Origin: Minisyncoccota bacterium
GTDB lineage: Bacteria > Patescibacteriota > Minisyncoccia > UBA6257 > 2-01-FULL-56-20
DNA length: 64,000 nt
Assembly (NCBI GenBank): GCA_035509435.1
Contig: DATJLR010000002.1
Location: 69,774 to 133,773 of the forward strand
Reading direction: 5' to 3'
The first letter of the stretch is position 1, and every line of letters starts with the position of its first letter. A program made the translations under genes and the position numbers. The notes beneath the pieces were generated by a model that searched no databases, was not told the origin of the DNA, and saw nothing but the letters and a program-made list of their open reading frames with translations. Shown in pieces: positions 1 to 64,000 of this stretch.

Positions 1-1
1 G

Positions 2-859
2 GTCCCGGATCCAGGTTCGATGTTTGCCGGATGGTCCGGCGCCTGCTCGGGCACGCAGAGCACCTGCACGCTCGCGCTGAACTCGGACGCGTCCGTGACG
101 GCGACGTTCAACTCGACCGTCTCAAATCCGACATCGACGACATCAGCGGCGCCTTCCCTCACGGGCCTTGGCCCGATATCCGGTCCTGTCGGCACGTCGG
201 TGACGGTCACCGGCGCCAACTTTGGCAACGCGAACACGGTCCTCATGAACGGCCTTGTTGCCGCAACGGATGTTTCGTCGGACGGTTCGTCGCTCACCTT
301 CACGATACCGTCATCGCTCACCCCGAATTGCACGAACGGCGGGGCATGCCCCGCGTATGCGGTGCTCGTGACCTCGAACTCGTATACGGTGAGCGTCCTC
401 ACGAACGGCCAGACGAGCAACTCGCTCACGTTCACGGTAAATACTGCGGGATCTTCCACTGGCTCGGGTTCAGGCTCGGGATCGGGCACCGGCACCGGCA
501 CAGAAACCTCATCGACGATCGTCCTTCCGACGACGATACAGGGTCTTCAGGCGCTCATCGCTTCTCTCGAGGCGCAGCTCGCGACGCTCGAGGCGCAGGT
601 GAATAATTCCTCCCATACGTTCTCCCGCGACCTCCATTACGGAAGCTACGGCAGTGATGTCCAGGCCCTCCAGGAATTTTTGAACCAGAACGGCTACCCG
701 GTTGCCTCGTCGGGCCCCGGCTCTTCCGGCAACGAGTCGGACTACTTCGGCTCCGGAACGCAGAGCGCGCTTGCCGCGTACCAGCAGGCGCACGGGATCA
801 GTCCTGCATCGGGATACTTCGGTTCGATCACGAGAGGATACATCTCCGGACAAAACTGA
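2..859 (+). CDS. 5'-truncated surface protein; IPT/TIG-like beta-sandwich region, GS/GT linker, coiled-coil, C-terminal peptidoglycan-binding (PG_binding_1-like) domain
   Basis: Open frame continues to position 2 with no upstream stop. C-terminal motif GSYGSDVQALQEFLNQNGY...GYFGSGTQSALAAYQQAHGI is typical of PG_binding_1. SGSGSGSGTGTGT linker. Confidence 0.6.
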   Translation, partial: VPDPGSMFAGWSGACSGTQSTCTLALNSDASVTATFNSTVSNPTSTTSAAPSLTGLGPISGPVGTSVTVTGANFGNANTVLMNGLVAATDVSSDGSSLTFTIPSSLTPNCTNGGACPAYAVLVTSNSYTVSVLTNGQTSNSLTFTVNTAGSSTGSGSGSGSGTGTGTETSSTIVLPTTIQGLQALIASLEAQLATLEAQVNNSSHTFSRDLHYGSYGSDVQALQEFLNQNGYPVASSGPGSSGNESDYFGSGTQSALAAYQQAHGISPASGYFGSITRGYISGQN

Positions 860-900
860 CGTCTTTTCCCACAAGAGAACGGCCCGATGGGGCCGTTCTC

Positions 901-2127
901 TTGTGGTATCATGTAGATATGCTGTTCCATTACGTTGCCGCAGACGAAGCGGGGAAGATGGAGGAAGGGGAGCACGAAGCGGACACGCTGGCTGACGTCC
1001 TTCGTTTTCTTGGCGGCAAGCAATTGCGTCCGGTATCGGTAAAGCCGATGCAGAAGGTCAAGGTGGGGTTCTTTAAAAGTTTTTTCGGCGGGATCAACAC
1101 GTCGGACAAGGTGTTCCTCACCAAATATCTTGCGCTCATGCTTCGCGTGGGTACCGACCTCCTTTCGGCGATCAATATTCTCATCCTCGATTTCGACAAG
1201 CCGTCCATGCGCAATTTTCTCCTCGAAGTGCGCGACGACCTGAGCAAGGGGCAGCCTTTCTATATGTCATTCGCGCGCCATCCGAAGGAATTTTCGCCGA
1301 CGGTCATCAATCTTATAAAAGCGGCGGAAGCGTCGGGGACGCTTCAAAAAACGTTCGAAGACCTGAGCGTTTCACTTGAAAAGGAGGCGGAGATACGGAG
1401 CAAAGTGCGCTCGGCGATGATCTATCCGATCGTGCTCGTGTGCATCGCCACCGGCATTCTCACGTTCCTCGTGACATTCGCATTGCCGAAGGTCGCGAAT
1501 GTGTTCTCGCAGAGCGGCATCAATCCGCCGTGGTTCTCGCAGATCGTGTTCACCGTCGGCCTGTTCCTTGGCGCGAACATATTCATCATCCTTCCCGGGG
1601 TCGTCATCCTCGTGGCAGTGCTCGTATGGGTGTCCACGAAGACCAACGCAGGGAAGAAGGTCGCGAGCCGCGTCCTTACCCAGCTTCCCCTTGTCCGCAC
1701 GGTGTATCACGAGATCGCCGTCCAGCGCATGGCGTCGACCATGAGCTCGCTCATGAAGGCCGGATTGCCGATCGTCCAGACGATCGAGATCGCCGCCGAA
1801 ACGGTGGGACTCGACTCATATCGGTCCGCGCTGCTCCGGATCGCAAACGAAGGATTGAGCAAAGGGCTCACGATCGGCGAAGCGTTTCGCCGGGAAACGG
1901 TGTTTCCAAAGATGGTGTCCAACCTCGTCGCCATTTCGGAAAAGGCCGGCCACCTTGAAGAGGTGCTGGATACGCTCGCGCAATTTTATGAATCGAACAT
2001 CGACGGCAACATCAAGGCGCTCGTGTCGCTCCTTGAGCCCGCGATGCTCCTTGTGATGGGCGTCATGGTCGGCGTCATCGCCCTTTCCATCATCGTGCCT
2101 ATCTACCAGCTTACTACTTCGTTCTAA
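901..2127 (+). CDS. pilC: Type IV pilus / type II secretion platform protein (GspF/PilC family)
   Basis: 408-aa polytopic membrane protein with two GspF-type repeats and PilC-like N-terminus. The true start may be the ATG at 919 (MLFHYVAADEAG...). Confidence 0.85.
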   Translation: MWYHVDMLFHYVAADEAGKMEEGEHEADTLADVLRFLGGKQLRPVSVKPMQKVKVGFFKSFFGGINTSDKVFLTKYLALMLRVGTDLLSAINILILDFDKPSMRNFLLEVRDDLSKGQPFYMSFARHPKEFSPTVINLIKAAEASGTLQKTFEDLSVSLEKEAEIRSKVRSAMIYPIVLVCIATGILTFLVTFALPKVANVFSQSGINPPWFSQIVFTVGLFLGANIFIILPGVVILVAVLVWVSTKTNAGKKVASRVLTQLPLVRTVYHEIAVQRMASTMSSLMKAGLPIVQTIEIAAETVGLDSYRSALLRIANEGLSKGLTIGEAFRRETVFPKMVSNLVAISEKAGHLEEVLDTLAQFYESNIDGNIKALVSLLEPAMLLVMGVMVGVIALSIIVPIYQLTTSF

Positions 2128-2131
2128 GCGC

Positions 2132-2614
2132 ATGCGCAAAGGGTTCACGCTCATCGAACTTATTGTCGTGGTCGGGATCATGCTCGCCGTGAGCGCGGTG
2201 GTCTTTTCCAATCTCGCGGGGGAGCGGACGGAGGCCGATCTTACCGCGACGACCCAGCAGGTCACGACGCTCCTGCGCGAAGCGCAAACCGACGCGATGA
2301 CGCAGGAAAACAATTCGCAGGCAGTTGACGCCGCGTGGGGCGTCCATTTTTCGAACGCGACCGCGACGGCGCCGTTCTATGCGCTTTTTACCGGAAGCTA
2401 TTCGCAGAGCAGCACGGTCAGTTCTTATCCGCTTCTTTCGACCGTCGCGTACCAGACCTCCACCCTCCCCGCGGGAGCGACGCTCGACGTGATCTTTTCC
2501 CCCGTCACCGGGTTCCCGTCCGCTTCCGCGACCATCGGGTTCTACATGCCGAAGGAGAATACGGCATTTTCGTCCACCATCGTGGTCGCGCCCACGGGCG
2601 CGGTCAGCTATTAG
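2132..2614 (+). CDS. Prepilin-type N-terminal cleavage/methylation domain pseudopilin
   Basis: N-terminus MRKGFTLIELIVVVGIM is a class III signal peptide (G|FTLIE). 160 aa. Confidence 0.8.
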   Translation: MRKGFTLIELIVVVGIMLAVSAVVFSNLAGERTEADLTATTQQVTTLLREAQTDAMTQENNSQAVDAAWGVHFSNATATAPFYALFTGSYSQSSTVSSYPLLSTVAYQTSTLPAGATLDVIFSPVTGFPSASATIGFYMPKENTAFSSTIVVAPTGAVSY

Positions 2615-2655
2615 CATCGGTGCGCCCCGGGCCGCCGATGTGATAAAATGAGAGC

Positions 2656-4167
2656 ATGACCGTTCACTCCCGCCGCGGGCAGTCCATCACGGAGGTGCTG
2701 ATCTCGATCGCGATCGCCGGGATATTCGCCGCCGGCGCCGCGTCGATCATCGCGCCCGCCCTGCGCGAGAACAGCCAGGCGGGAAAGATCCAGCAGGCCG
2801 CGACGGAGGCGCAATCCCTGCTTGCCGGCGTGCGCGTATGGTCGGAAGCGAACTGGAGCAACGTCCTTTCCCTTGCGACCGGCACGGCGAGCGACTATTA
2901 CCTGATCACATCGTCAACGCCGTACACGGCGACGTCGGGAGTCGAGTCGATCGTCATCGGCACGACGACATACACGCGATATTTTTATCTGACCGATGCG
3001 TATCGCGCGAGCGGCGGCGCGATCTCCAACGCGTCCTCGGGGAACACCTATGATCCCTCCACCAAGCAGATCACCGTGGTGTATGGATGGGCGGGCTCGG
3101 CGACGGGCACAATGAGCGCGTATCTCACCCGGAACGGCGATGTCACGTTCCTTCAGACGGACTGGTCCGGCGGCCCCAATCCGGGCAGGGTGGCGACCAC
3201 CGTCGGCAGCCAGTTTTCCTCGTCCTCCAATATCGACTACACGGACATATCGGGTTCGATATCCATCCCGCTGAACTCCATAACGGACCAATACGGCACG
3301 TGGGTGCTCGTTCCCGGCAACAGCACCTTCGGGACCCCGAACTTTTGGGTCATGAAATATGCGGCGGTCTGCACCAATGGCAGCGGAAGCGTCGTGAATA
3401 CGCCCTCTGATGACGGGGGCTACGATGATGCTTCCAAGAATTGCACATCCGCAAATAGCTTGCAGATCGGCTCGTTTCCCGGCGGCGACCCCATCGTGGA
3501 TGTCTCTCATACGAGCGCCTCTTCTTACTGCCAGTCCATCGGCGCGCATCTTCTCACAAACGACGAGTATATGACGATCGTGACGAACGCCGCAAACCAG
3601 GGTTCCAACTGGACAGGGGGCAGTGTCGGGTCCGGCGGCATATATATCGGCAACGCGAACAATCCGGAGCCGTACCCCGCTGGTTCAAGCGATGCGAACG
3701 GCTATGCGGGTGAATCGGACCTGACCGTCACATATACGAACGACGAGCGGCGCACGTTCACGCTTTCGAACGGGAGCATTGTCTGGGATATGTCCGGCAA
3801 TGTTTGGGAGGATGTTTCCCGGAGCGTGAACGACTCGGGTGACGCCACGACCACCATGTCCATGCCTTCCTGTTCCGATAACTATAACGGGTGGGAAGAT
3901 TGCCAGTTCGGCAATTCGACGATCCCTTATATCACGTCGTATACCTCGGACCTCACGCAGCTTATGCTCGCGCCGCCGAACTCTTCGTGGAATTCGTCCC
4001 AGAATGTCGGCGTGGTCCAAACGTACGGCTCGGGCGGGAATCAGGGGGCCGCCGGCTTTGCCCGTGGCGGCAACGCTGACGACGGCTCGAGCGCCGGCGC
4101 ATTCGCGTTCTTTCCGGTGGATCCGAGCGGCTCCGGCAATTGGCTGGGCTTTCGCTGCTCGCGCTGA
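2656..4167 (+). CDS. Pilin-like protein with C-terminal formylglycine-generating-enzyme (FGE/SUMF1)-like domain
   Basis: N-terminus RRGQSITEVLISIAIAGIFAAGA is pilin-like with Glu at +5. C-terminal region has DMSGNVWEDV and terminal GFRCSR, hallmarks of the FGE-sulfatase/DUF323 fold. Confidence 0.65.
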   Translation: MTVHSRRGQSITEVLISIAIAGIFAAGAASIIAPALRENSQAGKIQQAATEAQSLLAGVRVWSEANWSNVLSLATGTASDYYLITSSTPYTATSGVESIVIGTTTYTRYFYLTDAYRASGGAISNASSGNTYDPSTKQITVVYGWAGSATGTMSAYLTRNGDVTFLQTDWSGGPNPGRVATTVGSQFSSSSNIDYTDISGSISIPLNSITDQYGTWVLVPGNSTFGTPNFWVMKYAAVCTNGSGSVVNTPSDDGGYDDASKNCTSANSLQIGSFPGGDPIVDVSHTSASSYCQSIGAHLLTNDEYMTIVTNAANQGSNWTGGSVGSGGIYIGNANNPEPYPAGSSDANGYAGESDLTVTYTNDERRTFTLSNGSIVWDMSGNVWEDVSRSVNDSGDATTTMSMPSCSDNYNGWEDCQFGNSTIPYITSYTSDLTQLMLAPPNSSWNSSQNVGVVQTYGSGGNQGAAGFARGGNADDGSSAGAFAFFPVDPSGSGNWLGFRCSR

Positions 4168-4179
4168 TACTATAAGGAT

Positions 4180-5124
4180 ATGAGAACGACCATCGCCGGC
4201 AGCAAGAGCAAGCGCTGTTCCATCCGCTCCGGGCTGTTCTTTGTTTGCGCCGCGATCGGCGGCATCTTTTTCGCGTTCGCGTTTTCCCCGTCGCGCGCGC
4301 TTGCCGCGACGAATATAAATGCGACCTCGTCGCAGCACTCTGCGTGGAACGACGAGATCGGCTGGATAGATTTTTACAGTACCGGCAATGTGACGGTGGG
4401 ATCAAGCCAGCTCACGGGCTATGCAAGCTCATCGGCCGGCCCGATATCCCTGGATTGCGCCACAAGCCCGTCGGGGAACATCTGCTCGTCCAGCGAATAT
4501 GACGTCTCGAACGATGGATCGGGAGATCTTTCGGGGTGGGCGTGGAACGACGAGATCGGCTGGATATCGTTCTATTGGGGGAACGCGTCCGCAAATTCCG
4601 CGGCCACAACGACCGCGCTTTGCCAGTCCTACGGTTCATATTGCGGCGTTTCCATAAACGGCTCAGGCGTATTCCAGGGGTGGGCGTGGAATGACGACGT
4701 GGGATGGATCGATTTCAATTGCGCCAACGTTTCCGAGAGTATCTGTTCAACATCCAACTTCGAAGTCGCGACATCGTGGGCCCCGCAAGCGGCGACAGGG
4801 ACCCTCGATTCTCAGACGTTTGACACCGGCGTCGCTGCCGGCGCGCAGCTGAATTCGGTCACGTGGTACGGCTCTTTGCCTGCGGGCACATCCGTGGCAT
4901 TTCAGATCGCCGTGAGCAACAGCTCGAGCGGTCCGTGGAACTTCCAGGGCACCGACGGCACTTCGGCAACGACCTATCCCACCCTTGAGGGGGTTCCCAC
5001 GCCGCTGACCAATTATTCATCCCTCAGCGGACGCTATTTCCGATACCGCATCATCCTCACTTCCGATCTCGCGCAGACGGTTTCGCCGCGTGTTGACTCG
5101 GTGATCGTCAATTGGAGCCCATAA
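4180..5124 (+). CDS. Secreted protein with three Trp-rich tandem repeats (consensus W(A)WND(E/D)(I/V)GWI(D/S)F)
   Basis: N-terminal signal/TM segment. Repeats SAWNDEIGWIDFY, GWAWNDEIGWISFYW and GWAWNDDVGWIDFNC, each flanked by Cys pairs. Confidence 0.5.
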   Translation: MRTTIAGSKSKRCSIRSGLFFVCAAIGGIFFAFAFSPSRALAATNINATSSQHSAWNDEIGWIDFYSTGNVTVGSSQLTGYASSSAGPISLDCATSPSGNICSSSEYDVSNDGSGDLSGWAWNDEIGWISFYWGNASANSAATTTALCQSYGSYCGVSINGSGVFQGWAWNDDVGWIDFNCANVSESICSTSNFEVATSWAPQAATGTLDSQTFDTGVAAGAQLNSVTWYGSLPAGTSVAFQIAVSNSSSGPWNFQGTDGTSATTYPTLEGVPTPLTNYSSLSGRYFRYRIILTSDLAQTVSPRVDSVIVNWSP

Positions 5125-5155
5125 AAAAGCACCGCCCTATGTTATAATTGAAAAT

Positions 5156-5962
5156 ATGAAAAGAGGATTCACGCTTGTTGAAATGCTCATCGCGATCGGT
5201 CTGTTCACCATCATCGTGGTCTCCCTCATCGCGATCCTGACGGTGGTGGTACAGGTGCAGGTGCGTTCTTCGTCCGCCGCCGCGGTGGATCAGGAAAGCC
5301 AGTTCCTCCTGCAGAAACTGCAATATTATATCGGCACTGCAAGCATCGTCGACATTGTAACCTCCACTCCGACGTCTACCCTCAAGCTTCAGGTGGCGAG
5401 TTCGTCGCTCGACCCGACCTATATCACGCTTGCGAGCGGCACCGTATACCTTCAGCAGGCGAGCGGCACGCTCCAGGCGCTCACTTCCAACCGTGTCACG
5501 GTCTCAAATCTTTCGTTCACGCGCCAGTCCAATCCTCCCGGCCATGACCTGGTGAGCATTTCGTACGCCATGTCGTACAACACAGTGAACGTCAAACAGG
5601 CGTTCAGCCAATTGTTCCAGACGGCGATCGAACATGTTTCCGCCGCCACGTTCGACACCGGCGTATATCCGTCGGTGAACGGTTCCGAACCGCTCGGCGC
5701 GAGCGGCCAGGCATGGAGTTCCATAAACGGCACGATAGATTTCAGCGGAAGCAATGTGGGGATCGGCACGCTTTCGCCCGGACAGGCGCTCGAAGTGAAC
5801 GGCGGCATCCGGCTGAATCCGAGCGGTTCGGAGCCGGCGTGCAACAGCAGTTCGAGCGCGCGCGGGACGCTGTGGTTCCAGGCCGGCGGGGGAGGTAAGG
5901 ATTCCCTCTATCTTTGCGCGCAGAACAGCGGCGGGACGCTTGGCTGGCAGCAGATATATTAA
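5156..5962 (+). CDS. Prepilin-type N-terminal cleavage/methylation domain pseudopilin
   Basis: MKRGFTLVEMLIAIGLFTIIV (G|FTLVE) class III signal peptide. 268 aa. An extended -10-like TTATAAT lies upstream. Confidence 0.75.
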   Translation: MKRGFTLVEMLIAIGLFTIIVVSLIAILTVVVQVQVRSSSAAAVDQESQFLLQKLQYYIGTASIVDIVTSTPTSTLKLQVASSSLDPTYITLASGTVYLQQASGTLQALTSNRVTVSNLSFTRQSNPPGHDLVSISYAMSYNTVNVKQAFSQLFQTAIEHVSAATFDTGVYPSVNGSEPLGASGQAWSSINGTIDFSGSNVGIGTLSPGQALEVNGGIRLNPSGSEPACNSSSSARGTLWFQAGGGGKDSLYLCAQNSGGTLGWQQIY

Positions 5963-5984
5963 CGATAAATGATATACTGGATGT

Positions 5985-6527
5985 ATGAGCAATAGACAAA
6001 AAACTCTGGCACTCGTCGTCGCGGCGCTCGTGATAGTGGCCGCGGGCGCGTGGGTGTGGATCTCATATGACCATAACGGAACTGAAGGCGGTTCCGGAGG
6101 GTCTGTTGCGACAGGGACGCCGACCTCGGCGACGCGCGCGCCGGTTCCCGCGGGTACGGTCGTGCCGAACGAGGGCGCGACCGATACGCCGGCCGGTGTC
6201 GCGGTTCCCGCGGTGCAGAGCATCGGCGACCCGTCAGGCAATACGAGCTACCGCAGTTTCAATATCACCGCGCAGGGCGGCACGTTCTCGCCGGCGACGA
6301 TTGCGGTGAATGAAGGTGATACCGTTGACCTTGAAATAACCGCTGCCGACGCGGCCTATTCGTTCACGCAGCCGGATTACGGGTTCAATGCCGCGATCGC
6401 CAAGGGCAAGACCCAACGTATTCAGTTCCAGGCATTACAGACCGGCGACTTCATTTTCTATTGCGGATCATGCGGCGGCCCGGCGAAAGGTCCGGTCGGG
6501 CACATCATCGTAACGGCAAAACAATAG
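5985..6527 (+). CDS. Membrane-anchored protein with possible cupredoxin-like C-terminal domain
   Basis: N-terminal TM anchor. C-terminal FIFYCGSCGG...GPVGHIIV resembles cupredoxin-like folds; weak. Confidence 0.4.
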   Translation: MSNRQKTLALVVAALVIVAAGAWVWISYDHNGTEGGSGGSVATGTPTSATRAPVPAGTVVPNEGATDTPAGVAVPAVQSIGDPSGNTSYRSFNITAQGGTFSPATIAVNEGDTVDLEITAADAAYSFTQPDYGFNAAIAKGKTQRIQFQALQTGDFIFYCGSCGGPAKGPVGHIIVTAKQ

Positions 6528-6536
6528 CAACGCATC

Positions 6537-7868
6537 ATGAAGAAAAAGATCATCACCATCAGCGCGGCAGCCGCCGTTTTCGGCGGGATCTTTGCCTTTG
6601 CGTTCAACGCGCTCGCGTTCGTGGGACCGACGCAGAATCCGCCGGGCGGGAATGGGGCATTTGCGAGCGACAGTTCCAATAACCTTGCCATCGGCACTTC
6701 GACGACGGCGTCAACGACGAAATTTTTGGTGATTGGCGCGTCGAATGACGCAAGCACCTACGCCATAGCGATAAAAAGCAGCAATGCAACCCCGCTTCTG
6801 CTTGTCCGTGACGACGGAGCGGTATCTATCGCCACCACGACCGTGACCGCCGGGAGCACGGTCATCGGCAACAACCTCGTCGTGGGCGGGACCGTGACCG
6901 CGAGCGGATTAGGAGGGTCCACCATCAGCGCGGGAAATGTTTCTGCCGGACAGTTCGGTTCCAATACCGGAGGCGGGAACTTCAGCTTTCCGGCGGCCGT
7001 GAACGTATCCGGTACCCTTTCCGCCGCGAGCGGGACGTTCACTGGTCCCGTCAGCATCAACACATCCACCCAGCGTGGAGTGTTTACCGTCGCCACAGGG
7101 AGCTATGGAATGTTCGAGGCGACGAACGGCAATTTTGAAATCTACAACAACCAAAGCAGCCCTCTCGCTCCTGTGGCCGCTCTTGATATAGAAGGCGTAA
7201 ATAGCAACGGCATCACAGACCTTCTTGCGCTCCACAACAATTCGGGAGGTACTGGGAACGGCGCAGGAATTGTGTTCAGCGCTGTGGGAGGGGGTTGGGC
7301 AACGGAAGCGGAAATCCATCAAGTAAGAACCAGTCTTGTCGGCAGCTACGATGCGGATTTGGTTTTTCAAACAGATAGGAACAATGTTTTGACGGAAGAC
7401 GCCCGCTTCACGAGCAACGGTTCCCTTGACGTGAATACCACCTCGACTTCCCTTGGGGTGGGCATCAACGACAATGGGTCTGAAATCGTAACAGGAAAAC
7501 TGTACGACGGGTCGGGGAACGCATATGCAACTTCATCATCGGTGACCTTCAATATCTATAACGCGACGACAACGGTGCCGTACAGCCTCTCCAAGATCTA
7601 TACTGCCAATGCAAAGACGGTCGTATCGGTCTCGTGCTCCGAATACGCATCGGCGACGACGACCGTGCAGCTTTTCTACACTACTTCCACGGCAAATACG
7701 ACGGGGCCGGTCGTCCTGTCGTCCATTGCATGCGGCCATGCAGGCGCTTCTACGGCGTCGTTCACCAACGCGACGATCCCCGCGGGCGGGTATCTGTTCA
7801 GCAGCGTGACCGCGACCGCCGGAACTCCTACGTGGACGACGGTGAATGTCGCCGCAGCTTCGCAATGA
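6537..7868 (+). CDS. Secreted Gly/Thr/Ser-rich protein (pilus-associated or surface protein)
   Basis: Signal peptide MKKKIITISAAAAVFGGIFAFAFNALA, low-complexity G/T/S/A-rich body. The stop overlaps the next gene's start (ATGA). Confidence 0.5.
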   Translation: MKKKIITISAAAAVFGGIFAFAFNALAFVGPTQNPPGGNGAFASDSSNNLAIGTSTTASTTKFLVIGASNDASTYAIAIKSSNATPLLLVRDDGAVSIATTTVTAGSTVIGNNLVVGGTVTASGLGGSTISAGNVSAGQFGSNTGGGNFSFPAAVNVSGTLSAASGTFTGPVSINTSTQRGVFTVATGSYGMFEATNGNFEIYNNQSSPLAPVAALDIEGVNSNGITDLLALHNNSGGTGNGAGIVFSAVGGGWATEAEIHQVRTSLVGSYDADLVFQTDRNNVLTEDARFTSNGSLDVNTTSTSLGVGINDNGSEIVTGKLYDGSGNAYATSSSVTFNIYNATTTVPYSLSKIYTANAKTVVSVSCSEYASATTTVQLFYTTSTANTTGPVVLSSIACGHAGASTASFTNATIPAGGYLFSSVTATAGTPTWTTVNVAAASQ

Positions 7869-9352
7869 TGAAGAAGGGATATTTCATTCTGGCTTTTGCG
7901 CTTACGGTCGTCGCGTGCGTGGCGGTGGTGATGGGGTTGCGGGAGAAGGCCAGTGCGACCGGCATCACATTTGTGCAGGCCGCGAGCTCCACGTCAGAGT
8001 ATAATAGCGGGCCTTATTCTAGCGCGAGCGCCCAGTTCACCGGCAGCGTCACGACGGGCAATATGATCGTGGTAATCATCCAGTACGGGAAGAACAGCAA
8101 TTATTATGGCGGCATGACGAGCAATGATGTTGTGACAGGGTGCAGCGACACGAACAACGGCACGTCGAGCTACCGTGAGGCGATCGATGCGGTGGGCGGC
8201 GGCTACAACGGCATCGATCTGTGGTATGCCACGAATGTGACGGGCGGTGCGGCTCCGACGGTCACCTGCACGATCAATCCGGCCGTCGGCAATATTTCGA
8301 TGGGCATCGCGGAATATTCCGGCGTGGCGGCCTCTTCGGCTCTCGACACGGCCACATTTATCAATGATTCTCCCACATCGACGTCTTGGAGCTCGGGAAG
8401 CGCCACGACGCAATCCTCGGGCGACCTCATCATCGGCGGATTCGAAGCCCCGTATCAGACGCTTACCTTTACTCCCGCATCCGGTTTTACAAAAAGGATC
8501 GACCAAGGCGGAAGCACCGGGCTCATGATGGAGGATACGATACAGTCCTCGGCCGGTTCCATAGCGGCTGCCGCCACATCTTCGGTTGCCGTAGTGCATC
8601 AGGAGGCCTTCATGGCGGCATTCCGTCCTGCGGGCGCTTCGCTTCCTTCTGGCATACGGTGGATCCAAAATGCGAACAATATCATCACGAATGGCGTGAA
8701 CCCGACCACCACGTTCATCAATCCTGTGACAACGGGGGATACAATAGTGGTCGGACTGTCATACGGTGACGCCACGACGGGCATCACCGGCTGCAGCGAT
8801 ACATATGATTCTTCATCTTCATATCATCTTGCCGCAGCGACCAGCAGCGTGCCCGCATTCGCCTCTATCGACGTCTGGTATGCCGCGAACGTGACGGGCG
8901 GCGCGAACGATACGGTTACCTGCACCGTGGCATCGGGTCACTCGATATACGCCAAGATAATCACCGCATCGGAATATGCCGGCATTGCAACTTCGAGCCC
9001 GCTTGATACGACTTCGGCGTCGTATTCGTCGGCAAGCACGACTTTCTTCACCACCGGGACATCCACTACGAGCCATAACGGCGATCTCGTCTTCGGCATG
9101 ATAAGCCATTTGACGGACGACAACACCGATTTCTTGACCCCTGGTTCGGGATACACTGTACGCGCGAATAACACCGGGTCGGGAGCGGAGGATATGGTGC
9201 AGACGTCCGCGGGGCCCGTTTCGGCGTATGCGACCAATTCTGAATCGGATACATATCTCGGCGTTCTCGCGGCGTTCGTGCCGGCAAACGGCGTTTCCTC
9301 TCCTTCGTACGCGTCTACGCCGTACACAGAGATATTATCGTTCGGATGGTGA
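7865..9352 (+). CDS. Membrane-anchored/secreted Thr/Ser/Gly-rich protein
   Basis: Start reassigned to ATG at 7865 (MMKKGYFILAFALTVVACVAVV, signal anchor). The track ORF from 7634 would overlap the previous gene. Confidence 0.5.
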   Translation: MMKKGYFILAFALTVVACVAVVMGLREKASATGITFVQAASSTSEYNSGPYSSASAQFTGSVTTGNMIVVIIQYGKNSNYYGGMTSNDVVTGCSDTNNGTSSYREAIDAVGGGYNGIDLWYATNVTGGAAPTVTCTINPAVGNISMGIAEYSGVAASSALDTATFINDSPTSTSWSSGSATTQSSGDLIIGGFEAPYQTLTFTPASGFTKRIDQGGSTGLMMEDTIQSSAGSIAAAATSSVAVVHQEAFMAAFRPAGASLPSGIRWIQNANNIITNGVNPTTTFINPVTTGDTIVVGLSYGDATTGITGCSDTYDSSSSYHLAAATSSVPAFASIDVWYAANVTGGANDTVTCTVASGHSIYAKIITASEYAGIATSSPLDTTSASYSSASTTFFTTGTSTTSHNGDLVFGMISHLTDDNTDFLTPGSGYTVRANNTGSGAEDMVQTSAGPVSAYATNSESDTYLGVLAAFVPANGVSSPSYASTPYTEILSFGW

Positions 9353-9392
9353 CGTGATAGCCCCCGCAGGCGCGAAAGGGTATAATAAAAAC

Positions 9393-9809
9393 GTGGATCA
9401 TAAGGGATTTTTTAAAAAAGGGCAGGCGTTTTTGGCGTTGACGTTCTTTATAGGAGGGATCCTGGCCATTGCAGGTATTCTGATAGCGTTCTTTGCCCTT
9501 TCATATATTGATACTGGATACGGGGCAGCCGCATCCTTCCGGGCGGACGCTGCCGCGACGGCGGGAGCGGAAGATGCCCTGTTACAGCTTGACCGCAATG
9601 CCGCGTTCAGCAATACATCGGGATATGCCGTGAATTCCGGATCCGCATCCGCGACGGTGACGGTGACGCAAAATTCCCCTTCGGCGGGTCAGGTGGCCAT
9701 CCTCTCCGCTTCCACGGTGGGGGGGCATACGAAAAAGATCAGTGCCGTTGTTTCGGAAGATCCGACGACGGGACAGGTGAGCGTCGTTTCATGGACGGAA
9801 ATACAATAA
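9393..9809 (+). CDS. Small membrane-anchored pilin-like hypothetical protein; start uncertain
   Basis: Hydrophobic segment AFLALTFFIGGILAIAGILIAFFAL followed by a Ser/Thr-rich domain. The start could be GTG at 9393; the track ORF begins at 9228. Confidence 0.35.
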   Translation: MDHKGFFKKGQAFLALTFFIGGILAIAGILIAFFALSYIDTGYGAAASFRADAAATAGAEDALLQLDRNAAFSNTSGYAVNSGSASATVTVTQNSPSAGQVAILSASTVGGHTKKISAVVSEDPTTGQVSVVSWTEIQ

Positions 9810-9815
9810 TATTTC

Positions 9816-11333
9816 ATGCAAAGCATCAAGCGCCAGTTTCAAAAGATACTTTCCTTCCTGCGCATCCGTCCCCGCGTCGGCGGTCTTGAAGTGAGCGACC
9901 AGGTTCTGCGCCTTGCGTATTCCGGGAAAAAGGGATGGCAGATGGAAGCGGTACGTATCGCGCCCGGCGTCATGGAGCGCGGAAAAATAAAAGATGCGGC
10001 GGCCTTTGCGGCGGCCTTGCACGAACTGAAGGCAAAGATACCCTCCATCGCCGGAAAAGGAAAGAAAGCGAATGTCGTCGTCGCGCTGAGCTCCGTCAAT
10101 ATTTATACCCAGGCGTTCACCCTGCCCGCGATGGAGGGGAAGGACCTCGAAAAAGCGATCGATCTGAATGTCCAGATGGCATCGCCGCTCGATGTTTCGA
10201 AGGCGTACTTTGGCTGGCAGGTCATTGGCCGGGACGAAGTGAGCGTGCGCACCGAGGTCGCCGCGGCATTCGTGGAGAAGACGGTGGTGGACGAGATGAC
10301 GCAGGCGCTGTATGCGTCGGGGTTCATTACGGTCGGCGTGGAGTCGCGCGCGTTCGCGCTCGTGCACACCCTCCGGGAAAAAGGGACCGGCGTGGACATG
10401 AGCCGCTCATATGTGCTGGTGGACGTCGATAATTCGGGCATCGACTTTCTCATCGTGCGTAAGGGCAAGCTGTATTTTGAATATGCCAACCAATGGGCCG
10501 ACCTTGCCGATGAGAAAGGGCAGATTCCGGTGGAGAAGTTCAAGGACACATTGAAGGCGACCATGCGGCAGGTGCTCAATTTCTATTCCCAGCATTGGCC
10601 CGAACCGCTCGCGGGAGCGATCCTTTCGGCTGTCGCGTTCCGGGAACAGGCCGAAGAGGCGATAAAAGAATCGGCGGGCCTTTCCGTGATCCCGCTTACG
10701 CTCGCGCCCGGGGGCCCTCCGTCCCCCGAGTGGTTTGTCGCGTTCGGATGCGGCCTGTGGGATGTGAGCGCGCGGGCGAAAGCGCATGAAATAAACCTTT
10801 CGGGAGAAGGGGCAATGGATACGTTCCACGAGGAGCACATACTGAACTTTCTGGTGCTGTGGAGGGTGCTGATCCCCGTATTCCTTGCGTGCCTCATCCT
10901 GATCCTCGCCCTCGCCAACAGCTTTTTGGGCGAGACGAAGGCCAATATCGAATCATCATCGGCGTTCACCGCGCCGGAAACGGAGGCGGCAGAGCTCTCG
11001 GCGCTCGAAGCATCATCTACGGCATTCAATCAGTCGGTCGCGGTCGCGGCTTCCGCAGAAGCAAAACTCAACGACAATTATAAGATGATCGCGGACATCA
11101 ACGGCCTCGCTGCGGCGAACGACGTGAGCATCAGTCACATCTCTTTCCAGGCGGCGAACACGCCGATCCTCGTCGCCGGAAGCGCACAATCGGAAACGCA
11201 GATCGCCGCGTTCCAGAATGCGGTCCAGGCGGATCCTCATTTTGGCACGGTCACGCTTCCGCTGTTGAACATCCAGCCGAGCAACGGCGGGTACACATTC
11301 TCCATGACGTTCCCGCTCTCGACTGGATTCTAA
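9816..11333 (+). CDS. pilM: Type IV pilus assembly protein PilM (actin-like ATPase) fused to a PilN-like TM/periplasmic segment
   Basis: N-terminal ~330 aa PilM/FtsA-like fold, TM helix NFLVLWRVLIPVFLACLILILALA, then a ~150-aa periplasmic PilN-like tail. Confidence 0.75.
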   Translation: MQSIKRQFQKILSFLRIRPRVGGLEVSDQVLRLAYSGKKGWQMEAVRIAPGVMERGKIKDAAAFAAALHELKAKIPSIAGKGKKANVVVALSSVNIYTQAFTLPAMEGKDLEKAIDLNVQMASPLDVSKAYFGWQVIGRDEVSVRTEVAAAFVEKTVVDEMTQALYASGFITVGVESRAFALVHTLREKGTGVDMSRSYVLVDVDNSGIDFLIVRKGKLYFEYANQWADLADEKGQIPVEKFKDTLKATMRQVLNFYSQHWPEPLAGAILSAVAFREQAEEAIKESAGLSVIPLTLAPGGPPSPEWFVAFGCGLWDVSARAKAHEINLSGEGAMDTFHEEHILNFLVLWRVLIPVFLACLILILALANSFLGETKANIESSSAFTAPETEAAELSALEASSTAFNQSVAVAASAEAKLNDNYKMIADINGLAAANDVSISHISFQAANTPILVAGSAQSETQIAAFQNAVQADPHFGTVTLPLLNIQPSNGGYTFSMTFPLSTGF

Positions 11334-11335
11334 CT

Positions 11336-11872
11336 TCAGGATAGGGATAATTTTTCGAATACCGCTTCAAATGCCTTTCTGTCGCCCGTGGTGATCGGCG
11401 AGAGCACAAAATCCTCCGCCTTTTTGCGGCGCGCCTCGTCCTTTTCCCGGATACCGATGCGGATGCGCGCAAAGTCCGCAGTGTGGAGGTGGTCGATGAT
11501 GGATTGGACCCCTTTATGCCCCGCGGAACCGCCACCCTGCGCGCGCTTGAACTCGCCGACGGTGATATCGCTGTCGTCATGAATGACGATGATATCCTCC
11601 GCCTTTGCGCCGAAGTCACGCATTGCCGCCGCGACGGCGCGGCCGGACTCGTTCATATAGAGAAGCGGCCGGATGAATATGCGGTTTTGGATCTTTGCGT
11701 AAGCAAAAAGGGCGCCATGCGGGCGGAACTTTATGGTGCCGCGGGGCGCGCCGCCTTCCTCTTCCGACGCGCGCTCCGCGAGCCATTGTACCGCAAGCGC
11801 CCCCACGTTGTGGTAGGTCGTCTCAAGCGCCGGGTCGGGATTTCCGAGGCCAATGATGAGCGTTTGGTCCAT
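11336..11872 (-). CDS. pth: Peptidyl-tRNA hydrolase
   Basis: MDQTLIIGLGNPDP...TYHNVG, canonical Pth N-terminus. 178 aa. Confidence 0.9.
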   Translation of the reverse strand: MDQTLIIGLGNPDPALETTYHNVGALAVQWLAERASEEEGGAPRGTIKFRPHGALFAYAKIQNRIFIRPLLYMNESGRAVAAAMRDFGAKAEDIIVIHDDSDITVGEFKRAQGGGSAGHKGVQSIIDHLHTADFARIRIGIREKDEARRKKAEDFVLSPITTGDRKAFEAVFEKLSLS

Positions 11873-11919
11873 GCTTGATTATTATATTGCATCTTCTATA
11901 TAATGAGTACACTTCATTC

Positions 11920-12495
11920 ATGAGAAAGTTCCTCGCGTCGTTTTTGGAGGTTTTGGAGATCGCGGTCATTGCCGTTGCGGCGGTGTTCATCGTACGGACG
12001 TTTCTTGTCCAGCCGTTTCTCGTGAGCGGCACCAGCATGTATCCTACCTTCTCTAACAACGATTATGTGCTGACGGATGAACTTACCTATCGTATACGGC
12101 CGCCCGAACGCGGCGAGGTCGTGGTATTCCACGATGTGAGCGACCCGTCCACATATCTCATCAAGCGCATCATCGGCCTGCCCGGGGAGCGTGTGGTGAT
12201 CGACAACAACACCGTCACCATCTATAACCAGCAGAATCCGAACGGGTTTGTGCTCGACGAATCGTATCTGCCGCCGGGAACGGTCACGGCGGGGAACGAG
12301 GACGTCACGCTCTCATCGAGCACGTACTTTATGATGGGGGACAACCGCGCCGTGAGTTACGACTCCCGCAGCTGGGGTCCGCTTCCGGCAAAGAACATCG
12401 TCGGCCTTGTGCGTTTCCGCCTCTGGCCGCTCAACGCACTGCAGTTCTTTGGCGCTCCGCAGTATTCGACGTCAACCGCCCCAACGTCCTCGTAA
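11920..12495 (+). CDS. lepB: Signal peptidase I
   Basis: SGTSMYPTF (catalytic Ser), IKRIIGLPGE and GDNRAVSYDSR boxes. Start placed at the internal ATG 11920 to leave a divergent promoter gap with pth; the ORF opens at 11875. Confidence 0.85.
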   Translation: MRKFLASFLEVLEIAVIAVAAVFIVRTFLVQPFLVSGTSMYPTFSNNDYVLTDELTYRIRPPERGEVVVFHDVSDPSTYLIKRIIGLPGERVVIDNNTVTIYNQQNPNGFVLDESYLPPGTVTAGNEDVTLSSSTYFMMGDNRAVSYDSRSWGPLPAKNIVGLVRFRLWPLNALQFFGAPQYSTSTAPTSS

Positions 12496-12503
12496 CCATC
12501 ACC

Positions 12504-13817
12504 ATGCCCATGTCCAAAGAAGAGAAAGAAAAGCCAAAGGAAGTTGTGCGTGCCTTCCAGTCCGTGAAGGGCATGCACGATGTGCTGCCTTCCGATGAGC
12601 CATACTGGGAGAAGATAGAGAGCGTGGTGCGTTCGCTTGCTTCGGCATACGGGTTCTCGCGGATCGAGCCGCCGGTGCTGGAATTCGCCGATCTTTACAA
12701 CAAGACGTCCGGCGAGGGGAGCGATGTGGTGCAAAAAGAGATGTACACGCTCCGCACGAAGGGCGGGGATTTTCTCGCGCTCCGGCCGGAATATACGCCC
12801 GGCGTGGCGCGCGCATACATGCAGAACGGCCTCTCGCGCCTTGGCCAGCCGCAAAAGCTATGGGCAATGGGGCCGGTTTTTCGGCACGAGCGTCCGCAGC
12901 TTGGCCGCGCCCGCCAGTTCACCCAGATCGAGTTCAATACGCTGGGCGGCGTGAACGATCCCATCTACGACGCCGAGATCATCGCGCTTTTTTCAGACCT
13001 GCTTGGCGAGCTCAAGATCAAAAATGTCACGCTCCGCGTGAACTCGATCGGGTGCCGCGTCTGCCGGCCCCTCTATAAAAAGCAGTTGGCAAGCTATTAT
13101 AAGAATCACGAGAGCGATCTGTGCGAGGACTGCAAGACGCGCCTCAAGACGGACCCTCTCAAATTGCTCGATTGCAAAGAGCCGCAGTGCATCGCGCTCA
13201 AGGAGAAGGCGCCCAGCTTCCTCGACAAGCTGTGCGTGATGTGCAGTTCGCATTTCAAGCTAGTCCTGGAATATCTCGACGAGGTGGGCATTTCGTATGA
13301 GCTTGATCCTCACCTCGTGCGCGGCCTCGACTATTACAGCCGCACGGTCTTTGAGATGTATGCCGAGGGGGACGAGGCGCAGATCGGCGCGCTTCCCGCC
13401 GGCGGCCGCTACGATTACTTGATGGAAACGATCGGCGGCCATCTGACGCCCGCCATCGGCGGCGCGTGCGGAGTGGAACGGCTGATCGCCGTCCTGCGCG
13501 CAAAGGAGATCGCGTTCAACGGCAGATCCGGCAAACGCGTGTTCCTCGCGCACGCCGGCGACCTCGCAAAAAAGAAAGCGTTCGCCATCCTGAAGGACCT
13601 CCGCGGCCGCGGATTTCTCGTCACCGAATCACTTGCAAAGGAATCGCTCGCCGCGCAGCTCAAGGTGGCGGACAAGGAGGGTATCGCGCTCGCGCTCATC
13701 CTCGGCCAGAAAGAGATCTATGAGAACACGATCATCATCCGCGACCTCGTGAACGGTTTGCAGGAAGCGGTGCCAATGGAGAAGCTGGGGGAAGAGATAA
13801 AGAAGAGGCAGAAGTAG
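12504..13817 (+). CDS. hisS: Histidine--tRNA ligase
   Basis: Class II aaRS motifs, HisRS-specific regions (GGRYDYL, anticodon-binding C-terminus). 437 aa. Confidence 0.92.
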   Translation: MPMSKEEKEKPKEVVRAFQSVKGMHDVLPSDEPYWEKIESVVRSLASAYGFSRIEPPVLEFADLYNKTSGEGSDVVQKEMYTLRTKGGDFLALRPEYTPGVARAYMQNGLSRLGQPQKLWAMGPVFRHERPQLGRARQFTQIEFNTLGGVNDPIYDAEIIALFSDLLGELKIKNVTLRVNSIGCRVCRPLYKKQLASYYKNHESDLCEDCKTRLKTDPLKLLDCKEPQCIALKEKAPSFLDKLCVMCSSHFKLVLEYLDEVGISYELDPHLVRGLDYYSRTVFEMYAEGDEAQIGALPAGGRYDYLMETIGGHLTPAIGGACGVERLIAVLRAKEIAFNGRSGKRVFLAHAGDLAKKKAFAILKDLRGRGFLVTESLAKESLAAQLKVADKEGIALALILGQKEIYENTIIIRDLVNGLQEAVPMEKLGEEIKKRQK

Positions 13818-13948
13818 CCCTCCCAACATTGCTTCGAGCGGGCGTCGGAATCCCGCTCGCGCGGTTTTGTGGATCGAATGAGCCTTACCCGGATCGCAGA
13901 TCCAGTCACGCCTTGCCAAGCCCCGATTTTTCCTATATACTCTCTCCT

Positions 13949-14164
13949 ATGGCAATCGAAGCACGCAAAAAAGAAGGTGAGTCGGGGCAGTCATTGCTCT
14001 ATAGTTTCACGCGCAAAGTGAAGCGCAGCGGCATTGTAAAAGAGGTGCGCCACCGCAAGTTCCACACCCGCACGATCAGCCGCATCAAGCGCCGCTCCTC
14101 CGCGATCCATCGCGAGGAAAAGAAGGCCGATGTTGAGCGCCAGAAAAAGCTCGGCCTCATCTAG
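13949..14164 (+). CDS. rpsU: 30S ribosomal protein S21
   Basis: 71-aa basic protein MAIEARKKEGESGQSLLYSFTRKVKRSGIVKEVRHRKFH..., S21 signature. Start at the internal ATG of track ORF 13829..14164. Confidence 0.85.
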   Translation: MAIEARKKEGESGQSLLYSFTRKVKRSGIVKEVRHRKFHTRTISRIKRRSSAIHREEKKADVERQKKLGLI

Positions 14165-14198
14165 CCGGCGCGCGATCCGCACATTCACGACGCCCTCG

Positions 14199-14648
14199 AT
14201 GGCACTCCTTCAAAAAATAAACGATGACATGAAAGCCGCCATGAAGAGCGGCGATAAGGCGCGCCTTGAGGTGCTGCGTTTCACGCTCGCCTCGCTGAAC
14301 GCCGCGCAAAAAGAAAAATCATTGAAGGATCCGCAGGCGGCGCTTACTGATGATGAAGTGGTTTCGGTTCTCCAAAAAGAAGCAAAGAAGCGCAAGGACT
14401 CGCTCGAACTGTTCCGTCAGGGAAAGCGCGATGATCTTGTCGCAAAGGAAGAGGCCGACCTCAAAGTGCTCTCTGAATATCTTCCCGCCGAACTTTCGCG
14501 CGACGAGATCGCGGCGATGGTAAAGACCGCAAAGGCAAATGGCGCGAACGATTTTTCGTCCATCATGAAAGAGGTGATGAAGCAGGCGAAGGGACGCGCC
14601 GATGGCAAGACGGTGGGGGACGTGATCCGCGATGTGGAACGAACGTAA
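14199..14648 (+). CDS. yqeY: GatB/YqeY domain protein
   Basis: 149 aa from the internal ATG (MALLQKINDDMKAAMKSGDKARLEVLR...), typical YqeY size and sequence. Confidence 0.8.
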   Translation: MALLQKINDDMKAAMKSGDKARLEVLRFTLASLNAAQKEKSLKDPQAALTDDEVVSVLQKEAKKRKDSLELFRQGKRDDLVAKEEADLKVLSEYLPAELSRDEIAAMVKTAKANGANDFSSIMKEVMKQAKGRADGKTVGDVIRDVERT

Positions 14649-15003
14649 GCTGGCGCGCGTTGCGGACAAAATATTGAAGATGCTCCGCGTCCGCAATGCG
14701 GCGCTCGATATCATCCTCCTTGACGACCGGAGCATGGCCGCGCTCAAAGCGCGCTTTATAAAGAAACGGACCGAACCGAACGTGCTCTCGTTCCCGGAGC
14801 CCGCGCATTTTCCGCATCCGGAGACGAAAAAGCGCTATCTTGGCGAGGTCTATCTGAACCGGGATATCCTGCGGCACTCCCCCGAGCGTGCGCAAGCGCT
14901 TCTCTTGCACGGTGTCCTCCACTTGCTCGGCTATGATCACAAAAAGAAGGCGGACATTGTCAAAATGGAGGGTCTCGAGAGAAAAATACTAATTAAACTT
15001 TAG
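14632..15003 (+). CDS. ybeY: rRNA maturation endoribonuclease YbeY
   Basis: HGVLHLLGYDH zinc-binding motif. 123 aa. Confidence 0.88.
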   Translation: MWNERKLARVADKILKMLRVRNAALDIILLDDRSMAALKARFIKKRTEPNVLSFPEPAHFPHPETKKRYLGEVYLNRDILRHSPERAQALLLHGVLHLLGYDHKKKADIVKMEGLERKILIKL

Positions 15004-15028
15004 GGCGCCCCGAAAAAGCATCAAAAAA

Positions 15029-15056
15029 ATCGCTCATAAAGCGATTTTTTGTTGGT
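15029..15056 (+). terminator. Rho-independent terminator downstream of ybeY
   Basis: AAATCGCT-cataa-AGCGATTT hairpin followed by TTTTGTT. Confidence 0.7.
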
Positions 15057-15060
15057 GTTT

Positions 15061-15260
15061 GCGACACCATGCCAGCCTTACCACCTTGATATCCATAGTA
15101 CTCGAATCGCTATGGATGTCAAATTCAGGCTCCGCGCCAACGTTGACCGGTGGGGAGTCGAGACGGAAAAGGACGCTCGTTGCCTCCTGGCAGATGATAG
15201 TTCGGCAACGAGCGTCCTTTTCCGATTCACCGGCCCTTTCGGTCGTTGGCTTTGTCACCA
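15061..15260 (+). ncRNA. Candidate structured RNA / cis-regulatory leader between ybeY and ftsA
   Basis: Nested stems: GGTGT/ACACC, ATCCATAG/CTATGGAT, and a perfect 20-bp inverted repeat GGAAAAGGACGCTCGTTGCC/GGCAACGAGCGTCCTTTTCC (15165..15223). Outer pairing GCCAACG..ACCGGTG with CACCGG..CGTTGGC. ORFs here have no protein-like features. Confidence 0.3.
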
Positions 15261-15351
15261 TAACCTAGAAGCGATTAAAACTATCTTAAACGGCCCGCGC
15301 CCTCTTTGCACAGTTCCTCTTGTGGCACTTTTCGTGATAAAATAAGACCAT

Positions 15352-16599
15352 ATGAAGCTCAAGGGACTCGGCGGCGGCGGGGATTTTATCACGGGATTGG
15401 ACGTGGGAACGTCGTCCCTTAAGGTTGTCGTCGCCGAATGCCGCGGCCCGCGTCCCACGATCCTCTACGCGCACGAGGAGCCGTCGTACGGCATCCGCAA
15501 AGGCGCGGTCATCGACCTTGGCGAGGCGTCGCAGGCGATCAACCGCGCGCTTTCGGAGGTCAAAAAGATCTCCAAGCAGGCGCTGCGCAATATTTACGTG
15601 AGCATCGGCACGCCGCAGGCAAAGATGCAGACCTCGCGCGGCATCGTGGCTGTTTCCCGCGCGGACGCGGAGATCGCGAAGGATGACATGGACCGTGCCG
15701 TCCGCGCGAGCCAGGCGGTGAACCTTCCGCAGAACCGCACGATCGTTCACACGATCGTGAAGGAGTATATGGTGGACGGCGTTGGCGACATTTTGGACCC
15801 GCTCGGCCTTTCCGGCAGCCGGTTGGAGGTGCAGTCGCTCATCATCGACGCCTTCGCGCCGCACATCAAGACGCTCATCCGCGCCGTGGAACTTTCGGGG
15901 GGCGACATCAGCGGCCTCGGCTACGGTCCGATCATCGCCGCGCAGGCCGCGCTCTCCAAACGGCAGAAAGATCTCGGCACCGCGATCGTGGACCTTGGCT
16001 TCGGCACGACCGGCCTCAGCGTGTATGAAGAGAACCGCCTTGTCGGCGTCGCAAAGTTCCCGGTCGGCGCGGGGAACATTTCGAACGACCTTGCGGTTGG
16101 GCTTAAAGTTCCCGTTGACGCAGCGGAGGAGATCAAGGTCCATTACGGATATGCGTATTCAAAAGAAGTGCCGCATAAGGAATCGGTGGACATGAAAAAG
16201 TTTTCGGAGGATGCGAAAGGCGCGGTCGCGCGCAAGTTCATCGCGGAGATCGTAGAGTCCCGCCTGGAAGAAATTTTCGACCTCGTGAACAACGAGCTGA
16301 AGCTTATGGAGCGGTACGGCCAGTTGCCGGGAGGCGTGGTGCTCGTGGGCGGCGGGGCAAAGCTGCCGGGTCTTACGGATCTTGTTAAGCAGGAAATGAA
16401 ACTGGCTGCCCAGATCGGATTCACGCTTGCCGACGAGTGGGAGGGCCACGGCGGCGGGTTCAAGGAATATCTGGAGGATCCGGCATTTGTGAGCGCGTTT
16501 GGCCTTGTTTTATGGGGCATGGAGAGCGAGGGGCGCGTCGGCGACAAAACGCCGAATGGCGGCGGATTTAAAAAAATATTCGGCCTTTTCACCCCTTAG
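15352..16599 (+). CDS. ftsA: Cell division protein FtsA
   Basis: Actin-like ATPase fold (DVGTSSLKVVVAE..., GGGAKLPGL). 415 aa, immediately upstream of ftsZ. Confidence 0.92.
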   Translation: MKLKGLGGGGDFITGLDVGTSSLKVVVAECRGPRPTILYAHEEPSYGIRKGAVIDLGEASQAINRALSEVKKISKQALRNIYVSIGTPQAKMQTSRGIVAVSRADAEIAKDDMDRAVRASQAVNLPQNRTIVHTIVKEYMVDGVGDILDPLGLSGSRLEVQSLIIDAFAPHIKTLIRAVELSGGDISGLGYGPIIAAQAALSKRQKDLGTAIVDLGFGTTGLSVYEENRLVGVAKFPVGAGNISNDLAVGLKVPVDAAEEIKVHYGYAYSKEVPHKESVDMKKFSEDAKGAVARKFIAEIVESRLEEIFDLVNNELKLMERYGQLPGGVVLVGGGAKLPGLTDLVKQEMKLAAQIGFTLADEWEGHGGGFKEYLEDPAFVSAFGLVLWGMESEGRVGDKTPNGGGFKKIFGLFTP

Positions 16600-16665
16600 C
16601 CCCGGTAACGCGTTACTGGAAACCAGTTACCAGGAGTGGTACCATTGTAGAAACATTAAATCCTC

Positions 16666-17994
16666 ATGAAAAAGAAGCGTCACGCAGCACATCATTCGTC
16701 AAGCAGGCCAAAGAAGCCCAGCGAAAAGTTCCAGCCGCTTTCGGCGAACGTAAAAGTGATCGGCATCGGCGGCGGCGGCGGCAACGCGGTCGCGCGCATG
16801 GCGCGTGACTTCACGCGCGGCGTGGACTTCATCGCGATCAACACGGACCACCAGGACCTCGACGAGTGCGAGGTCAAGCAAAAATTATATATCGGGAAAA
16901 GTTTGACGCGCGGGTTGGGCACGGGTATGAACCCGGACCTCGGCCGCCAGGCGGCGGAAGAGAACCGTTCTGAGATCACTGAGGCGGTGCAGGGTGCGGA
17001 TCTCGTGTTCCTCGCCGCGGGACTTGGGGGTGGCACTGGTTCGGGCGCGACGCCGATCGTCGCGGAAGCGGCAAAGCAGTCCGGCGCCCTCACGATCGCA
17101 GTCGTCACGAAGCCGTTCACCTTCGAGGGCAGCCAGCGGGAACGTATCGCGAACGAATCGCTCGTGAAGCTGCGCGACAAAGTTGACGCGATCATCGTCG
17201 TGCCGAACGACCGCATCTTTACCGTGATCAGTAAGGACACGCCGATCGTAAAAGCGTTCGAGGCGATCGACGAGATCCTGCGCAACGCGCTCCGCGGCCT
17301 CGTGGAGATCATTGCGATGCCGGGCATCATCAATGTGGACTTCGCGGACGTGAAGAACATCATGCAGGACGCGGGCATCGCGATCGTGGGCGTCGGCCGC
17401 GCGGCCGGCCCGGACCGCGCCGTGAAGGCGGTCAACGCCGCGCTTCATTCACCGCTCCTTGAGACGAACCCCGAAGGCGCGAAGGCGGTGCTCCTCGGCA
17501 TCACCGGCAGCCGCGATCTCAAGATGACGGAAGTGAACGATGCCGCCAAGATCGTCGCGCAGACCGCGGACCCGGGCGCGCGCATCATCTTTGGCGCCTA
17601 TCATGACCGCAACATGAAGCCGGGCGAGCTCAAGGTGACGATCGTCGCCGCTGGCTTCAGCGGCAGCCAGCCGGGCGCGCTCTTTGGCAACCATTTTGAG
17701 GGCCGCCAGGGCGGGGCCTCCATGTTCGGCCGCGCCGGCGCGGAAGGGTCTTCCGCGAGCGGCAACGGCACTTCGGCATTCGCAACCAAGCAGTCCACGC
17801 CCGCGCGCGAGCCGGGCACGAGCTCCAAAACGCCCGTTGTCCACGCTCGTGGCGAGGAATCCGCCGACGAGATAATGGCCCAGAAATCCCTCTCGCCGAA
17901 CGGCTTTGAAAAGAAGCCCGAACCCGCCAAACCGGTTACGAAAGAGAGTGACGCGTGGGACATCCCCGCGTTTCTGCGAAGGAGAAAGCGTTAA
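16666..17994 (+). CDS. ftsZ: Cell division GTPase FtsZ
   Basis: GGGTGSG tubulin signature, NTDHQDL, T7 loop. 442 aa with disordered C-terminal tail and conserved C-terminal peptide DIPAFLRR. Confidence 0.95.
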   Translation: MKKKRHAAHHSSSRPKKPSEKFQPLSANVKVIGIGGGGGNAVARMARDFTRGVDFIAINTDHQDLDECEVKQKLYIGKSLTRGLGTGMNPDLGRQAAEENRSEITEAVQGADLVFLAAGLGGGTGSGATPIVAEAAKQSGALTIAVVTKPFTFEGSQRERIANESLVKLRDKVDAIIVVPNDRIFTVISKDTPIVKAFEAIDEILRNALRGLVEIIAMPGIINVDFADVKNIMQDAGIAIVGVGRAAGPDRAVKAVNAALHSPLLETNPEGAKAVLLGITGSRDLKMTEVNDAAKIVAQTADPGARIIFGAYHDRNMKPGELKVTIVAAGFSGSQPGALFGNHFEGRQGGASMFGRAGAEGSSASGNGTSAFATKQSTPAREPGTSSKTPVVHARGEESADEIMAQKSLSPNGFEKKPEPAKPVTKESDAWDIPAFLRRRKR

Positions 17995-18542
17995 TCTACG
18001 ACAAGTCGTGTGAGGAGGGGGAATTTCTTATAGGGCTGTTTAAATGTTCCTGAGCCCATATGTCCTTCTCCGTGAAGGATTATTTGCGTTCCTCCGATAT
18101 GGTCGAATAGTATCCGCCCCTGTTTGTCGTCGCATTTCCAAGGATCATTATCCGAATTTACAAAAACTATATTTTCCACGCGAGATCTTATGGTGTCCCA
18201 TTTGAATTCATCTTTGCTATCATCGGTGTCATTTTTGGGGAGGGCTTCCGCATATCCTGCGACGAGGATCGCTTGTTTTACTCGAACATCTATTTTTTCC
18301 AGAATGTGCAGGATCAATGCTGACCCTTTTGAGTGTCCGATGAGAACTGTGTTTTCTGTAAAAGTTCCATTATCGAGCGCGAACGGAAGCCACTCCGCAA
18401 TATTCGGTTTATCTGCGTTCGGAAGCTGGGGAAGCCATACGGAATAGCCGCGCGATTCAAGATTTTCTTTTAGATAGGGAAACCAAAACTCATCAGGGCG
18501 CGTTCCTGTTCCGTGAAAGATTACGGCGTTCTTTGCGGCCAT
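17991..18542 (-). CDS. Alpha/beta hydrolase (serine hydrolase family, YdeN/RBBP9-like)
   Basis: GHSKGS nucleophile elbow. Start placed at the ATG at 18542 (MAAKNAVIFHG...), giving only a 5-nt gap to the rmuC stop; the track ORF start at 18644 would overlap rmuC by ~100 nt. Confidence 0.7.
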   Translation of the reverse strand: MAAKNAVIFHGTGTRPDEFWFPYLKENLESRGYSVWLPQLPNADKPNIAEWLPFALDNGTFTENTVLIGHSKGSALILHILEKIDVRVKQAILVAGYAEALPKNDTDDSKDEFKWDTIRSRVENIVFVNSDNDPWKCDDKQGRILFDHIGGTQIILHGEGHMGSGTFKQPYKKFPLLTRLVVD

Positions 18543-18546
18543 GGTT

Positions 18547-19611
18547 TTATTCTCCTCCCAGCTCCCCCGGCTTCTCCACGACCGGCGATTCGAGCTCCAG
18601 CTGTTCGCCGGTGATGCGCAGGATATCTTTGTTGATCTTGCCAAACTCCTTGCCGGCGGCGTTGTAGGCGGAGACGGTCGTCGTCAGGTTCTTGCCCACT
18701 TTGCCGAAGTATTCCTCGTAGCTCAATAAATGCTTGCCGAGCTCGCCGACGCGCTCGCCGATCTTCTTGGCGCTCTCTTCGATGCGCATTGCCTTGAGCC
18801 CTTGCAATACGGTGAGCAGATACGCGTGGAAGGTGGTGGGGGAGACGACGATGACGTTCTTCTTGCCGCTCGCGTATTCGATGAGGTTGACGTTGTTCGA
18901 CTTGAGGGCGCCCACCTTATTGATGAGCAGGTCGTAGTAGACGGCCTCGGACGGAATGAACATGAACGCGAAGCCGAGCGTGCCCTCCTCCGGCTTTACG
19001 TACTTTGACGTCTCGTCAATGCGGATCTTGAGGTCATTCGCGAATGCGTTCTCGTAGCGCTCGCGCTCCACTTTGTCGGATGACTCAAGGATGCGGTTGT
19101 AGTTCTCAAGCGAGAACTTGGAATCCACCGGGATGATGCCGTCCTTCGTGAGCACGACCGCGTCCACGATCGTGCCGTCCTTGAACGGATATTGCATCTG
19201 GTACGCGTTCGGCGGGAGCACGTTCTTGAGCACGGTCTCCAGATAATATTCGCCGAGTACGCCGCGCTGTTTGGGATTCTTCAAAATATCCTGCAGATTC
19301 TTGAGGTTGTCCGCGATGTTCACCACCTGCTGCTGTCCTGCCTTGACCCCTTCAAGCTCTTTCGTGATCGCCTGGATGAGCCGCATGCTTTCGCCCATCT
19401 GCGTGAACGCCTTGCCGGTGGAATCGCTGATCGCCTTTGCCGAGTCGCCGAGTTTGGCTTCGATCGTCCGGTTCAGCTCGTTCAGCTGGTTCTGGAGCAT
19501 CAAAAGGGACTGCGACTCTTCCTTTGGAGCCGCCGCTTGCGGCGGCCGCCAAAGCCGCCACGCGATGGCGGCGAAGAGCAGGGCTATGATAATGAGCAGC
19601 GCGATTTCCAT
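18547..19611 (-). CDS. rmuC: DNA recombination protein RmuC
   Basis: N-terminal TM helix, long coiled-coil, C-terminal RmuC nuclease-like domain. 354 aa. Confidence 0.85.
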   Translation of the reverse strand: MEIALLIIIALLFAAIAWRLWRPPQAAAPKEESQSLLMLQNQLNELNRTIEAKLGDSAKAISDSTGKAFTQMGESMRLIQAITKELEGVKAGQQQVVNIADNLKNLQDILKNPKQRGVLGEYYLETVLKNVLPPNAYQMQYPFKDGTIVDAVVLTKDGIIPVDSKFSLENYNRILESSDKVERERYENAFANDLKIRIDETSKYVKPEEGTLGFAFMFIPSEAVYYDLLINKVGALKSNNVNLIEYASGKKNVIVVSPTTFHAYLLTVLQGLKAMRIEESAKKIGERVGELGKHLLSYEEYFGKVGKNLTTTVSAYNAAGKEFGKINKDILRITGEQLELESPVVEKPGELGGE

Positions 19612-19634
19612 AAGTCTATTTTATCATAGAAACA

Positions 19635-19659
19635 AAAATACCCCCGAAGGGGTATTTTT
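19635..19659 (-). terminator. Hairpin terminator downstream of the RRM gene (possibly bidirectional)
   Basis: AAAAATACCCC-gaa-GGGGTATTTTT, a perfect stem flanked by A/T runs on both sides. Confidence 0.65.
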
Positions 19660-19678
19660 GATGAGCAGACCCGAAGGC

Positions 19679-19984
19679 CTACTGCCAATCCCTGCCGCCG
19701 CCGCCGAAACTGTTTTCGCGGCGAGGAGGACGGGCCTCGAGAGGCTTGGCCTCGTTCACGGTGAGCTTGCGCCCGCCGAAATCCTGGCCGTTCCACATTT
19801 CGATCGCCTTCTGGGCGTCGTCATCGGAACCCATCTCGACGAAACCGAATCCGCGCGAGCGGCCGGTCATCTTGTCCATGATGATGCTTGCGGACACGAC
19901 GGCACCCGCCTTCGCGAACGCTTCCTGCAACTCATCCTGGCTGGTCGAGTAGGGAAGACCTCCAACGTATAATTTTGTAGCCAT
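19679..19984 (-). CDS. RNA-binding protein with RRM domain
   Basis: RNP2 LYVGGL and RNP1 RGFGFVEM. Gly-rich C-terminal tail. 101 aa. Confidence 0.85.
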   Translation of the reverse strand: MATKLYVGGLPYSTSQDELQEAFAKAGAVVSASIIMDKMTGRSRGFGFVEMGSDDDAQKAIEMWNGQDFGGRKLTVNEAKPLEARPPRRENSFGGGGRDWQ

Positions 19985-20115
19985 TCAAATGCTAGTGATG
20001 TGTAAGGCGACCTCCTTCTCCTCTGCTCCTGCGCCGACGTATTGTGGCCAGTGGAAACTTAGTAAGAACACTTACATCACTTGCCATTATACCATAACCT
20101 TCCCCAAAACCGCAA

Positions 20116-20961
20116 ATGCCGGTTAATATGGATTTAATGTCCGGAAACCCCACGATCGCGCAGTTTAAAAGGACCATATGGGCGCATTATCGCCGCACAG
20201 GACGCGCCACGCTGCCGTGGCGGCACACCCGCGACCCGTATGCCATCTTTATTTCCGAGGTCATGCTCCAGCAGACGCAGGTCACGCGCGTGGAGGGCTA
20301 CTATGCGAAATGGCTCGCCCGCTTTCCGGATTTTAGCGCGCTTGCCCGGGCGCGGACGGCAGACGTGCTTGCCGTATGGCAGGGGCTTGGCTATAACCGC
20401 CGGGCGCTGTTTTTGAAAAGAGCGGCGGAGATCGTCGTGAAGAAATATGGCGGCAGCTTGCCGCGCGATCGCGCGGCGCTCCAGGCGTTGCCCGGCATCG
20501 GAAAAGGAACTTCAGGATCGCTGATGGTATTTGCGTTCGATGAACCGGAGGTGTTCATAGAGACGAACATCCGCCGCGTCTTCATTCATTTTTTCTTTCC
20601 GAGAAAAAAATATGTAACCGATGCGGAATTGGAACGTTATATCAAAAGCAGCCTCGATCGGAAACGTCCGCGAGAATGGTATTGGGCGCTCATGGACTGT
20701 GGAGCGGCAATGAAGCGTGAAAATCCCAATCGCCGGAGCGCGCACTATAAAAAGCAGGCGAAGTTCGAGGGCTCGCAACGGCAATTGAGAGGCAGGCTGC
20801 TTCGTCTCATGGTTTCTGCGCCCAAAAGGGGTGAAATAGATGTTCGTGAGCTTCCGGCGATGATCGGTGTAGCCACGGCGAGGATCCGAAAGGCGATAGT
20901 CGGGCTTGAAAAAGAAGGATTTATCGTAAGGAAAGGATATTATATTTGTATTAAAACATGA
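20116..20961 (+). CDS. HhH-GPD superfamily DNA glycosylase (Nth/MutY-like, no obvious 4Fe-4S Cys cluster)
   Basis: VMLQQTQV, helix-hairpin-helix LPGIGKGTSG and catalytic Asp region. Only a single Cys near the C-terminus, so the FeS cluster is probably absent. Confidence 0.8.
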   Translation: MPVNMDLMSGNPTIAQFKRTIWAHYRRTGRATLPWRHTRDPYAIFISEVMLQQTQVTRVEGYYAKWLARFPDFSALARARTADVLAVWQGLGYNRRALFLKRAAEIVVKKYGGSLPRDRAALQALPGIGKGTSGSLMVFAFDEPEVFIETNIRRVFIHFFFPRKKYVTDAELERYIKSSLDRKRPREWYWALMDCGAAMKRENPNRRSAHYKKQAKFEGSQRQLRGRLLRLMVSAPKRGEIDVRELPAMIGVATARIRKAIVGLEKEGFIVRKGYYICIKT

Positions 20962-22154
20962 CAATGAAGCGCAACTTGATCATTTCCGGAGCCATTGCCC
21001 TTGCGCTTGGGGCGGCGCCTTTTTTTGCCTCCGCGGCGACGGCCGTTAAGACCCCCTTTTATTATGGCGCGTGGATCCCGTATTGGACGGGCCAGGCCGG
21101 CGAACAGCAGGTTTCCGTCAATCTGGACTCCCTGAACGAAGTGAGCCCGTTCTCATATGAGATCGTGGATGGAGGGACCATTCAGGATGACCTCGGCATC
21201 AATAAAGGATTGTGGACCGCGTGGATCCAGGCGGTACAGTCGGGTGGTGTCAAAGTGATCCCGACGATCGCGTGGTTCGACACGAACGGCATTTACAACC
21301 TGCTTTCAAATGGAACCGCCCGGCGCGCGGAAGAGACAAGCATCGCCGCGCTCGCGAAGACGGACAGTTTTGATGGCATCGACATCGACTTTGAGGCAAT
21401 GTCCACCTCTACGCGTCCCTACTACTCGCTGTTTATAGAAGGACTTTCCGATCGGCTCCATGCAGAAGGCAAGGTGCTCACGTGTTCCGTGGTGCCGCGT
21501 GATTTCCCAAGCTCGGTCTATGTCGCCGTTCCGCAGGATCTCACGTACGCCGAATCATATCCGGTGCTCAATCAGTATTGCGACGAGGTGCGCCTGGAGG
21601 CATATGACCAGGGGACGACAGACCGCGTGCTTGAAGCGCAAAAAGGACAGGACGGCACGCTCTATGCGCCGGTCGCGGATCCCGATTGGACGGCGAAGAT
21701 CATCCAGTACGCACTGCAGTATATCAATCCCAAGAAGATCATGCTTGGCATACCCACCTACGGCTACGAGTACGAGGTCTCATGGAGCAACGATGTAACG
21801 ACATATCAGGAGGTCCGTTCGTGGGATTTCTTCGGCGCGATGGACCGCGCGGATTCGCTCGGCATTGTTCCGGTACGCGACAACGCGGGTGAGCTCAGTT
21901 TCACATTCACGTCGAGTACCTACATCCAGGAACCCCTTGACCTCACATCATACGTTTCATCCACGGAGCCGGCGGTGCTCGCCACGCATGACCCGAACGC
22001 ATCCACCACGTTCTTTGTGACGTTCCCCGACGCCACATCCGAAATGAACATGGTGAACCTCGCAAAGCAATACGGCCTCCGTGGCGTGATGTTCTTCAAG
22101 GCGGACGGCGATATTGACCCTGCGATTTGGGGAGATATCAGCGCGGCGCAGTAG
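20958..22154 (+). CDS. Secreted glycoside hydrolase family 18 (chitinase-like)
   Basis: Signal peptide, then the FDGIDIDFE catalytic motif (DxxDxDxE). 398 aa. Confidence 0.85.
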   Translation: MTMKRNLIISGAIALALGAAPFFASAATAVKTPFYYGAWIPYWTGQAGEQQVSVNLDSLNEVSPFSYEIVDGGTIQDDLGINKGLWTAWIQAVQSGGVKVIPTIAWFDTNGIYNLLSNGTARRAEETSIAALAKTDSFDGIDIDFEAMSTSTRPYYSLFIEGLSDRLHAEGKVLTCSVVPRDFPSSVYVAVPQDLTYAESYPVLNQYCDEVRLEAYDQGTTDRVLEAQKGQDGTLYAPVADPDWTAKIIQYALQYINPKKIMLGIPTYGYEYEVSWSNDVTTYQEVRSWDFFGAMDRADSLGIVPVRDNAGELSFTFTSSTYIQEPLDLTSYVSSTEPAVLATHDPNASTTFFVTFPDATSEMNMVNLAKQYGLRGVMFFKADGDIDPAIWGDISAAQ

Positions 22155-22155
22155 G

Positions 22156-22776
22156 CTATTTGCCTTCGGCTTCCTTCTTCATAGTCTCTGAATAGATCAA
22201 TATGCGGTCGCGACCGCGATCGATCGTGCCATCCTCTCGCGCCTTATCCTCTTTTGCGACATACAGGGCCGTGTCGGCGCGCTCGATGGCGTCTTTGACG
22301 CTCTCTCCGGGATTGAGCTGCGTAAGCCCTCCACTGAAAGTGATCGGGATCTTTTCGCCGTCCAATTCAGTGGTGAACCCCAGCCTGACCTTCTCTTTGA
22401 ACCGCTCCACATCGGCGTTCTTTAAGAACACCACGATCTCCTCGCCGCCGATGCGCGCGATGAAGTCGCCTTCGCGGAACTGGCTTTTGAGATATTCTCC
22501 GGCTTCGCGCAAAATGCGATCGCCGCCCGAGTGGCCTTCCTGGAAGGCATCGTTCACGATCTTAAAGTTATCGATATCAAGCAGAAGTACGGCATCCGGG
22601 CTTTCCTCGCGCTTTTCGTTGTATGCATTGCGGTTCGCGATGCCCATCAGGGAATCGGTATATGCGATGTTCCTCAGGCGTTCATTTTCTTCCCGCAAGG
22701 CCGTGTTTTCCGTTTTTAGCCGCACTACCTCCTGCTGCTCGGGGGTCGTCGGCGATTCCAATACTTCCGGTGCCAT
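22156..22776 (-). CDS. GGDEF diguanylate cyclase with N-terminal coiled-coil
   Basis: RIGGEEIVVF (GGEEF active site) with upstream RxxD-like context. 206 aa. Confidence 0.85.
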   Translation of the reverse strand: MAPEVLESPTTPEQQEVVRLKTENTALREENERLRNIAYTDSLMGIANRNAYNEKREESPDAVLLLDIDNFKIVNDAFQEGHSGGDRILREAGEYLKSQFREGDFIARIGGEEIVVFLKNADVERFKEKVRLGFTTELDGEKIPITFSGGLTQLNPGESVKDAIERADTALYVAKEDKAREDGTIDRGRDRILIYSETMKKEAEGK

Positions 22777-22891
22777 GGATTTATTATGGTTTATTTATGA
22801 AAATTATATGCCGTGTGGCAAAAAAATAACAGCGCCCGGGTGCGTGGTTCGGGCGCTGGGGTGGACGGTTGTCCTCCATTGTTCAAATCGG

Positions 22892-23221
22892 TCAGGAATG
22901 TTTTATTCTCGCAAGGCGCCGCTCCTCAAAGCTCTCCATGCGGCCTTCTGCTTTCTCGCATGACGCCGAGAGCCGCTCCATGAGCTCGCGTACTTTCCGG
23001 AACCGTTCTCCGGGATGTGCCGTCTGGGGATAGTGCTTGTGCAGGGCTTCAAGGTATCCGTATGCTTCGGTGATTTTCGCTATGGCATCCACGATCCGTT
23101 CTTCCGGATCCGTTTCGGCCGGGCCCATATCAAAAAAAAGTTTTTTGATGTCCTGTGTCATCGTTTTGAGCCGGCTCCGGCAGAAAACGGTGGCTGCTTC
23201 CGTGCGGCTTTCGGTTATCAT
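22892..23221 (-). CDS. Hypothetical protein
   Basis: 109-aa ORF in an operon-like position between the GGDEF gene and the large fusion gene. No recognisable motif. Confidence 0.4.
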   Translation of the reverse strand: MITESRTEAATVFCRSRLKTMTQDIKKLFFDMGPAETDPEERIVDAIAKITEAYGYLEALHKHYPQTAHPGERFRKVRELMERLSASCEKAEGRMESFEERRLARIKHS

Positions 23222-23258
23222 ATCCCTCCCTCCTCTCCGTCCTTTGAAAGGACTGATT

Positions 23259-25232
23259 TCAGGGTAGCGGATTTTGCGCCGGCGCGCCAGACGGCCTGGA
23301 GGCGCTGTAATACTTAAGGAAAAGAAGGGCTTCGTCGCGATCTTTAACGGCCCGCGCCGCGCCGGTTTCGAGCGTTTTGAGTTCGATTTCCAGGAAGGGC
23401 GCGTTATGGAAAAGGTGAGAGCGTTCCCGTGAGTGCCTTGCGGCGACGATATGGGATCGTATCACGTCCACGGTTTCATCAATGACCTCTTCCCAGAATA
23501 TTTTTTTAAGGGCGGGGATTATCTCCGTGATGGATGCGTTCGTTGCGCGTTCCGGGCATTGCTTCCGAAATCGTCGCGCTACGAGCGTGCCAATGCTTGT
23601 CATGCGGCCTCGCAGCAGATCATCGATCCAGTCATGTGCATCATCATGAAGTTGCCGCGCGATAAGGTAATGATGGAACATCAGTTCGACTCCCCGACAC
23701 TCCTCCGACCCCGGGTCATATCCCAAAAACAGCAGTTCGGCGAGCGGGCCCATTGCGTGCCCGATGCTGCGGTCAGCGAGACGTTCATATGCGTTGAACA
23801 AAGGCAGATTTTTAGGGAGTGTTCCTTGGCCGCCTGCCGGGATGCGGCAATGGTTTTGCTCCCACGCATTCGCATCATCAACGCGATCCATTATCCTTTT
23901 AAAGAGTTCACGCGCGCCTTGTATGCGTCCGTCGAGCGTGGCATAGATGTCCCCAACGGACCGCAAAAAGAAGTTTGCGTATGGAATAAGGGAGGCGTCG
24001 CTCTCGTCGTCCATGACATCGTCATAAATTGAATATGCGGCCCAGCCATAGAGATTTCCGAGCGAAAGTGATGCGATGATGTCTGACGGAATGGCTGCGG
24101 CATCTTTCCCTAGTGCCGCTTGGAATTCGTATGCCAATAAAGCGATCTTTCCGTCGGATATTTTTCCGATCTCGGCGAGTGCGGCGGAACGTAGTTCTGT
24201 TCCCGCGGTGGCACAGGCAGCCTTCAGTGCGGGTATCGTTGCGGGTATTTCCTTCGGAACGGCCGCGTTTTCCGCTTTCGCGCACAGCGCAAGCGCTTCA
24301 GCGCAGAATGCTGCGGTAAGCGCTGACGATCCCGCGTATGACCGCTTACCGTCACGCGTCGGATCGATGCAGAATGCATATGGTCGGAATCCTTCCCACG
24401 CCAGTTTTTTTATGAGGGAATCGATCATCCAGGAGGGGATCGCGTCCGCGCGACCGAGATTTACGAGCGATGAGATCGCCATTGAGCATTCAAGGGGCGT
24501 GGCCTTTTTGCCGTCTTCGCCCATGAGCCGCTCCTCAATGACGCGTGCCAGTTGTTGTCGCGCGTCAATGTTTTTATTCGGAAGGGCGTTATAGAAACGC
24601 GAGAAGAAGTAGCCTACATGGAAGATTCCCGGATAGTACGGTGATGTGATGCGGTTTTCTCTTACTGCGGCATCAACGAAGCGGGTCAGGTTCGGAAGGT
24701 GGACGCCGACCGATGAAAGGAAATAGCCGATCGTGCTGTTTACCACCGGATCGATGTCACGCCATGCCAAGGGCGCGCTGGCGTTCACGATCCACGTCCG
24801 ATAGGGGCCGCCCTCCTGTGCTTCGAGCGCGATGAGGAGTTTTGCAAGGGCAGCGAACGCTTCGCCGCCGATATACGAGGGGATATATCGTACCAGCGCC
24901 GCCAGGGCGGTGAACGTGTCGTCAAGATCGTCCGGATAAGGAAGCGTCCTGTTCTCGTCCGTATCACGCGCCCAATAGTTGAACGACCATGCATCGTTCT
25001 TTTGTGAAAGAAGAAAGCGCGCCGCCGCGTCTTGCGTCGGGTCGCGGCTCTTCGCGGAGCTGCGAAGGCAGTTCAGGATGGTTGCGGTAAAAAATGTCGT
25101 ATGACGGGAGATGCCGTCAGAAAGGTCCTCGTGATCGAAACCGGAAACATTTTTGAAGCTTCCATCAAGGGATTGGCATTTTTGGATGTGCCGGAGCGCG
25201 TTGTAGGTTATGGTGGCGTGCGTCGGATTCAT
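23259..25232 (-). CDS. Two-domain terpenoid-enzyme-like protein: N-terminal class II terpene cyclase/prenyltransferase alpha-alpha toroid (DxDDT, QW-like motifs) + C-terminal class I isoprenoid synthase-like domain (DDxxD motifs)
   Basis: N-terminal QSLDGSF and QKNDAWSFNYW QW-like repeats and PYPDDLDDTFTALAAL (DxDDTA-like). C-terminal YSIYDDVMDDESD and LHDDAHDWIDD Asp-rich motifs ~130 aa apart. 657 aa. The start overlaps the HK stop by 68 nt and may be a downstream alternative start. Confidence 0.55.
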   Translation of the reverse strand: MNPTHATITYNALRHIQKCQSLDGSFKNVSGFDHEDLSDGISRHTTFFTATILNCLRSSAKSRDPTQDAAARFLLSQKNDAWSFNYWARDTDENRTLPYPDDLDDTFTALAALVRYIPSYIGGEAFAALAKLLIALEAQEGGPYRTWIVNASAPLAWRDIDPVVNSTIGYFLSSVGVHLPNLTRFVDAAVRENRITSPYYPGIFHVGYFFSRFYNALPNKNIDARQQLARVIEERLMGEDGKKATPLECSMAISSLVNLGRADAIPSWMIDSLIKKLAWEGFRPYAFCIDPTRDGKRSYAGSSALTAAFCAEALALCAKAENAAVPKEIPATIPALKAACATAGTELRSAALAEIGKISDGKIALLAYEFQAALGKDAAAIPSDIIASLSLGNLYGWAAYSIYDDVMDDESDASLIPYANFFLRSVGDIYATLDGRIQGARELFKRIMDRVDDANAWEQNHCRIPAGGQGTLPKNLPLFNAYERLADRSIGHAMGPLAELLFLGYDPGSEECRGVELMFHHYLIARQLHDDAHDWIDDLLRGRMTSIGTLVARRFRKQCPERATNASITEIIPALKKIFWEEVIDETVDVIRSHIVAARHSRERSHLFHNAPFLEIELKTLETGAARAVKDRDEALLFLKYYSASRPSGAPAQNPLP

Positions 25233-26553
25233 GGCGTATGGGAAATGTGACGGTAAATGTGGAGCCGGCGGCCGGCGTACTCGCGACGCTTATCGTGCCG
25301 CCAAGCTCCTCTTTTATTATTTTTTGCACCGTTGCGAGGCCGATGCCGATCCCTTTGTGCGCCTCTTTTGTGGTGAAGAACGGCTCAAATATTTTATCGG
25401 CGACGGCAGGCGTCATGCCGCAACCGTTATCTTCTACGCGGAGGGCGGCCATTCCGTCGTGTTCTTCCATACTGATATTGACGTGCCTCAGGCGAACATC
25501 TTTTTGGGGGAGTTGTTCGTACGACTCGATGGCATTGAAAAGAAGATTGATGATGACCTCTTGGAATTTATACGGCACACCGAAATAGCGGATATCCATC
25601 TTTGGAATATGGGAGAGCCCGATGCGCACGCCCTCCTTGTTTGCTTTGTGGTTGACCAGCTGGACCGCATGGCCGATCGCCTCTTTGAGGGAAAAGGATT
25701 CCCTGGCGTCGGCGTTTCCGATCTGCTTGCGTACCGCCTGCATGAATCCTTCGATCTGCCGTGCGGTATTTCTGGCGCTTGCGAGCGAGGGATCTTCTTC
25801 GTCGTCATTCCGGAGCGAGAGCGCGTTCAGAAGATTTAAGAGGTCGTGGAAGAGACCCGATGACAGCTGTCCGAGTTCTGCAAGGCGATTCAACTGTTGC
25901 ATTTTCTCAAGCTGGGTCCGGCGCAGTTCTTCGGTGCGTTCCCCGACCTTCACCTCCAGCAGGTCCCGTTCCTCCCGGAGCGCCTTCTCGGAATCGTGCG
26001 CACGGCGGAGCGATCGATGAACCTCGCGTTCGTACAGCCACGCAACGGTCATGATAAGAAGGTACAGCACCGAGAAAACGATCGCGTCATCGGCGGTGGG
26101 GCGAGGGACCTGTGTGGCAACGATGCCATGGATCTGGGCATACCAGAGGGGGATGATGAATGCCGCAACGGCGCCGGTGGTGGCGAACCCGAACTGGGTC
26201 CCGCGGAGGATGGTCGCCATGACGATGATGAGCGCATAGGCGATCAGGACCACCTGCATGCCGACGCCGTATCGATATGCGGCATAACTGTTGCTTACGA
26301 AGTATGCCCCGACAAACAGGAATGAGACCACCCGCGGAGATCCGCGGCGCGAAAGGACATACAGAAGGATGAAGAAGGCGGGCAGTACCGAGAATGCGGC
26401 GAACGGGACATCGTGATATGCGGCACCGTCCTGTACGGAATGGAAAAGCACGAATGCGTCGAGGGTCGAGAGCATAAGCACCGATCCGACCAAAAGGACG
26501 TTCAGGATGTTCTTTCTTCTTGGAAGGTCTTCATCCATCGTTCTTAGTCCCAC
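25165..26553 (-). CDS. Sensor histidine kinase (multi-TM sensor, HisKA + HATPase_c)
   Basis: ~6 N-terminal TM helices, H-box LSSGLFHDLLNLLNAL, N-box LLFNAIESY, G boxes EDNGCGM and GIGIGL. 462 aa. Confidence 0.85.
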   Translation of the reverse strand: MGLRTMDEDLPRRKNILNVLLVGSVLMLSTLDAFVLFHSVQDGAAYHDVPFAAFSVLPAFFILLYVLSRRGSPRVVSFLFVGAYFVSNSYAAYRYGVGMQVVLIAYALIIVMATILRGTQFGFATTGAVAAFIIPLWYAQIHGIVATQVPRPTADDAIVFSVLYLLIMTVAWLYEREVHRSLRRAHDSEKALREERDLLEVKVGERTEELRRTQLEKMQQLNRLAELGQLSSGLFHDLLNLLNALSLRNDDEEDPSLASARNTARQIEGFMQAVRKQIGNADARESFSLKEAIGHAVQLVNHKANKEGVRIGLSHIPKMDIRYFGVPYKFQEVIINLLFNAIESYEQLPQKDVRLRHVNISMEEHDGMAALRVEDNGCGMTPAVADKIFEPFFTTKEAHKGIGIGLATVQKIIKEELGGTISVASTPAAGSTFTVTFPIRHESDARHHNLQRAPAHPKMPIP

Positions 26554-26711
26554 GATTCGAATTCGTTCTGCGCCGCTGCAAGCGCTTCTGTTCCTTCCGG
26601 CACGCGTGCCAATGGATCAGTGAGCACTTTTTCCAGTAATGTATTCATGCTATGTAACGTGGATTTTTCGACCTTTCCCACGCATTATACTCAGGGAGGA
26701 TTAAATATATC

Positions 26712-27407
26712 TTAAGTTGAACGCGGTCCGGAAACATATGCTTTTCCGACGATGAATCCGCGGCCAGGGACCGTATGGATAAAGGCATCCTTGTCACGCC
26801 GGTCGATCTTTCGCCGGAGGTTCATGACATGCATATCGATGCTTTTGGAGAACTGGTCCGCGCTGTCGTCCCAGACATGCTCCAGGATCATGCCGCGCGA
26901 GACCACTGTGCCCGCGTTGCGCATAAGATATTCAAGCAGCATGAACTCCTTCGGCGTGAGGCGCGTCGTTCTTTCGCGGAAGGTGAACGAATATGTTTTT
27001 GCATCAAGCGAAAGGTCTTCGACCACGAGCGCCTTCGCGTGGATGTTCTGCGGACGGCGCAAAAGCGCCTTCACGCGCGCGGCAAGCTCGCTCCATACAT
27101 ATGGCTTGGTGAGATAATCGTCCGCGCCGCAATTGAGCAGCTGTACTTTGTCCTCGATCTCTGCCGCAGCGCTCAATATGAGTATCGGGGCCGCCATGTT
27201 GTATTCCCGAAGGGCCGAACAGATCTCGTATCCGTCCTTTCCCGGCAGAGTTTTATCGAGGAGAATGAGGTCGTAATCGTTCGTGCGTGCTTTATAAAAT
27301 CCTTTCTCGCCGTCGTGCTCCACGTCCACGGCGTAGCATTCCGCCTCGAGCTTGCGCTTCAAGGTCGCGGCAGTTTCTTCCTGGTCTTCGACCACGAGGA
27401 TCCTCAT
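26712..27407 (-). CDS. OmpR/PhoB-family response regulator
   Basis: Receiver domain (MRILVVEDQ, phospho-acceptor D in LILLDKTLPGKDG) and winged-helix trans_reg_C (LTPKEFMLLEYLMRNAGTVVSR). 231 aa. Confidence 0.9.
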   Translation of the reverse strand: MRILVVEDQEETAATLKRKLEAECYAVDVEHDGEKGFYKARTNDYDLILLDKTLPGKDGYEICSALREYNMAAPILILSAAAEIEDKVQLLNCGADDYLTKPYVWSELAARVKALLRRPQNIHAKALVVEDLSLDAKTYSFTFRERTTRLTPKEFMLLEYLMRNAGTVVSRGMILEHVWDDSADQFSKSIDMHVMNLRRKIDRRDKDAFIHTVPGRGFIVGKAYVSGPRST

Positions 27408-27759
27408 GGGGATTGGGTTTCAATAAGTATACACTAAGTCGGCCGAGCTTGTGGACCTGCCGGGACGTGCGCCCGGTTCTCCGTTTGGCAAAATCGGTAT
27501 CCTACTACATAGACGACAGGCCCGCGATCCACAAGCATAGGCACCCTACCATGATGATCATTAAAACTATTTTAAACGCCTGCAAAACATAAATGACCAC
27601 GATAAAGTGGTCATTTATGCGCCAAACGGATATGAACCCGCCATCTTGCGGATCACCGATTTCATAGATAATAATAAGCTTCTTTTGAGCAATGTCAAAA
27701 GATTTTTAATGATTTTTTAATGTTCTCGCGGGGGTGGGGGAGCGTGGTACAATCAAGGA

Positions 27760-28614
27760 ATGACCGGCGGCGTATTCGATGCACAGGGCCCCGTGGCGCT
27801 CGACGAACGGAATTTGATCATTCTGGCCGTCATCCTTATGCTGCTTGTGGCGATCCCGATGCTCGCGCTGCTCTACACCTTTGCGTGGAAGTACCGCGCG
27901 GGGCGCAAGGATCCGGCAAAATATGAGCCGGAGCACGCGGGCAGCGCGCCGAAACAACTGCTCTGGTGGATCATCCCGGCGATCATCATCGCGACGCTCG
28001 GCGTGATCGACTGGCAGAGCACGCATGCACTTGACCCGTACAAGCCGATCGTGTCCAGCAACCCGCCGCTTACGATCGAGGTGGTGGCGCTTGAGTGGAA
28101 GTGGCTCTTTATCTATCCGCAGCAGGGGATCGCGACGGTCAACTATATTCAGTTTCCCGCGGACACGCCGGTGCATTTTATGCTGACGGCGGACGCGCCG
28201 ATGAGCTCGTTCTGGATCCCGCAGCTTGGCAGCCAGATTTACGCGATGGCCGCGATGCAGACCCAGCTGTACCTTGAGGCGAGCACGACCGGCGAGTACA
28301 CCGGCAAGGACACGGAGATCAACGGCGCGGGATACGCGGGAATGACCTTCACGGCAAAGTCCACCTCGCTTGACGACTTCAACGCCTGGGTGGCATCGGT
28401 CAAAAATTCTTCCAATACGCTTACGCTAGCCGATTACAATAGCGACCTGATGCCGTCGAGCACGGACAATCCCGTGGTGTTCTATTCCTCCGTCGATCCG
28501 AATTTGTATGATACGATATTGGTAAAGTACATGATCCCGCCGCCGAGCACTTCTACGTCGGCTTCGGGGTCGTCACCGTCAGCGCCGGACGCCATGCCGG
28601 GCATGTCAATGTAA
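27760..28614 (+). CDS. cyoA: Cytochrome bo3-type quinol oxidase subunit II (CyoA-like; CuA ligands absent)
   Basis: Two TM helices, then a cupredoxin domain (FWIPQLG) lacking the CxxxC CuA cysteines, as in quinol oxidases. Confidence 0.85.
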   Translation: MTGGVFDAQGPVALDERNLIILAVILMLLVAIPMLALLYTFAWKYRAGRKDPAKYEPEHAGSAPKQLLWWIIPAIIIATLGVIDWQSTHALDPYKPIVSSNPPLTIEVVALEWKWLFIYPQQGIATVNYIQFPADTPVHFMLTADAPMSSFWIPQLGSQIYAMAAMQTQLYLEASTTGEYTGKDTEINGAGYAGMTFTAKSTSLDDFNAWVASVKNSSNTLTLADYNSDLMPSSTDNPVVFYSSVDPNLYDTILVKYMIPPPSTSTSASGSSPSAPDAMPGMSM

Positions 28615-28621
28615 ACGAATC

Positions 28622-30628
28622 ATGGAACACTTCCTTCTCGGAGACCTCACGTGGAGCGCGCTGCCGCATCAATGGTTCACCATCGGGGGCACCGCGGCGA
28701 TCTTCGGAGGGCTTATCATCATTGCGGCAATTCTCACGTACTTCAAGCGCTGGAAATGGCTGTGGAAAGAATGGCTGACGTCCACCGACCCGAAGAAGAT
28801 CGGCGTCATGTACATTGTGATGGCGTCGCTCATGCTCTTCCGCGGCGGCCTCGATGCGGCGATGATCTGGCTGCAGCAGTCGCTCGGATCCAGCAACGGT
28901 CCCGGATTTCTCGGCGTCTCGCACGGCTATCTTGATTCCAGTCATTTCCAGCAGATATTCACGGCGCACGGGGATATCATGGTGTTCTTCGTGACGATGG
29001 GATTCTTTTTCGGCCTCATGAACCTGATCGTGCCGCTGCAGATCGGCGCGCGCGACCTTGCGTTCCCGTTCCTCAATTCGCTCGGATTCTGGCTCTACGT
29101 GGCGGGCGCCGTCTTTATAAACATGTTCTTCGTGATCGGCGGTGAATTTGCCGCGAGCGGCTGGCTCTCGCTGCCGCCGCTATCCGAATTGCAATATAGC
29201 CCGGGCACCGGCGTGGATTATTGGGTATGGTCGCTGCAGATCTCCGGCCTCGGATCCCTGCTCGGCGGCATCAATTTCATCGTCACCATTTTGAAGATGC
29301 GCGTGAAGGGGATGAAGCTCATGATGATGCCGCTGTTCACCTGGACGTCGCTCTGCAGCATGTTCCTCGTGATCGCGGCTTTCCCGGTGCTCACCGCGAC
29401 GACACTGCTCCTCTGGCTTGACCGTTTCATGGGCATGCACTTCTTTACGACGACCGCCGGCGGCAACCCGATGCTGTATGTGAACCTGATCTGGATGTGG
29501 GGGCATCCGGAGGTGTACATCCTCGTGATCCCGGCGTTCGGCATCTTTTCGGAGATCGTTGCCACGTTTTCCGGCAAGAAGATCTTCGGCTATGTTTCCA
29601 TGGTGTGTGCCGCGATCTGCATCACCCTACTTTCGTTCCTTGTCTGGTTGCATCACTTCTTTACCATGGGCGCCGGCGCCGACGTTGACGCGTTTTTCGG
29701 CATCATGACGGGCATCATCGCGATCCCGACGGCCGTTCAGATATTCAACTGGATCGCCACGATGTTCCGCGGGCGGATACGGTTCACAACGCCGATGATG
29801 TATTTCATCGGGTTTGTGAGCCTCTTCACGTTCGGCGGCATGGCGGGCGTTCTGCTCTCCATCCCGGGCGCGGATTTTGAGCTGCACAATTCGCTCTTCC
29901 TCGTGGCGCACTTCCATACGATGATCGTGAGCGGCGCGCTCTTCGGCATCTTCGCGGGGCTCACGTACTGGTTCCCCAAAGTGATGGGATTCAGGCTGAA
30001 CGAGCGCCTGGGTCGGCGCGCGTTCTGGCTGTGGCTCGTCGGATTCCTCGTCTCGTTCACGCCGCTCTATATATTGGGTTTCCTCGGCGCGACGCGGCGG
30101 CTTGACACCTATGACGCCTCGACCGGCTGGCAGCCGTTGTTCATCGTCGCGGGGGTCGGCGTATGCATCATCGCCGCCGGCGCGCTCACGCAGGTGTGGC
30201 AGGTGATCGTGAGCATTCGCGAGCGCAAGGAGAACTTGGATACCACGGGCGATCCGTGGGACGGCCGCACGCTTGAGTGGGCAACGCATTCGCCGGTGCC
30301 ATACTACGATTTTGCGCAAACGCCGGAAGCGGATTCCCGCGACGCATTCTGGGAGATGAAGAAGCGGGGTACAGTGCGTGGCCGCGACGTTCCGGTAAAG
30401 TACGAGGACATCACGCTCTCAAAGAACACCGGCATGGCGATCTACCTTTCGGGATTCTTCTTCCTGTTCTCGTTCGGCGCGGTATGGCACATCATCTGGC
30501 TCATGGTGCTCGGGCTTGTTGGCTGCGTCGCGTGCGTCATCATCCGTTCGTTCAACGACGATACTGAATACACGATTCCCGCGGCCGAAGTGGAACGGAT
30601 GGAAAAACTCGCATGGAAAAAGCAATGA
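28622..30628 (+). CDS. cyoB: Heme-copper oxidase subunit I (quinol oxidase CyoB)
   Basis: 668 aa, ~14 TM helices, conserved His ligands (WGHPEVYIL..., HFHTMIVSG, WAHHMF-type motifs). Confidence 0.95.
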   Translation: MEHFLLGDLTWSALPHQWFTIGGTAAIFGGLIIIAAILTYFKRWKWLWKEWLTSTDPKKIGVMYIVMASLMLFRGGLDAAMIWLQQSLGSSNGPGFLGVSHGYLDSSHFQQIFTAHGDIMVFFVTMGFFFGLMNLIVPLQIGARDLAFPFLNSLGFWLYVAGAVFINMFFVIGGEFAASGWLSLPPLSELQYSPGTGVDYWVWSLQISGLGSLLGGINFIVTILKMRVKGMKLMMMPLFTWTSLCSMFLVIAAFPVLTATTLLLWLDRFMGMHFFTTTAGGNPMLYVNLIWMWGHPEVYILVIPAFGIFSEIVATFSGKKIFGYVSMVCAAICITLLSFLVWLHHFFTMGAGADVDAFFGIMTGIIAIPTAVQIFNWIATMFRGRIRFTTPMMYFIGFVSLFTFGGMAGVLLSIPGADFELHNSLFLVAHFHTMIVSGALFGIFAGLTYWFPKVMGFRLNERLGRRAFWLWLVGFLVSFTPLYILGFLGATRRLDTYDASTGWQPLFIVAGVGVCIIAAGALTQVWQVIVSIRERKENLDTTGDPWDGRTLEWATHSPVPYYDFAQTPEADSRDAFWEMKKRGTVRGRDVPVKYEDITLSKNTGMAIYLSGFFFLFSFGAVWHIIWLMVLGLVGCVACVIIRSFNDDTEYTIPAAEVERMEKLAWKKQ

Positions 30629-30632
30629 AAAA

Positions 30633-31223
30633 ATGAAAACAGAAACGGAAATGAAAAATGAAGCCTCGACCGCCGACCGCCATGCGTTCGGGTTCTGGGT
30701 CTATCTGATGACCGACCTTGTGATATTCGGCGTGCTCTTCGCGGTATATTTCGTGCTGCAGCCTGCCACGTTCGGAGCGCCTTCAGCGCACGATCTTTTC
30801 AGCCTGCCGACCGCGCTTGCGAACACGCTCGTGCTGCTCACCTCGAGCTTCACCTGCGGGCTTGCTACGCTCGCGGCGCGGCGGGGGAAGGTGAACCAGG
30901 TGATCGCATGGCTCGCGGTCACGTTCGTGCTCGGCGCGACGTTCCTTACGATCGAGCTTACCGAGTTCTCGCACTTCATTTCCCTTGGAGCGGACTGGAC
31001 GAAGAGCGCGTTCCTGTCTTCGTTCTTTACGCTCGTCGGGACGCACGGCCTGCATATCTCCGTGGGGCTCCTGTGGATCGTCGTCGCGATCGTCCAGCTG
31101 AAAGTGCGCGGCCTCACGCCGCCCATCATTTCCAAACTGGACCGCTTCACGCTGTTCTGGCATTTTTTGGACATCGTCTGGATATTCATCTTTACGACCG
31201 TTTACCTGATGGGAATAATGTAA
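30633..31223 (+). CDS. cyoC: Quinol oxidase subunit III (CyoC)
   Basis: 5-TM protein, 196 aa from the in-frame ATG at 30633 just after the cyoB stop. The track ORF starts further upstream inside cyoB. Confidence 0.88.
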   Translation: MKTETEMKNEASTADRHAFGFWVYLMTDLVIFGVLFAVYFVLQPATFGAPSAHDLFSLPTALANTLVLLTSSFTCGLATLAARRGKVNQVIAWLAVTFVLGATFLTIELTEFSHFISLGADWTKSAFLSSFFTLVGTHGLHISVGLLWIVVAIVQLKVRGLTPPIISKLDRFTLFWHFLDIVWIFIFTTVYLMGIM

Positions 31224-31227
31224 AACC

Positions 31228-31581
31228 ATGAAAGCTTCGCTCAAGTCATATGTCACCGGATTTATCCTTTCTGTCATGCTCACGCTCGCGGCAGCGTGGC
31301 TCGTCTTCGCGCACGTGACGAGCGGCATCTTCTCGGGCGATGTCCTTATCGGCGCCATCCTTGTCCTCGCGGTCGCGCAGCTTTTCGTCCAACTTATATT
31401 CTTCATGCACATCGCGGAAGAGACGGGGCCGCGCTTCCGGCTCGTGGTGCTCTTTTCCACGGTCGGGATCATCTTCATCGTGATCGCCGGGTCCATTTGG
31501 ATCATGAACCATCTGAACTATAATATGATGGCATCGCCGGCAGAGATGAACGCATATATCCAGAGCCAGGACGGATTCTGA
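31228..31581 (+). CDS. cyoD: Quinol oxidase subunit IV (CyoD)
   Basis: 117-aa 3-TM protein directly after cyoC. Typical CyoD size and hydropathy. Confidence 0.8.
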   Translation: MKASLKSYVTGFILSVMLTLAAAWLVFAHVTSGIFSGDVLIGAILVLAVAQLFVQLIFFMHIAEETGPRFRLVVLFSTVGIIFIVIAGSIWIMNHLNYNMMASPAEMNAYIQSQDGF

Positions 31582-31601
31582 ACGATGACGATGCTTTCGC
31601 A

Positions 31602-32513
31602 ATGAAATACTATTACGAGCTTACCAAGTCAGGACTGGTGTTCGGGAACCTCATTACGGTGATCGCGGGATTTTTGCTCGGCGCGCGGACCGTTGCGATC
31701 GTGAACGGCATCCTGCCGGTGGACCCGTGGCTTTTGTTCGCAACATGCGCGGGCATTGCCTGCGTGATGGCGTCCGGATGCGTGTTCAATAATTACATCG
31801 ACCGCGACATTGACGGGAAAATGGAGCGCACGCGGCACCGCGCCCTCGTCGCGCGGCATATCTCCGGCCGCGCGGCAATCGTCTTCGCCGCCGCGCTCGG
31901 CATCGCCGGCTTTTTCATCCTCGCCATATATACCAACACGCTTGCGACGCTCGCCGCCGCGACGGGATTTATTTTCTACGTTTTCGCGTACAGCCTGTGG
32001 GGAAAGCGGCGCACGGTGTATGGCACGTTCATCGGCGCGATCGCGGGCGCCACGCCGCCGGTCGTGGGATACGCGGCGGCGAGCGGCCGGGTCGACATGG
32101 CGGCGGCGATCCTGTTCGTCATCATGCTCGCGTGGCAGATGCCGCATTTTTTCGCCATCGCCATCCGGCGCAGGGATGATTACGCCGCCGCCCATATTCC
32201 GGTAATGCCCGTGAGTCGCGGCATGCGGCGCACGAAATCGAGCATGGCCATCTATATAATAGAGTTCACGCTTGCCGCCTGCCTTCTCTTCATGTTCGGC
32301 TATGCGGGCATCCCATACCTTGCGATCGCCGCCGCGCTCGGCATTGTCTGGCTCGGATTCGCTGTGCGCGGATTTTCGATACCGGATGCCGCAACGGAGC
32401 CGTCGCATCCGCATGCCGCCGCGAATAAAAAATGGGCGACGCAGATGTTCGCCCTTTCGCTCATCATCATGGTCGCCCTTTTCGGCGCGATCGCGGTGAC
32501 CGCTGTTATATAA
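31602..32513 (+). CDS. cyoE: Protoheme IX farnesyltransferase (heme O synthase)
   Basis: UbiA-family motifs (NNYIDRDIDGKMERTRHRAL; second Asp-rich region YAAAHIP), 9 TM. 303 aa. Confidence 0.9.
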   Translation: MKYYYELTKSGLVFGNLITVIAGFLLGARTVAIVNGILPVDPWLLFATCAGIACVMASGCVFNNYIDRDIDGKMERTRHRALVARHISGRAAIVFAAALGIAGFFILAIYTNTLATLAAATGFIFYVFAYSLWGKRRTVYGTFIGAIAGATPPVVGYAAASGRVDMAAAILFVIMLAWQMPHFFAIAIRRRDDYAAAHIPVMPVSRGMRRTKSSMAIYIIEFTLAACLLFMFGYAGIPYLAIAAALGIVWLGFAVRGFSIPDAATEPSHPHAAANKKWATQMFALSLIIMVALFGAIAVTAVI

Positions 32514-32584
32514 CGGCCATCCCGGCCGTATTATCTGGCAAGCAAAAAGGTCGGCCAAACAGCCATATTGTCGTCACTATTACT

Positions 32585-32737
32585 ATGCTTGTCACCATAG
32601 CAGTCATCCTTCTTGTTCTTTGGGTCCTGGGCCTTGTAACATCGTATACGCTTGGGGGGTTCATCTACCTCCTTCTTGTCGCCGCCATCATATTGTTCCT
32701 GATCCGCGTCATCCGCGGAGAAAATCCGATCAAATAG
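32585..32737 (+). CDS. Small two-TM membrane protein (lmo0937/DUF5670-like)
   Basis: 50 aa from the internal ATG: MLVTIAVILLVLWVLGLVTSYTLGGFIYLLLVAAIILFLIRVIRGENPIK. The track ORF start at 32432 overlaps cyoE. Confidence 0.5.
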   Translation: MLVTIAVILLVLWVLGLVTSYTLGGFIYLLLVAAIILFLIRVIRGENPIK

Positions 32738-32744
32738 GCGGGCG

Positions 32745-34031
32745 TCAGCCGATCACCACTTTTGCGATGGCGAAAATGCTCCTCAAAGAATAGTTCGCGG
32801 TAAAGCTCACGTTGTTGCCGTTCGTGATGTACGGATCCTTCATGACATAATTGCCGTTGCTGCCGCTCACCAGAACGACGAAGTGCGTGCCTCCGTAGGC
32901 ATTGATGCCCACGATCACCGGATTGCCGGTGGCGAGCGTCGCGTCGATGGCGGCGGTCTTGCGCGTGACGGTCACGCCGTCGACGTTGAAGGTCGTGAGG
33001 AGATACGCAGGATAATATGCGGCAAAGTCGTTCGGGTTGGAATTGATCGTTTCCGGCGTCACGTCCTTGTACCCGTAGTGCGTGAGCACCATCGCCATCG
33101 CGGTCACAAGGCAGCCGTCGGCAGCCATCGTATATTTTGTGCCATCAAGCGGCAGACTGCCCCATGCGCTGTCGCGCTGATTATAATAGCAGCCCCATGA
33201 ATCACAGACCGTCTGATTGCCGAGGATCTTCGATCCGCCCGCGTTCGCCGCGAACGCGGAAAAGCTCGCGAGCTGTGCCTGCGCGGAAGCAAGGAGTTTT
33301 TCGTACGTCGCCTCCTGCGAGTTCGTTTCCACAAGAAGCTGGTTCTTTGATTGCACGGTTTGCGTGAGCGTCTGCTGCTGCGCGGTCAGCGTCTGCTGCT
33401 GCGCGGTCAGCGTGCTTTGTTTCTGCTGCGAGGCGTTTTGCGATGACGCAAGGGCGTCCTTTTCCTGCTTGAGCGTTTCCATCGCGCTTTGGATGCCGTC
33501 CTGGATCTGGAGGGTCTGATTCACGTCTTCCCATGCCTTTTCAAGGCCGCCGGAAGAGAGCATTTCCACGAGAAGGGGCTGGGCATCCTGTTTTTGAAGG
33601 CTTTCGAGATACGCGCCGAGCGCCGTCTGGTCGGTTTCGATCGTCTGCTGAGTATCCGTGATCTCGCCGCCCAGCTGCTGGATCTCTATCTGGGTGGCGC
33701 TGATCTCGGTTTGGGTAAGGTTGATCTGCGCCTGGACCTTGTTCTTTTGGAGATCGAGGGAGTTGATCGCTGCCTGAAGCGTCTTTTTATTGGCTCCGAC
33801 CTGCTGGAGCTCGGCTTGATATTGCGCAATTTGGGCATTAAGGGCGGCCATCTGCTCCTGATTGGCGTCAAGCTGGGCCTGCAGGGTACTGCTGCTCGTG
33901 GTCGTGGACGTTGCAGCGGTGGCTTGTGCATAGGCAGCCGGAAGCCGTATAAGGGTGATTCCGGTAGCCACGGCGACGATGGATATTGCTATCGAGAGTA
34001 TGATGAGCGTTTTTTTCATAAATGGGAGCAC
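32745..34031 (-). CDS. Secreted coiled-coil protein with C-terminal peptidase C39-like (papain-fold) domain
   Basis: Signal peptide, ~250 aa Gln/Thr/Leu-rich coiled coil with heptad TLTAQQQ repeats, C-terminal Cys...His domain (CDSWGCYY...GTHFVVLVSG). Confidence 0.6.
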   Translation of the reverse strand: MLPFMKKTLIILSIAISIVAVATGITLIRLPAAYAQATAATSTTTSSSTLQAQLDANQEQMAALNAQIAQYQAELQQVGANKKTLQAAINSLDLQKNKVQAQINLTQTEISATQIEIQQLGGEITDTQQTIETDQTALGAYLESLQKQDAQPLLVEMLSSGGLEKAWEDVNQTLQIQDGIQSAMETLKQEKDALASSQNASQQKQSTLTAQQQTLTAQQQTLTQTVQSKNQLLVETNSQEATYEKLLASAQAQLASFSAFAANAGGSKILGNQTVCDSWGCYYNQRDSAWGSLPLDGTKYTMAADGCLVTAMAMVLTHYGYKDVTPETINSNPNDFAAYYPAYLLTTFNVDGVTVTRKTAAIDATLATGNPVIVGINAYGGTHFVVLVSGSNGNYVMKDPYITNGNNVSFTANYSLRSIFAIAKVVIG

Positions 34032-34150
34032 TGGTATATTATAAGCCCGGGAAAATCGCTGGCAACCGACCTTTTTTATTGCTTACTTGCCGGTGCCGTG
34101 TATATGGCATAAGATACGGAAAGAGTTATATCGCATTGAGGAGGCTCCTT

Positions 34151-34647
34151 TGAAAGAACCCGCAATTTCTTGTTTGGTTTTTCTTGCCATGGGAGCATCT
34201 TGTGGCATTGCCCAAACCCTCTTGCTGGACGAACCATCTCCGGCTCCGACCGCTGCGGCGTCTGCTGTGACGACGAGCGCAGCTTCCAAAGTTTCCCCGG
34301 GAAATTTTTTTGTCATTGGCGGCATCCAGGCGCATCGCCGCGCATGGACGGTCTCTGACGGCATCCTGGAGGGGACACTTCTTGCGCTTGGGGCCGTCGA
34401 TTGCGTCCAAACCCTTGAAGCGAGCGGGAGCTCCTCACAATACGTGGAGCTCAATCCCATTCTGGGATCTCATCCGAGCAAGGGAAGTGTCTTCGCCTAT
34501 TTTGGCGGGATGGGCGCAGCGCAGGTGGGAGTGAGCGCAATTCTGCATCGTCGTACACGCCGATGGGAAACGCTTGCGTTTTTGGGAATGGAAACCTATG
34601 CGGTGATCGGCAATAGTGGTGCGATACCGCATACGTATTGGCACTGA
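34151..34647 (+). CDS. Secreted hypothetical protein (TTG start after GGAGG RBS)
   Basis: GAGGAGG at 34139..34145, 5-nt spacer, TTG at 34151. The product begins with a signal-peptide-like KEPAISCLVFLAMGASCGIAQ. Confidence 0.45.
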
Positions 34648-34653
34648 TCCTGA

Positions 34654-34697
34654 GGGGCTGTCGGAAGTGATTTCCGGCAGCCCCTTATTTTTTTTTA
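34654..34697 (+). terminator. Rho-independent terminator
   Basis: GGGGCTGTCGGAAGTGATTTCCGGCAGCCCC hairpin followed by TTATTTTTTTTT. Confidence 0.75.
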
Positions 34698-34896
34698 ATG
34701 CTGTTTTTATTTGTGCCGCTTGCTCTTTTTTGCCTTCTTTGCTTCCAGCATGAGCCGTTTGGCCTCAAGCCGCTTCTTTGTCTTCTTGGAATTTGATCGT
34801 TGGCCTGTTATCCAGTGTCCTCGCTTTGGCATGGGATATGGTGGTTAATTTAATTACTTTCTAATCTTATCAGAACAAGGAGGAAAAATAAACCTA

Positions 34897-35313
34897 TCAG
34901 TGGATATATAAGCTTATGAAAAGCCCGACCCCCGACAGGATGGAGAGGCCCCATGCGTAGACGAATGTGATCGTGAGCCGTCGATGCTTCAAAAAATAAT
35001 TTTCGCCTTTGCGGTAACCGCCTGCGGCCACAAGAAAGAATACGATGAGCGCCACGAACATGATGAGGGAAAATATCCCGTGGAATGCTCCGATCGCGGT
35101 TTCGTATGGATTGAGCGGGCCGGCACTGTCGCCCTTGAGCTCACGGGAGAACATGTAAGTGATGTTAAAGAGCAATTCGTACGCGAGCACGCCGAACGCA
35201 AACCATCGCAGGAAGACGCCGGTGGTATAGGCTTTGCGGATGATGAAATATATGGACGTGGTCACGATAAGCTCTGCGCACAGGGTGATGGTGCTCAAAA
35301 GCGGGATATGCAT
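34897..35313 (-). CDS. Four-TM membrane protein (possibly DUF420/CtaM-like oxidase-associated)
   Basis: 138 aa, four hydrophobic helices. The family call is weak. Confidence 0.45.
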   Translation of the reverse strand: MHIPLLSTITLCAELIVTTSIYFIIRKAYTTGVFLRWFAFGVLAYELLFNITYMFSRELKGDSAGPLNPYETAIGAFHGIFSLIMFVALIVFFLVAAGGYRKGENYFLKHRRLTITFVYAWGLSILSGVGLFISLYIH

Positions 35314-35405
35314 GATATTGAGTATAGCACTGTTTTTGCGCGGTCAAAGCACCAAAATCAGCCGCTGGCTCGTACAAATAAGAAGGTGAGCATTATAATA
35401 CTAGT

Positions 35406-37262
35406 ATGAACAAAAAACATGGGGGATTTGCGGTTGCGGCGTCGGTAGCGGCCAGTTTGCTCATGGCTTCGTCGGCCTATGCCTTGACGCCCACATTTTC
35501 GGCTTCCTATACGGGAAGCGGCGATTATGTGCAGGTGAACATCTCGAACGCGGATCCCAACTATAGCGTCCTTCTTGATACCAATAACAGCATCCAGGCG
35601 ATCGGCACCACGAATTCGAGCGGCGAGTTTTCGGATTCGATCAGCACGTCGGCCTATAATATCACCCCGGGTAGCGTGGTGTACGTGACGGTGGACGGTC
35701 AGCAGTCAAATTCGCTCACGTGGCCCTATACCACCGGCAGCAATTCCACGTTTTCTTTGAACCAGAGCGAACTTTCGCTCACGACCGGAGAGTCTGCTAC
35801 GATCACGGCGAGCACGGATGGCCCGTTCTTTCTTTCCAGCAATTCCAATCCGTCGATCGCCAACGTTTCCTTTAATGGTGACCAGATCGTTGTGGCGGCA
35901 AACACTGCCGGCAGCACGAACCTGACGGTCTGCCTTGTCTCGTCGACGGGAAGCTGCCAAACAGAGACCGTCAATGTCTCCGGTAGCGGCTCCACTACGA
36001 TCACCTTCAGCCAGAACAATTTGAGCATTCCCACCGGTCAGACCGCCACCGTGAACGTGAGCGGCGGGACGGGCGTATATACGATCAGCAATAACTCCAA
36101 TTCCGCCGTTGTCGGGGCATCGATCTCCGGCAATGTTGTCTCGCTCTACGCCTCGAATGTCGAGGGCACCGCATCTATCACTGTCTGTTCCACCAATATG
36201 AGTTCGTGCGGCGTGATCAGTGTCACCGTCACCACAAACTCCGATTATTCGTCGCTTGTCTTTAGCAATACCGCACCATCGCTTGCGGTAGGACAGTCCG
36301 TGAGCGTGAGCATCATCGGCGGCGTCGCGCCATATTATGTGAGCGGAAATTCCAATTCGAGCGTTGTAGGAACTTCGATCTCCGGAAATGTAGTGACCTT
36401 ATCGGGTATTGAAACGGGCGCCGCGAGCGTCACGATATGTTCCAATACCAATGTATGCCAGACGTTGCCCGTCACGGTCGGCGAATCCTCGTCGGAAGCC
36501 CTCTCCGTAGGCCAGACGAACGTCACGCTCGCCCCGGGAGGCAGCGATTCGGTCTCGATCTCCGGTTCGGGCAGTTATTATGTTTCAAGCAACAGTAATG
36601 GGAGCGTGGCGACCGCGGCGATCAGCGGCGATAACGTTGTATTCACCGGCATCACCGCAGGCACGGACGATGTAGGCGTCTGCGAGAACACCGGTCAGTG
36701 TGCCACGATCTACGTGACGGTCACCGGCTCTCCCGCGTCCACCGGCACCACGGTGACGCAGTCCACGGGTTCCGGCCTTACGCTTACGCAGGTGCTGTCC
36801 GCGGGGCAGGGCCTGAATATCCTCCTTTCCGGCGGCACTGAGCCGTACTCCATCTCCGTTGCCCCGAGTTCCATTGTGAGCGCTTCCGTAAACAGCGGCG
36901 ATGTCCTTACGCTTGCGGGCATCATTCCCGGCGAGACGTCGCTCACCGTCTGTTCCGCGAACGGTCTTTGTTCTCCGGTATATATCGATGTGACGGCAGC
37001 GGCAACGGCCACCACCGGCGCCACGACCGCATCGTCCGGTCAATATGACTTCACTACGTTCCTGGGATATGGCTCCACGGGCGCGGCAGTCACGGCGCTT
37101 CAGGAACAGCTGACGCGTGACGGCATCTATAGCGGTCCTATCACGGGTTATTACGGCGACCTTACGACCACCGCAGTGAAGACATTCCAATCTGATCACG
37201 GCATCTCATCCGTCGGTTACGTTGGCCCCTCAACGCGCGCGGCGCTGAATGCAGGTGATTAG
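35406..37262 (+). CDS. Secreted protein with ~6 bacterial Ig-like (Big_2-type) repeats and C-terminal peptidoglycan-binding domain
   Basis: Signal peptide. Repeated modules ending ...GTASITVCS / AASVTICS / TSLTVCS. C-terminus YDFTTFLGYGSTGAAVTALQEQLTRDGIY...TAVKTFQSDHGI (PG_binding_1). Confidence 0.7.
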   Translation: MNKKHGGFAVAASVAASLLMASSAYALTPTFSASYTGSGDYVQVNISNADPNYSVLLDTNNSIQAIGTTNSSGEFSDSISTSAYNITPGSVVYVTVDGQQSNSLTWPYTTGSNSTFSLNQSELSLTTGESATITASTDGPFFLSSNSNPSIANVSFNGDQIVVAANTAGSTNLTVCLVSSTGSCQTETVNVSGSGSTTITFSQNNLSIPTGQTATVNVSGGTGVYTISNNSNSAVVGASISGNVVSLYASNVEGTASITVCSTNMSSCGVISVTVTTNSDYSSLVFSNTAPSLAVGQSVSVSIIGGVAPYYVSGNSNSSVVGTSISGNVVTLSGIETGAASVTICSNTNVCQTLPVTVGESSSEALSVGQTNVTLAPGGSDSVSISGSGSYYVSSNSNGSVATAAISGDNVVFTGITAGTDDVGVCENTGQCATIYVTVTGSPASTGTTVTQSTGSGLTLTQVLSAGQGLNILLSGGTEPYSISVAPSSIVSASVNSGDVLTLAGIIPGETSLTVCSANGLCSPVYIDVTAAATATTGATTASSGQYDFTTFLGYGSTGAAVTALQEQLTRDGIYSGPITGYYGDLTTTAVKTFQSDHGISSVGYVGPSTRAALNAGD

Positions 37263-37312
37263 GGGATGGTGGCCCCTTGCACGATTACGCCGCAATATGC
37301 TACTTTCCGTGG

Positions 37313-38968
37313 ATGAAGAGATCATTTAAAGTGGCATCGCTCGCGGCGCTTTTTGTCGTTCTCCTTGGCGTTGGATGGTGGCAATATGGAAGGCTGGAGG
37401 CCGCCCGATCTTTGGAGGATGTTCCTCTGGGGGTGTCGGTCAATACCCAAAACGGCAAGATCGATGTCCTTACCTATCATTACGATGACGCCCGCGACGG
37501 CGTTGATCCGGACGAGACGACGCTCACGCCCGTGAACGTGAACGTGAACACGTTCGGCAAGATCATGACGCTGCCCGTCGACGGCCAGGTGTATGCCCAG
37601 CCGCTCTATGTGTCCGGCGTGAAACTCGCGGATGGCAGTACTCACGACGTGCTGTATGTGGCGACGGCGAACGATAGCCTGTATGCATTTGACGCGAACA
37701 CCGGCGCGCAGCTTTGGAAGGACAGTTTCATAGATCCCTATCAATGGGTGGTCCCTGTGCCTGTCCAGGACGTCAAAACGTTGGATATCACTCCCACGAT
37801 CGGCATCATCGGAACTCCCGTGATCGATCCCACATCGAACACGCTCTATGTCGTTTCCAAAGTGGAGGATGTGCAGGGCATCAACACCCAGCCGCCGACC
37901 TTCGCGCAATACCTCCACGCGATCGACCTCGCGACGGGCAAAGAGAAGTTCAACGGGCCGTCGCTCATCGTCGCCACCGACACGCTCCCGAACGGCACGT
38001 CCATCGATTTCGACCCGCTGCTCGGCAACCAGCGCGGCGCGCTCACGCTCCTTGATGGAACCGTTTATATCCCGTGGGCATCGCATGGCGACGTGGGCGA
38101 CTTCCACGGATGGGTGATGGGCTACGCCGCCGATGACGTGCAGAAGCAGACCGCGGTCTTTATGGACACGCCATACGGCGATCGCGGCGGCATCTGGATG
38201 TCGGGCGACGGCCTTGCCACGGACGGCACATATCTCTATTCAAGCGACGGCGACGGCGATTTCAGCGCCGCGCCTGGCGCGCAGAACTTCGGCGAGAGCA
38301 CCGTCAAGCTGGATCCGTCCACCCTGAAGGTCGTGGATTATTTTGCCACGTTCGATGCCGAGAAGGACGGCCAGGACGACCTTGATGCGGGCACGGGCGG
38401 CGTGCATCTTATTACGGACAAGACGACCTCTTCCACGCTCCTCGTCACGGGGGACAAGCAGGGCGACATCTACGTGCTCGACGCGAGCGACCTTGGCGGC
38501 TATTCTTCGAGCACCAACAACGACATCCAGGAGATCAAGCTCGGGAAGCCGCTGCTCAACAATATGGCCTACTTTGATCAGACGCTCTACGCGGGCGGCA
38601 ACAATCTTCCGCTGCAGGCCTTTACGCTGAACGACCGGCAGTTTTCCACGGCGGCCACGTCAAAGACGGGCAACACGTTCGGCACAGGCGGCTTCAACGG
38701 GCAGGGGACGAATCCTGTCGTGAGCGCGAACGGCACGAGCAGCGCGATCGTGTGGGCGCTCGACAACAGCGCGTACGGTTCGAACGGGCCGGCCGTGCTC
38801 TATGCGTACAATGCCCGGAACCTCGGCCAGGAGTTGTACTCAAGCAACCAGGATGCGTCGCGCGACGCGGCCGGCCCGGCGGTCAAGTTCACCGCCGCGC
38901 TCGTTGCGAACGGCAAGGTCTTCGTGCCGGGCGCATCGCAGGTGACGGTGTATGGCCTCTTGAATTGA
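37313..38968 (+). CDS. Secreted PQQ-like beta-propeller repeat protein
   Basis: Signal anchor MKRSFKVASLAALFVVLLGVGWW. Repeats of the G-x-LYAFDANTGAQLW type. 552 aa. Confidence 0.55.
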   Translation: MKRSFKVASLAALFVVLLGVGWWQYGRLEAARSLEDVPLGVSVNTQNGKIDVLTYHYDDARDGVDPDETTLTPVNVNVNTFGKIMTLPVDGQVYAQPLYVSGVKLADGSTHDVLYVATANDSLYAFDANTGAQLWKDSFIDPYQWVVPVPVQDVKTLDITPTIGIIGTPVIDPTSNTLYVVSKVEDVQGINTQPPTFAQYLHAIDLATGKEKFNGPSLIVATDTLPNGTSIDFDPLLGNQRGALTLLDGTVYIPWASHGDVGDFHGWVMGYAADDVQKQTAVFMDTPYGDRGGIWMSGDGLATDGTYLYSSDGDGDFSAAPGAQNFGESTVKLDPSTLKVVDYFATFDAEKDGQDDLDAGTGGVHLITDKTTSSTLLVTGDKQGDIYVLDASDLGGYSSSTNNDIQEIKLGKPLLNNMAYFDQTLYAGGNNLPLQAFTLNDRQFSTAATSKTGNTFGTGGFNGQGTNPVVSANGTSSAIVWALDNSAYGSNGPAVLYAYNARNLGQELYSSNQDASRDAAGPAVKFTAALVANGKVFVPGASQVTVYGLLN

Positions 38969-39003
38969 CCGGTCTGCTATAATAGGACCATAAGGCCAAT
39001 ATC

Positions 39004-39228
39004 ATGAGAATAGAAAATCAGGCAGGAGCGCCAAAGACGAACGAGGAATATTTCCAGGAAATCGAAGCGCTGTTGGGAGAAGGGTGGAAGTTCGGCGGCA
39101 ATGACTTTCAGCAAGATCAAACGTGGCGTGTGGTGATGACAAAAGAAGGGGAGGAAGACAAGGAATTCCATCTGACCAAGGCATATCCCAAAATGGTCGA
39201 TAGGACCGGCACGACGAAGAACGGATGA
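39004..39228 (+). CDS. Small hypothetical protein
   Basis: 74-aa ORF followed by a good terminator. Lower GC than its surroundings. Confidence 0.3.
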   Translation: MRIENQAGAPKTNEEYFQEIEALLGEGWKFGGNDFQQDQTWRVVMTKEGEEDKEFHLTKAYPKMVDRTGTTKNG

Positions 39229-39238
39229 AATGATCAAA

Positions 39239-39276
39239 CCCCTCCGCCTAAGTGGCCGGAGGGGTCGGTTTTTTCT
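39239..39276 (+). terminator. Rho-independent terminator
   Basis: CCCCTCCGCC-taagt-GGCCGGAGGGG hairpin followed by a TTTTTT run. Confidence 0.65.
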
Positions 39277-39490
39277 TTCGTGAGTAGAACAGGTATGCCG
39301 ATGCCCAGGCGATGCCTCCGGGGAGGACAAAAAGTGCTCCCACGATGAGCGCTTTTTTCAGCTTCACGCAGAGCTCCTCTCTGGTGCTGTATCAATGGTA
39401 TCGCTCCGCGAGGGGAGCCGTCAATATTTTTCAATCAATAAGAAACGCCGCCTTCGTAGAGACAGGCGGCGTTGAGTTTAGGGCACGAGA

Positions 39491-40144
39491 TCATCCGCCG
39501 TTCTTTCGGGCGAGGAATTCTTTTCCTTTGCCGCGGGCGGTGTTTATGGGAACGTCCCGTGCGCATAGTGGGCATTTTTCCGCGGACCATTTGTCGAGAG
39601 TGATGTCGACGAGCGAATAGAGCTCAGGAACATCGCCAATCTCAGCTGCCGTGACGCCGCCGCGATTGCAGATGGCGGCGACGCCACGGATGTCCCCGCC
39701 AAGAGCACGTACGGCCTGCACCACCGCCTTCACCGAACCGCCGGTGGTGAGCACGTCTTCGACAATAAGTACCCGCTTGCCAGGGATGAGCTTTTCATAT
39801 CCCCGCGCGAAGATGAATGTACCATCGTTCGTGGTGTCCTTTTCGGCATAGACCGCGAGCACGTCATTGATGTTCGTAATGTCCGTGAGCCTATGTGCGG
39901 TCCATTGCGAGAGGATGATGCCGCCCTTTTCCGGTCCGACGACGACCTGAATGTCGTCGAATTCAAATCGATCGGCGAAAAGTCGGCAAAGACGTGCTGT
40001 TTCCACAGTATGCGGATAGATCGCATCCTTGTTGACATACACCGATCCGTGATCGCCTTTCGTGTAGACGAAGTGGTCGTTCGTGAGCACGGCATTCAAC
40101 CGTCCCAGGATTTCCAACGCGACCTGTTCTGTCGTGGTGTTCAT
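39491..40144 (-). CDS. pyrE: Orotate phosphoribosyltransferase
   Basis: PRPP-binding motif VLIVEDVLTTGGS. Start at the ATG overlapping the pyrF stop (ATGA at 40141..40144); the track ORF starts at 40168. Confidence 0.9.
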   Translation of the reverse strand: MNTTTEQVALEILGRLNAVLTNDHFVYTKGDHGSVYVNKDAIYPHTVETARLCRLFADRFEFDDIQVVVGPEKGGIILSQWTAHRLTDITNINDVLAVYAEKDTTNDGTFIFARGYEKLIPGKRVLIVEDVLTTGGSVKAVVQAVRALGGDIRGVAAICNRGGVTAAEIGDVPELYSLVDITLDKWSAEKCPLCARDVPINTARGKGKEFLARKNGG

Positions 40145-41070
40145 CGGGTTGCAAGCTCCTCCCGGCACTGGGTGATGAGGTTGTGAAGCGTGAGGGTTTC
40201 GCGCCTCGCCGCTTCGGCAAAATCTTCGCCGTGCGAGGCAAAGATGATGCCGCGGGACGAGTTGATGATCATTCCCGCGCCGCGCGAGTCCATTGCCGCG
40301 CTGACCGTCGCTTTGACATCGCCACCCTGTGCCCCGATGCCGGGGATGAGGATCGGCGTGCCATCGACGACATTGCGGACGTTGCGGAGTTCATGGGGAT
40401 AGGTCGCTCCTACGACCACTCCGCAGTTTCCGTTTTTGTTCCAGGCGATGCTCACTTGGCAGGCGACATGAAGATACATCGGTGCATAACATCCAGGAAT
40501 CCCTATGGACCATCCGGTCGCGTGGCAGCGAGAGAGAAATTCAATCTCCCCTCTGCTTACGCCAACCTGAAGGTCTTGGAATTCACCCGCGCCGGGATTT
40601 GATGTCCGGCAGAGGATGAATATCCCTTTGTCGTCCCGATCAAGGAATGGCTGGAGCGCTTTTGCGCCGAGGTAGGGATGGAGCGTGATGGCGTCAGCCT
40701 GGAAATACTCGAATGCTTCACGCACATATCCGGCGTTGGTGCTGCCGATGTCCCCGCGCTTGGCGTCGAGGATCACGGGAATTTCCGGCGCAAAGTTGTG
40801 GATGTATTGTATCGTCCGCTGGAGCGCTGCGATGCCTTCGGCACCGTATCCCGCATAGGATGCGATGTTCGGCTTGTAGGCACACACGATCGTGGATGTC
40901 GCATTGACGATGGCCGCATTGAAGGTCACGATCGACCTGATGATGTCGTTGAAGCTCTTTGTGCGTACGGATTCCGGGATTTGCGCATAGTCGCTGTCCA
41001 ATCCGACGCATACGAATTTGCCGGCCGACCAGCGGGATTCAAGCAGGCTGCGGAAGTTTCTGTCTCCCAT
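40141..41070 (-). CDS. pyrF: Orotidine 5'-phosphate decarboxylase (type 2, long form)
   Basis: FVCVGLDSD, DAKRGDIGST and related OMPdecase motifs. 309 aa. Confidence 0.88.
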   Translation of the reverse strand: MGDRNFRSLLESRWSAGKFVCVGLDSDYAQIPESVRTKSFNDIIRSIVTFNAAIVNATSTIVCAYKPNIASYAGYGAEGIAALQRTIQYIHNFAPEIPVILDAKRGDIGSTNAGYVREAFEYFQADAITLHPYLGAKALQPFLDRDDKGIFILCRTSNPGAGEFQDLQVGVSRGEIEFLSRCHATGWSIGIPGCYAPMYLHVACQVSIAWNKNGNCGVVVGATYPHELRNVRNVVDGTPILIPGIGAQGGDVKATVSAAMDSRGAGMIINSSRGIIFASHGEDFAEAARRETLTLHNLITQCREELATR

Positions 41071-41152
41071 ATTGATCTCCTTGGTAAAGGGCTGAATTCG
41101 GCCAGATCCTGTCGGACCAGGCTTGCGATTGTTTTAGCAGAAAAGAAAGGGA

Positions 41153-42193
41153 TTGGCAATGAATATCGCACGTGCGTCGGTTATTGACATCCAATACGGA
41201 TGTGGGGGCCGTGTCGCCGTTGAACCCAACACCAAGCCGCCCAACCTCACCGGCGAGGACTCGGTCCGCTATTGCCGGGAGATCGAGGCGCTTCTTGAGC
41301 GTTATCCTCGCGAGAAGCGGTTCACGCCGGTGCCGATCATGCAGATCACCGAGCATACCACTCCGCAGATGGCGCTCGATGCGTACGCGCTCGGGGTGCG
41401 GATATTCAAGGTGTACCCTTTCTTCGTAACGACGAACTCGGAGAACGGAGTGAAGGATTACACCAAGCTTTACCGGGTGTTCGAAACGCTTGAAAAACTT
41501 CCCGGGGTCGTCGTTCAGTTTCATGCTGAAACGCCACGCTTCGAAGTGTTCGGGCGGATCAAGGAAGAGCGGTTCTTCACTGGCGAGGGCGCGGAGATGC
41601 CCGAGATCGAACGGCGGTTCCAAGGCCTCGCGATCAGCATCGAGCACGTCAGCTCGAAGGTCGGCATCGAGTGGATCAGGCAATTTCCGCTTGAACGCCG
41701 GATCAGGGGCAGTATCACGATCCAACACATCACGAATACTGCTGACGACATGTCGGGATACAGCTGGCGGAGCGGGGGACTCATGCGGGTGCACGAAGGA
41801 TTCAAGCCCCAGGCAAAGGATCCCGATGACCGCGACGCTGTCCGTGCCGCTGCGCTTTCCGGAGACCCGCGTTTCTTCAACAGCAACGACGATGCGTGGC
41901 ATCTCAAAAGCAGCAAAGAATGCGCTGGCGCAAATTGCGGGGCCGCGAACACCATCGCGGCGCCGTCGCTTACCATCGAGTTCTTTGAGGAGAATCACGC
42001 ATTGGACAAGCTCGAGCCGTTCGTTTCGGAGTTCGGCCCCCGTTTCTACGGATATTCGCCGAACACCGGAACGACGCGGTATGTGAAGAAACCGTCACGG
42101 GTCCCGGCCGAACTGGAGGTTCCCGGCTCGGGGGACACGGTGATACCATGGCGCGCCGGAGAAGAGCTCCAATGGCAGGTCGCAGACGATTGA
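41153..42193 (+). CDS. Dihydroorotase-like protein (type II PyrC homologue lacking the N-terminal HxH metal ligands)
   Basis: Clear similarity to E. coli-type PyrC (VEPNTKPP, KVYPFFVTTNS, FNSNDDAWHLKSSKECAGANCGAANTIAAPS...GPRFYG), but the ORF cannot extend upstream (stop at 41135) to include the DxHxH region. TTG or ATG (41159) start. Confidence 0.7.
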   Translation: MAMNIARASVIDIQYGCGGRVAVEPNTKPPNLTGEDSVRYCREIEALLERYPREKRFTPVPIMQITEHTTPQMALDAYALGVRIFKVYPFFVTTNSENGVKDYTKLYRVFETLEKLPGVVVQFHAETPRFEVFGRIKEERFFTGEGAEMPEIERRFQGLAISIEHVSSKVGIEWIRQFPLERRIRGSITIQHITNTADDMSGYSWRSGGLMRVHEGFKPQAKDPDDRDAVRAAALSGDPRFFNSNDDAWHLKSSKECAGANCGAANTIAAPSLTIEFFEENHALDKLEPFVSEFGPRFYGYSPNTGTTRYVKKPSRVPAELEVPGSGDTVIPWRAGEELQWQVADD

Positions 42194-42390
42194 TCGAGAT
42201 GTTTTTTTCTCCGCCGCCGTCCGAAAGGATGGCGGCGTTTCTTATTTGACAAGCGATAATTTTTTTAATATAAAGAAACCAGCTTGGAAGGAGGTCAAAA
42301 TCCGATAGTCCAATGCGCTTTGCATGAAAATGGCTCAGCGTACGCCTTCCCATTAACCCCTCCCTTTAATCCCCCCTAAAGGAGAAATCC

Positions 42391-42948
42391 ATGAACAGCA
42401 TGGTAAAATCGGCCATTGTGTCCTTACTGGTTGCGCTTCTCGCGCTCGCGCCAGTACAACCCGCTTACGCGACGACCTTAACCCGTCGTGCAGAGGGAAT
42501 GAGGAAGCTTCTTCCAATGTCAGAAGACCTTCTTCAGAAAACCCTTGCGATCTGCAACAAGCCCGATGTTCGGGACTTTGCGGAAGCGCAGGATTGCCGG
42601 GACACTGCGACGGGACTGCTCCAGCATGCGAAGAAGGGCAGGGCATTTCTTCAGGACCCCACGAGCGATTCAGCGGGTGTCTGGCTGCAGGAACATGCTG
42701 AAGGGTATCAGCGCCTCCAGAAAAACCTGGAGGCCCTGCAATTGCGCCTGAATCCCGCGGTGGATCCCACGCTATTTGAACATGCTCGGCCTCGCGCATG
42801 TTTGCGTACCGTGGCGAAGGAGGTCACGTGCGCGGATATGCTGGGCGTCGCAACGGCGATCTGCTCCCTATATCTCGCAGTTTCGCCCCTCGCCGGGGTG
42901 ATTTGCGAGGTCGCGTCCATCTATGGATACATCGGCTGTATCTATTGA
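42391..42948 (+). CDS. Secreted hypothetical protein
   Basis: Signal peptide MNSMVKSAIVSLLVALLALAPVQPAYA, several Cys. 185 aa. Confidence 0.45.
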   Translation: MNSMVKSAIVSLLVALLALAPVQPAYATTLTRRAEGMRKLLPMSEDLLQKTLAICNKPDVRDFAEAQDCRDTATGLLQHAKKGRAFLQDPTSDSAGVWLQEHAEGYQRLQKNLEALQLRLNPAVDPTLFEHARPRACLRTVAKEVTCADMLGVATAICSLYLAVSPLAGVICEVASIYGYIGCIY

Positions 42949-42957
42949 GGAGGACAA

Positions 42958-43224
42958 ATGCCGGATCTGAGAAGAAGAACCCTTCCCGCACCATCGACAG
43001 TGGCGATCGGTGTGGGGATGTTGTGGTTGATCGCAGGAGTCACAATTGTCATCATGCACGACTTCCGCGTCCACCTTCTTGATTCCTTTCTCCTCATAGG
43101 AAGCGCGCTCGTCTTGGTGGGAGGAAACGAGAAGATTCTGAAAGGATCAAAGTGGCGTTGGATTGGACGGCTCGTATTCGTGTTGTTGGTCTGGGCCGCT
43201 ATATCCAGTATCCTGAGACCTTGA
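42958..43224 (+). CDS. Small membrane protein
   Basis: 88 aa, two or three hydrophobic helices. Follows the previous gene by 9 nt. Confidence 0.35.
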   Translation: MPDLRRRTLPAPSTVAIGVGMLWLIAGVTIVIMHDFRVHLLDSFLLIGSALVLVGGNEKILKGSKWRWIGRLVFVLLVWAAISSILRP

Positions 43225-43291
43225 TCCTCACTCAACTCTTAACGAAGGCCGCGGGCAAACGTCTGCGGCCTTTTCTTTGGGGCCACTTTGA

Positions 43292-43582
43292 TTGACATGC
43301 GACCGAAAGCATCGGATATTTATGGTGGCAAGAGGTCCATCGCAGGAGGAAAAATGTATGAAGCCGCTTGGCAATCTGGAAGACCTTCGCCCCTGGTGTC
43401 TGGAGGCAACACAACGGGACGAGGAGATATTCGCCGTGTCCGGAGAGATCGATCAGGCTACGGCAAGCGCCTTCGCCGGGGCCGTGAACCGTGAACGCCC
43501 GGATCATATCTGGGTGGAGGTTGTGACTGTTGTATGCAATCCTGACCCTTCGACCGTGATCCGCGTCCGCTGTTCGGCATGA
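43292..43582 (+). CDS. Hypothetical protein (possible STAS-like fragment)
   Basis: 96-aa ORF; EIFAVSGEIDQATASAFAGAV is weakly reminiscent of anti-sigma antagonist domains. Low confidence. Confidence 0.25.
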   Translation: MTCDRKHRIFMVARGPSQEEKCMKPLGNLEDLRPWCLEATQRDEEIFAVSGEIDQATASAFAGAVNRERPDHIWVEVVTVVCNPDPSTVIRVRCSA

Positions 43583-43628
43583 CGGCGGCGCAATGACGGC
43601 GACCTGCTTTTGCAGAGGTCGCCGTTTT

Positions 43629-44054
43629 CTATTTATTGGCCCGGTGCTTTTCGCACTTACAGCCCTTGGGCTTGATGAACTTGTCGAAATATTCCTTGCC
43701 GTAGTCGTAGGTGAGCTCGGTTCCCGCCTTGATGCGTTTGCGGGAGAAGATGAATATCCTGTCGCCGGGACCGATCGCTTCGCAGTTCGGCCTGCACGAG
43801 TGGTTGATGTACCGCGCGCGGTTGGCGCGCACGTTCCCGTCGATCGTCTTGCGGGAGTTCACCTCAAAAAGATATCTGCCTTCGTCCTCGTCCGCCTCTT
43901 TGCTGCTCACCACGCGGCCGGTGTATTCGATGACGCAGACCCCTTTCGGGATATCCTCTTTGGTGAAGAGGCCTTTGCCGGTGAGCGAGCGGCGAACGGA
44001 AAGTTTGTAGCCCCGAGGGGTATATTTGGAGAGATGTTTTTTCATATGGCCCAA
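43629..44054 (-). CDS. SET-domain protein (putative lysine methyltransferase)
   Basis: RYINHSCRPNCE and GTELTYDYG, classic SET/post-SET motifs. 141 aa. Confidence 0.8.
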   Translation of the reverse strand: MGHMKKHLSKYTPRGYKLSVRRSLTGKGLFTKEDIPKGVCVIEYTGRVVSSKEADEDEGRYLFEVNSRKTIDGNVRANRARYINHSCRPNCEAIGPGDRIFIFSRKRIKAGTELTYDYGKEYFDKFIKPKGCKCEKHRANK

Positions 44055-44078
44055 AACCGCCTGATGTAGGGGTCTATT

Positions 44079-44756
44079 TTACCATATATACGGCACAAGC
44101 CGATAGCGGACCTTCTGCGTGTATTCGGCATACCCCGGAAGATCTTTCTTCAATATTTTTTCTTCGTCGATCATCCGCCACAGAAGGATGGGAAAGAAGG
44201 GGACGATGAGGGCTATCGTCCACCATGAACCGAGCGCGAGCGGGATGCCCACAAAGAGCCATAATGCTCCCGCATACATCGGATGCCGCACGTGCGCGTA
44301 CGGGCCGCTCGAGACCACCTTTTGGTCAGCCGCCACGGTGATGTTCGCCGCCGCGAAGCTGTTCACGCGGATGACCCAGAAGATAAAGAGGAAAGAAAGC
44401 ACGATGATGAGATTGCCGAGCACGCTGCCCCATGCGGGAACCGGCGAGAGGCCGTAGCGATGGTCAAGCACGGCGAGGACGATGAAGGCAAAGAACGAGA
44501 AGATGATGAGCGATATGATGATCTTCTGCGCCGCGCCCTCCTCTTTCCACGGTCCGGCGTTCATCCTGCGCTCAAGGAGCGGGCGATCATAGAGCAAGAG
44601 GTATATCGTGAAGGCGATCGTCGAGAGCGCAAAGACGGCGAGAAAAAGCCAGCCCTGCCAGTACTGCCACGTTCCCGCGCTCACGTATATGAGCGCCACG
44701 AAGAACGCCATCCCGAGCACGCTTTGCATGATCGCTTTCCCGATGAGGGACCTCAT
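44079..44756 (-). CDS. Isoprenylcysteine carboxyl methyltransferase (ICMT)/phospholipid methyltransferase family membrane protein
   Basis: Multi-TM, C-terminal VSSGPYAHVRHPMYAGALWLFVGIPL motif of the ICMT/PEMT family. 225 aa. Confidence 0.8.
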   Translation of the reverse strand: MRSLIGKAIMQSVLGMAFFVALIYVSAGTWQYWQGWLFLAVFALSTIAFTIYLLLYDRPLLERRMNAGPWKEEGAAQKIIISLIIFSFFAFIVLAVLDHRYGLSPVPAWGSVLGNLIIVLSFLFIFWVIRVNSFAAANITVAADQKVVSSGPYAHVRHPMYAGALWLFVGIPLALGSWWTIALIVPFFPILLWRMIDEEKILKKDLPGYAEYTQKVRYRLVPYIW

Positions 44757-45062
44757 ACTCTAACGATACACCTGCTGGCGGCAAGCACAACTTGCTGCTC
44801 CGCATGATACGCGCCGTAAGAACCCACACTTACAGCCATGTAATGCCACGTGAGCAGACCTCAACGCCCAGTGTTTAGGGCTTTCTAGCCCGTAAATGCC
44901 CCCGTGTGCGATCGTTCGCCGCGGGTGAGGGTTGAGGAGGCGGTAAGGGGCGGGAGACGTGGGACATTAGCACGTTTCATCGGGCATAATGTTTCACTCG
45001 CCAAAAAAGGAAAATAGCCCACTTTTACCCAAGCATTACCTAATTTTTTAGAGAAAATCAAA

Positions 45063-45677
45063 ATGCCAATCAGATTTACCATCCCTAATAATTTCGGTAA
45101 GACGCAGATGCCACGACGTTTCACTATGAGTTCCCAAGAATCCAAGGAAACCGTTGAGGGCAAAGAAGGTCTTAGCGTCGCCGAACTGAAAAAGGGCGGC
45201 GTGTTCCGGGGTCGGCGCGTGGAAGCGCAATACGGGTTTCGATATGGCGAGTTCGAGATGATACTCGTCCACGATCCGATCGAGCTCGATTGGTACTTGA
45301 AGATTACGAATCCGGGGCCAAGAAACCGGAATAACGCCATCACGATCGTCGAGACCTCTTGCCACTATGGAGGCGTCCGGGAGTGGTTCGTGTGCCCTCG
45401 TTGCGAGCGTCGCTGCGGCAACTTGTACAAAGATGAAGATGACTTCGCCTGCCGGCGCTGCATGGATTTCGGATACGCTTCGCAAAGGGTGAACTATCGG
45501 AGCTTTGAGCCGACCATTGTTCGCATGAAGAAATATGAAAAAGAGATCGAAAAGAAACCCATTTACCAATCTTACAAAGGGAAGCCAACAAAACGTGCCC
45601 TGCGCTACGACAAGCTCTTGGAGCGGTTAGGATCGTGGAGCGAAGCTTTTAACCAGCGGGAAGCGGAGGAGCTTTAA
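45063..45677 (+). CDS. Hypothetical protein with CxxC...CxxC zinc-ribbon
   Basis: CPRCERRCGNLYKDEDDFACRRCMD motif, 204 aa, AT-rich codon usage. The overlapping minus ORF 44885..45343 is less protein-like. Confidence 0.5.
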   Translation: MPIRFTIPNNFGKTQMPRRFTMSSQESKETVEGKEGLSVAELKKGGVFRGRRVEAQYGFRYGEFEMILVHDPIELDWYLKITNPGPRNRNNAITIVETSCHYGGVREWFVCPRCERRCGNLYKDEDDFACRRCMDFGYASQRVNYRSFEPTIVRMKKYEKEIEKKPIYQSYKGKPTKRALRYDKLLERLGSWSEAFNQREAEEL

Positions 45678-45768
45678 CTTCATACTTGGGGATACATCAC
45701 GCTTCCCTTGGTGCTGTTATTTTTGTAAAATTAAAGTATTAAAACGGTCTAGCGCTCGTTTAATTCAA

Positions 45769-46389
45769 ATGGTTCTTACTAACGATAAACTCATACGTGC
45801 GGCTCTACGAGCTAACTTGGAACGGGACCTGCAAAGATACCGGGCAAAGAGCGGCCATCCAGCGCAAATTTTTGAAGAACTTGGGGTAAGGCACGGCGTT
45901 TCAAGGATTGACCTTGCCGTGATCAACGGCGTGATGCACGGCTATGAGATAAAGAGTGACCTAGACACACTTCAAAGACTCCCGGATCAGGTAGATGCCT
46001 TTAGCTCCGTATTCGACAAGCTAACGCTCGTCGTCGGAAAAAAACATTTGTACGATGCGATAAACATCCTACCTGATTGGTGGGGGGTCTTGCTTGCAAA
46101 AGTTGATGACGATGGAACCTTGATTTTCCAATCTATCAGGAAGGCGAGTAAAAATTTTACGCAAGACCCCCATTCGATTGCGAAGCTTTTATGGAGGGAG
46201 GAGGCGTTACAAATTTTAGAGAATAAGAATAGAGCGAAAGGAGTTCGATCAAAAACACGCGACGTAATTTATGAGAGGTTGGCTGAGGTCATGCCGATCG
46301 GTGCACTGAAAGAGAGGGTGAGGGATGCACTATTGGTTTCTCGCGAAGGCTGGCGATCTGATCTACCACTAGCTTTAAGTGGTGATTAA
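45769..46389 (+). CDS. PD-(D/E)xK nuclease-fold protein (sce7726-family-like)
   Basis: RIDLAVING...GYEIKSD gives the D...ExK catalytic signature in the expected beta-strand context. ~206 aa, matching the uncharacterised sce7726-type proteins that pair with sce7725-type partners (family assignment from memory, unverified). Confidence 0.55.
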   Translation: MVLTNDKLIRAALRANLERDLQRYRAKSGHPAQIFEELGVRHGVSRIDLAVINGVMHGYEIKSDLDTLQRLPDQVDAFSSVFDKLTLVVGKKHLYDAINILPDWWGVLLAKVDDDGTLIFQSIRKASKNFTQDPHSIAKLLWREEALQILENKNRAKGVRSKTRDVIYERLAEVMPIGALKERVRDALLVSREGWRSDLPLALSGD

Positions 46390-47506
46390 TTTCCCAAGCA
46401 ATCCAATCTACTGCGCGGCCGGTACCTTTAAGTGAGGTATCTTTTATGTATCGGTGGAAATGCTTCGCCTTCTCAGCAATTTGTTTATCTCCCCAGCAGT
46501 GTTTTTCTCCGTAAAATAAATTTTTATCATCAATGATGTCTTCTACGAGTAGTTTCGCGTTTGCTAAATAATATTGGAACTCGGCTACTTTTCCCTTCAT
46601 AACCAGCCAATCTTTTTCGAGAGTGTATTTGATGCTTGTGGTTGAATTATAGTACTGAAGCGCTTCAACGAAAATGGGGTTTCGAATAGTGTAATCGGCG
46701 TAATTGGGCTTTCTAACGAGTTTTTGGGTTCGGACATGTTGAAACCAACCATGCCAATCCGCACGTGGTAAGAAGTTAGGTTTATCAAGCTCGCACTCGC
46801 CAACATCTTTTGGAAAAGCACCGCTTGCGAATATGAAGTTTTTCCAGCTACCTAAGTTTTTTATTTTTTGGCTGGCGGTCAAAAATTGTAAATACAGCCC
46901 GTCTTTTTCTTGGATTGCTTTGATATCGACCAATAAGTCGATCTCCTTTTCGGCTAAGTTAAATGCAGCCAAAAAGGCGCCGATTTTTTCATTTAGCTTT
47001 TCTGGATCGAGGAGGTCAGAGGATGCAATTCTCAGGCAAAGGCCCTCTTTGTATTTTCCATAAAGAGAACAAGCCGCTGCTTTTATGCTGTCATCATCGT
47101 TCAAATTCAAAACCGGGATCAACTTCGCCCCCAATCCCATAGCTGCTGGTACAATTGAATTTAATGCGTCTACTTTTAGCTGGGTAGTTAGCTCGCCCTC
47201 CATCAGTAATGTAAAGTCGACAAAGATAGGTCTAGAGCCCCACGCTTTAAATATCTCATTCGGGATTTCGTTTATGCGCTCTTCCTTAAATTTTTTCACC
47301 ACTTCCGCAAAGATTTCCTCTTGAGATTTTTTTACTTTCTTTTTCTCCCCGTTCTGGTGAACAATTTTGGAATTATTCACTGTCGGCATTACAAGCTCGA
47401 TCAGAGGCAGTAGAGCGTCTTTGGTTTTTTCATCCAAAGGCTCGAGCGCCCACTGTTCGGCCGGCTTCCACTTAAGTATTGGGGTGTACTGTTCTTTATT
47501 TAACAT
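46289..47506 (-). CDS. ~400-aa uncharacterised partner protein (sce7725-family-like)
   Basis: Long AT-rich ORF, convergent with and overlapping the nuclease-like gene by ~100 nt. Start placed at the internal ATG (MLNKEQYTPILKWKP...) 11 nt inside the upstream higA-immA gene. No catalytic motif recognised by eye. Confidence 0.5.
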   Translation of the reverse strand: MLNKEQYTPILKWKPAEQWALEPLDEKTKDALLPLIELVMPTVNNSKIVHQNGEKKKVKKSQEEIFAEVVKKFKEERINEIPNEIFKAWGSRPIFVDFTLLMEGELTTQLKVDALNSIVPAAMGLGAKLIPVLNLNDDDSIKAAACSLYGKYKEGLCLRIASSDLLDPEKLNEKIGAFLAAFNLAEKEIDLLVDIKAIQEKDGLYLQFLTASQKIKNLGSWKNFIFASGAFPKDVGECELDKPNFLPRADWHGWFQHVRTQKLVRKPNYADYTIRNPIFVEALQYYNSTTSIKYTLEKDWLVMKGKVAEFQYYLANAKLLVEDIIDDKNLFYGEKHCWGDKQIAEKAKHFHRYIKDTSLKGTGRAVDWIAWEINHHLKLVVDQIASLREKPIVHPSPSLSVHRSA

Positions 47507-48722
47507 GTTTTTTCTTTCCCGATTTCTCGTCGGGGAAAAGAACACGGACCTTTGTTTCGCCTACGATGCTGTTTAAATAAACCCATTTTCCGCTTTCATG
47601 TCTCATTTTCCCGGCGACAATAGCTACGTGAACGCCTAACTCTTTAGCCAGACTATTAGCTGCTATGGATGAGGGGACGAGCTTAGCAGCGCTTATTTCC
47701 CATTTATCGGAAGGTACCAAGGCTTCGCCTGCGAGCTTATCCGCTTCTCTTTCTTTTGTCCCGATATCCGATCCTTTTGGATCTTCAAGTTCGTCATAGA
47801 AGAAATCGATATCCTGATCATAATGCAAAGCCACGTGAGCCAACTCGTGCATTAGCGTAAACCAAAAATTATCTAGTCTATCGTATCTAAGAGTCAGTCC
47901 GATAATCGGATTTTTTTTATCCGCCATAATAGCCATCCCATCTAAAGATGTTTTGGAAAGATGAGGCACTATTACAAGAGTTATCCCGTGCTTTTTTAGA
48001 TAGTCTTTAGCGAGAATTGGTCCATTCTCTTGGATGCTTAATTTTGCTAGCGCCTGCATGAAATCGAGGTTAACCGTCCCGGGTTTATAGGGTGCGTGCG
48101 TGCTTTCTTCTTTTGCTTTTTTTAGAACGCGCGTAGCCCAAGCCGCTAACGCATGTTTATCCGTAAGAGGAGAAGAACGATAATTAGATTTCCGTAAGCC
48201 CATAATTTGCGCAGAAAACTTTGTTTGCGAAAAAAACTCTTTTAGTAAGTCCACCTTGTTCATTTTTTTGACTGATCCAGACCCAAAATAACCACGTTCT
48301 TCCATTTCGGCAATGAGGGCGTTGTTCCAGTTTTGATATTCTGAATTTTCATCTAGTGTCGGCTTTTGAATGAGGACTTTAGCTGGAATCCCAAGACCAA
48401 GCTCCAAAGCTCTAATCATTTCTATGCTAAGAGGTCTTTTCCCGGAGAGTATTTCTGAAACTCTACTAGGACTCCCAAGATACGGAATTAGGTCGGCAGG
48501 TTTTAGATCGGCCTGTTCCATTCTAAATTTAATTGCATCTATGGGACTAGGCAGCGCCGAAGGAAAATATCTTTTTTCATAATCCTCAATCAGCGTACTC
48601 AGCAGGGCGAGTTGCTCGCCTTCTGCTGAATCGGGGTTTGGATCATGGATCATAAGCGTCTCAAGTAATTTGAGCGCTTCTTGGTAATCTGATTCAGTTT
48701 TTATGACTTTGATTATGTTCAT
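47496..48722 (-). CDS. higA: HigA-like HTH (XRE) antitoxin fused to ImmA/IrrE-family metallopeptidase (HEXXH)
   Basis: N-terminus MNIIKVIKTESDYQEALKLLETLM...SRVSEILSGKRPLSIEMIRALELGLGIPAKVLI (HigA-type HTH). C-terminal LMHELAHVAL HEXXH zinc-peptidase motif (DUF955/ImmA). Confidence 0.75.
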   Translation of the reverse strand: MNIIKVIKTESDYQEALKLLETLMIHDPNPDSAEGEQLALLSTLIEDYEKRYFPSALPSPIDAIKFRMEQADLKPADLIPYLGSPSRVSEILSGKRPLSIEMIRALELGLGIPAKVLIQKPTLDENSEYQNWNNALIAEMEERGYFGSGSVKKMNKVDLLKEFFSQTKFSAQIMGLRKSNYRSSPLTDKHALAAWATRVLKKAKEESTHAPYKPGTVNLDFMQALAKLSIQENGPILAKDYLKKHGITLVIVPHLSKTSLDGMAIMADKKNPIIGLTLRYDRLDNFWFTLMHELAHVALHYDQDIDFFYDELEDPKGSDIGTKEREADKLAGEALVPSDKWEISAAKLVPSSIAANSLAKELGVHVAIVAGKMRHESGKWVYLNSIVGETKVRVLFPDEKSGKKKHVK

Positions 48723-48735
48723 GTTTTTAATTTCA

Positions 48736-49017
48736 CTAGGTCCAAGTATCGTATTCTTTGTGGGTCCCAATTTTTTTAACTAAGGCTATTTGATTTTTAT
48801 AGTTGATCTGAGCCAACAACCTGTACTTATTTCCACAAATATCGAACACGACCTGTTGATCCCCTAAGAGGCTGGCTTTTTGATACCTGCTCTTGAGAGC
48901 ATGGGGAGTGGCCCAGCCAGCATCCTCGACTTCCGCCTCCCATGCTTCAATCTGAGCTCTGGCATCTGGATAATTATCCTTGAAGTCGGAAAGTAGCTGT
49001 TTGCCTAGTAATTTCAT
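48736..49017 (-). CDS. higB: Type II toxin HigB (RelE/ParE fold)
   Basis: 93 aa; MKLLGKQLLSDFKDNYPDARAQIEAWEAEVEDAGWATPHALKSRYQKASLL...KIGTHKEYDTW, typical of HigB-family toxins encoded upstream of HigA. Confidence 0.75.
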   Translation of the reverse strand: MKLLGKQLLSDFKDNYPDARAQIEAWEAEVEDAGWATPHALKSRYQKASLLGDQQVVFDICGNKYRLLAQINYKNQIALVKKIGTHKEYDTWT

Positions 49018-49143
49018 ATCTTTTTGCCGGGGATTTAATCATTATTTGGGTTCCCATATTGGGAAGTATGGACGGGTTTATCCGGAATGTCAAGCTCCCC
49101 CCAGAGAGGGGGGGGGATGAGTAATTCGGTGCCGAATAGGCTT

Positions 49144-50625
49144 CTAATTTTGTGGTTCCAACTCTTGCTCTATCTCCTCAAACGATTCCACTGCGGCGCG
49201 GAGGTGCTCGAGAATTTCGGCTGCGATTACCTTCGGCTCAGGCAGGTTTTCCATGTCGGTCACGCTGTCATCTTTGAGCCAGAAGATGTCGAGGTTCACT
49301 TTATCGCGTGCAATGATCTCGCTGTACGCAAACCGCTTGAAACGCTCGGACTCCTTTCGCTTGTGTCGATTCTCCGGATTGTAGGCCGCAAGGAATTCGG
49401 CGAAGTCCTCGTCAGCGAGCTTGCGCTCTTTGAGCGTGAAGTGCTTGTTGGTACGCAAGTCGTAAATCCACACTTCCTTCGTCTGTGGGTCTTTGCTCGC
49501 TGGTTTGTTATCAAAGAAGATGACGTTTGCTTTGACGCCCTGCGCGTAGAAGATGCCGGTCGGCAGCCGCAGGATCGTGTGCAGGTCGGTCGTCTCCAAG
49601 AGCTTGCGACGAACTGTCTCACCGGCCCCGCCCTCAAAGAGCACGTTGTCCGGAACGACGACCGCCGCGCGGCCGTCAGCTTTCAGCATCGTGCGAATAT
49701 GCTGCACGAAGTTAAGCTGCTTGTTTGAGGTAGACGCCCAGAAATCCTGTCGGTTGTATGAAAGTGCCTCGCGTGATACCGCACCGCTTTCTTCAGCGGT
49801 TACGACGTAGCTCGACTGACGGCCGAAAGGAGGATTGGCGAGCACGTAATCGAAGCGCATGCCGCTGTCCGCGAGCAAACTATCATCGCGATGGATTGGC
49901 GGCGTATCGCCGGCATCGCCGATGCCGTGCAAAAAGAGATTCATGACGCAGACGCGCGCAGTCTCCGGCACAAGCTCCCAGCCGGTAAAAGTTTTCTTTT
50001 TCAAAAATGCCAGCTCATCGCGGCCAAGCTCATCGCCGTAGGTACGTAACAGATAATCCTGCGCCGAAAGGAAGAAGCCGCCTGTCCCGCAAGCAGGATC
50101 GGCAATCGTCTTCTTGGGCTGCGGCCGAAGTGCAGCAACCATGGCGCGGATGAGCGGACGCGGCGTGAAGTATTGTCCGGCTCCGCTTTTCGTATCCGAG
50201 GCAACGCGCTCGAGGAGCGATTCGTAAATCTCGCCTTTGACGTCCACGTTAAGGCCGACCCAGCTCGTTTCTTCGATCATATCGATAACGCGTTTGAGGA
50301 GGGCGGGCGTTTGAATTTTATTCTGCGCTCGAGCGAAGATCATGCCGAGCATGCCGGGCTTATTGCCGAGCGCCTCGAGAATCTCGATGTAGTGCGCTTC
50401 CAGTTCCGCACCCTTCTGCGCCACGAGCGTGGGCCACGCGTACTTCGCTGGGATGCCGAGATCGCGATTGTAAGGCGGTTTGGCATACTCATCAGCCATC
50501 TTGAGAAAAAGCAGGATCGTGAGCTGCTGGAGATAGTCGCCCGTCGAGACGCCGGCATCCAAAAGAACGTCGCATAAACTCCAGATACGGTTGCTGATAT
50601 TTGAAACTTGAGGTGAAGTGGCCAT
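49144..50625 (-). CDS. hsdM: Type I restriction-modification system methyltransferase subunit
   Basis: N6-adenine MTase motifs (DPACGTGGF motif I, VLANPPFG motif IV), HsdM N-terminal domain. 493 aa. Confidence 0.92.
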   Translation of the reverse strand: MATSPQVSNISNRIWSLCDVLLDAGVSTGDYLQQLTILLFLKMADEYAKPPYNRDLGIPAKYAWPTLVAQKGAELEAHYIEILEALGNKPGMLGMIFARAQNKIQTPALLKRVIDMIEETSWVGLNVDVKGEIYESLLERVASDTKSGAGQYFTPRPLIRAMVAALRPQPKKTIADPACGTGGFFLSAQDYLLRTYGDELGRDELAFLKKKTFTGWELVPETARVCVMNLFLHGIGDAGDTPPIHRDDSLLADSGMRFDYVLANPPFGRQSSYVVTAEESGAVSREALSYNRQDFWASTSNKQLNFVQHIRTMLKADGRAAVVVPDNVLFEGGAGETVRRKLLETTDLHTILRLPTGIFYAQGVKANVIFFDNKPASKDPQTKEVWIYDLRTNKHFTLKERKLADEDFAEFLAAYNPENRHKRKESERFKRFAYSEIIARDKVNLDIFWLKDDSVTDMENLPEPKVIAAEILEHLRAAVESFEEIEQELEPQN

Positions 50626-50629
50626 AGTT

Positions 50630-52078
50630 TTATTTTATCGCCGTCTTTGATCGACCGCGCGTCTTCGATATTACCTTCGTTCGCGGCGCTGCGTCGACAC
50701 GCTTGGCATTGATGCGTTCAAGCAATGCGGCCGCTGGCTCGTCGCTCGAATCCTGCGGTACAAGCTTGCCCGTGAACGCCTGCTGCAAAATGGACTGACG
50801 AAGATGCTCGGCACGTTGGAGATTGGCGGATAAAACCTGTTCGATCTCGTCGGCGACGCTCAGTCGACATTCAACTTCGGAAACGATACGCTTTTGCTCA
50901 GCGAGGGGTGGTAGCGGTACGGCAATACTCGCAACGATGCTCAAATTCAGATTGGGTTGTACTCCACCGCTCGAATGCCCTCTTACATCCTCATAATTTT
51001 TCCAGAAGAAAATCTTGAGATAATTCTTTACCTCTGAATCCATAACCTGCACTGCGGCAATCGCTTGATTTGTAGTAGCAGAGATCATTAATTCCGAGCA
51101 CTTACCGCGCGTTTTCCCTTCGCCATACATAGCAAGCAGCAAAGTACCTGCTGGATACAATGTCAGATTCGTTTCTTTCAATGCCTTTTCTGTCACGAAC
51201 TCCGATGCTTCTTTGACCTGTAAGTTATTAAGCGCCCCGCTTGTGATCCAAGCTATGTCTCCATTATGGTAATAAGACGAATCACCTCGATTTGGAGTTG
51301 CGCCGGTGCCTACAAGCGAAAGCTGTGCAACGCTCGCCCATGTCCATCCCTCCGGCAGTGCCGACAATCCGGTCGTGTCTGGCGATGCCGGTTCTTTGTA
51401 CTTACCGCGGCCGTTCCATTTTTCATGGCGCTCTTTGAGGATACGCGTGAGGAGCTCGGAGCCAGTTTCATAGCTGCGGCCTTCGGATCGAGCAACCTCG
51501 GCTTCCGTGGGTACGAGTTTGCCGGAGCATGCGGCGGCAAGAACGCTCGCACGATAACGCTTCAATTCCACCTGCGCTTCCTCAAGTTCCTTGATGCCAG
51601 AATCGAGCTCTGAAATAAATTCATCGACTTTAGTAACGATACGTTCCTGCTCCGCGAGGGGCGGCAGTGGAAATTCACGTTCCAGTGTTTTTGTTACAAC
51701 CACGAATGGCTGTGCTGCGCCGCTTCGTATCCAAAAATGCTCGTTGTTGAGGCGATACCAAAGGAAGCGGACGTTGATCGCGTGATCGCGAGGCCGTACC
51801 ACGTGTGTGTTTGCGATAGCAGACCATTTCCCAGATGCAAGAAAACACTTGCCGCACCGCGCTCCGACAGCAGATACAATCACGGCATCTCCTTCTTCTT
51901 CATATCCATCACGCCAAACATCCTGACCGGTTGCGCTGAATGCCGCAAATAATTTTTCGCCAGCATGGGACGAAAGACGTCCTTTGATAAGCTTTGAATT
52001 ACCGGAGTGGTGCTCCGTTACATCAGCGAGCGTAGCGGCAGCCCATCCTTGTGGAATTTTTTCTGTATTGTTGCTCAT
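50630..52078 (-). CDS. hsdS: Type I restriction-modification system specificity subunit
   Basis: 482 aa with two target-recognition domains separated by conserved coiled-coil spacers (LPPLAEQERIV... and LPPLAEQKRIVSEV...). Confidence 0.85.
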   Translation of the reverse strand: MSNNTEKIPQGWAAATLADVTEHHSGNSKLIKGRLSSHAGEKLFAAFSATGQDVWRDGYEEEGDAVIVSAVGARCGKCFLASGKWSAIANTHVVRPRDHAINVRFLWYRLNNEHFWIRSGAAQPFVVVTKTLEREFPLPPLAEQERIVTKVDEFISELDSGIKELEEAQVELKRYRASVLAAACSGKLVPTEAEVARSEGRSYETGSELLTRILKERHEKWNGRGKYKEPASPDTTGLSALPEGWTWASVAQLSLVGTGATPNRGDSSYYHNGDIAWITSGALNNLQVKEASEFVTEKALKETNLTLYPAGTLLLAMYGEGKTRGKCSELMISATTNQAIAAVQVMDSEVKNYLKIFFWKNYEDVRGHSSGGVQPNLNLSIVASIAVPLPPLAEQKRIVSEVECRLSVADEIEQVLSANLQRAEHLRQSILQQAFTGKLVPQDSSDEPAAALLERINAKRVDAAPRTKVISKTRGRSKTAIK

Positions 52079-54828
52079 ACGGTTGCGAGTTCGCGCTGTA
52101 GATCGGTGAGGATTTCTTCATAGCCCTCACCGAAGACCTCATAGACGCCGGCTAATCCACCATGCTGCACGAGCGGCGGCAGATCAAGGTCGTCCTTAGT
52201 GATTTCGAGCGACGTCGCGATGTGGTCTTTGATAAGCGTGAGCCAATCGATTTGGGCCGGTGTAAATGTCTTACCTTCCTTCTGCATTTTTGCCAACCAT
52301 CCAGCAAAGCGCTCCTCGACTTCCTCGCGGAACGGCGCAAGCGCCGACTGCGGTTCGATGGCGTGGCGTACTAAAGCGACGACATCGGGCAGGGTTTTTG
52401 CGGTGCCGGGCTTCACTTTCGGCCCCTCGATCATCCGGAATGCGTACCAAATTTCCTGCGGCGGTAACGCGGCGTCTTTGAGTTGCTCGGCCAATTCCTT
52501 CGCCATCGCATAGGTTATGTGGCGCTTGTTGTAGGGCTGACTGTAAAAAATCTGAAGCGCAACGACATCGTCACGGTGCTTCGCGATAAAGTCCTTGAAT
52601 TTCTGAACGGTCGCTTTGGCACGCTCAAGCGCCTGTGCGTCCGTGCCCGAGGAGAGCACGGAGTCCGGCGTTATCTTGTCGATAATTTGGTCATGTTCCT
52701 GCCGGACGGTCTCGATGAGATCGCGCAGCTTCGGATCGTCGAACGGCGCACACGCTTCAGTGACGAGCGCTTTCGCCGCCGCCGCTATCGCCGCTTCGTC
52801 CGGCTCTGGCGCACCGGTCGTCTGTTTGGCGCGATCCGCTTGGATGTCGAGATCGTAGGCATCAAGGAGCGCGCGGGCGAGATCGGCCGGACTCTTGCCG
52901 CCGGCAACTTTCGCGATGCGTTCCCGTTCCGCTGGTTCGAGCTCCCGATCCAAGCGAGCAAGACGGTTACCGAGCGACGTGAGCGTGTCCTCGTCGCGCA
53001 CGCCCAAGGCCGCCTGCATGAGGAGCGCCTTCATACTAACCGACGGTCGGCGTTCGAGGGGCCGCGATGCCTGCTTCGGCGATTCCGTGACGCCCACGGC
53101 ATCAACGATGACGAAGTGTGTCTTCGCGTGAGCCGCCGATGACACTTTCTTGAGATCATCTCCTGAGAGCACGCGCGTACCGCGACCCTTCATCTGCTCA
53201 AAGTAATTCTCGGAACGGACATCACGCATAAACAAAAGACATTCGAGCGGCTTCACGTCCGTGCCGGTCGCAACCATGTCGACGGTCACGGCTATTCTCG
53301 GATTGTAGTCATTGCGGAAATCGGAAAGCGTCTGCTCCGGATTCTCGGCGTTGTAGGTGATCTTGCGGCAGAACGCATTCCCTTCGGCGAATTCTTCGCG
53401 GATGATCGTGATAATGTCGTCGGCGTGGGAATCGGTCTTCGCGAAGACGAGCGTCTTCGGAACTTCGAATTCTTGTTTACCGTCTTTGTCCGTAAAGCGA
53501 TCAGGAAAGAGCGACGGCAGCACGCGTTTGAACTCGCGGATGACCGTGCGGATTTGATTCGGGTTCACGACGCTGCGGTCAAGCTCGCTTGAGGGGTAGA
53601 TGACATCCTCGTCAACCTGCTCCCAGCGCTTGCGGCGCGTAAGACGGCTGCGCTTGTCCACCCATTCACCGGCCTCGATCTGGCCGCCCTGTTCGCCGAC
53701 GGCCGTCTTGATGCGGTAGACGTCATAACCCACATTCACGCCGTCGACGACGGCCTCTTCGTGTGTGTACTCGGAGACGACATTCTGATTAAAAAATCCG
53801 TAGGTGCGAGCGTCGGGCGTGGCGGTCAGGCCGACCATGAACGCATCGAAGTAATCGAGTACCTGCTTCCAGACGTTGTAAATAGATCGGTGACATTCGT
53901 CGATGATAATGAGGTCGAAAAACTCCGGCGGATAGGTGGCGTTGTAGACCACGTCTCGCATTTGCTTGAGTGCAGCTTCGCCAACCGAATGCTCTTCGGC
54001 AGATTCATCAAGCTCCTCGCCGCGGAGGATCGAATACATGCGCTGGATGGTGCTCACGCACACCTGCGAACTCGGATCGATAGTGCCGGAGCGAAGCCGC
54101 TGCACGTTGTAGAGCTCCGTGAACTTGCGGCTGTCATCCTGCGGCGTGTAGGCCTGAAATTCCTGTTCCGCCTGCCTGCCGAGATTCCGTGTATCAACGA
54201 GAAAGAGTACGCGCTTGCCCTTGGCGAATTTCAGATAGCGATACACCGCCGTGATAGCGGTGTACGTCTTACCCGATCCGGTGGCCATCTGGACGAGAGC
54301 GCGAGGCCTTGCTTCTTTCAGCGACTTCTCGAGATTGTCTATGGCAACGATTTGGCATTGGCGCAGGCCTTTATGGTCGAGCGCCGGCAGATCAAGCAGC
54401 CGGGCGCGGAGCGTCTTCGCTTCGGCGTGCCATGCGGCAAGCGTTTCGGGCCGATGGAAATTAAAAATGTCCCGGGCCCGCGGCTTCGGATCGCGCATGT
54501 CGGTGAACCGCGTCTCCTCGCCGGTTGATTCGTAGACGAACGGAAGCGGCTCGTTGCCGACGCGCCACTTGATCTCGCTCACGGCATAACGCTCCGCCTG
54601 CGTCTCAACTTTCGAGAGCACGGTGCCTGCCGGTTTTGCTTCGACGACCCCAACATGCACACGGTCGACCATCAAGAGGTAATCAACCGGGCCGGTGTCA
54701 GTGGGATATTCGCGGACGGCGATACCTACGCCTGCTCCGGGGTTCATCTCCCGATAATCCTGAAGAATCCAACCCGCTGCGATCAGCTGTTTGTCTATGT
54801 TTTCACGTGCTCGTTGCTCGGGAGTCAT
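52075..54828 (-). CDS. hsdR: Type I restriction enzyme endonuclease/helicase subunit
   Basis: 917 aa; N-terminal PD-(D/E)xK region, SF2 helicase motifs (MATGSGKT Walker A, DECH box IIIDECHRS, motif VI), C-terminal HsdR domain. Overlaps the hsdS start (ATGA). Confidence 0.92.
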   Translation of the reverse strand: MTPEQRARENIDKQLIAAGWILQDYREMNPGAGVGIAVREYPTDTGPVDYLLMVDRVHVGVVEAKPAGTVLSKVETQAERYAVSEIKWRVGNEPLPFVYESTGEETRFTDMRDPKPRARDIFNFHRPETLAAWHAEAKTLRARLLDLPALDHKGLRQCQIVAIDNLEKSLKEARPRALVQMATGSGKTYTAITAVYRYLKFAKGKRVLFLVDTRNLGRQAEQEFQAYTPQDDSRKFTELYNVQRLRSGTIDPSSQVCVSTIQRMYSILRGEELDESAEEHSVGEAALKQMRDVVYNATYPPEFFDLIIIDECHRSIYNVWKQVLDYFDAFMVGLTATPDARTYGFFNQNVVSEYTHEEAVVDGVNVGYDVYRIKTAVGEQGGQIEAGEWVDKRSRLTRRKRWEQVDEDVIYPSSELDRSVVNPNQIRTVIREFKRVLPSLFPDRFTDKDGKQEFEVPKTLVFAKTDSHADDIITIIREEFAEGNAFCRKITYNAENPEQTLSDFRNDYNPRIAVTVDMVATGTDVKPLECLLFMRDVRSENYFEQMKGRGTRVLSGDDLKKVSSAAHAKTHFVIVDAVGVTESPKQASRPLERRPSVSMKALLMQAALGVRDEDTLTSLGNRLARLDRELEPAERERIAKVAGGKSPADLARALLDAYDLDIQADRAKQTTGAPEPDEAAIAAAAKALVTEACAPFDDPKLRDLIETVRQEHDQIIDKITPDSVLSSGTDAQALERAKATVQKFKDFIAKHRDDVVALQIFYSQPYNKRHITYAMAKELAEQLKDAALPPQEIWYAFRMIEGPKVKPGTAKTLPDVVALVRHAIEPQSALAPFREEVEERFAGWLAKMQKEGKTFTPAQIDWLTLIKDHIATSLEITKDDLDLPPLVQHGGLAGVYEVFGEGYEEILTDLQRELATV

Positions 54829-54973
54829 TACCCCTGATGATAGCGGAAAATCAAGGATTTGTTAATGATTTTTTAATCTTTTATTTACCTTAATTTTAAG
54901 GTATCAACTCGTAAGAATTGGACTAAGAATGGTCGTGGTCCAAAGACCCGCAAAAAGTGAGGCAGATAAAGAC

Positions 54974-55000
54974 GAAACCGAGGTTTTCACCTCGGTTCGT
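54974..55000 (-). terminator. Hairpin terminator downstream of the tRNA (minus strand)
   Basis: AACCGAGG-ttttcac-CCTCGGTT stem-loop immediately 3' of the tRNA acceptor end, followed on the minus strand by a T-rich tract. Confidence 0.55.
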
Positions 55001-55009
55001 CCAGCTTTG

Positions 55010-55291
55010 CTCCGCGACCAGGACTCGAACCTGGAACCATCGCCTTACACGTTTCCTAATGTTTCCAAAAGGCGTGGACTATATCATTGCCGTGGTCCGC
55101 CGCGCGAGGCGGGGACGGTAGGCATCTCGGTATCTAGTCTCTACGGTGCCCCTCCTTGCGGAGGGTTCCCACGGTGTTCGCATGCCCTTGCGGGGTTAGC
55201 CTTCACCGTTATCCCAAGATTGTTCATCGTGCCGTTTCCGACACAAGCTGCCTTCTGACAGGGCGCCGCTCTACCATTGAGCTATCGCGGA
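55010..55291 (-). tRNA. tRNA gene interrupted in the anticodon loop by a group I intron (anticodon probably GUU/Asn, alternatively UGU/Thr)
   Basis: Minus-strand reading: 5' half TCCGCGA-TA-GCTC-AATGGTA-GAGC-G-GCGCC-CUGU..., 3' half ...UAA-GGCGA-UGGUU-CCAGG-UUCGAGU-CCUGG-UCGCGGA-G. The 7-bp acceptor stem is perfectly complementary and D and T arms are canonical. CCA is not encoded. The ~210-nt insert carries group I R- and S-like elements. Confidence 0.85.
55048..55259 (-). ncRNA. Group I self-splicing intron within the tRNA anticodon loop (~210 nt, no ORF)
   Basis: Minus-strand sequence contains GTAGAGACTAGA (R/P7-like) and ATGATATAGTCC (S-like) conserved elements. Intron begins after an exonic U, ends with G, and a 4-bp P1 (exon CUGU / intron GCAG) is possible. 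Exact boundaries are ±2 nt. Confidence 0.7.
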
Positions 55292-55341
55292 ATATGAAGA
55301 ACTCGAATACTATTCTAACAGATAGCGGGGGATTTTCAACC

Positions 55342-56004
55342 TCAGCCCGCGCTCGGCGGCGGCTGTACCGTCAAGCTGCCGTCCGGATTCTGGTCCACCT
55401 CGAAGAGGATATTTGCGGTGCCGCCGGTCGTGAGGATGATCGGGAACGTGCCGGGGTCGGGAAGCGTGAAGACGACCGGCTGGGCCGCGTACGTTTCGCC
55501 TTGCGTGCCGTTGCAGGTGCCCGAATCGGGGAAGGTGAACTGCTGGGTGACGGGCGGCGCAAGGTCGCCGTTCTCGTCGGCGATCAGGCGCATGGTGAGC
55601 GGCACGCATTCGGAGGCGGCGCCCATCTGTACCTGGACATCCACCGTGAGTTGCGCTCCGGAGATCTGCGCGCCGGTGACGGCAAGCGCTTCGTTGCCTT
55701 GTGTCCAGGTGATCGCCGCGGCGCCGACGGACGTCGACCCCGGTGTTGATGACGGCGTGCTTGTCGCCCCGGCGGGGGATGACGACGCAAGCGAGAGTGT
55801 TGATGATGCGAACGCGGTGGAGCTTGCGGTAGAGGTCGGCTCCGCGGCGATCGGCGTGCTCGTGCTGAATATCCCGCCGTCGCTCGACATGGAGTCCACC
55901 ACGTAAGTGCCGCCGCCGCTATAGAAAACGACGTAGAACGTGATCGCGACCATCACCACCGCGACGATGGACAACGTGATAAGGATATTCCTCAATGTCA
56001 TCAT
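55342..56004 (-). CDS. Membrane-anchored Ser/Thr-rich hypothetical protein
   Basis: N-terminal TM anchor MMTLRNILITLSIVAVVMVAITFYVVF, S/T/A-rich linker, ~90-aa C-terminal domain with two Cys. Confidence 0.45.
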   Translation of the reverse strand: MMTLRNILITLSIVAVVMVAITFYVVFYSGGGTYVVDSMSSDGGIFSTSTPIAAEPTSTASSTAFASSTLSLASSSPAGATSTPSSTPGSTSVGAAAITWTQGNEALAVTGAQISGAQLTVDVQVQMGAASECVPLTMRLIADENGDLAPPVTQQFTFPDSGTCNGTQGETYAAQPVVFTLPDPGTFPIILTTGGTANILFEVDQNPDGSLTVQPPPSAG

Positions 56005-56077
56005 GTCCTCCTATTATACTATAAAGAGCCGGTGTGCCGAACTATCATCTGTAGGGAGGCACAGCGGCCCTTTTTGT

Positions 56078-57073
56078 TTATTCCGGCTTTTTCTTTTCCG
56101 TCGCGTGGCTGTCCACTTCGTACGACGTGTTCTGCGCCTCAAAGAAATTGACGAGCTCAAGGACGTCGGTGGCGCCGCTCATCCATTTGGCGGGATTCTT
56201 CGCGCCGTAGTGCGCGCCGATGCCGAGCTCTTCCAGGCGCCGGTCGGCGACGTACTGCACGTACTGGTTCACGTAGTCGGCATTCAGCCCGAGGATGCCG
56301 CGGGGGAAAAGGTCCTTGTTATACGCGACCTCCAGATCCACGCCGTCCACGACGATCTGCTTGATCTCCTCGGCAAATTCCTTCGTCAGCAGTTCCGCGT
56401 TCTCCTCTAAAATGTTCTGGATGAGGTTCATGCCGAATTTGAGGTGGAGCGATTCGTCGCGGAGCACCCAGTTGATCATGGAACCGAAGTTGCGGAGCTG
56501 GTTGCGCTGGCGGAACGAGAGCACCACCATGAAGCCGCTGTAGAACCAGATGCCCTCCATCACGATGTTCGTCGCGACGAGATTGCGGATAAAGTCCATC
56601 TTGCCCTCCGGCGTCTCGACGTCCAACGTGTCTTCCGTCATGCGCTTCATGTACTTGTTGATGTAATCCTCCTTGGCCTTCATGGACGGCGTGTCGAGGT
56701 GGAGATTGAAGACGTTCGACCGGTCGAGCGGGAACGTTTCCAGGACATATTCAAAGGACACGCAGTGGTTCGCTTCTTCCCACATCTGCTTCGCGAGATA
56801 GAGGTGGCATTCCGGCGACTTCAGATATGGATAGATGCCGAGCGCGATGGAGCGGTTGACGATGAGCTCGCCCGGATTGAAGAACGCCATCAGGAACTTC
56901 ACCGCGTGGCGCTCGTCGTCCGTCATCTTCTCCCAGTCGTAGAGGTCTTCCTTGAGCGCGATCTCGTGCGGGAACCACGTGTTGCGCACCGCCTGCTGAT
57001 AGAGGTCATATGCCCACTGGTACTTGATGGGGTGGAGGTTCATGTCCTCCGGGGACGCTTTGCCGATCAACAT
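56078..57073 (-). CDS. nrdB: Ribonucleotide reductase class Ia beta subunit
   Basis: Ferritin-like di-iron ligands (EExH motifs: MWEEANHCVSFEY, IVMEGIWFYSGF), C-terminal NrdA-binding tail. 331 aa. Confidence 0.92.
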   Translation of the reverse strand: MLIGKASPEDMNLHPIKYQWAYDLYQQAVRNTWFPHEIALKEDLYDWEKMTDDERHAVKFLMAFFNPGELIVNRSIALGIYPYLKSPECHLYLAKQMWEEANHCVSFEYVLETFPLDRSNVFNLHLDTPSMKAKEDYINKYMKRMTEDTLDVETPEGKMDFIRNLVATNIVMEGIWFYSGFMVVLSFRQRNQLRNFGSMINWVLRDESLHLKFGMNLIQNILEENAELLTKEFAEEIKQIVVDGVDLEVAYNKDLFPRGILGLNADYVNQYVQYVADRRLEELGIGAHYGAKNPAKWMSGATDVLELVNFFEAQNTSYEVDSHATEKKKPE

Positions 57074-57183
57074 GGTTTTAGTTGATTTATGTTATCTTAA
57101 AACTTTTTTTTAAACAAGCGATGGGACTCTGGGGGTTTGAGCGAGTGGCAGTTCCGACTGTGGAGCGAAAACCCCCGGAGCCC

Positions 57184-59913
57184 TTACTGACAGCTGTCGC
57201 AGAGGAACTGTTCCTGCGGATCGCTCGGGGGCATGATGCGCGGCGCGTTTGAGGCGACGGCGGATGCGGGAGCAGGCCGTTCGGCTTGTGTTTGTGGTTT
57301 TGGCTGGGCTTGTATGAGCGGTTGCTGCGGCGCAGGTTTTGCTTCGGCGAAGGGCCGGGCCGGAGCCTTGGCGAGCGTCGCCTCGATAGGTGCCGCCGCA
57401 CTCGCCTCTGCCGTGGTAGCCACGACTGGGCCGCCGATGAACGACGCTACGGTTTCCGCGACGGCGAACGGCTTTGTGGCGGGCTGCGCCGCTGTCGCTT
57501 GGCCTGTTTCTGCTGCAGGCGCACTGGCCGCTGCCTGCATCACCGCGGCGAACCCGCGCTTGCCCATCTGCTCCGCCTTGTTGACATGGACCGTTGACTG
57601 CTCCGCCGTGTGGCGCGGCTTCATGTGGAGGTAGTAGGTGGACTTTAATCCTTTCTTCCACGCGGTCGCGTAGATGTCCATCATGTCGCCGATGTCGCGC
57701 GTCTCAAGATACATGTTGCGCGAGAGCGACTGGTCCATCCACTTTTGCGCCCGCGCCGCGACCTCGATGAACGCGTACGGCGACGTGCTGAACGATGTCT
57801 TGTAGATCTCGCGGATGTGCGCGGGGATCTCATCAATGTTCGCGATGTCGCCCTGCTCGGCGATGATGCGTTCTTTCATCTTTTCCCACAGGCTCATGTT
57901 CTTGAGGTCGTTCACCAGGTTATGGTTGATGTCGAGATACTTTCCGGAGATCTTGTTGCGCGAGAAGACCTGCGCGAAACGGGGATCGATGCCGGGCGTC
58001 GTGCCGGCGACGAGCCCGATGTTCGCGTTCGGCGCGGTGGCCATGAGCGTCGCGTTGCGCATTCCTTTTTTCACCTTTTCGCGGAGCGCGTCCCAGTTCA
58101 ATCCGCGGTAATGCTTTTCCTTGTTGACGGTGAGCTCCGTGCCGCGGCCCTCTTCGAGCGTCGCGAGCGTGTCCATCGGCACCATGCCCTTGGACCAGCC
58201 CGAGCCATTGAAGTTCTTGTAGGCTCCGCGCTCGGCGGCGAGGTTCGCGCTCTCATCGATCGCGACGTAGCTCACGAACTCGAAGATCTTGTCGGCGAAG
58301 TTCCACGCGTGTTCGCTCTCATATGAAAGGCCGATCTGTTCGAGCATGTCGGAGAGTCCCATCACGCCGAGCCCGATCGCGCGGTTCTCCTGGTCGGAGC
58401 GCGTCGCCTCGGGAACCGGGAGCACATTGATGTCTATGAGGTTATCGAGCTGATGGACGGCAAAGCGCACGCTCTCCTCGAGGTTTTCCCAATCGATGGC
58501 CTTGTTGTGGACGTGGGTGGCGAGATTGAGCGATGCAAGGTTGCAGACCGCGATGTTGTCCTTGTCCTGCGGGAGGCAGATCTCCGTGCAGAGATTCGAC
58601 ATGTGGATCGTGCCGGTGTTGTTGTTGAGGGCCCGAAGGTTGGTGGAATCCTTCCAGGTAAGCCACGGGTGGCCGGTGGATTGGAGGGACGAGAGCATTT
58701 GGCGGTACTGTTCCTCTGCGGGCACCTTCTTGAACACCCGCAGCTCGCCTTTTTCGGCCATTTCTATGTATTCCGCGTAGCGCTTGCTGAATTCTTTGCC
58801 GTAAAGCTCCACGAGGTCGGGCGTCTCCTTCGGGTCGAACATGTACCACAATTCATGGTTCTCTACGCGGCGCATGAACTCGTCCGAGATCCATGCTGCG
58901 GTGTCCGCGGTGCGCATGCGGAGGTAGTCATCGCCCGCGTTGTGTTTCCAGTCCAGATATTCCGGGAAGTCGATGTGCCAGTTCTCCATGTAGAAGCAGA
59001 GCGCCCCTTTTTTCTTTCCGCCGCGCTGGATCGCGCGGATGGAGGTGTCGACGATCTTCGCGAACGGCGTCGGCCCCGACGACGGGGTGTTGTTGGAAGA
59101 GAGCGGCGAGCCGGTCGCGCGCAGCTTCGTCACCGAGAGCCCGAGGCCGCCCGTCGCTTTGGAGATCCGGATGACGTCCGCGACGGTCTTTGCGATGTGC
59201 TCGATGTCGTCTTCCATCTGGATGAGAAAGCAGTTGGAGAGCGAGGGGCGGGTGGTGCCGGCGCCGACGTTCGTGGAACCGCCCGCGATGTAGTTCATCT
59301 GCGACATCTTCTTGTAGAAACGCTTTGCCCAGAGCGTCGGATCTTTTTCATTGAACGAAAGTCCCATCGCGACGCGCATGAAGAAATATTGCGGCGTCTC
59401 CGCGGGCTCGTTCTCTTTGTCTTTGATGGAATAGCGATGGAGCATCGTGTCGAGGCCGCTGTAGACGAAGAGTTCGTCGCGCGAGATGTCGAGCGCGTTC
59501 GCCAATTCCTTGAGGTCGAACTTTTCCACCATGCGCGGATCGAGCAATTTATCGTCGACACCCTTTTTTATCCATGCCGAGAACCCGTCGCGATGCTTCT
59601 TGCGGAGAATTTCCGGATTGTCCTCGTAATCGCCGACCACTTTGCGGTAGATCGTCTTCAAAAGGAGGCGGACGGCCACTTTATCGTACTCGATATCCTC
59701 TTTGATGTTCTGTACGGCGGCATTGATCGTCGCCTGGTCCATCTCTTCGGTGGTGATGCCGTCATAGAGGGTGAGCCGCGTCTCGGTGGCGATCTGCGTG
59801 ACCATGCTGATGGGGTCCTGCAGGCCCGCGCACGCACGCTCGATGGAGCGGTTGATCTTATCCGCGTTGAATGGCTCCCTGGTTCCGTCTCTTTTTGTGA
59901 TCGTAAGCTCCAT
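57184..59913 (-). CDS. nrdA: Ribonucleotide reductase class Ia alpha subunit with extended low-complexity C-terminal linker
   Basis: N-terminal ATP cone (MELTITKRDGTREPFNADKINRSIERA), catalytic core (NLCTEI..., PNANI), C-terminal CDSCQ redox pair preceded by a ~120-aa Ala/Pro-rich linker. 909 aa. Confidence 0.95.
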   Translation of the reverse strand: MELTITKRDGTREPFNADKINRSIERACAGLQDPISMVTQIATETRLTLYDGITTEEMDQATINAAVQNIKEDIEYDKVAVRLLLKTIYRKVVGDYEDNPEILRKKHRDGFSAWIKKGVDDKLLDPRMVEKFDLKELANALDISRDELFVYSGLDTMLHRYSIKDKENEPAETPQYFFMRVAMGLSFNEKDPTLWAKRFYKKMSQMNYIAGGSTNVGAGTTRPSLSNCFLIQMEDDIEHIAKTVADVIRISKATGGLGLSVTKLRATGSPLSSNNTPSSGPTPFAKIVDTSIRAIQRGGKKKGALCFYMENWHIDFPEYLDWKHNAGDDYLRMRTADTAAWISDEFMRRVENHELWYMFDPKETPDLVELYGKEFSKRYAEYIEMAEKGELRVFKKVPAEEQYRQMLSSLQSTGHPWLTWKDSTNLRALNNNTGTIHMSNLCTEICLPQDKDNIAVCNLASLNLATHVHNKAIDWENLEESVRFAVHQLDNLIDINVLPVPEATRSDQENRAIGLGVMGLSDMLEQIGLSYESEHAWNFADKIFEFVSYVAIDESANLAAERGAYKNFNGSGWSKGMVPMDTLATLEEGRGTELTVNKEKHYRGLNWDALREKVKKGMRNATLMATAPNANIGLVAGTTPGIDPRFAQVFSRNKISGKYLDINHNLVNDLKNMSLWEKMKERIIAEQGDIANIDEIPAHIREIYKTSFSTSPYAFIEVAARAQKWMDQSLSRNMYLETRDIGDMMDIYATAWKKGLKSTYYLHMKPRHTAEQSTVHVNKAEQMGKRGFAAVMQAAASAPAAETGQATAAQPATKPFAVAETVASFIGGPVVATTAEASAAAPIEATLAKAPARPFAEAKPAPQQPLIQAQPKPQTQAERPAPASAVASNAPRIMPPSDPQEQFLCDSCQ

Positions 59914-60413
59914 GATTCGTTAAAAATTATTTTTTATCCCTCCGCCCCGCGTCCGCACTCCGATCGGAATGCTTTTTTCGCGGTATCGTCTTCGTATGAA
60001 ATGGCAGAGGGGAGAGGTCATGGGAAAAAGTTGAGCGTAAAACTATTTTAGCACCGGCTTCCGGAAACCAGCGCCGGCCTGTGGATAACGGAGGCCGGAA
60101 ATTGGACAAGGTTTTCCAAAGATGTCCTTGCTCCCGCCGCGCGGGGCCTCTTTGGGCTCCAAGCGGATTAATAGTATAGCACTTTTTTCATGCAAGTTTA
60201 ATGAAGGCGAAATTTTCGGGCAAAAAAAGCCCTTTATTTTGGAGGCCGGCCCTGAGCTAGTCGTCCCATAGGCCGGACCTCCATATAGTGCTACACCCGC
60301 GGGCCGGTTTTCTTGCCTTTCATGAAGACGGGGGCTTGACGGGTTTCGGGAAGGGCCCGTTGGTACCGCATTTTTAAGATCCTTTTAATCGGCTGTGTGG
60401 TACTGTCCGTTGC

Positions 60414-61955
60414 ATGAGCAAAAAACAAATCATATCCGTTGGGATTTTTGGCATTATCACGACGCTTGGCGCGGGCATCGCATATTATTGGGACCCCGGA
60501 GCGATCAACGGCGCGTTGGGGATCGACAGCGCCCAGATCGGCGCCGGTTTGGATGCGGATGTGACGATGATCGATGCGTCATCGGCGCCGGCATCGGACC
60601 TTCCTTCGGAAAATATCGCCATTCCGGCGCCGTCACCTCAAAAAAAGACGCCGCTGACGGCGGCCAGCGTACTTGTGCCGCCAGTGGCAACGGTTTCGGA
60701 TGCGGAAAATGGCGGTGATGGCGACATAGGCGCGGAGATCCCCGCGTCGTCGCCGCAGGATGACGCCCCTTCTCCATCGGCGCCGTGCGCATTTCCCTCT
60801 GCCGCTCCGTCCACGACCCAGAAAATAATTTTGAACGAGGTCGCATGGATGGGTTCATCATCGTCATCGGTCGCGGAGTGGATGGAATTGAAAAATGATT
60901 CTTCGGGCACCGCGAACCTTGCCGAATGGGAACTGTCCGACACGTCCGGGAAAATAAAAATTTCTTTTTCGGGCGGCGATGTGATCGCGCCCGGAGGGTT
61001 CTTGGTGCTCGCGCGCGCAGGCGCGGTGCCGGCCGCCGGGAACGCGCCCGAAAAAATATATTCCGGCGATCTTGCGAATGGCGGCGATGTGATCGCGATC
61101 ATTGATCCGCAGTGCGCCGTCTCGGATTATCTCGACGCATCTCACGGATGGCCGGCGGGGGACAACATGACGAAGGCAACGATGGAGCGCGATGATGATA
61201 ATGCGGGATGGCACACGAGCGCCGTTCCCGGCGGCACGCCGGGCGCGAAAAATTCCACGGCCGCCCCGCAATCGTCCGCGCCGCAGAAGAGCATCGCTGC
61301 CGCAACGACGACCGTTGCGATCCAGCCGCCTCCGGCCGCGTCACCATCTTCGGCCGCTCCGGCCATCGACGGGAGCAATGATGATCCTGTGGCAGATGAC
61401 AATGCGACGACAACTGCCACGACCACTGATGCGAGCGATGCGGGTTCCGCTGGCACTCCGGTCGGAGCGCCCCCTCCGGCCGCCACTTCCTCCGGCCATG
61501 TCCTTATCGCGGCAGTGCAGATCGCCGGGGCATCGTCCAGCAATGACCTCGTGCGGCTTTATAACCCTACCGGCAGCGCCGTGGACATGAGCGGCTGGAA
61601 ACTCCATAAAAAGTCGCAAACAGGCGCCGATTATTCGCTCAAGGCGTTCCCGACAGGGAGCGCGATCCCTGTCGGCGGATCGTTCGTATGGGCCAATTCC
61701 GAAGGGGGATTTTCGGAAACGGTCGGCGCGGACGTTTCGAGCACGGAGACGCTCTCGGCGGACAATAGCGTGGCGCTCCTGGATGCCTCGGGGAACGTGA
61801 TCGATGTGGTCGCATGGGGCAACGGCACAAACCAGTATGGCGAAGGGCCGCCGTACCCCACGGATCCGGGCGCGGGCCAGATGCTCGCGCGCAGTGTGTC
61901 CGGCGGCGTGATGGCGGATACGGGCAACAATATGGACGATTTCGTTCTGCAATAA
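60414..61955 (+). CDS. Membrane-anchored protein with two lamin-tail domains (LTD)
   Basis: TM anchor; LTD1 ILNEVAWMGSSSSSVAEWMELKNDSSGTANLAEWELSD...; LTD2 VLIAAVQIAGASSSNDLVRLYNPTGSAVDMSGWKLHKK... Ala/Pro/Ser linkers. 513 aa. Confidence 0.65.
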   Translation: MSKKQIISVGIFGIITTLGAGIAYYWDPGAINGALGIDSAQIGAGLDADVTMIDASSAPASDLPSENIAIPAPSPQKKTPLTAASVLVPPVATVSDAENGGDGDIGAEIPASSPQDDAPSPSAPCAFPSAAPSTTQKIILNEVAWMGSSSSSVAEWMELKNDSSGTANLAEWELSDTSGKIKISFSGGDVIAPGGFLVLARAGAVPAAGNAPEKIYSGDLANGGDVIAIIDPQCAVSDYLDASHGWPAGDNMTKATMERDDDNAGWHTSAVPGGTPGAKNSTAAPQSSAPQKSIAAATTTVAIQPPPAASPSSAAPAIDGSNDDPVADDNATTTATTTDASDAGSAGTPVGAPPPAATSSGHVLIAAVQIAGASSSNDLVRLYNPTGSAVDMSGWKLHKKSQTGADYSLKAFPTGSAIPVGGSFVWANSEGGFSETVGADVSSTETLSADNSVALLDASGNVIDVVAWGNGTNQYGEGPPYPTDPGAGQMLARSVSGGVMADTGNNMDDFVLQ

Positions 61956-61972
61956 AAATATAAAACACAACA

Positions 61973-62590
61973 ATGAAGAAACGAGCCAAAGGGATTCTTT
62001 TCGCGTGGATGGTCATCGCCGCCGTCGCCGCGGGCACGGCGTTCTTTATCGCGCGCCGCATCGAGCCCGGGATGGGAGCGGCCGCGGCGCCCGGCGCGCA
62101 GCCGAACGCGGACGTGGCGCAGGATGTTTCCGATGACAGTGATGCAAATTCCCCGGTGTCCGTCCCGATGCAGCAGTTCTCGAACGACGGATATGCGTTG
62201 AGCATTCCGGCGAGCTGGAGCGTCGAACGCACAGCGACGGATACGATCGCGGTACATCCGGATGCGGCGTCGCCCGATGCCGTGTGCAAGATCGAAGTAT
62301 CGGCATTCCCGTTCGTCGCCGGGGTCGATGTGCCTGATTGGATCGCGCATCGCATCGGCGCCGATCCGAGCGTCGCCGTCGTCGAGCGGTCGAGCGAGGA
62401 GGTGGCGCTTGCGAGCGGCACCGCGATCGAATGGAGCGGGACGATGGACGGCATTCCGACGACGCTCGCTTATGCGTTCAATGCGGCGCACGCGTACGAG
62501 ATCGTTCCGTCCGTGATCGGCGAGAGCGCCGCGGGCGATGTGCAATGCGGCGGCATCCTGCAAACGTTCCTTTCCGGGCTTTCTCTCTGA
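61973..62590 (+). CDS. Membrane-anchored hypothetical protein
   Basis: N-terminal TM anchor MKKRAKGILFAWMVIAAVAAGTAFFIA, 205 aa, no recognisable motif. Confidence 0.4.
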   Translation: MKKRAKGILFAWMVIAAVAAGTAFFIARRIEPGMGAAAAPGAQPNADVAQDVSDDSDANSPVSVPMQQFSNDGYALSIPASWSVERTATDTIAVHPDAASPDAVCKIEVSAFPFVAGVDVPDWIAHRIGADPSVAVVERSSEEVALASGTAIEWSGTMDGIPTTLAYAFNAAHAYEIVPSVIGESAAGDVQCGGILQTFLSGLSL

Positions 62591-62608
62591 AAATGATCAT
62601 CCTTATCC

Positions 62609-64000
62609 ATGAAGAAAAAACATTTTAGGACCATGATCGTTCTCTCCGTCGCCGGTGCAGCATGCGCGGCGCTCGCGTTGCCTGCGCGTTCGTCCGCCGC
62701 GGCGCTGTCCGTAAAGCTGCCATACGCGAAAGGAGAGAGCTTCGTGGTGACGCAAGGCTATAACTCCCCGCCGACGCACATCAAAAAGGACGCCTACGCG
62801 ATCGATCTTACGCAGAACGGATGCGCGGCGTATGGGCTGTCGGCGGTCGCGGCCGCCTCAGGCACGGCGATGTTCGTAAGCCAGGAGGGATATAACGGCG
62901 GCTATGGCACCGAGATCATTGTGAGCCATGGCGGCGCCATTGTGAGCCGTTATGCGCACCTGATCCCGGATAGCATCACGGTGGCGACGGGTACTCCCAT
63001 CCGGCAAGGACAGATGATCGGCCGCATCGGCGACACGGGCCTCGTGGCGGGCGCTGCGTGCGCCGCGCATCCCGGGACGCACATCCATTTCGCGATGGAT
63101 ACGGTGAACGCCGACGGCACATTCTCCGCGTATGATCCGGAACCGATATCAGGCTATACGGACATCACAGAGGGGAAGTGGTATCTTTCCGATAATGGTG
63201 ACGACGAAGCGGGCGCTGCAACAACGGTATTGCTACCGCCATCATCCACGCCGCCGTCGGCGCTCGCAATGACGACCAGCACTGTTGTTGCCACCACCAC
63301 CGCCATCGCGGCACCTGTGAACGGCGCCATTGTTCCAAATTCCGGTTTTACGACCGTGAGCCCGGGCATTTCCGTCGCCCAAGTGCCGTCAACAACACTC
63401 GAGATGACAATCACCGTTACCACTACTACGGCAGCGACGTCCTCCGATGAAAATGATGCCGTCGCCACCAGCACGCCGACGGACGATGCCACGAGTACGG
63501 TAAGCGGCGACGCAACCGGTACCCAGGAAACAACGCCTTCGTCGACTATTCTTGCCGCTTCCTCCAGCGATATTCTTTTCGAGCAGCTGGGCGACGACGT
63601 CCAATCCACCCAGAGCTATTACAGTGACAATTGGTTCGAGCTCGGCAACGGATATTCGGGAACGCTCACGGCGATCACCCTTGAGGGTGCGGAGAACAGT
63701 CCGGACTATCTCGCGGGGCAGATCACCCTGCAGGAATTCAAGGACAAAAATTACTCGGCGGAAGTAGAGGAATTCCCGATCTCCGAAAATGCGCCATTCA
63801 CGTTTACGATGGCAACAGCAACCTTCAACGGACTTTCCATTTTGCTCAAGCCGTATTTCTATTACCGCATTTCCACCCTGCAGGACCGGTCGCTCATCAG
63901 CATGATCCTTGCCGGCACCGCGACGACCACGACGGGCACGGAGATGTGGGCCAACCGCATGGCATATGTGGGGCGAGAGGAATTCACCGCGCCATTCTTC
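62609..64000 (+). CDS. 3'-truncated M23-family metallopeptidase with Thr-rich linker and C-terminal domain
   Basis: Not in the ORF track because no stop lies inside the window. ATG at 62609 (MKKKHFRTMIVLSVAGAACAALALPA signal). M23 motifs DAYAIDL, HGGAIVSRYAHL, GDTG, GTHIHF. The frame is open to position 64000. Confidence 0.75.
   Translation, partial: MKKKHFRTMIVLSVAGAACAALALPARSSAAALSVKLPYAKGESFVVTQGYNSPPTHIKKDAYAIDLTQNGCAAYGLSAVAAASGTAMFVSQEGYNGGYGTEIIVSHGGAIVSRYAHLIPDSITVATGTPIRQGQMIGRIGDTGLVAGAACAAHPGTHIHFAMDTVNADGTFSAYDPEPISGYTDITEGKWYLSDNGDDEAGAATTVLLPPSSTPPSALAMTTSTVVATTTAIAAPVNGAIVPNSGFTTVSPGISVAQVPSTTLEMTITVTTTTAATSSDENDAVATSTPTDDATSTVSGDATGTQETTPSSTILAASSSDILFEQLGDDVQSTQSYYSDNWFELGNGYSGTLTAITLEGAENSPDYLAGQITLQEFKDKNYSAEVEEFPISENAPFTFTMATATFNGLSILLKPYFYYRISTLQDRSLISMILAGTATTTTGTEMWANRMAYVGREEFTAPFF

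Follow-up and report, generated by a model that had tools for sequence, protein, structure and literature searches.

Among the known systems closest to the locus described here is Bacillus ComQXPA quorum sensing, with its ComQ isoprenyl transferase, ComX pheromone, ComP kinase and ComA regulator; in ComX variants the modified Trp lies 2–4 residues from the C-terminus. In PalPXQ of Paenibacillus alvei and StheQ/StheX of Sphaerobacter thermophilus, a trans-IDS-like prenyltransferase gene likewise adjoins the gene of a peptide whose Trp is at or near the C-terminus, and the PalQ cluster has its own histidine kinase (PMC10853753). In the characterised Trp prenyltransferases, a degenerate “pseudo-SARM”, which does not bind metal, stands in for the second Asp-rich motif. 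Trp is the target of every trans-IDS-like non-elongating prenyltransferase characterised so far (PMC13290415). That review describes ChrPC and NctPC as Trp prenyltransferases fused to a class II cyclase, which cyclises the attached prenyl group; in ChrPC, the trans-IDS-like prenyltransferase domain modifies the Trp of a ribosomal peptide with a C10–C20 prenyl group that is then cyclised (PMC13290415). The indole prenyltransferase Ord1 requires Q216 and D219 for indole prenylation (PMC12510300). Lastly, the class II terpene cyclase beta (TCβ) domain of the drimenol synthase AsDMS by itself cyclises FPP, acting on the free substrate and keeping the diphosphate (PMC12365925).

We analysed a 64,000-nucleotide stretch of DNA (the window) and propose, with moderate confidence, that it carries a cassette that makes and senses a terpene-decorated peptide, in which a Trp would be prenylated, the prenyl group cyclised, and the product sensed by a kinase and its regulator.

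A conserved four-gene unit

The preliminary description of the window had listed a signalling cluster of five open reading frames: a response regulator (RR), a histidine kinase (HK), a 657-aa terpene-synthase-like fusion enzyme, a small ORF and a GGDEF cyclase. All five are found on the minus strand (Table 1), and the 68-nt overlap between the enzyme start and the HK end (25165..25232) is confirmed. However, the GGDEF gene and the 109-aa ORF lie outside the conserved unit, and a peptide ORF that turns out to be central to the cassette had been overlooked.

Table 1. Features of the cassette and its flanks in the window, in order of position
Feature	Position	Strand	Details
GGDEF gene	22156..22776	-	206 aa; Pfam PF00990, E 2e-25
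109-aa ORF	22892..23221	-	no match with Pfam or NCBIfam
Fusion enzyme gene	23259..25232	-	657 aa
Enzyme C-half, trans-IPPS-fold domain, proposed ComQ-like prenyltransferase	23262..24245	-	residues 330-657
Second Asp-rich motif with upstream Gln	23619..23657	-	RQLHDDAHDWIDD; residues 526-538
First Asp-rich motif (FARM-like)	23997..24029	-	IYDDVMDDESD; residues 402-412
Enzyme N-half, predicted monodomain class II TCβ	24258..25232	-	residues 1-325
Class II general-acid motif DxDDT	24912..24941	-	PYPDDLDDTF; residues 98-107
HK ORF	25165..26553	-	likely ATG at 26538; HATPase_c E 5e-23
HK from ATG at 26538	25165..26538	-	457 aa
Peptide ORF	26544..26648	-	34 aa, MNTLLEKVLTDPLARVPEGTEALAAAQNEFESWD; between RR and HK genes
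5′-leader element	26664..26679	-	GGGAAAGGTCGAAAAA, with (A)AGGTCGA motif; conserved
TATAAT -10 box	26684..26689	-	putative internal promoter of peptide-HK-enzyme genes
Direct repeat TTAA-N7-TTAA	26700..26715	-	TTAAGATATATTTAAT; candidate RR-binding box
RR gene, OmpR/PhoB-type	26712..27407	-	231 aa; Pfam Response_reg and Trans_reg_C, each ~E 4e-24
Sigma-70-like promoter	27671..27698	-	TTGACA-16-TATTAT; 5′ of RR gene; matches 11 of 12 consensus positions

Across 80 species-level related loci drawn from across Patescibacteria (CPR), the conserved unit is four same-strand genes encoding the RR, a Trp-containing peptide, the HK and the fusion enzyme. In 76 of these loci an HK ORF directly precedes the enzyme gene, and the other four end at a contig edge. 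The peptide gene is immediately 5′ of the HK in 70 of the 71 loci having enough upstream DNA; in the 71st (L060) the peptide coding region is present and the canonical start codon is absent. The window shares this arrangement, with the HK ATG placed 5 nt past the peptide stop codon. An RR ORF was found in 66/80 loci, mostly on the same strand and directly 5′ of the peptide gene. The enzyme family comprises 1389 clusters (50% identity; E ≤ 1e-30), and a search of the literature found no report of such a cassette in CPR. A GGDEF gene 3′ of the enzyme gene occurs in only two of the 80 loci (L009 and L014) and a homologue of the 109-aa ORF in only one (L012), so these two genes are clade-specific extras. 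The GGDEF protein, a diguanylate cyclase by its domain, has a coiled-coil N-terminus, a GGEEI active-site motif and an RxxD I-site (motif REGDFIARIGGEEI), and is possibly an output of the system in the window’s clade.

As in ComQXPA, four roles are encoded together: a trans-IPPS-fold DDxxD enzyme, a Trp peptide, a polytopic kinase and an RR. The order differs (RR, X, HK, Q here and Q, X, P, A there), the RR is OmpR-type rather than NarL/LuxR-type as in ComA, and the kinase is not of the ComP type; the dissimilarity of kinase and regulator counts against a ComQXPA-like reading. By hydropathy analysis, the HK has 5–6 transmembrane helices within its first ~180 residues and almost no extracytoplasmic loops, followed by the H-box and then HATPase_c. 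Neither an exporter nor a leader peptidase is conserved next to the cassette in the 80 loci, with ABC transporters in just seven, and this counts against a pheromone-like reading.

The two halves of the fusion enzyme

The 657-aa enzyme matches no Pfam or NCBIfam family, and its model is confident (pLDDT 87). The N-half is, by its model and profile matches, a single-barrel class II terpene cyclase beta domain homologous to the TCβ of AsDMS (9m7f/9mhs; Foldseek E 6e-9), with residues 46–314 matching at E 1.4e-12 in a profile search against PDB sequences. The blocks YYP, PLE and YxGSxxLTxAFxxEAL align, as does the acid motif, where PYPDDLDDTF here corresponds to FPDDLDTT in AsDMS and includes the position of D333, the residue changed in the D333N structures. 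D102, D104, D105 and T106 are invariant among 32 homologues (37–54% identity). Only one barrel is present, and in AsDMS too a lone beta barrel is enough for class II catalysis. The fusion partner differs, being a HAD phosphatase in AsDMS and a trans-IPPS-fold domain here, and an insertion, EGGPYRTW, is conserved in the CPR family but missing from AsDMS. Unlike that of AsDMS, the substrate of the CPR enzyme is probably peptide-linked.

The C-half modelled alone is also confident (AF2 pLDDT 90.6). Its top 50 Foldseek matches are all trans-IPPS enzymes or Ord1 (TM 0.5–0.7), with no class I terpene cyclase among them, and the predicted fold is that of the ComQ/PalQ/Ord1 indole prenyltransferases and not that of class I cyclases. 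Both Asp-rich motifs are in register with those of the adjacent canonical IPPS (hhalign E 0.008) and of ComQ, although the latter similarity is not significant (E 0.026, probability 2%); IYDDVMDDESD aligns with LIHDDVED of the IPPS and SDIMDDLED of ComQ, and the Gln that precedes the second motif is likewise in register with that of ComQ. In the first motif D404 and D408 never vary among the 32 homologues, and E410 hardly does; in the second, ~126 residues away, Q527, D530 and D534 are invariant and D531 and D538 nearly so. Like the invariant N-half residues, these positions fall within helices modelled with confidence, and none of the three motifs is a chance occurrence. Ord1/XiaM structures (9v4h/9v4i) are among the best matches (TM up to 0.71), with the same FARM, the same Q-x-x-D-D arrangement, which is implicated in indole activation, and a spacing of Q527/D530/D531 equal to that of Q216/D219/D220. 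In contrast to the CPR enzyme, Ord1 belongs to indolosesquiterpene pathways, where its substrate for farnesylation is free indole or tryptophan; it has no associated peptide or kinase, and has DDxxA in place of the full DDxxD. PalQ and StheQ are single-domain enzymes with a pseudo-SARM and no cyclase domain, and no regulator is reported in their cluster. ComQ lacks the cyclase domain and the complete second motif, and PF00348, found in all ComQ proteins, is undetected here; the non-significant similarity and the missing Pfam and NCBIfam matches weigh against a ComQ-like reading.

The preliminary description had anticipated much of this: the class II N-half with its DxDDT is borne out by the alpha/alpha barrel, the AsDMS homology and the invariant motif, both terpenoid folds are predicted, and the two Asp-rich motifs it placed ~130 residues apart are found nearly at that spacing, with D404, D408, D530 and D534 conserved throughout and neither motif in a disordered region. 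Its QW-like repeats hold loosely: close to the N-terminus a single QxxDGxF is conserved, and Pfam gave no repeat match. Its class-I-type C-half stands as an all-alpha isoprenoid fold, but one closest to trans-IPPS enzymes and Ord1 rather than to class I cyclases, and the plant/fungal-type diterpene synthase architecture is not found, there being a single beta barrel and no gamma domain.

A bifunctional class II/class I terpene synthase nevertheless has to be weighed. The N-half would make a bicyclic diphosphate from FPP or GGPP, which the C-half would ionise, releasing a free terpenoid signal regulated or sensed by the two-component system, and the peptide would be unrelated, e.g. a kinase-modulating micro-protein. 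Bifunctional diterpene synthases classically place class II before class I, and the CPR enzyme follows this order. The action of AsDMS on free FPP with retention of the diphosphate fits as well, and one family member (P0057) has a precomputed Terpene_syn_C_2 match. The second motif is a complete, invariant DDxxD, and this weighs against a Trp-prenyltransferase reading. Another conserved Asp follows at i+8, and in the resulting DDxxDxxxD the Asp residues at i, i+4 and i+8 could equally represent an NSE/DTE-like class I metal triad. Given the absence of class I cyclases from the structural matches and the peptide evidence below, we regard this alternative as unlikely.

Alternatively, the C-half could elongate IPP and DMAPP to FPP or GGPP for the N-half, on the model of fungal prenyltransferase-cyclase fusions, with a drimenyl- or copalyl-type diphosphate as product. 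FPPS and GGPPS head the structural matches of the C-half. In addition, each of its Asp-rich motifs is complete, and its A-R-Q-L-x-D-D-x-x-D is similar to A-F-Q-x-x-D-D-x-x-D in real synthases. However, PF00348 is undetected even at E 0.1, whereas real IPPS in the same loci score ~1e-55, and the GKxxR and RRG motifs with which the adjacent canonical IPPS bind IPP and diphosphate are not conserved in the family, RRG being absent after the FARM. A canonical polyprenyl_synt gene abuts or overlaps the enzyme gene in 14/80 loci (Pfam E 1e-54 to 1e-59); this suggests a dedicated prenyl-donor supply and argues against the C-half as an elongating synthase, beside which the separate gene would be redundant. 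As this idea also leaves the peptide unexplained, we consider it quite improbable.

Sensor-only relics usually lose catalytic residues, and a non-catalytic scaffold, an idea also raised in the preliminary description, would have to be such a relic. As an accessory of the kinase, the repurposed terpenoid-binding domain pair would sense lipids in the cytoplasm and pass the signal to the two-component system. The lack of a conserved exporter or peptidase fits this, as does the translational coupling of the enzyme gene to the kinase gene through overlaps of ~65–68 nt in the window and in locus L001. Nonetheless, in this highly diverse family D102, D104, D105, T106, D404, D408, Q527, D530 and D534 show little or no variation, and this retention of all catalytic-type residues makes a scaffold very hard to credit.

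The tryptophan peptide and its upstream DNA

An iterated HMM search found peptide homologues at 75 loci, with 72 distinct sequences of ~34–40 aa (around 37). They have a conserved leader, K-[IV]-L-T-D-K-x-A-R, and a Leu, an Arg and the Trp are invariant among the 72. All six codons are used for the invariant Leu, and likewise for the invariant Arg, which indicates selection at the protein level. Exactly one Trp is present in 68 of the 72. It always lies within the last few residues, 1–6 from the C-terminus, and follows a Pro in 45 of the 72. This recalls ComX and StheX, where the modified Trp is 2–4 residues from the end, and as in ComX the Trp is the sole conserved feature of the peptide core; the single Trp of the window peptide is second from the C-terminus, the position modified in StheX. 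The precursors differ, ComX having ~55 aa and StheX 69 aa, and PalX being of the NHLP type.

In many lineages the middle of the peptide is hydrophobic after a basic N-terminus, giving the look of a short membrane anchor, so that the peptide could be a small membrane-anchored kinase modulator instead of a secreted signal. This would suit a free-terpenoid synthase, but the hydrophobic middle is not conserved, being acidic and hydrophilic in the window’s clade, and such a synthase leaves unexplained the co-inheritance of a one-Trp peptide in 70/71 loci. The peptide core and the kinase sensor domain diverge no faster than the rest of the cassette, and the absence of such pherotype-like divergence weighs against a pheromone reading.

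The DNA between the RR and peptide genes is also conserved. The repeat TTAAGATATATTTAAT overlaps the RR stop codon at the position expected for a -35 element and is kept in 9/9 genomes of the window’s clade; TTAA-N7-TTAA lies ≤150 nt 5′ of the peptide ATG in 15/70 loci, compared to 1.2 ± 1.1 in random windows. An 11-bp direct-repeat geometry is typical of the OmpR/PhoB family, and for this reason the box may be bound by the RR. The -10 region GAGTATAAT is invariant across nine related genomes and has no -35 match, consistent with an activator-dependent internal promoter. GGTCGA is found 26–89 nt (median 38) 5′ of the peptide ATG in 28/70 loci (2.1 ± 1.5 in controls) and falls in a hairpin loop of the MFE fold in 10/31 loci (2.7 ± 1.5 with shuffled flanks); the leader element had no Rfam match. 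The conserved promoter architecture formed by the repeat and the -10 box favours the cassette reading. Sigma-70-like sites in the region are no more numerous than shuffling predicts, and the RR promoter is a consensus match only.

A candidate peptide-signalling circuit

Where the preliminary description had pictured signal-controlled production of a free terpenoid, the conserved RR/Trp-peptide/HK/enzyme unit points instead to peptide modification and autoinducer-like sensing. Building on the domain folds and homologies, the motif invariance, the conserved peptide and the synteny, we infer a peptide substrate, the chemistry and its order, export and processing, kinase sensing and autoregulation as follows. 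The C-half would act like ComQ, PalQ, StheQ or the P domain of ChrPC, with the first Asp-rich motif holding the Mg-diphosphate of the prenyl donor, FPP or GGPP, and would alkylate the indole of the invariant Trp. The donor may come from the co-encoded canonical polyprenyl synthase in some lineages. The window carries cyoABCD and a UbiA-family gene, which is probably a heme O synthase; if so, the organism has FPP. The DxDDT of the TCβ domain would protonate the terminal double bond and cyclise the isoprenoid, either after transfer, as in ChrPC, or before it, in which case a drimenyl- or copalyl-type diphosphate would be moved by the C-half. The leader may serve recognition by the enzyme, processing, or both.

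The released lipidated peptide would be sensed inside the membrane by the co-encoded kinase with its near-absence of extracytoplasmic loops. The kinase would then phosphorylate the regulator, which would turn on the internal promoter (TTAA-N7-TTAA and TATAAT) 5′ of the peptide-kinase-enzyme genes, creating a positive feedback loop like those of quorum sensing; in the window’s clade the regulator may additionally drive the downstream GGDEF cyclase. As described in that review (PMC13290415), ChrPC and NctPC share the prenyltransferase-cyclase fusion and the peptide Trp substrate proposed here, but the CPR cyclase sits at the N-terminus and is a homologue of the drimenol-synthase TCβ, the precursor is very short and has its own leader, the hosts are Patescibacteria, and the cassette is wired to an HK and an RR. 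By analogy, the CPR cassette would thus combine two known kinds of system, the ComQXPA/PalPXQ cassettes and the ChrPC-type prenyltransferase-cyclase fusions.

Composition and synteny of the cassette

All five minus-strand ORFs that the preliminary description had grouped as a signaling cluster are present where it placed them (see table), and the start of the enzyme gene overlaps the end of the kinase gene by 68 nt, as had been claimed. A peptide ORF between the response regulator (RR) and histidine kinase (HK) genes had been overlooked. The observation is confirmed and its interpretation partly supported, and the true feature is bigger and more interesting than the one first described: a cassette of an OmpR-type RR, a short Trp-containing peptide, a multi-TM HK and a 657-aa fusion enzyme. 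Two genes that had been counted into the unit rarely accompany it among the 80 related species-level loci, and we reject them as members of it. The GGDEF gene follows the enzyme only in the window and in two close relatives (L009 and L014), and the 109-aa ORF, which matches no curated family in Pfam or NCBIfam, lies downstream of the enzyme in a single related locus. The GGDEF protein itself carries a GGEEI variant of the active site and an intact RxxD I-site five residues upstream. It stands alone, with a coiled-coil N-terminus. Because it lacks a sensor domain, it is probably controlled at the level of transcription.

Coordinates of the cassette genes, their regulatory elements and neighboring features, with lists of related loci (L numbers)
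Feature	Position	Strand	Basis or remark
OmpR/PhoB-type response regulator	26712..27407	-	Pfam/NCBIfam
TTAA-N7-TTAA direct repeat then GAGTATAAT	26684..26715	-	Invariant in 9 related genomes; repeat overlaps RR stop codon
(A)AGGTCGA motif	26664..26679	-	Same position in L001, L003, L005, L010, L011, L014, L017, L047, L057, L077, L078, L085, others
Trp-peptide ORF MNTLLEKVLTDPLARVPEGTEALAAAQNEFESWD	26544..26648	-	Counterpart of gene between RR and HK in homologous loci
Histidine kinase	25165..26553	-	HATPase_c (Pfam/NCBIfam)
657-aa fusion enzyme	23259..25232	-	No curated Pfam/NCBIfam family
EGGPYRTW, enzyme residues 140-147	24792..24815	-	Near-invariant in enzyme family; insertion relative to AsDMS
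GGDEF protein	22156..22776	-	PF00990, E 2e-25
Cytochrome bo3-type oxidase operon then UbiA-family gene	27760..32513	+	Right beside cassette
428-aa protein, C-terminal Peptidase_C39-like domain	32745..34031	-	Few genes from cassette
Its counterpart in L001	3446..4759 (L001)		Few genes from cassette
RVT_1 reverse transcriptase + bAvd gene, phage-type integrase	3337..4712, 5433..7831 (L005)		L005/L022; just upstream of peptide gene
Low-GC segment	46001..50000		GC 0.43-0.48 vs ~0.58 elsewhere in window
Loci with polyprenyl synthase			L016, L023, L025, L026, L036, L041, L048, L053, L056, L061, L067, L069, L070, L074
Loci with non-CPR titles			L024, L026, L028, L030, L032, L036, L037, L040, L044, L049-L051, L053, L078

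The core of the cassette is strongly syntenic. Wherever the locus is not truncated by a contig end (76 loci), the enzyme gene is preceded by the kinase gene. An RR ORF was detected in 66 of the 80 loci, in most cases immediately ahead of the peptide gene. Within its first ~180 residues the kinase has five to six hydrophobic helices with hardly any loops, a layout typical for the sensing of membrane-embedded or lipidated ligands (as in AgrC and ComP). The Doudnabacteria locus L005/L022, on a 949-kb contig, differs in that a reverse transcriptase and bAvd pair, which resembles a diversity-generating retroelement, and an integrase lie just upstream of the peptide gene (see table). Here the kinase is shortened to 426 aa with no HATPase_c match and the regulator is displaced, which may point to decay or rearrangement of the cassette.

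The window has a GC content of ~57%, and the nearest relatives among the matches listed are “Candidatus Paceibacterota” metagenome-assembled genomes (MAGs), so the earlier remark on a small streamlined genome suits a member of the Patescibacteria (CPR). The composition of the low-GC segment in the table suggests a horizontally acquired island. Genes for aerobic respiration are seldom seen in CPR, and an oxidase operon stands next to the cassette in the window; its cyoA/B/C-like ORFs were recognized by translation and subunit IV by a Pfam match (COX4_pro). The UbiA-family gene recurs at the same position in L001, and a cyoA-like ORF in 7 loci. The UbiA-family gene probably encodes heme O synthase, and if it does, the cell would have access to FPP.

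A two-domain enzyme family

The enzyme belongs to a large and nearly unannotated family. A word-indexed search returned 298 matches; most of the best 120 have a length of 620-690 aa, and some fall below it. An exhaustive HMM search gave 1389 clusters at 50% identity (E <= 1e-30), with full-length alignments for almost all of the 150 listed. By two exact peptide patterns, the cassette enzyme was matched in at least 266 species-representative genomes. The source names among the matches listed are few, nearly all being “hypothetical protein” and one “class 1 isoprenoid biosynthesis enzyme”, and the window protein itself matches no family in Pfam or NCBIfam beyond a sub-threshold TED_complement match. 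The sole public product with 100% identity (P0001) is 421 aa long and lacks the DxDDT region because it begins at Met237, with the N-terminal 236 residues missing. Some loci come from MAGs titled “Gammaproteobacteria”, “Vitreimonas” or “Methylomirabilota”, which would suggest hosts outside the CPR. We reject such hosts and treat these labels as unreliable, and they appear to be wrong, because the loci are AT-rich (34-47% GC) and encode enzymes that share 34-100% identity with CPR-labeled ones; in L028, the enzyme is 100% identical to that of a Microgenomates locus.

Across 32 members with 37-54% identity to the window protein, Asp102, Asp104, Asp105, Thr106, Asp404, Asp408, Gln527, Asp530 and Asp534 are invariant. 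A non-catalytic role for the enzyme conflicts with this invariance of catalytic residues, and we consider it extremely improbable. The three motifs of the preliminary description fall at residues 98-107 (PYPDDLDDTF), 402-412 (IYDDVMDDESD) and 526-538 (RQLHDDAHDWIDD), and AlphaFold2, run on the family alignment, models two domains with confidence (pLDDT 87, pTM 0.79).

In this model the N-half (residues 1 to ~325) forms one alpha/alpha barrel with the (alpha/alpha)6 beta-domain fold, which bears out the predicted alpha-alpha toroid. Its best Foldseek match is the class II domain of the drimenol synthase AsDMS (PDB 9m7f/9mhs; E 6e-9, ~327 columns), and the squalene-hopene cyclases 8pak (a small SHC) and 1sqc are matched as well. 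The same relative is found by sequence when the family profile is compared with PDB sequences (E 1.4e-12, residues 46-314 on 270-523), while phmmer with the single enzyme sequence found no match in the PDB. The PYPDDLDDT motif falls on FPDDLDTT, where the D333N mutation of AsDMS lies, and the two sequences align in several further blocks. The plant- or fungal-type bifunctional class II/class I diterpene synthase of the preliminary description does not fit this architecture, in which a single barrel of ~325 aa stands in place of a beta-gamma didomain. The single barrel is no obstacle to class II catalysis, since crystallography and mutagenesis of AsDMS established that its TCbeta domain carries out protonation-initiated FPP cyclization standing alone (PMC12365925). 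Fold, homology and acid motif together characterize the N-half as a monodomain class II cyclase (TCbeta), for which cyclization is predicted.

The EGGPYRTW segment in the N-half lies in a region (residues 138-160) modeled at low confidence (pLDDT 39-66). By analogy, it could be a mobile lid above the class II active site, similar to the capping loop that reportedly exists in the monodomain cyclase MstE.

The C-half (residues 330-657), modeled alone at pLDDT 90.6, has as its top 50 PDB matches only trans-isoprenyl diphosphate synthases (trans-IPPS) and the all-alpha indole prenyltransferase Ord1 (TM 0.5-0.7). The alpha domain resembles trans-IPPS enzymes and not class I cyclases. Its first Asp-rich motif (FARM) reads Tyr-Asp404-Asp-x-x-Asp408-x-Glu410, with both numbered aspartates invariant, and stands in register with DDLED of ComQ and DDVED of IPPS enzymes. 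An invariant Gln527-Leu-His-Asp530 has the spacing of Gln216/Asp219 in Ord1, but the upstream Gln is not discriminating because canonical IPPS enzymes also carry FQxxDD. Pfam detected no PF00348 in the enzyme, whereas ComQ and true synthases match it strongly, and in a profile alignment with 14 canonical IPPS there is no conserved counterpart of GKxxR or of the RRG that follows the FARM. Profile comparisons were statistically weak both with 12 ComQ sequences (hhalign; E 0.026, probability 1.9%) and with the canonical IPPS of related loci (E 0.008). Both Asp-rich motifs were in register in each case; this register was seen with relaxed alignment, under which E stayed at 0.008-0.026. With E. coli IspA, hhalign gave no significant match.

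Tryptophan prenyltransferases characteristically have a degenerate, metal-free pseudo-SARM (NDxxx or DDxxA), but the second Asp-rich motif (SARM) of the C-half is complete, with Asp530, Asp531 and Asp534 (DDxxD) and Asp538 at i+8. This departure keeps in play the model of the preliminary description, a class-I-like ionization of the class II product, although the absence of any class I terpene cyclase from the top 50 structural matches speaks against it and we judge it unlikely. Chain elongation is another activity associated with the fold. However, 14 of the 80 loci have their own canonical polyprenyl synthase beside the cassette enzyme (PF00348 E ~1e-55; LLIHDDxxDxSxxRRG), which makes an elongating C-half very unlikely. 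The synthase gene abuts or overlaps the enzyme gene, often by 1-4 nt, or lies between the RR and peptide genes (L023 and L041), and its presence links the cassette with the supply of a prenyl diphosphate. The fold, the FARM and the adjacent Trp-peptide all fit a different activity, and we predict that the C-half is a Trp prenyltransferase acting on the peptide.

The Trp-peptide and its upstream region

The genomic context of three enzyme homologs showed a called gene of 34-40 codons between RR and HK each time, and in the window the stop codon of the peptide ORF lies 5 nt ahead of the kinase ATG. A search of all ORFs of at least 20 codons in the 80 species-level loci with an iterated HMM found a homolog in 75 loci, giving 72 distinct sequences. 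In the window, and in 70 of the 71 loci that cover the region, the gene sits directly upstream of that for the kinase; the exception, L060, contains homologous coding sequence (…KKLLKKVFINKVIRD…LVWS) but no ATG, GTG or TTG to start it. The consensus is M-[KN]-x-[LIV]-[LIVM]-x-K-[IVL]-L-T-D-K-x-A-R, followed by a variable middle and a Trp with 1-6 residues after it. One Leu, one Arg and the Trp are invariant (72/72), exactly one Trp is present in 68 of the 72 peptides, and in 45 the Trp follows a Pro. For the invariant Leu, as for the invariant Arg, all six codons are in use among genomes of 34-57% GC, which argues for selection on the translated peptide and not on a nucleotide element. The middle of the peptide is hydrophobic in many lineages, where it could serve as a membrane anchor, but membrane anchoring is not a conserved property because this part is acidic in the clade of the window.

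A pherotype-like signature, in which peptide core and kinase sensor diverge faster than kinase core and RR, was absent among 9 close relatives. The flanks of the cassette hold no conserved exporter or leader peptidase across the 80 loci, with ABC transporters in 7 of them. Peptidase_C39-like domains are of the type that processes bacteriocin leaders, and a protein with such a domain, which could process the peptide leader, is encoded near the cassette in the window and L001 only.

The 70-170 nt between the RR stop and the peptide start contain three elements that are invariant in nine relatives of the window: TTAA-N7-TTAA, GAGTATAAT and GGGAAAGGTCGAAAAA. The direct repeat, of 11 bp, occupies the -35 position of a promoter that lacks a -35 box but whose -10 box is perfect. 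A stronger match to a constitutive-type promoter lies upstream of the RR gene. The arrangement looks like a putative activator-dependent internal promoter for the peptide, kinase and enzyme genes, with the repeat as a candidate OmpR/PhoB-type site. Further downstream, 28 of 70 loci, belonging to distant CPR lineages, have (A)AGGTCGA at a distance of 26-89 nt (median 38) ahead of the start codon of the peptide, against 2.1 expected. It is often found in a hairpin loop whose stem sequence varies by lineage (10 of 31 MFE folds vs 2.7 with shuffled flanks), so that folding of the single sequences supports the hairpin in part. RNAalifold returned no consensus pairs for the motif because the stems stand at variable offsets, and Rfam had no match within 22000..27800. 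The motif could act in the leader RNA or be bound by a protein.

Relation to known systems and proposed mechanism

All characterized non-elongating trans-IDS-like prenyltransferases, namely ComQ, PalQ and the P domain of ChrPC, modify the Trp of a co-encoded peptide (PMC13290415), and StheQ likewise prenylates a Trp in a co-encoded peptide (StheQ preprint). The PalQ cluster contains a histidine kinase (PMC10853753), while ChrPC and NctPC are fusions whose cyclase domain cyclizes the prenyl group already on the Trp (PMC13290415). The CPR enzyme, like ChrPC as described, combines a Trp prenyltransferase-fold domain with a monodomain class II cyclase, and by this analogy with the published description its architecture is closest to the ChrPC-type maturases. 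Functionally the cassette parallels ComQXPA without belonging to that group: the order is RR, X, HK, Q in place of comQ-comX-comP-comA, the regulator is OmpR-type (Trans_reg_C) where ComA is NarL/LuxR-type, the enzyme carries a further domain, and no significant similarity is seen at the sequence level.

Because the cassette unites features of the known Trp prenylation systems, the PalQ kinase cluster and the ChrPC fusions, we propose that the peptide Trp is prenylated, the prenyl group cyclized and the product sensed by the kinase and RR, a mechanism that we consider reasonably probable as a whole. The C-half would transfer a C15 or C20 prenyl group, or a pre-cyclized terpenyl group, to the invariant Trp, and the N-half would supply class II cyclization. 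The kinase would sense the product and activate the RR, which would switch on the cassette itself through the internal promoter. In the clade of the window, the downstream GGDEF protein may couple the circuit to c-di-GMP. The folds, homologies, conserved motifs, peptide, synteny and promoter-region conservation are observed here; from them we infer what the substrate is, which reactions take place and in what order, that the product is exported and processed, and that it is sensed and feeds back on the cassette.

The logic of the enzyme and that of the circuit are each already known, and the novelty lies in how they are combined, in a cyclase of the TCbeta type, in a short precursor that bears a leader and in a distribution across the CPR. 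In the literature searched on terpene synthases, ComQXPA, quorum sensing and RiPP prenylation in CPR/Patescibacteria, we found no account of this enzyme family. A survey of CPR quorum sensing is silent on ComQ, ComX and prenylation (PMC7567580), and Patescibacteria go unmentioned in a phylogeny that covers class II cyclases broadly. ComQ-like systems beyond Firmicutes, in one Chloroflexi species, were presented as new in August 2026 (StheQ preprint).

This complete signal-production-and-sensing cassette is strikingly conserved across the species-level CPR genomes that carry it. The CPR consist of ultra-small episymbionts whose metabolism is minimal and most of which are uncultured, some Saccharibacteria among them now being cultivable and genetically tractable, and to our knowledge little is known of the ways in which they perceive each other or their hosts. 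We tentatively suggest, as a possibility somewhat short of probable, that much of the CPR (Paceibacteria, Saccharibacteria, Microgenomates, Doudnabacteria, CPR2 and others) has an autoinducing pheromone circuit, in which a ribosomal peptide with a near-C-terminal Trp bears a cyclized (drimane- or labdane-like) terpene made by one fusion enzyme and is read by a dedicated intramembrane-sensing kinase. The proposed chemistry would require no more than a 34-aa peptide, a single enzyme and either FPP or GGPP, and would offer biocatalysis a compact, genetically encoded path to terpene-cyclized peptides. If true, Trp-prenylated pheromones would reach the CPR, beyond Firmicutes and, very recently, Chloroflexi, and a cyclized-terpene peptide would be a candidate signaling molecule with a chemistry new among quorum-sensing molecules, serving lineage-wide communication between cells or between symbiont and host.

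Follow-up and report, generated by a model that had tools for sequence, protein, structure and literature searches.

A block of about 10 kb in the metagenome-assembled genome of an uncultured member of the Patescibacteria (Paceibacterota) is an acquired anti-phage region, in which a type I restriction-modification (R-M) operon and a low-GC PD-lambda-2-type cassette adjoin an intron-containing tRNA-Asn gene. All components are of already known kinds, and the finding is real but ordinary. In the window (the whole 64,000-nt stretch of DNA analysed), positions ~44757-55008 probably form a composite acquired island of two layers, the recombinase of which was lost or never co-transferred. The preliminary description had proposed that a composite defence island was acquired horizontally next to a tRNA gene. 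This proposal was upheld: seven relatives lack the genes at the site, the hsdRSM genes occur elsewhere on serine-recombinase elements, and the cassette is widely transferred.

The GC content, calculated in 500-nt windows, was 0.39-0.47 over ~45.5-49.2 kb versus 0.55-0.64 on either side. This dip is the sole stretch of its kind, with no other 2-kb part of the 64-kb window below 0.51. The fall described earlier was reproduced (from ~0.58 to 0.39-0.47), but its left edge turned out to be gradual and not abrupt; the GC content at 44.75-45.7 kb, including a 204-aa ORF, is 0.49-0.52. The background was defined by 46 ORFs (GC 0.580 ± 0.033, GC3 0.695 ± 0.097). Relative to these, the cII-like, Beta and PD-lambda-2 B genes have low GC (0.469, 0.424 and 0.419; z -3.3 to -4.8) and low GC3 (0.38-0.47, 2.3-3.2 SD under the background). 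The genome-like values claimed for hsdMSR were found for hsdM (0.557, z -0.7) and hsdR (0.581, z 0.0), which cannot be told from the background, but hsdS is lower (0.514). Averaged GC was 0.433 for the cassette, 0.558 for the hsd genes and 0.575 for the remainder of the window. The contrast thus held in windows and in per-gene GC and GC3, and the composition is not uniform. Since hsdM and hsdR are compositionally native, acquisition is not shown by composition alone. The unameliorated GC of the cassette argues for a recent arrival; for the hsd genes, either an earlier arrival or a donor of similar GC would account.

The tRNA-Asn 3' flank was readable in seven relatives (L002, L004, L005, L097, L100, L101 and L102/L103), all of them distant (72-82% amino acid identity in RNR alpha). 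None of the seven carries an island gene in this flank, and the flank content is different in each. Synteny resumes past the island in three of them: L004 has the ICMT gene there, L100 has OMP decarboxylase and the 34.9-kb gene, and L101 has the 32.7-kb gene. The gene order of the window is therefore absent from the relatives compared; no genome of the same species with an empty site was found. The ICMT homologue of L004 (49% identical) is situated beyond the variable region. In the window, this ICMT/PEMT-family membrane methyltransferase gene (44079..44756, minus strand; Pfam PEMT and ICMT; GC 0.571, GC3 0.78) is the native left flank, outside the island. It is very improbable that the block is ancestral and was lost in the relatives, its low GC being a gene-specific constraint and not a mark of foreign origin. 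Every island gene is missing at the site in all seven relatives, the same hsd operon is found beside recombinases in unrelated chromosomal contexts, and the cassette GC3 is as low as given above. Moreover, cassette protein B has homologues with 65-73% identity in different phyla and in one archaeal bin, a signature of horizontal transfer. The native GC and GC3 of hsdM and hsdR would suit an ancestral block, as would the distance of the relatives and their divergent flanks.

The boundaries of the acquired island were searched for traces of integration. All island ORFs were assigned, and tblastn over the whole 64 kb with 11 queries, comprising serine or tyrosine recombinases and transposases, yielded no real match, in line with the earlier remark that no integrase was visible. 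The absence of an att direct repeat was likewise borne out: a general repeat search gave no copy, and a fuzzy k-mer search over 38-55 kb on both strands, including 44.7-45.1 kb, gave no copy of the tRNA 3' part. An 11-nt motif in common with L002 occurs at chance frequency. The boundaries carry neither a recombinase nor an att repeat nor any other scar, and the island limits therefore rest on composition and distant relatives. The right junction lies in or beside the AT-rich spacer upstream of hsdR (54829..54960, minus strand, GC 0.34), which contains a promoter-like candidate site at 54865-54837; the DNA match to the hsd operons on two other metagenomic contigs, L115 and L116, starts at 54852/54850.

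The site resembles tRNA-associated islands and the P4/P2 defence hotspots in having variable defence cargo 3' of the tRNA (AbiV in L002; R-M and PD-lambda-2 here), but the island in the window differs from tRNA-associated islands in lacking an integrase and att repeats. In L002, and in L102 with the same flank, a large serine recombinase (LSR) gene directly adjoins tRNA-Asn and is followed by AbiV, and L005 has an LSR element 1.7 kb downstream of the tRNA. Tyrosine integrases are typical of tRNA islands, whereas the recombinases at this site in the relatives are LSRs, which do not create long direct repeats. The preliminary description had taken the missing repeat as a sign of an old or decayed integration. 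As the elements at the site in relatives, and those bearing the cargo, use LSRs, a missing att repeat is weak evidence of age; the word decayed does fit the missing recombinase module.

The type I operon is complete, with adjacent hsdR, hsdS and hsdM genes on the minus strand and DECH and NPPF motifs in the translations. The restriction subunit gene hsdR (52075..54828, 917 aa) matches Pfam ResIII, DEAD and EcoEI_R_C and PADLOC REase_I; hsdS (50630..52078, 482 aa) encodes a specificity subunit with two target-recognition domains (two stretches of Pfam Methylase_S; PADLOC Specificity_I 1.4e-69); and hsdM (49144..50625, 493 aa) encodes the N6-adenine methyltransferase subunit (Pfam N6_Mtase 3e-68 and HsdM_N; PADLOC MTase_I 4e-186; NPPF motif). 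The operon is EcoAI/EcoEI-like, with predicted activity. As in the type IB systems EcoAI and EcoEI, HsdR combines a ResIII/DEAD motor with an EcoEI_R_C C-terminal domain (1.2e-33), HsdM has N6_Mtase and NPPF, and HsdS has two target-recognition domains. In contrast to these systems, the gene order is R-S-M, and the best NCBIfam matches of hsdR, PRK11448 (1e-109) and EcoAI-type (1.5e-61), score under the curated equivalog cut-offs (368 vs 729 bits and 209 vs 550).

Homologues of hsdRSM with 88-93% amino acid identity are present on L115 and L116, in unrelated chromosomal contexts, and in both they adjoin LSR genes. The LSR fragment of L116 is 57% identical to the LSR of L002. HsdR is 88-89% identical to P0127 and P0126, and HsdM shares 90-93% identity with its homologues in L115 and L116; HsdS shows 81% identity to the L115 homologue versus 49% to that of L116. 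Neither operon is accompanied by a PD-lambda-2 cassette, and other genes follow hsdM.

In the window, hsdM is followed by a spacer (49018..49143, minus strand) with a promoter-like candidate at 49093-49065 (TTGACA-17-CATACT, a pattern match), and then by the low-GC cassette. Gene A (48736..49017, 93 aa) is HigB/RelE-like (Pfam HigB_toxin 3e-26; PADLOC PD-Lambda-2_A 5.9e-36). Gene B (47496..48722, 408 aa; the longest ORF starts at 48770) encodes a fusion of an Xre-HTH domain and an M78 (ImmA/IrrE) metallopeptidase with a HELAH motif (Pfam HTH_3 and Peptidase_M78; PADLOC PD-Lambda-2_B 5.8e-145 over 399/402 profile positions); P0001 is the identical 408-aa protein. Gene C (46289..47545, likely start near 47506) belongs to the P4 Beta family (Pfam Beta_protein 2e-53; PADLOC PD-Lambda-2_C 1.1e-39). 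The three genes are adjacent and co-directional, all on the minus strand, and 9-13 nt separate each from the next. A P4 cII-like, sce7726-family gene (45769..46389, plus strand) faces them (NCBIfam sce7726_fam 2.8e-47, 161 bits vs a cut-off of 70; PADLOC 'cll' 1.7e-27). The cII-like and Beta genes are convergent, with a 101-nt overlap of their 3' ends. The four-gene cassette, including the convergent cII-like partner, was seen at 7/7 other loci sampled in several phyla; all these copies have low GC (0.33-0.44), often beside R-M genes or recombinases. This low-GC, widely transferred module of four genes is of the PD-lambda-2 type, with a defence role predicted from its sequence. The TA genes of the preliminary description have a TA-like architecture, but the matches to PADLOC A, B and C make them a PD-lambda-2-type anti-phage system and not a plain toxin-antitoxin pair.

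PD-lambda-2 of E. coli is built from these proteins too, encoded in the same order and orientation (HigB-like A, Xre-HTH plus ImmA/IrrE B, Beta-like C; PMC9519451). There, B is toxic alone and A neutralises it, and the Beta-like C is required for abortive-infection phage defence but dispensable for toxin neutralisation (Vassallo et al. 2022, PMC9519451). The window differs in having a fourth conserved gene, cII-like (sce7726) and convergent, that goes beyond the three-gene definition, and in its patescibacterial host; this copy is known from sequence alone. The second point of comparison is the P4 gop-beta-cII system (Ghisotti 1990, as cited in Rousset et al. 2022, PMC9122126; PADLOC Rst_gop_beta_cll). 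Both systems are described as TA-like abortive-infection systems active against lambda (PMC9519451, PMC9122126). As in P4, a Beta-family protein is followed by a convergent cII/sce7726-family gene, with a topology matching the P4 record; however, the Beta and cII 3' ends overlap by 101 nt here and are separated by a terminator in P4. The upstream 'toxin' place is taken by HigB plus the Xre-peptidase, not by gop, and no island protein gave a PADLOC match to gop. The cassette is therefore related to P4 gop-beta-cII, not a member of it.

An unlikely alternative is that in this host the cassette is chiefly an addiction module that stabilises the island, or a regulator, rather than an anti-phage system. 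Plasmids carry the HigB and ImmA/IrrE pair alone, without Beta or cII, which together with the TA-like architecture speaks for such a function. The cassette, however, matches with strong scores all three genes that define PD-lambda-2, a system validated by experiment, and has kept its Beta and cII partners, while C of E. coli is needed for defence and not for neutralisation (PMC9519451). Its neighbours at other loci are defence genes.

The left-most island gene, p204 (45063..45677, plus strand; 204 aa, annotated as a 183-aa form from 45126), has a C4 zinc-ribbon-like motif and no Pfam, NCBIfam or PADLOC family match. Only three non-self homologues were found among 5.8 billion proteins. A homologue with 38% identity lies in L115, 3.2 kb downstream of hsdM and beyond different cargo ORFs. 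The backbone layer would comprise p204 and the EcoAI/EcoEI-like hsdR-hsdS-hsdM operon, the latter borne elsewhere as cargo of LSR elements, and the second layer would be the low-GC PD-lambda-2-type cassette (A, B, C and the cII-like gene) between hsdM and p204. Acquisition probably occurred in at least two steps, the backbone first and the cassette second; we infer this order from a single comparator, L115.

A single arrival of the whole 10-kb block, pre-assembled from R-M and cassette, is quite improbable. The GC of the hsd genes (0.558) and the cassette (0.433) differs sharply, and the closest hsdRSM operons, those of L115 and L116, are followed by other genes in place of the cassette. In L090, also from Patescibacteria, HigB is immediately preceded by a complete type I R-M system of like orientation, as a single arrival would predict, but that system is of a different family, with no tblastn match to the hsd proteins of the window. 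Further associations in favour of joint transfer are an hsdR C-terminal fragment beside HigB in L088 (46% identical to the HsdR of the window) and R-M genes a few kb from the cassette in L108 and L109. L115 also bears on whether the low-GC segment is an assembly or binning chimera foreign to the chromosome, as a metagenomic source and a strong change in composition might suggest. This is hardly credible: the cassette sits between hsdM and p204, genes of one element in L115; a chimera would need two precise intergenic joins, with the flanking ORFs all intact; and the island proteins are all on one 439-kb contig.

The island probably lost its recombinase module or never received it, and would therefore now be fixed in place. 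Judging from published homologues, the type I enzyme would methylate the host DNA and cleave unmodified incoming DNA. The cassette would act as a TA-like abortive-infection module (by homology to PMC9519451), with the Beta/cII pair as the core in common with P4 gop-beta-cII. A wider reading, doubtful as a whole, joins three proposals: hsdRSM...p204 as a mobile carrier with a cargo slot, a cassette coupled to restriction, and the cII-like gene as a fourth PD-lambda-2 component. If the first were true, serine-recombinase elements would bear hsdRSM...p204, and defence modules would be swapped into the slot downstream of hsdM, which would hold the PD-lambda-2/cII cassette here versus four unknown ORFs in L115. 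The second would make the Beta/cII cassette a second-line abortive-infection guard, firing once a phage disables restriction; PrrC within type IC hsd loci is an analogue of such a guard. Under the third, the conserved convergent cII-like gene would be an unrecognised component of PD-lambda-2.

The right-hand anchor of the island is a tRNA-Asn(GUU) gene (55009..55291, minus strand; exon 1 55291-55258, exon 2 55047-55009), the 3' end of which (55009) points toward hsdR. Just downstream, a consensus scan gave a candidate terminator-like hairpin with a 10-bp stem and a T run (54975..54998, minus strand). The tRNA was missed by ARAGORN in default mode, and Rfam gave nothing at gathering score. The earlier claim that the island ends at an intron-containing tRNA was nevertheless substantiated by three results. 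Relatives L002, L004, L097 and L099 have intronless tRNA-Asn(GTT) alleles at the same site, blastn placed the exon ends at 55258 and 55047, and ARAGORN called a 73-nt tRNA-Asn(gtt) from the joined exons. Base pairing is intact in the acceptor, D, anticodon and T stems of 6/6 intron-bearing alleles.

From the exon ends, the intron spans 55048-55257 (210 nt, minus strand). It lies in the anticodon loop, between the U of CUGU and UAA, and interrupts an otherwise intact tRNA gene precisely. It is a group I intron, and its self-splicing is predicted. Bacterial tRNA group I introns are found in cyanobacterial tRNA-Leu(UAA) and tRNA-fMet, Azoarcus tRNA-Ile and Agrobacterium tRNA-Arg. The present intron shares with these its small size (~200 nt), the lack of an ORF and its place in the anticodon loop, as well as the U.G pair of P1 at the 5' splice site, the G at its end and the conserved GUAGAGACUAGA / GAUAUAGUC core. 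It differs from them in its host, tRNA-Asn(GUU), and in its Rfam score, as the match to Intron_gpI (RF00028) is full-length (E=0.016) at 19.1 bits, under the gathering score of 50. Group I introns have been described in CPR tRNAs (PMC8172020). In an alignment of six alleles, helices P2-P9 and the P7 pseudoknot pair in 99.6% of cells. Compensatory changes were found in 13 pairs versus 0-2 in slid controls, and 0/500 shuffles reached the observed value; P1, P3 and P7 were uninformative because they are invariant. The presence or absence of the intron differs among close relatives and does not match the type of flanking sequence.

The large genes of the island, from 54828 down to 46289, all lie on the minus strand. 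hsdR (52075-54828, minus), hsdS (50630-52078, minus) and hsdM (49144-50625, minus) form a complete type I restriction–modification (R-M) system. The HsdR C-terminus is of the EcoEI type, and its best NCBIfam matches were the EcoAI/PRK11448 models, under their cut-offs. A 126-nt spacer separates hsdM from three genes matching the PADLOC PD-lambda-2 models: A (HigB-like, 5.9e-36), B (an Xre-HTH/M78-peptidase fusion, 5.8e-145), and C (P4 Beta-family, 1.1e-39). A convergent gene (45769-46389, plus) belongs to the sce7726 family (NCBIfam 161 bits, cut-off 70; ‘cll’ in PADLOC) and is a homologue of P4 cII. This gene and the Beta gene run on opposite strands and share 101 nt at their 3' ends (46289-46389); in the gene calls of seven other loci, the shared stretch is 28-72 nt. 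This overlap could permit antisense or transcriptional-interference regulation. The final island gene, p204 (45063-45677, plus), is a 204-aa ORF without a match in Pfam, NCBIfam or PADLOC; a search of 5.8 billion proteins yielded no more than three non-self homologues. The genomic context of the homologue P0123 was uninformative, the AlphaFold2 model of p204 (mean pLDDT 55.7) was too poor for a fold search, and comparison with recombinases gave no similarity. Just beyond the island, a 141-aa SET-domain protein (43629-44054, minus; Pfam SET 1.6e-24) is encoded beside an ICMT-family methyltransferase.

Promoter-like sites were located in an AT-rich spacer upstream of hsdR (54865-54837), upstream of the cassette (49093-49065), and at the tRNA (55339-55312), which also has a terminator-like hairpin (54998-54975). 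These are consensus matches only, and the number of such matches did not exceed the shuffled expectation.

The compositional anomaly claimed in the preliminary description proved real in 500-nt and 2-kb GC windows and in the per-gene GC and GC3 values. GC content was 0.39-0.47 at about 45.5-49.2 kb versus 0.55-0.64 on either side (500-nt windows), and this dip was the only stretch below 0.51 in the 64-kb window (2-kb windows). Against a per-gene background of 0.580 ± 0.033 for GC and 0.695 ± 0.097 for GC3 (46 ORFs), the four cassette genes yielded GC values of 0.42-0.47 (z from -3.3 to -4.8) and GC3 values of 0.38-0.47. hsdM (0.557) and hsdR (0.581) were native-like; hsdS and p204 had GC values of 0.514 and 0.517, respectively. 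The pooled GC was 0.433 for the cassette, 0.558 for the hsd operon, and 0.575 for the remainder of the window. All sampled cassettes had a GC content of 0.33-0.44, mostly within low-GC hosts, which fits the arrival of the window copy from a lower-GC donor. The island may have been built up in two layers, with a backbone similar in GC and, later or separately, a low-GC cassette.

Two further genes of low GC were observed in the window. The gene at 17991-18644 (minus; GC 0.471, z -3.3), encoding a 217-aa serine hydrolase/alpha-beta hydrolase, may be another small acquisition. No Pfam family matched the ORF at 34984-35409 (plus; GC 0.491). At the protein level, L100, a tRNA-Asn locus of a relative, shows 76% conservation over the overlapping stretch 34900-35313; a native origin is therefore probable for this region, low GC notwithstanding.

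PD-lambda-2 was defined in E. coli as three genes, of which B alone is toxic, A rescues, and C is required for abortive-infection defence against lambda-vir (Vassallo et al., PMC9519451). The genes reported earlier as toxin–antitoxin are not a plain pair of this kind, and constitute a defence system of the PD-lambda-2 type that includes a conserved fourth gene. We sampled seven other independent contexts (L088, L090, L092/093, L107, L108, L109, and L110), and all seven contained the four genes: HigB, HTH-M78, Beta, and a cII-like gene that converges on Beta and overlaps its 3' end. Including the window, the cII-like gene was present in 8/8 PD-lambda-2-type loci, which suggests that the three-gene definition is incomplete. 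Its constancy also links these loci to P4 gop-beta-cII. In P4, gop-beta is followed by cII in the same Beta-then-convergent-cII topology as in the window cassette. The topology recurs in prophage Rac-SA53 and on an Agrobacterium plasmid, the latter with a more distant Xre partner. Since this topology is shared and the upstream genes differ, Beta/cII emerges as a conserved core whose upstream partners can be exchanged.

Homologues of the window B protein number in the thousands. Identity to the nearest non-self sequences is no higher than 71-73%, and these are scattered among Schekmanbacteria, Scalindua, Patescibacteria, and a Thaumarchaeota bin; as judged from these sequence matches, the spread is the pattern of frequent transfer. 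Viral contigs yielded only distant homologues of B (≤40% identical). Plasmids were rejected as the source of the cassette: their B homologues were 39-44% identical and belonged to two-gene HigB+ImmA modules without Beta/cII.

By analogy with E. coli, the cassette would act through toxin–antitoxin-like abortive infection, and the R-M system would provide first-line restriction. R-M genes were found within 7 kb of the cassette in 5/8 loci (window, L088, L090, L108, and L109). gop-beta-cII protects against lambda and P1 (PMC9122126), and an accessory gene of the phage, linked to ral (anti-restriction), triggers it. A guard relationship between the cassette and R-M is possible; the proximity may be no more than ordinary defence-island clustering. 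On the unrelated contig L088, the stretch directly upstream of HigB (5915-6418, minus) codes for a peptide that shares 46% identity with the last ~180 aa of the window HsdR. This fragment resembles the remains of a type I R-M system beside the same cassette.

ARAGORN found no tRNA in the window, and nothing reached the Rfam gathering thresholds. The acceptor, D, and T arms of a tRNA were recognized at 55291-55009 (minus strand), split by about 210 nt. An uninterrupted tRNA-Asn(GTT) occupies the same position in the relatives’ loci L002, L004, L097, and L099, downstream of a 220-aa gene and the ribonucleotide-reductase (RNR) genes. Comparison with the relatives by blastn showed that the window gene is split exactly at 55258 and 55047, and the joined exons give a 73-nt tRNA-Asn(gtt) accepted by ARAGORN. 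The 210-nt insert (55048-55257) produced a full-length, weak match to Rfam Intron_gpI (19.1 bits, gathering threshold 50; E = 0.016). We aligned six alleles (window, L005, L100, L101, L102, and L103). In all of them, P1 was formed by the exon CUGU and the intron and had a U.G pair at the splice site, and the final intron base was G. For P2 to P9 and the P7 pseudoknot, 99.6% of the cells were paired. Compensatory changes occurred at 13 pairs, as compared with 0-2 for slid partners, and 0/500 shuffles reached the observed value; P1, P3, and P7 were invariant and thus uninformative either way. Together, these features of the alignment support a group I fold for the insert. An archaeal BHB-type intron was rejected, because the organism is bacterial, the group I core is present, and the splice-site rules fit. 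The intron mode of ARAGORN called tRNA-Thr(tgt) with the same 210-nt intron, which was likewise rejected, as the intronless alleles support Asn(GUU).

The divergent group I intron explains why tRNA-Asn was missed by the standard tRNA and Rfam scans, and automated annotation would score the genome as lacking it. Such introns hiding CPR tRNA genes from detection have been noted before (PMC8172020). The tRNA-Asn intron carries no homing-endonuclease ORF. Its presence is not tied to the flank type: L002 (without the intron) and L102 (with it) share the same recombinase-element flank, and L097 (without) and L005 (with) share the same ABC-transporter flank. This uncoupling suggests repeated gain or loss.

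On the right side of the tRNA, the gene order of the relatives is kept, from the 220-aa gene through RNR beta and RNR alpha and further on. RNR beta is 95% identical to that of several MAGs of Patescibacteria/Paceibacterota, the group to which the organism belongs. The 220-aa protein adjoining the tRNA (55342-56004, minus) is Ser/Thr/Ala-rich, belongs to no family, and has an N-terminal membrane helix. Its sequence changes rapidly (about 60% identity, as against 95% for RNR beta), and its position is kept across the relatives.

To the left of the tRNA, the flank differs among the relatives. In L002, and identically in L102, a large serine recombinase (LSR) directly abuts the tRNA and is followed by two unknown genes and AbiV. 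L005 and L097 have an ABC transporter pair, followed in L005 by a serine-recombinase element. L004 has unknown genes, GNAT, an ABC pair, and then an ICMT 49% identical to the window ICMT (44079-44756). In L100, 2.3 kb of small genes precede the OMP decarboxylase (window 40141-41070), and collinearity continues to 34.9 kb; in L101, 5.8 kb precede the homologue of the window’s 32.7-kb gene. None of the relatives compared has island genes at this position. This makes the 3' flank of tRNA-Asn a variable hotspot; among the available genomes, only this one has the island content of the window there. Identical island proteins are on record from one 439-kb Paceibacterota contig. No same-species empty site was found by scanning genome contigs with RNR beta and metagenomes with the 220-aa neighbour; these scans gave only distant relatives (≤63% identity in the 220-aa protein).

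The lack of an integrase and of an att repeat, pointed out previously, was borne out by our searches. No integrase, recombinase or transposase homologue occurs anywhere in the 64-kb window, and neither a general repeat finder nor fuzzy k-mer matching of the tRNA 3' part detected a repeat of the tRNA 3' end. The 11-nt AAGYTGGAYGA, present just after the tRNA in both the window and L002, was discarded as an att core, having chance frequency in the window and no copy at the left boundary. The gap between the tRNA and hsdR is only 180 bp, which indicates that the recombinase module is simply absent. Large serine recombinases generate no long direct repeats, and this would account for the missing att repeat. 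The LSR ORF of L002 (11663-13348, minus) reads through tRNA-Asn (11815-11889, plus) on the opposite strand, so that the two genes abut or overlap. This suggests an attachment site of that element at the 3' end of the tRNA or within it.

HsdR homologues of 88-89% identity were found on the metagenomic contigs L115 and L116. L115 (246 kb) carries an LSR, three small ORFs, and hsdR-hsdS-hsdM (88/81/90% identical), followed by four unknown ORFs, a 63-aa ORF, and a p204 homologue (38% identical). This element sits between dnaE/PGA_cap and rplJ. In L116, hsdRSM (89/49/93% identical) is followed by the 63-aa ORF, a C5 methyltransferase, a Z1-domain protein, and a serine-recombinase fragment 57% identical to the L002 recombinase at tRNA-Asn. 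These contexts indicate that hsdRSM, in L115 together with p204, is carried from place to place by serine-recombinase elements. The window cassette lies between hsdM and p204, where L115 has other cargo, which supports the two-layer history.

The proposal of an acquired island at a tRNA is thus supported by the absence of the island genes at this site in the relatives and by the carriage of hsdRSM on serine-recombinase elements. The island is most likely the remnant of such an element, and R-M and the cassette were probably delivered by serine-recombinase elements at the tRNA-Asn hotspot. As for the suggested old or decayed integration, decay agrees with the absent recombinase module; for the cassette, a recent arrival looks more likely than an old one. 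Every island component belongs to a known kind, and the locus leaves current concepts unchanged. Immunity is poorly charted in Patescibacteria (CPR), whose tiny genomes make every accessory gene costly. Here, a tiny CPR genome carries a complete type I R-M system along with a PD-lambda-2-type abortive-infection module.

Two features of the hsdRSM carriers were also observed. The 63-aa ORF, which is conserved and ends in ...LFD, accompanies hsdRSM in L115 (18568-18759) and L116 (8728-8919) and is absent from the window. The four ORFs between hsdM and the p204 homologue of L115 (15627-18508, plus) are co-directional and encode 186, 217, 136, and 423 aa. Their only match was a weak one of the first ORF (PDC-M19A/HsdS-like), and they are candidate defence cargo.

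Follow-up and report, generated by a model that had tools for sequence, protein, structure and literature searches.

Does the group of AT-rich genes next to a type I restriction-modification (R-M) operon in a Minisyncoccota bacterium constitute a defence system of its own, and which of the neighbouring genes belong to it? The window, i.e. the whole stretch of 64,000 nucleotides that was analysed, had been read from the sequence alone as carrying an uncharacterized five-gene cassette, in which a Zn-ribbon gene and a nuclease-like gene converge on an operon composed of HigB, a HigA-ImmA fusion and a protein of about 400 residues. All five open reading frames were recovered at the same coordinates, and the profile matches begin in agreement with the inner ATG starts chosen in that reading. 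The features are as follows.

45063..45677, plus strand: Zn-ribbon gene (CPRC and CRRC motifs), outside the cassette
45767..49094: transferred cassette, four genes with the higB promoter and the operator, delimited by blastn and GC content
45769..46389, plus strand: phage P4 cII/sce7726 family protein, 206 aa, predicted PD-(D/E)xK nuclease (profiles, motif, model)
45910..45954, within 45769..46389 (plus strand): catalytic-type residues D48, E60 and K62 of cII
46289..46389: tail-to-tail overlap of the cII and beta coding regions, 101 nt
46289..47506, minus strand: Beta protein, 405 aa, PD-lambda-2 C, modelled as a divergent TIM barrel (Pfam, PADLOC, predicted structure)
47496..48722, minus strand: HigA/Xre-type HTH fused to an ImmA/IrrE M78 metallopeptidase, 408 aa, PD-lambda-2 B (PADLOC and Pfam)
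47835..47849, within 47496..48722 (minus strand): HELAH motif of the M78 peptidase
48736..49017, minus strand: HigB-like RelE-fold protein, 93 aa, PD-lambda-2 A (Pfam and PADLOC profiles)
49051..49065: palindromic operator-like site TTCCCATATTGGGAA, directly downstream of the -10 element
49065..49093, minus strand: sigma-70-like promoter of the higB operon, TTGACA / 17 nt / CATACT (10 of 12 consensus matches)

A blastn comparison with the nearest relative (loci L001/L002) returns a single block of 76% identity, 45767..49094, with flanks devoid of similarity. The four genes inside it have a GC content of 0.42-0.47 vs 0.564 for the window, and the genes hsdM, hsdS and hsdR of the type I R-M system directly adjoin them, which bears out the earlier proposal that a defence-type cassette gained by horizontal transfer lies next to an R-M operon. 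The proposal of five AT-rich genes holds for these four only, as the Zn-ribbon gene has a GC content of 0.52; it also lies beyond the block. Because type I R-M-like genes occur in the flanks of only 6 of 82 related loci, the R-M operon is a neighbour rather than a component, and its adjacency is incidental. The tRNA that had been placed beside it does not stand: with ARAGORN no tRNA is detected anywhere in the window, and a search of 43-56 kb against Rfam is without matches.

On the minus strand the genes follow the order HigB-like, Xre-HTH/M78 peptidase, Beta, with operon-like spacing (13 nt from higB to the Xre/M78 gene and 7 nt from the latter to beta), and cII on the plus strand converges on this operon. 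The profiles confirm HigB as the first gene of the operon, followed by a fusion of a HigA-like HTH with an ImmA/IrrE peptidase. The HigB-like protein matches Pfam HigB_toxin (PF09907, 3e-26) and PADLOC PD-Lambda-2_A (5.9e-36, positions 1-92 of the 94 in the profile). The fusion matches PD-Lambda-2_B (5.8e-145) over 399 of 402 profile positions, Peptidase_M78 (PF06114, 3.9e-9) and the PADLOC capP profile (6.8e-9), and its residues H292, E293 and H296 are invariant across 19 homologues; its N-terminus matches PHROG families of transcriptional regulators, and its HTH_3 score of 20.6 bits falls below the cutoff. The third protein matches Pfam Beta_protein (PF14350, 2e-53), PADLOC PD-Lambda-2_C (1.1e-39) and PADLOC 'beta' (4.8e-7). 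Judged by these matches, the three operon genes are A, B and C of PD-lambda-2, in the right order and orientation. PD-lambda-2 has been shown experimentally to act as an abortive-infection defence in E. coli (strain ECOR42; Vassallo 2022, PMC9519451), and the beta/cII pair is the core of gop-beta-cII of the satellite phage P4, which protects against lambda and P1 (Rousset 2022, PMC9122126). The system is thus not the uncharacterized novelty that the sequence-only reading took it for. Nor is Beta a member of sce7725, to which it had been likened: the NF033831 profile gives no match to it even at E<=10, and the protein belongs to PF14350.

The assignment of the convergent gene to the sce7726 family, with a PD-(D/E)xK-like signature, was correct. 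Its product scores 161 bits against NF033832 (cutoff 70) and matches the PADLOC 'cll' profile (1.7e-27), and PF26915 (Phage_P4_cII) is recorded on a database protein 100% identical to it. The D48...E60-x-K62 motif is invariant in 25 homologues and, in a model of moderate quality (pLDDT 62.6) whose fold resembles restriction endonucleases, it sits on the alpha/beta core typical of these enzymes; hence cII is predicted to be a PD-(D/E)xK nuclease. The P4 cII protein is longer (264 aa), and pairwise similarity between the two is confined to the nuclease core.

Among the loci of the 80 best relatives of cII, 71 are complete, and every one of these has the four-gene layout, with cII converging on beta-Xre/M78-HigB, at cII identities from 44% to 67%; they come from Patescibacteria, Planctomycetota, Omnitrophota, Chloroflexota, Acidobacteriota, Gammaproteobacteria, Bacteroidota and others. 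The tail-to-tail overlap noted previously, 101 nt long, has the right coordinates and is conserved in relatives: of 97 cII/beta pairs from other loci, 96 have overlapping 3' ends (26-110 nt, with a median of 50 nt and exactly this length in 54 pairs), the lone pair with a gap (27 nt) being that of P4. Pairing of cII with beta is also found in P4, Rac-SA53, Gordonia and Mycolicibacterium phages and Rhizobiaceae plasmids. Because of this layout, the overlap, the similarity block that ends at the cassette edges and the arrangement in P4, the cII gene is, on comparative sequence evidence, a member of the cassette. It is not universally required, since E. coli PD-lambda-2 confers defence without it; the clone that conferred this defence reached only 396 bp beyond gene C. 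Two loci nested within the four-gene clade, L188 and L192, have lost cII.

Of 70 four-gene loci, 66 contain the palindrome TTCCCA-N3-TGGGAA with at most two mismatches (35 of them a perfect copy), vs 2 of 1400 shuffles. Its distance from the -35 element is conserved in homologous loci, the start usually falling 28 nt past the TTGAC, and it is also present in 100 of 124 Xre/M78-centred loci and in E. coli PD-lambda-2. We infer that it is bound by the HTH of the Xre/M78 fusion. Upstream of cII, an extended -10 motif is found in 40 of 64 loci vs 3% of shuffles; the exact motif was not found upstream of the cII gene of the window.

The statement that the protein of about 400 residues has no known catalytic motif is valid at the level of sequence motifs, but the model of Beta is a TIM barrel with near-invariant charged residues at or just beyond the C-terminal ends of the barrel strands, and these residues may line a pocket. 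Foldseek matches of the model are weak, generic TIM barrels from no specific family.

We propose that one promoter with a palindromic operator would drive the higB-like gene, the xre-HTH::M78 fusion and beta, with cII transcribed toward the operon, and that the HTH of the fusion protein, bound to the palindrome, would repress the operon. In E. coli PD-lambda-2 the peptidase fusion is toxic and the HigB-like protein neutralizes it, and beta is dispensable for neutralization but required for defence (PMC9519451); P4 gop-beta-cII is triggered by the phage accessory protein orf184 (bioRxiv 10.1101/2023.04.06.535777). Since beta is needed for defence alone, and orf184 triggers a beta-containing system, Beta may be the sensor or activator, and its pocket of charged residues may bind a ligand or catalyse a reaction. 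Activation would free the peptidase and/or the RNase and lead to abortive infection. In this lineage the cII nuclease would be an obligate partner of beta, serving either as a regulator or as a second effector directed at DNA, and convergent, overlapping transcription may couple its expression to that of the operon. Taken jointly with this mechanism, it is probable that the four genes form a self-contained, horizontally transferred anti-phage cassette of the PD-lambda-2 type.

Could the cassette instead be two independent neighbours, a complete three-gene PD-lambda-2 and a solitary working cII nuclease, without functional coupling? The E. coli system does work without cII, cII is in most loci preceded by an extended -10 promoter of its own, and genes of its family also occur in phages without a detectable beta nearby, e.g. 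in many Staphylococcus phages. However, linkage without exception in the 71 complete loci, down to 44% cII identity, a conserved coding overlap, transfer as a single block and the recurrence of the pair in phages and plasmids make this reading improbable. We give equally little credence to the cassette being mainly a toxin-antitoxin module that serves the addiction or stabilization of a mobile island and plays no part against phages in this host. Two-gene modules of HigB and Xre/M78 alone do exist on plasmids and in 41 of the sampled Xre/M78-centred loci, the operator points to classic toxin-antitoxin autoregulation, and a HigBA + Beta trio has been interpreted as a stabilizer of a resistance island (PMC7643966). 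Against this, close homologues of all three operon genes defend E. coli, where beta serves defence and not neutralization, gop-beta-cII also defends, and neither an integrase nor flanking repeats were found around the chromosomal cassette.

The original five-gene version, with a Zn-ribbon and nuclease arm wired to a toxin-antitoxin/peptidase arm, is hardly credible any longer. The Zn-ribbon gene is adjacent to cII on the same strand (91 nt apart) and does contain the CxxC motifs ascribed to it, but none of the 82 cII-centred loci has a similar gene adjoining the cassette; the sole, weak match among them, in L078, lies on the other strand at a distance of about 2.2 kb. As its relatives sit in unrelated contexts, while it differs from the cassette in GC content and falls outside the conserved block, we reject it as a component; the other four genes belong to known systems. 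A further possibility, that Beta modifies nucleic acid in the manner of TGT/DpdA and cII cuts unmodified or modified DNA, with HigB and Xre/M78 only as a switch, is very improbable. TGT enzymes bind zinc through a Cys cluster. No such cluster is seen in Beta, in which C157 is the only invariant Cys, and TGT/DpdA was not singled out by Foldseek among the generic barrels, so that we reject this identity for Beta; moreover, the toxic gene neutralized by beta in P4 is gop and not cII (PMC9122126), and in E. coli beta works without cII.

Beyond the anti-phage cassette of PD-lambda-2 type that we favour, one may entertain a wider scenario, which as a whole is rather doubtful: beta/cII would be the ancestral core of a modular defence super-family with interchangeable toxin modules, the E. 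coli three-gene form would have lost cII, Beta would be an enzyme controlling both toxin module and nuclease through its product or substrate, and the 3' overlap would make the two arms mutually exclusive. PD-lambda-2 and gop-beta-cII would, in this doubtful scenario, be just two members of the super-family. The upstream modules concerned are gop, HigB with Xre/M78 and, in Rhizobiaceae, a 162-aa protein with Xre. For practical purposes, the dominant form in uncultured phyla encodes a predicted nuclease that is missing from the current three-gene definition, which suggests that annotation tools under-call one component of the system. Handles for mechanistic work are D48, E60 and K62 of cII, the charged Beta residues that may line a pocket, and a defined operator; a further one is a relative in culture, the beta/cII/Xre layout of the Agrobacterium tumefaciens plasmid pAt1D1460, in which a gene other than HigB comes first.

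With respect to known systems, the window shares with the ImmA/IrrE + Xre switches (ImmR/ImmA, DdrO/IrrE, CapH/CapP of CBASS) an M78 HExxH peptidase and an Xre-type HTH, but here both are parts of a single fused polypeptide that has a HigB-like protein as its partner, and the E. coli homologue of this fusion is itself the toxic component. From the sce7725/sce7726 pair (NF033831/NF033832) it has only the sce7726 member, the partner being a PF14350 Beta. The stand-alone beta/cII pairs of phages (Rac-SA53, Gordonia phages Powerball and DumpsterDude, Mycolicibacterium phage Mycofy1) are likewise convergent and overlapping (by 41 nt in Rac-SA53 and 89 nt in Powerball); unlike the window, those of Rac-SA53 and Powerball have no HigB or Xre/M78 module upstream of beta. 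With gop-beta-cII of P4 (Ghisotti 1990; Rousset 2022) the window has in common a beta with convergent cII/sce7726 and a toxin module upstream of beta, the two Betas being distantly similar (E 6e-4). In place of gop, no model of which was matched in a PADLOC scan of the five window proteins, stand the HigB-like and Xre/M78 genes, and the 27-nt gap with a terminator found in P4 is replaced by an overlap. PD-lambda-2 is matched by three PADLOC profiles and shares the HigB-like protein, the Xre HTH with M78 and Beta in identical order, as well as the type of palindromic operator upstream. However, the E. coli loci are without the convergent, overlapping cII/sce7726 gene that is conserved throughout the clade of the window, and their Betas form a clade separate from those of four-gene loci. 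Therefore, the window carries a four-gene subtype of PD-lambda-2 that, like the four-gene composition itself, appears to be undescribed. PD-lambda-2 and gop-beta-cII are listed as unrelated entries in a classification of defence systems (bioRxiv 10.1101/2024.10.26.620412). Their PADLOC models are separate as well. The window and some 80 relatives suggest that the two are variants of one beta-centred architecture, with or without cII.

The locus carries the PD-lambda-2 defence system in a four-gene form, which includes the cII gene known from gop-beta-cII. The sequence-only reading had proposed an uncharacterised, novel system of five genes; its observations were largely correct, but the novel five-gene interpretation is not. 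All five ORFs are present where that reading placed them, and the inner ATG starts it gave for genes C and D fit the starts of the profile matches.

Genes at the locus (A-E from the ORF scan) and two genes nearby
43629..44054, minus strand: SET-domain protein, 141 aa (PF00856, 1.6e-24)
44079..44756, minus strand: PEMT/ICMT-family membrane methyltransferase, adjoining the SET-domain gene
45063..45677, plus strand: gene A, Zn-ribbon protein (CPRC...CRRC)
45769..46389, plus strand: gene B, cII/sce7726
46289..47506, minus strand: gene C, beta
47496..48722, minus strand: gene D, Xre/M78
48736..49017, minus strand: gene E, HigB-like

According to PADLOC, genes E, D and C are the PD-lambda-2 components A (5.9e-36), B (5.8e-145) and C (1.1e-39), respectively. 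In Pfam, gene E is HigB_toxin and gene D is Peptidase_M78 with a sub-threshold HTH_3; both sets of profiles agree with the proposal of an operon headed by HigB and continued by a HigA-ImmA-type fusion. The metallopeptidase motif HELAH of gene D is kept and is invariant across 19 homologues. The gaps of 13 nt between E and D and of 7 nt between D and C are as expected of an operon. On the other hand, the ~400-aa partner does not belong to sce7725, to which it had been likened: the profile search gave no match at E<=10, and gene C is Beta_protein (PF14350). The assignment of gene B to sce7726 holds (it scores 161 bits, the cutoff being 70); this family is Pfam PF26915 "Phage_P4_cII", and gene B also matches the 'cll' model of PADLOC. 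The D...ExK nuclease signature noticed in gene B corresponds to D48, E60 and K62 (RID...YEIKSD), which are invariant in 25 homologues. The C-terminal tail of cII (residues 184-206) is likewise conserved, though modelled with low confidence. PDB sequence searches with the B and C profiles gave no meaningful matches, and no mechanistic papers were found in the literature on PF14350, sce7725 and sce7726.

Evidence that genes B-E form a unit comes from their relatives. A one-genome-per-species scan found 473 relatives of B, the best 80 of which were fetched; in 71 of 71 loci with enough contig (the remaining 9 are cut by contig ends) the four genes are conserved together, with B(+) converging on C(−), D(−) and E(−). 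The identity of B across these loci ranges from 44% to 67%, and reaches 75% in the nearest relative (two assemblies, L001 and L002). The hosts include Patescibacteria, Planctomycetota, Omnitrophota, Chloroflexota, Acidobacteriota, Gammaproteobacteria, Bacteroidota, Nitrospirota and others, and the host genomes of the cII-centred four-gene loci are MAGs without exception. The tail-to-tail overlap of B and C measures 101 nt in the window. Of 97 pairs, 96 keep such an overlap, with a median of 50 nt and a range of 26-110; in 54 it is exactly 50 nt long. The sole exception is P4, with a 27-nt gap. The 76% nucleotide similarity to L001/L002 covers exactly 45767..49094, i.e. from 2 nt before the ATG of B through the higB promoter, and nothing beyond. 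The Xre/M78 gene is intact in L002 (Logan contig, 2654..3892, 412 aa) and called in two pieces in L001 (270-kb ENA contig, 12422..12967 and 11728..12435, 181 and 235 aa); the split is due either to a frameshift in the assembly or to the gene being a true pseudogene.

The Zn-ribbon gene, claimed as a cassette member, is absent beside the cassette in 82 of 82 cII-centred loci, and its own relatives occur in unrelated contexts; therefore, we regard it as a mere neighbour. One relative, in locus L004, adjoins a serine recombinase and a DnaG-type Zn-ribbon protein, a neighbourhood that hints at a mobile-element function. Gene A is not an orphan: a word-indexed search returned 4 relatives, and a full HMMER scan 4818 cluster representatives at E<=1e-3 (184 at <=1e-10). 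They constitute a family of uncharacterised Zn-ribbon proteins of ~190 aa (~180-200 aa), for which Pfam, NCBIfam and PHROG contain no model. NCBI calls a shorter, 183-aa form of the gene (VMA75_01365).

All five genes had been described as AT-rich, which is true of B-E (GC 0.42-0.47, with the window as a whole at 0.564 and neighbouring genes at 0.51-0.58) but not of gene A (0.52). The GC content of the window itself strikes us as high for Candidatus Paceibacterota, the label of the source record (contig 439,088 bp). SET-domain proteins, one of which is encoded nearby, are uncommon in bacteria. The type I R-M operon reported next door is there, with HsdM, HsdS and HsdR directly adjoining the cassette; R-M co-occurrence as a rule is ruled out, as it is seen at 6 of 82 related loci. 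The claim of a tRNA is wrong: ARAGORN finds none in the whole window, and an Rfam scan of 43-56 kb gives no match at all. A search on either side of the cassette for repeats, direct or inverted, and for signatures of integration gave just short chance matches.

Sites between hsdM and higB
49095..49118: GC-rich hairpin CTCCCCCC-AGAGA-GGGGGGGG, between the hsdM stop (49144) and the -35 of higB
49093..49065, minus strand: sigma-70-like promoter of higB (TTGACA, 17 nt, CATACT)
49051..49065: palindromic operator-like site TTCCCATATTGGGAA, directly after the -10

The hairpin is probably the terminator of the R-M operon and lies precisely where the inserted cassette ends; its position between the hsdM stop and the higB promoter places the cassette outside the R-M operon. 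Of 70 four-gene loci, 66 have the palindrome TTCCCA-N3-TGGGAA with <=2 mismatches (35 of them a perfect copy), vs 2 of 1400 shuffles; it typically starts 28 nt past the TTGAC of the -35. E. coli PD-lambda-2 has it too, as do 100 of 124 D-centred loci, and the form (G)TTCCCA-N3-TGGGAA(C) is kept from candidate-phyla MAGs to E. coli and two-gene HigB+Xre/M78 modules. Two E. coli loci (L253, L254) carry two copies upstream of higB that flank the -35, the second one upstream of it. Judging from this conservation, the palindrome is a predicted family-wide operator, which we infer, most simply, to be bound by the HTH of gene D. Upstream of cII, an extended -10 (TGnTAn[AG]AT) occurs in 40 of 64 loci vs 3% of shuffles, suggesting that cII is normally an independent, convergent transcription unit; the window has a near match there, and nothing closer. 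The cII transcript must enter the 3' end of beta, which leaves room for transcriptional interference or antisense pairing, and we hypothesize that one of these may operate between the two genes.

Among 99 aligned betas, to which P4, Rac-SA53 and one Gordonia phage contribute theirs, E17, D97, R159, D194, R248, D271, Y272, Y294, D340 and H375/H376 are near-invariant. In the structure model, D97, R159, D194 and R248 are found at the C-terminal ends of barrel strands or just beyond them, the active-site place in TIM barrels, where the conserved residues of beta may likewise form a functional site. The idea of beta as a TGT/DpdA-like enzyme was dropped, as structural comparison gives no support to it.

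PD-lambda-2 was described in E. coli ECOR42 as an abortive-infection defence against lambda-vir, in which component B is toxic alone and rescued by A, and component C, "related to a P4 phage antitoxin", is needed for defence and dispensable for neutralisation (PMC9519451). The gop-beta-cII system guards against the phages lambda and P1, with gop being toxic when beta is missing (PMC9122126); the system is triggered by the coliphage accessory gene orf184 (bioRxiv 10.1101/2023.04.06.535777). By analogy with these homologues, the Xre/M78 fusion would be the latent toxic component, held in check by the HigB-like protein. The fusion may also repress its own operon at the palindrome. As beta is needed for defence, and a beta-containing system answers a phage protein, beta may act as the sensor or activator, possibly by catalysis or ligand binding in its putative conserved pocket. 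Activation would lead to growth arrest (abortive infection), and cII, an intact predicted PD-(D/E)xK nuclease permanently tied to beta in this lineage, could serve as a DNA-directed effector or regulator.

The window operon has no match in E. coli genomes by blastn in distant mode, and a three-gene metagenomic locus (L218) served as the stepping stone to the E. coli loci. Three complete E. coli genomes encode HigB–ImmA/IrrE–"beta family protein" beside integrases; the genes downstream are mutually unrelated (hypothetical protein, SIR2, DUF3223), and a cII profile search of these loci found nothing at E<=1. The clone of ECOR42 that gave defence extends 396 bp past gene C, too short for a complete cII; from this flank and the three other genomes we infer that PD-lambda-2 of ECOR42 lacks cII. 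The three loci (L253-L255) lie in integrase-bounded islands, with ssrA beside L255 and ffs beside L253, and a SIR2-family gene is found within about 1.6 kb downstream in two of them, directly adjacent in L254. Among viral and metagenome contigs gathered from the gene D side, the loci with enough downstream DNA comprise 41 two-gene HigB+Xre/M78 modules, 12 four-gene loci and 6 three-gene loci with beta and without cII; two-gene modules also reside on plasmids of Deefgea, Paraburkholderia and Acinetobacter. In two cII-less three-gene loci another gene converges on beta (L096, 7747..8259, minus strand; L188, 4167..4940, minus strand), one being weakly DUF6998-like (below the Pfam cutoff) and the other FRG-domain; these may be alternative partners of beta.

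Convergent beta/cII pairs without an upstream toxin module exist in temperate phages, e.g. Rac-SA53 and Powerball, and in Rhizobiaceae plasmids cII converges on beta–Xre, HigB being replaced by a first gene of 162 aa. In Agrobacterium tumefaciens pAt1D1460 (L256, 4501..7861), sce7726 converges on genes for beta, a 420-aa XRE-family protein and a 162-aa hypothetical protein, and its neighbours include an integrase and a gene for an RNA-directed DNA polymerase; this third kind of upstream module, in a cultured organism, offers a tractable model. A crude NJ tree of beta proteins places the four-gene betas together in one large clade, to which the stand-alone Rac-SA53 beta is sister; the E. coli-type three-gene betas group apart, alongside those of P4 and Gordonia phage. 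Within the four-gene clade lie two loci that lack cII, which may be read as secondary losses of it. The picture is that of a modular system, [variable toxin/regulator module]–beta, accompanied or not by a convergent cII; the pairing of cII with beta is widely distributed and probably ancestral.

The four-gene composition is absent from the PADLOC models and the searchable literature, both of which treat PD-lambda-2 as three genes. The window carries all three components of that system, but adds cII. With P4, in which gop(+) and beta(+) are met by a convergent cII(−) (RefSeq annotation and Rousset 2022, PMC9122126), it shares the architecture, except that HigB+Xre/M78 stands where gop is. This suggests that PD-lambda-2 and gop-beta-cII, catalogued as two systems, have one common core.
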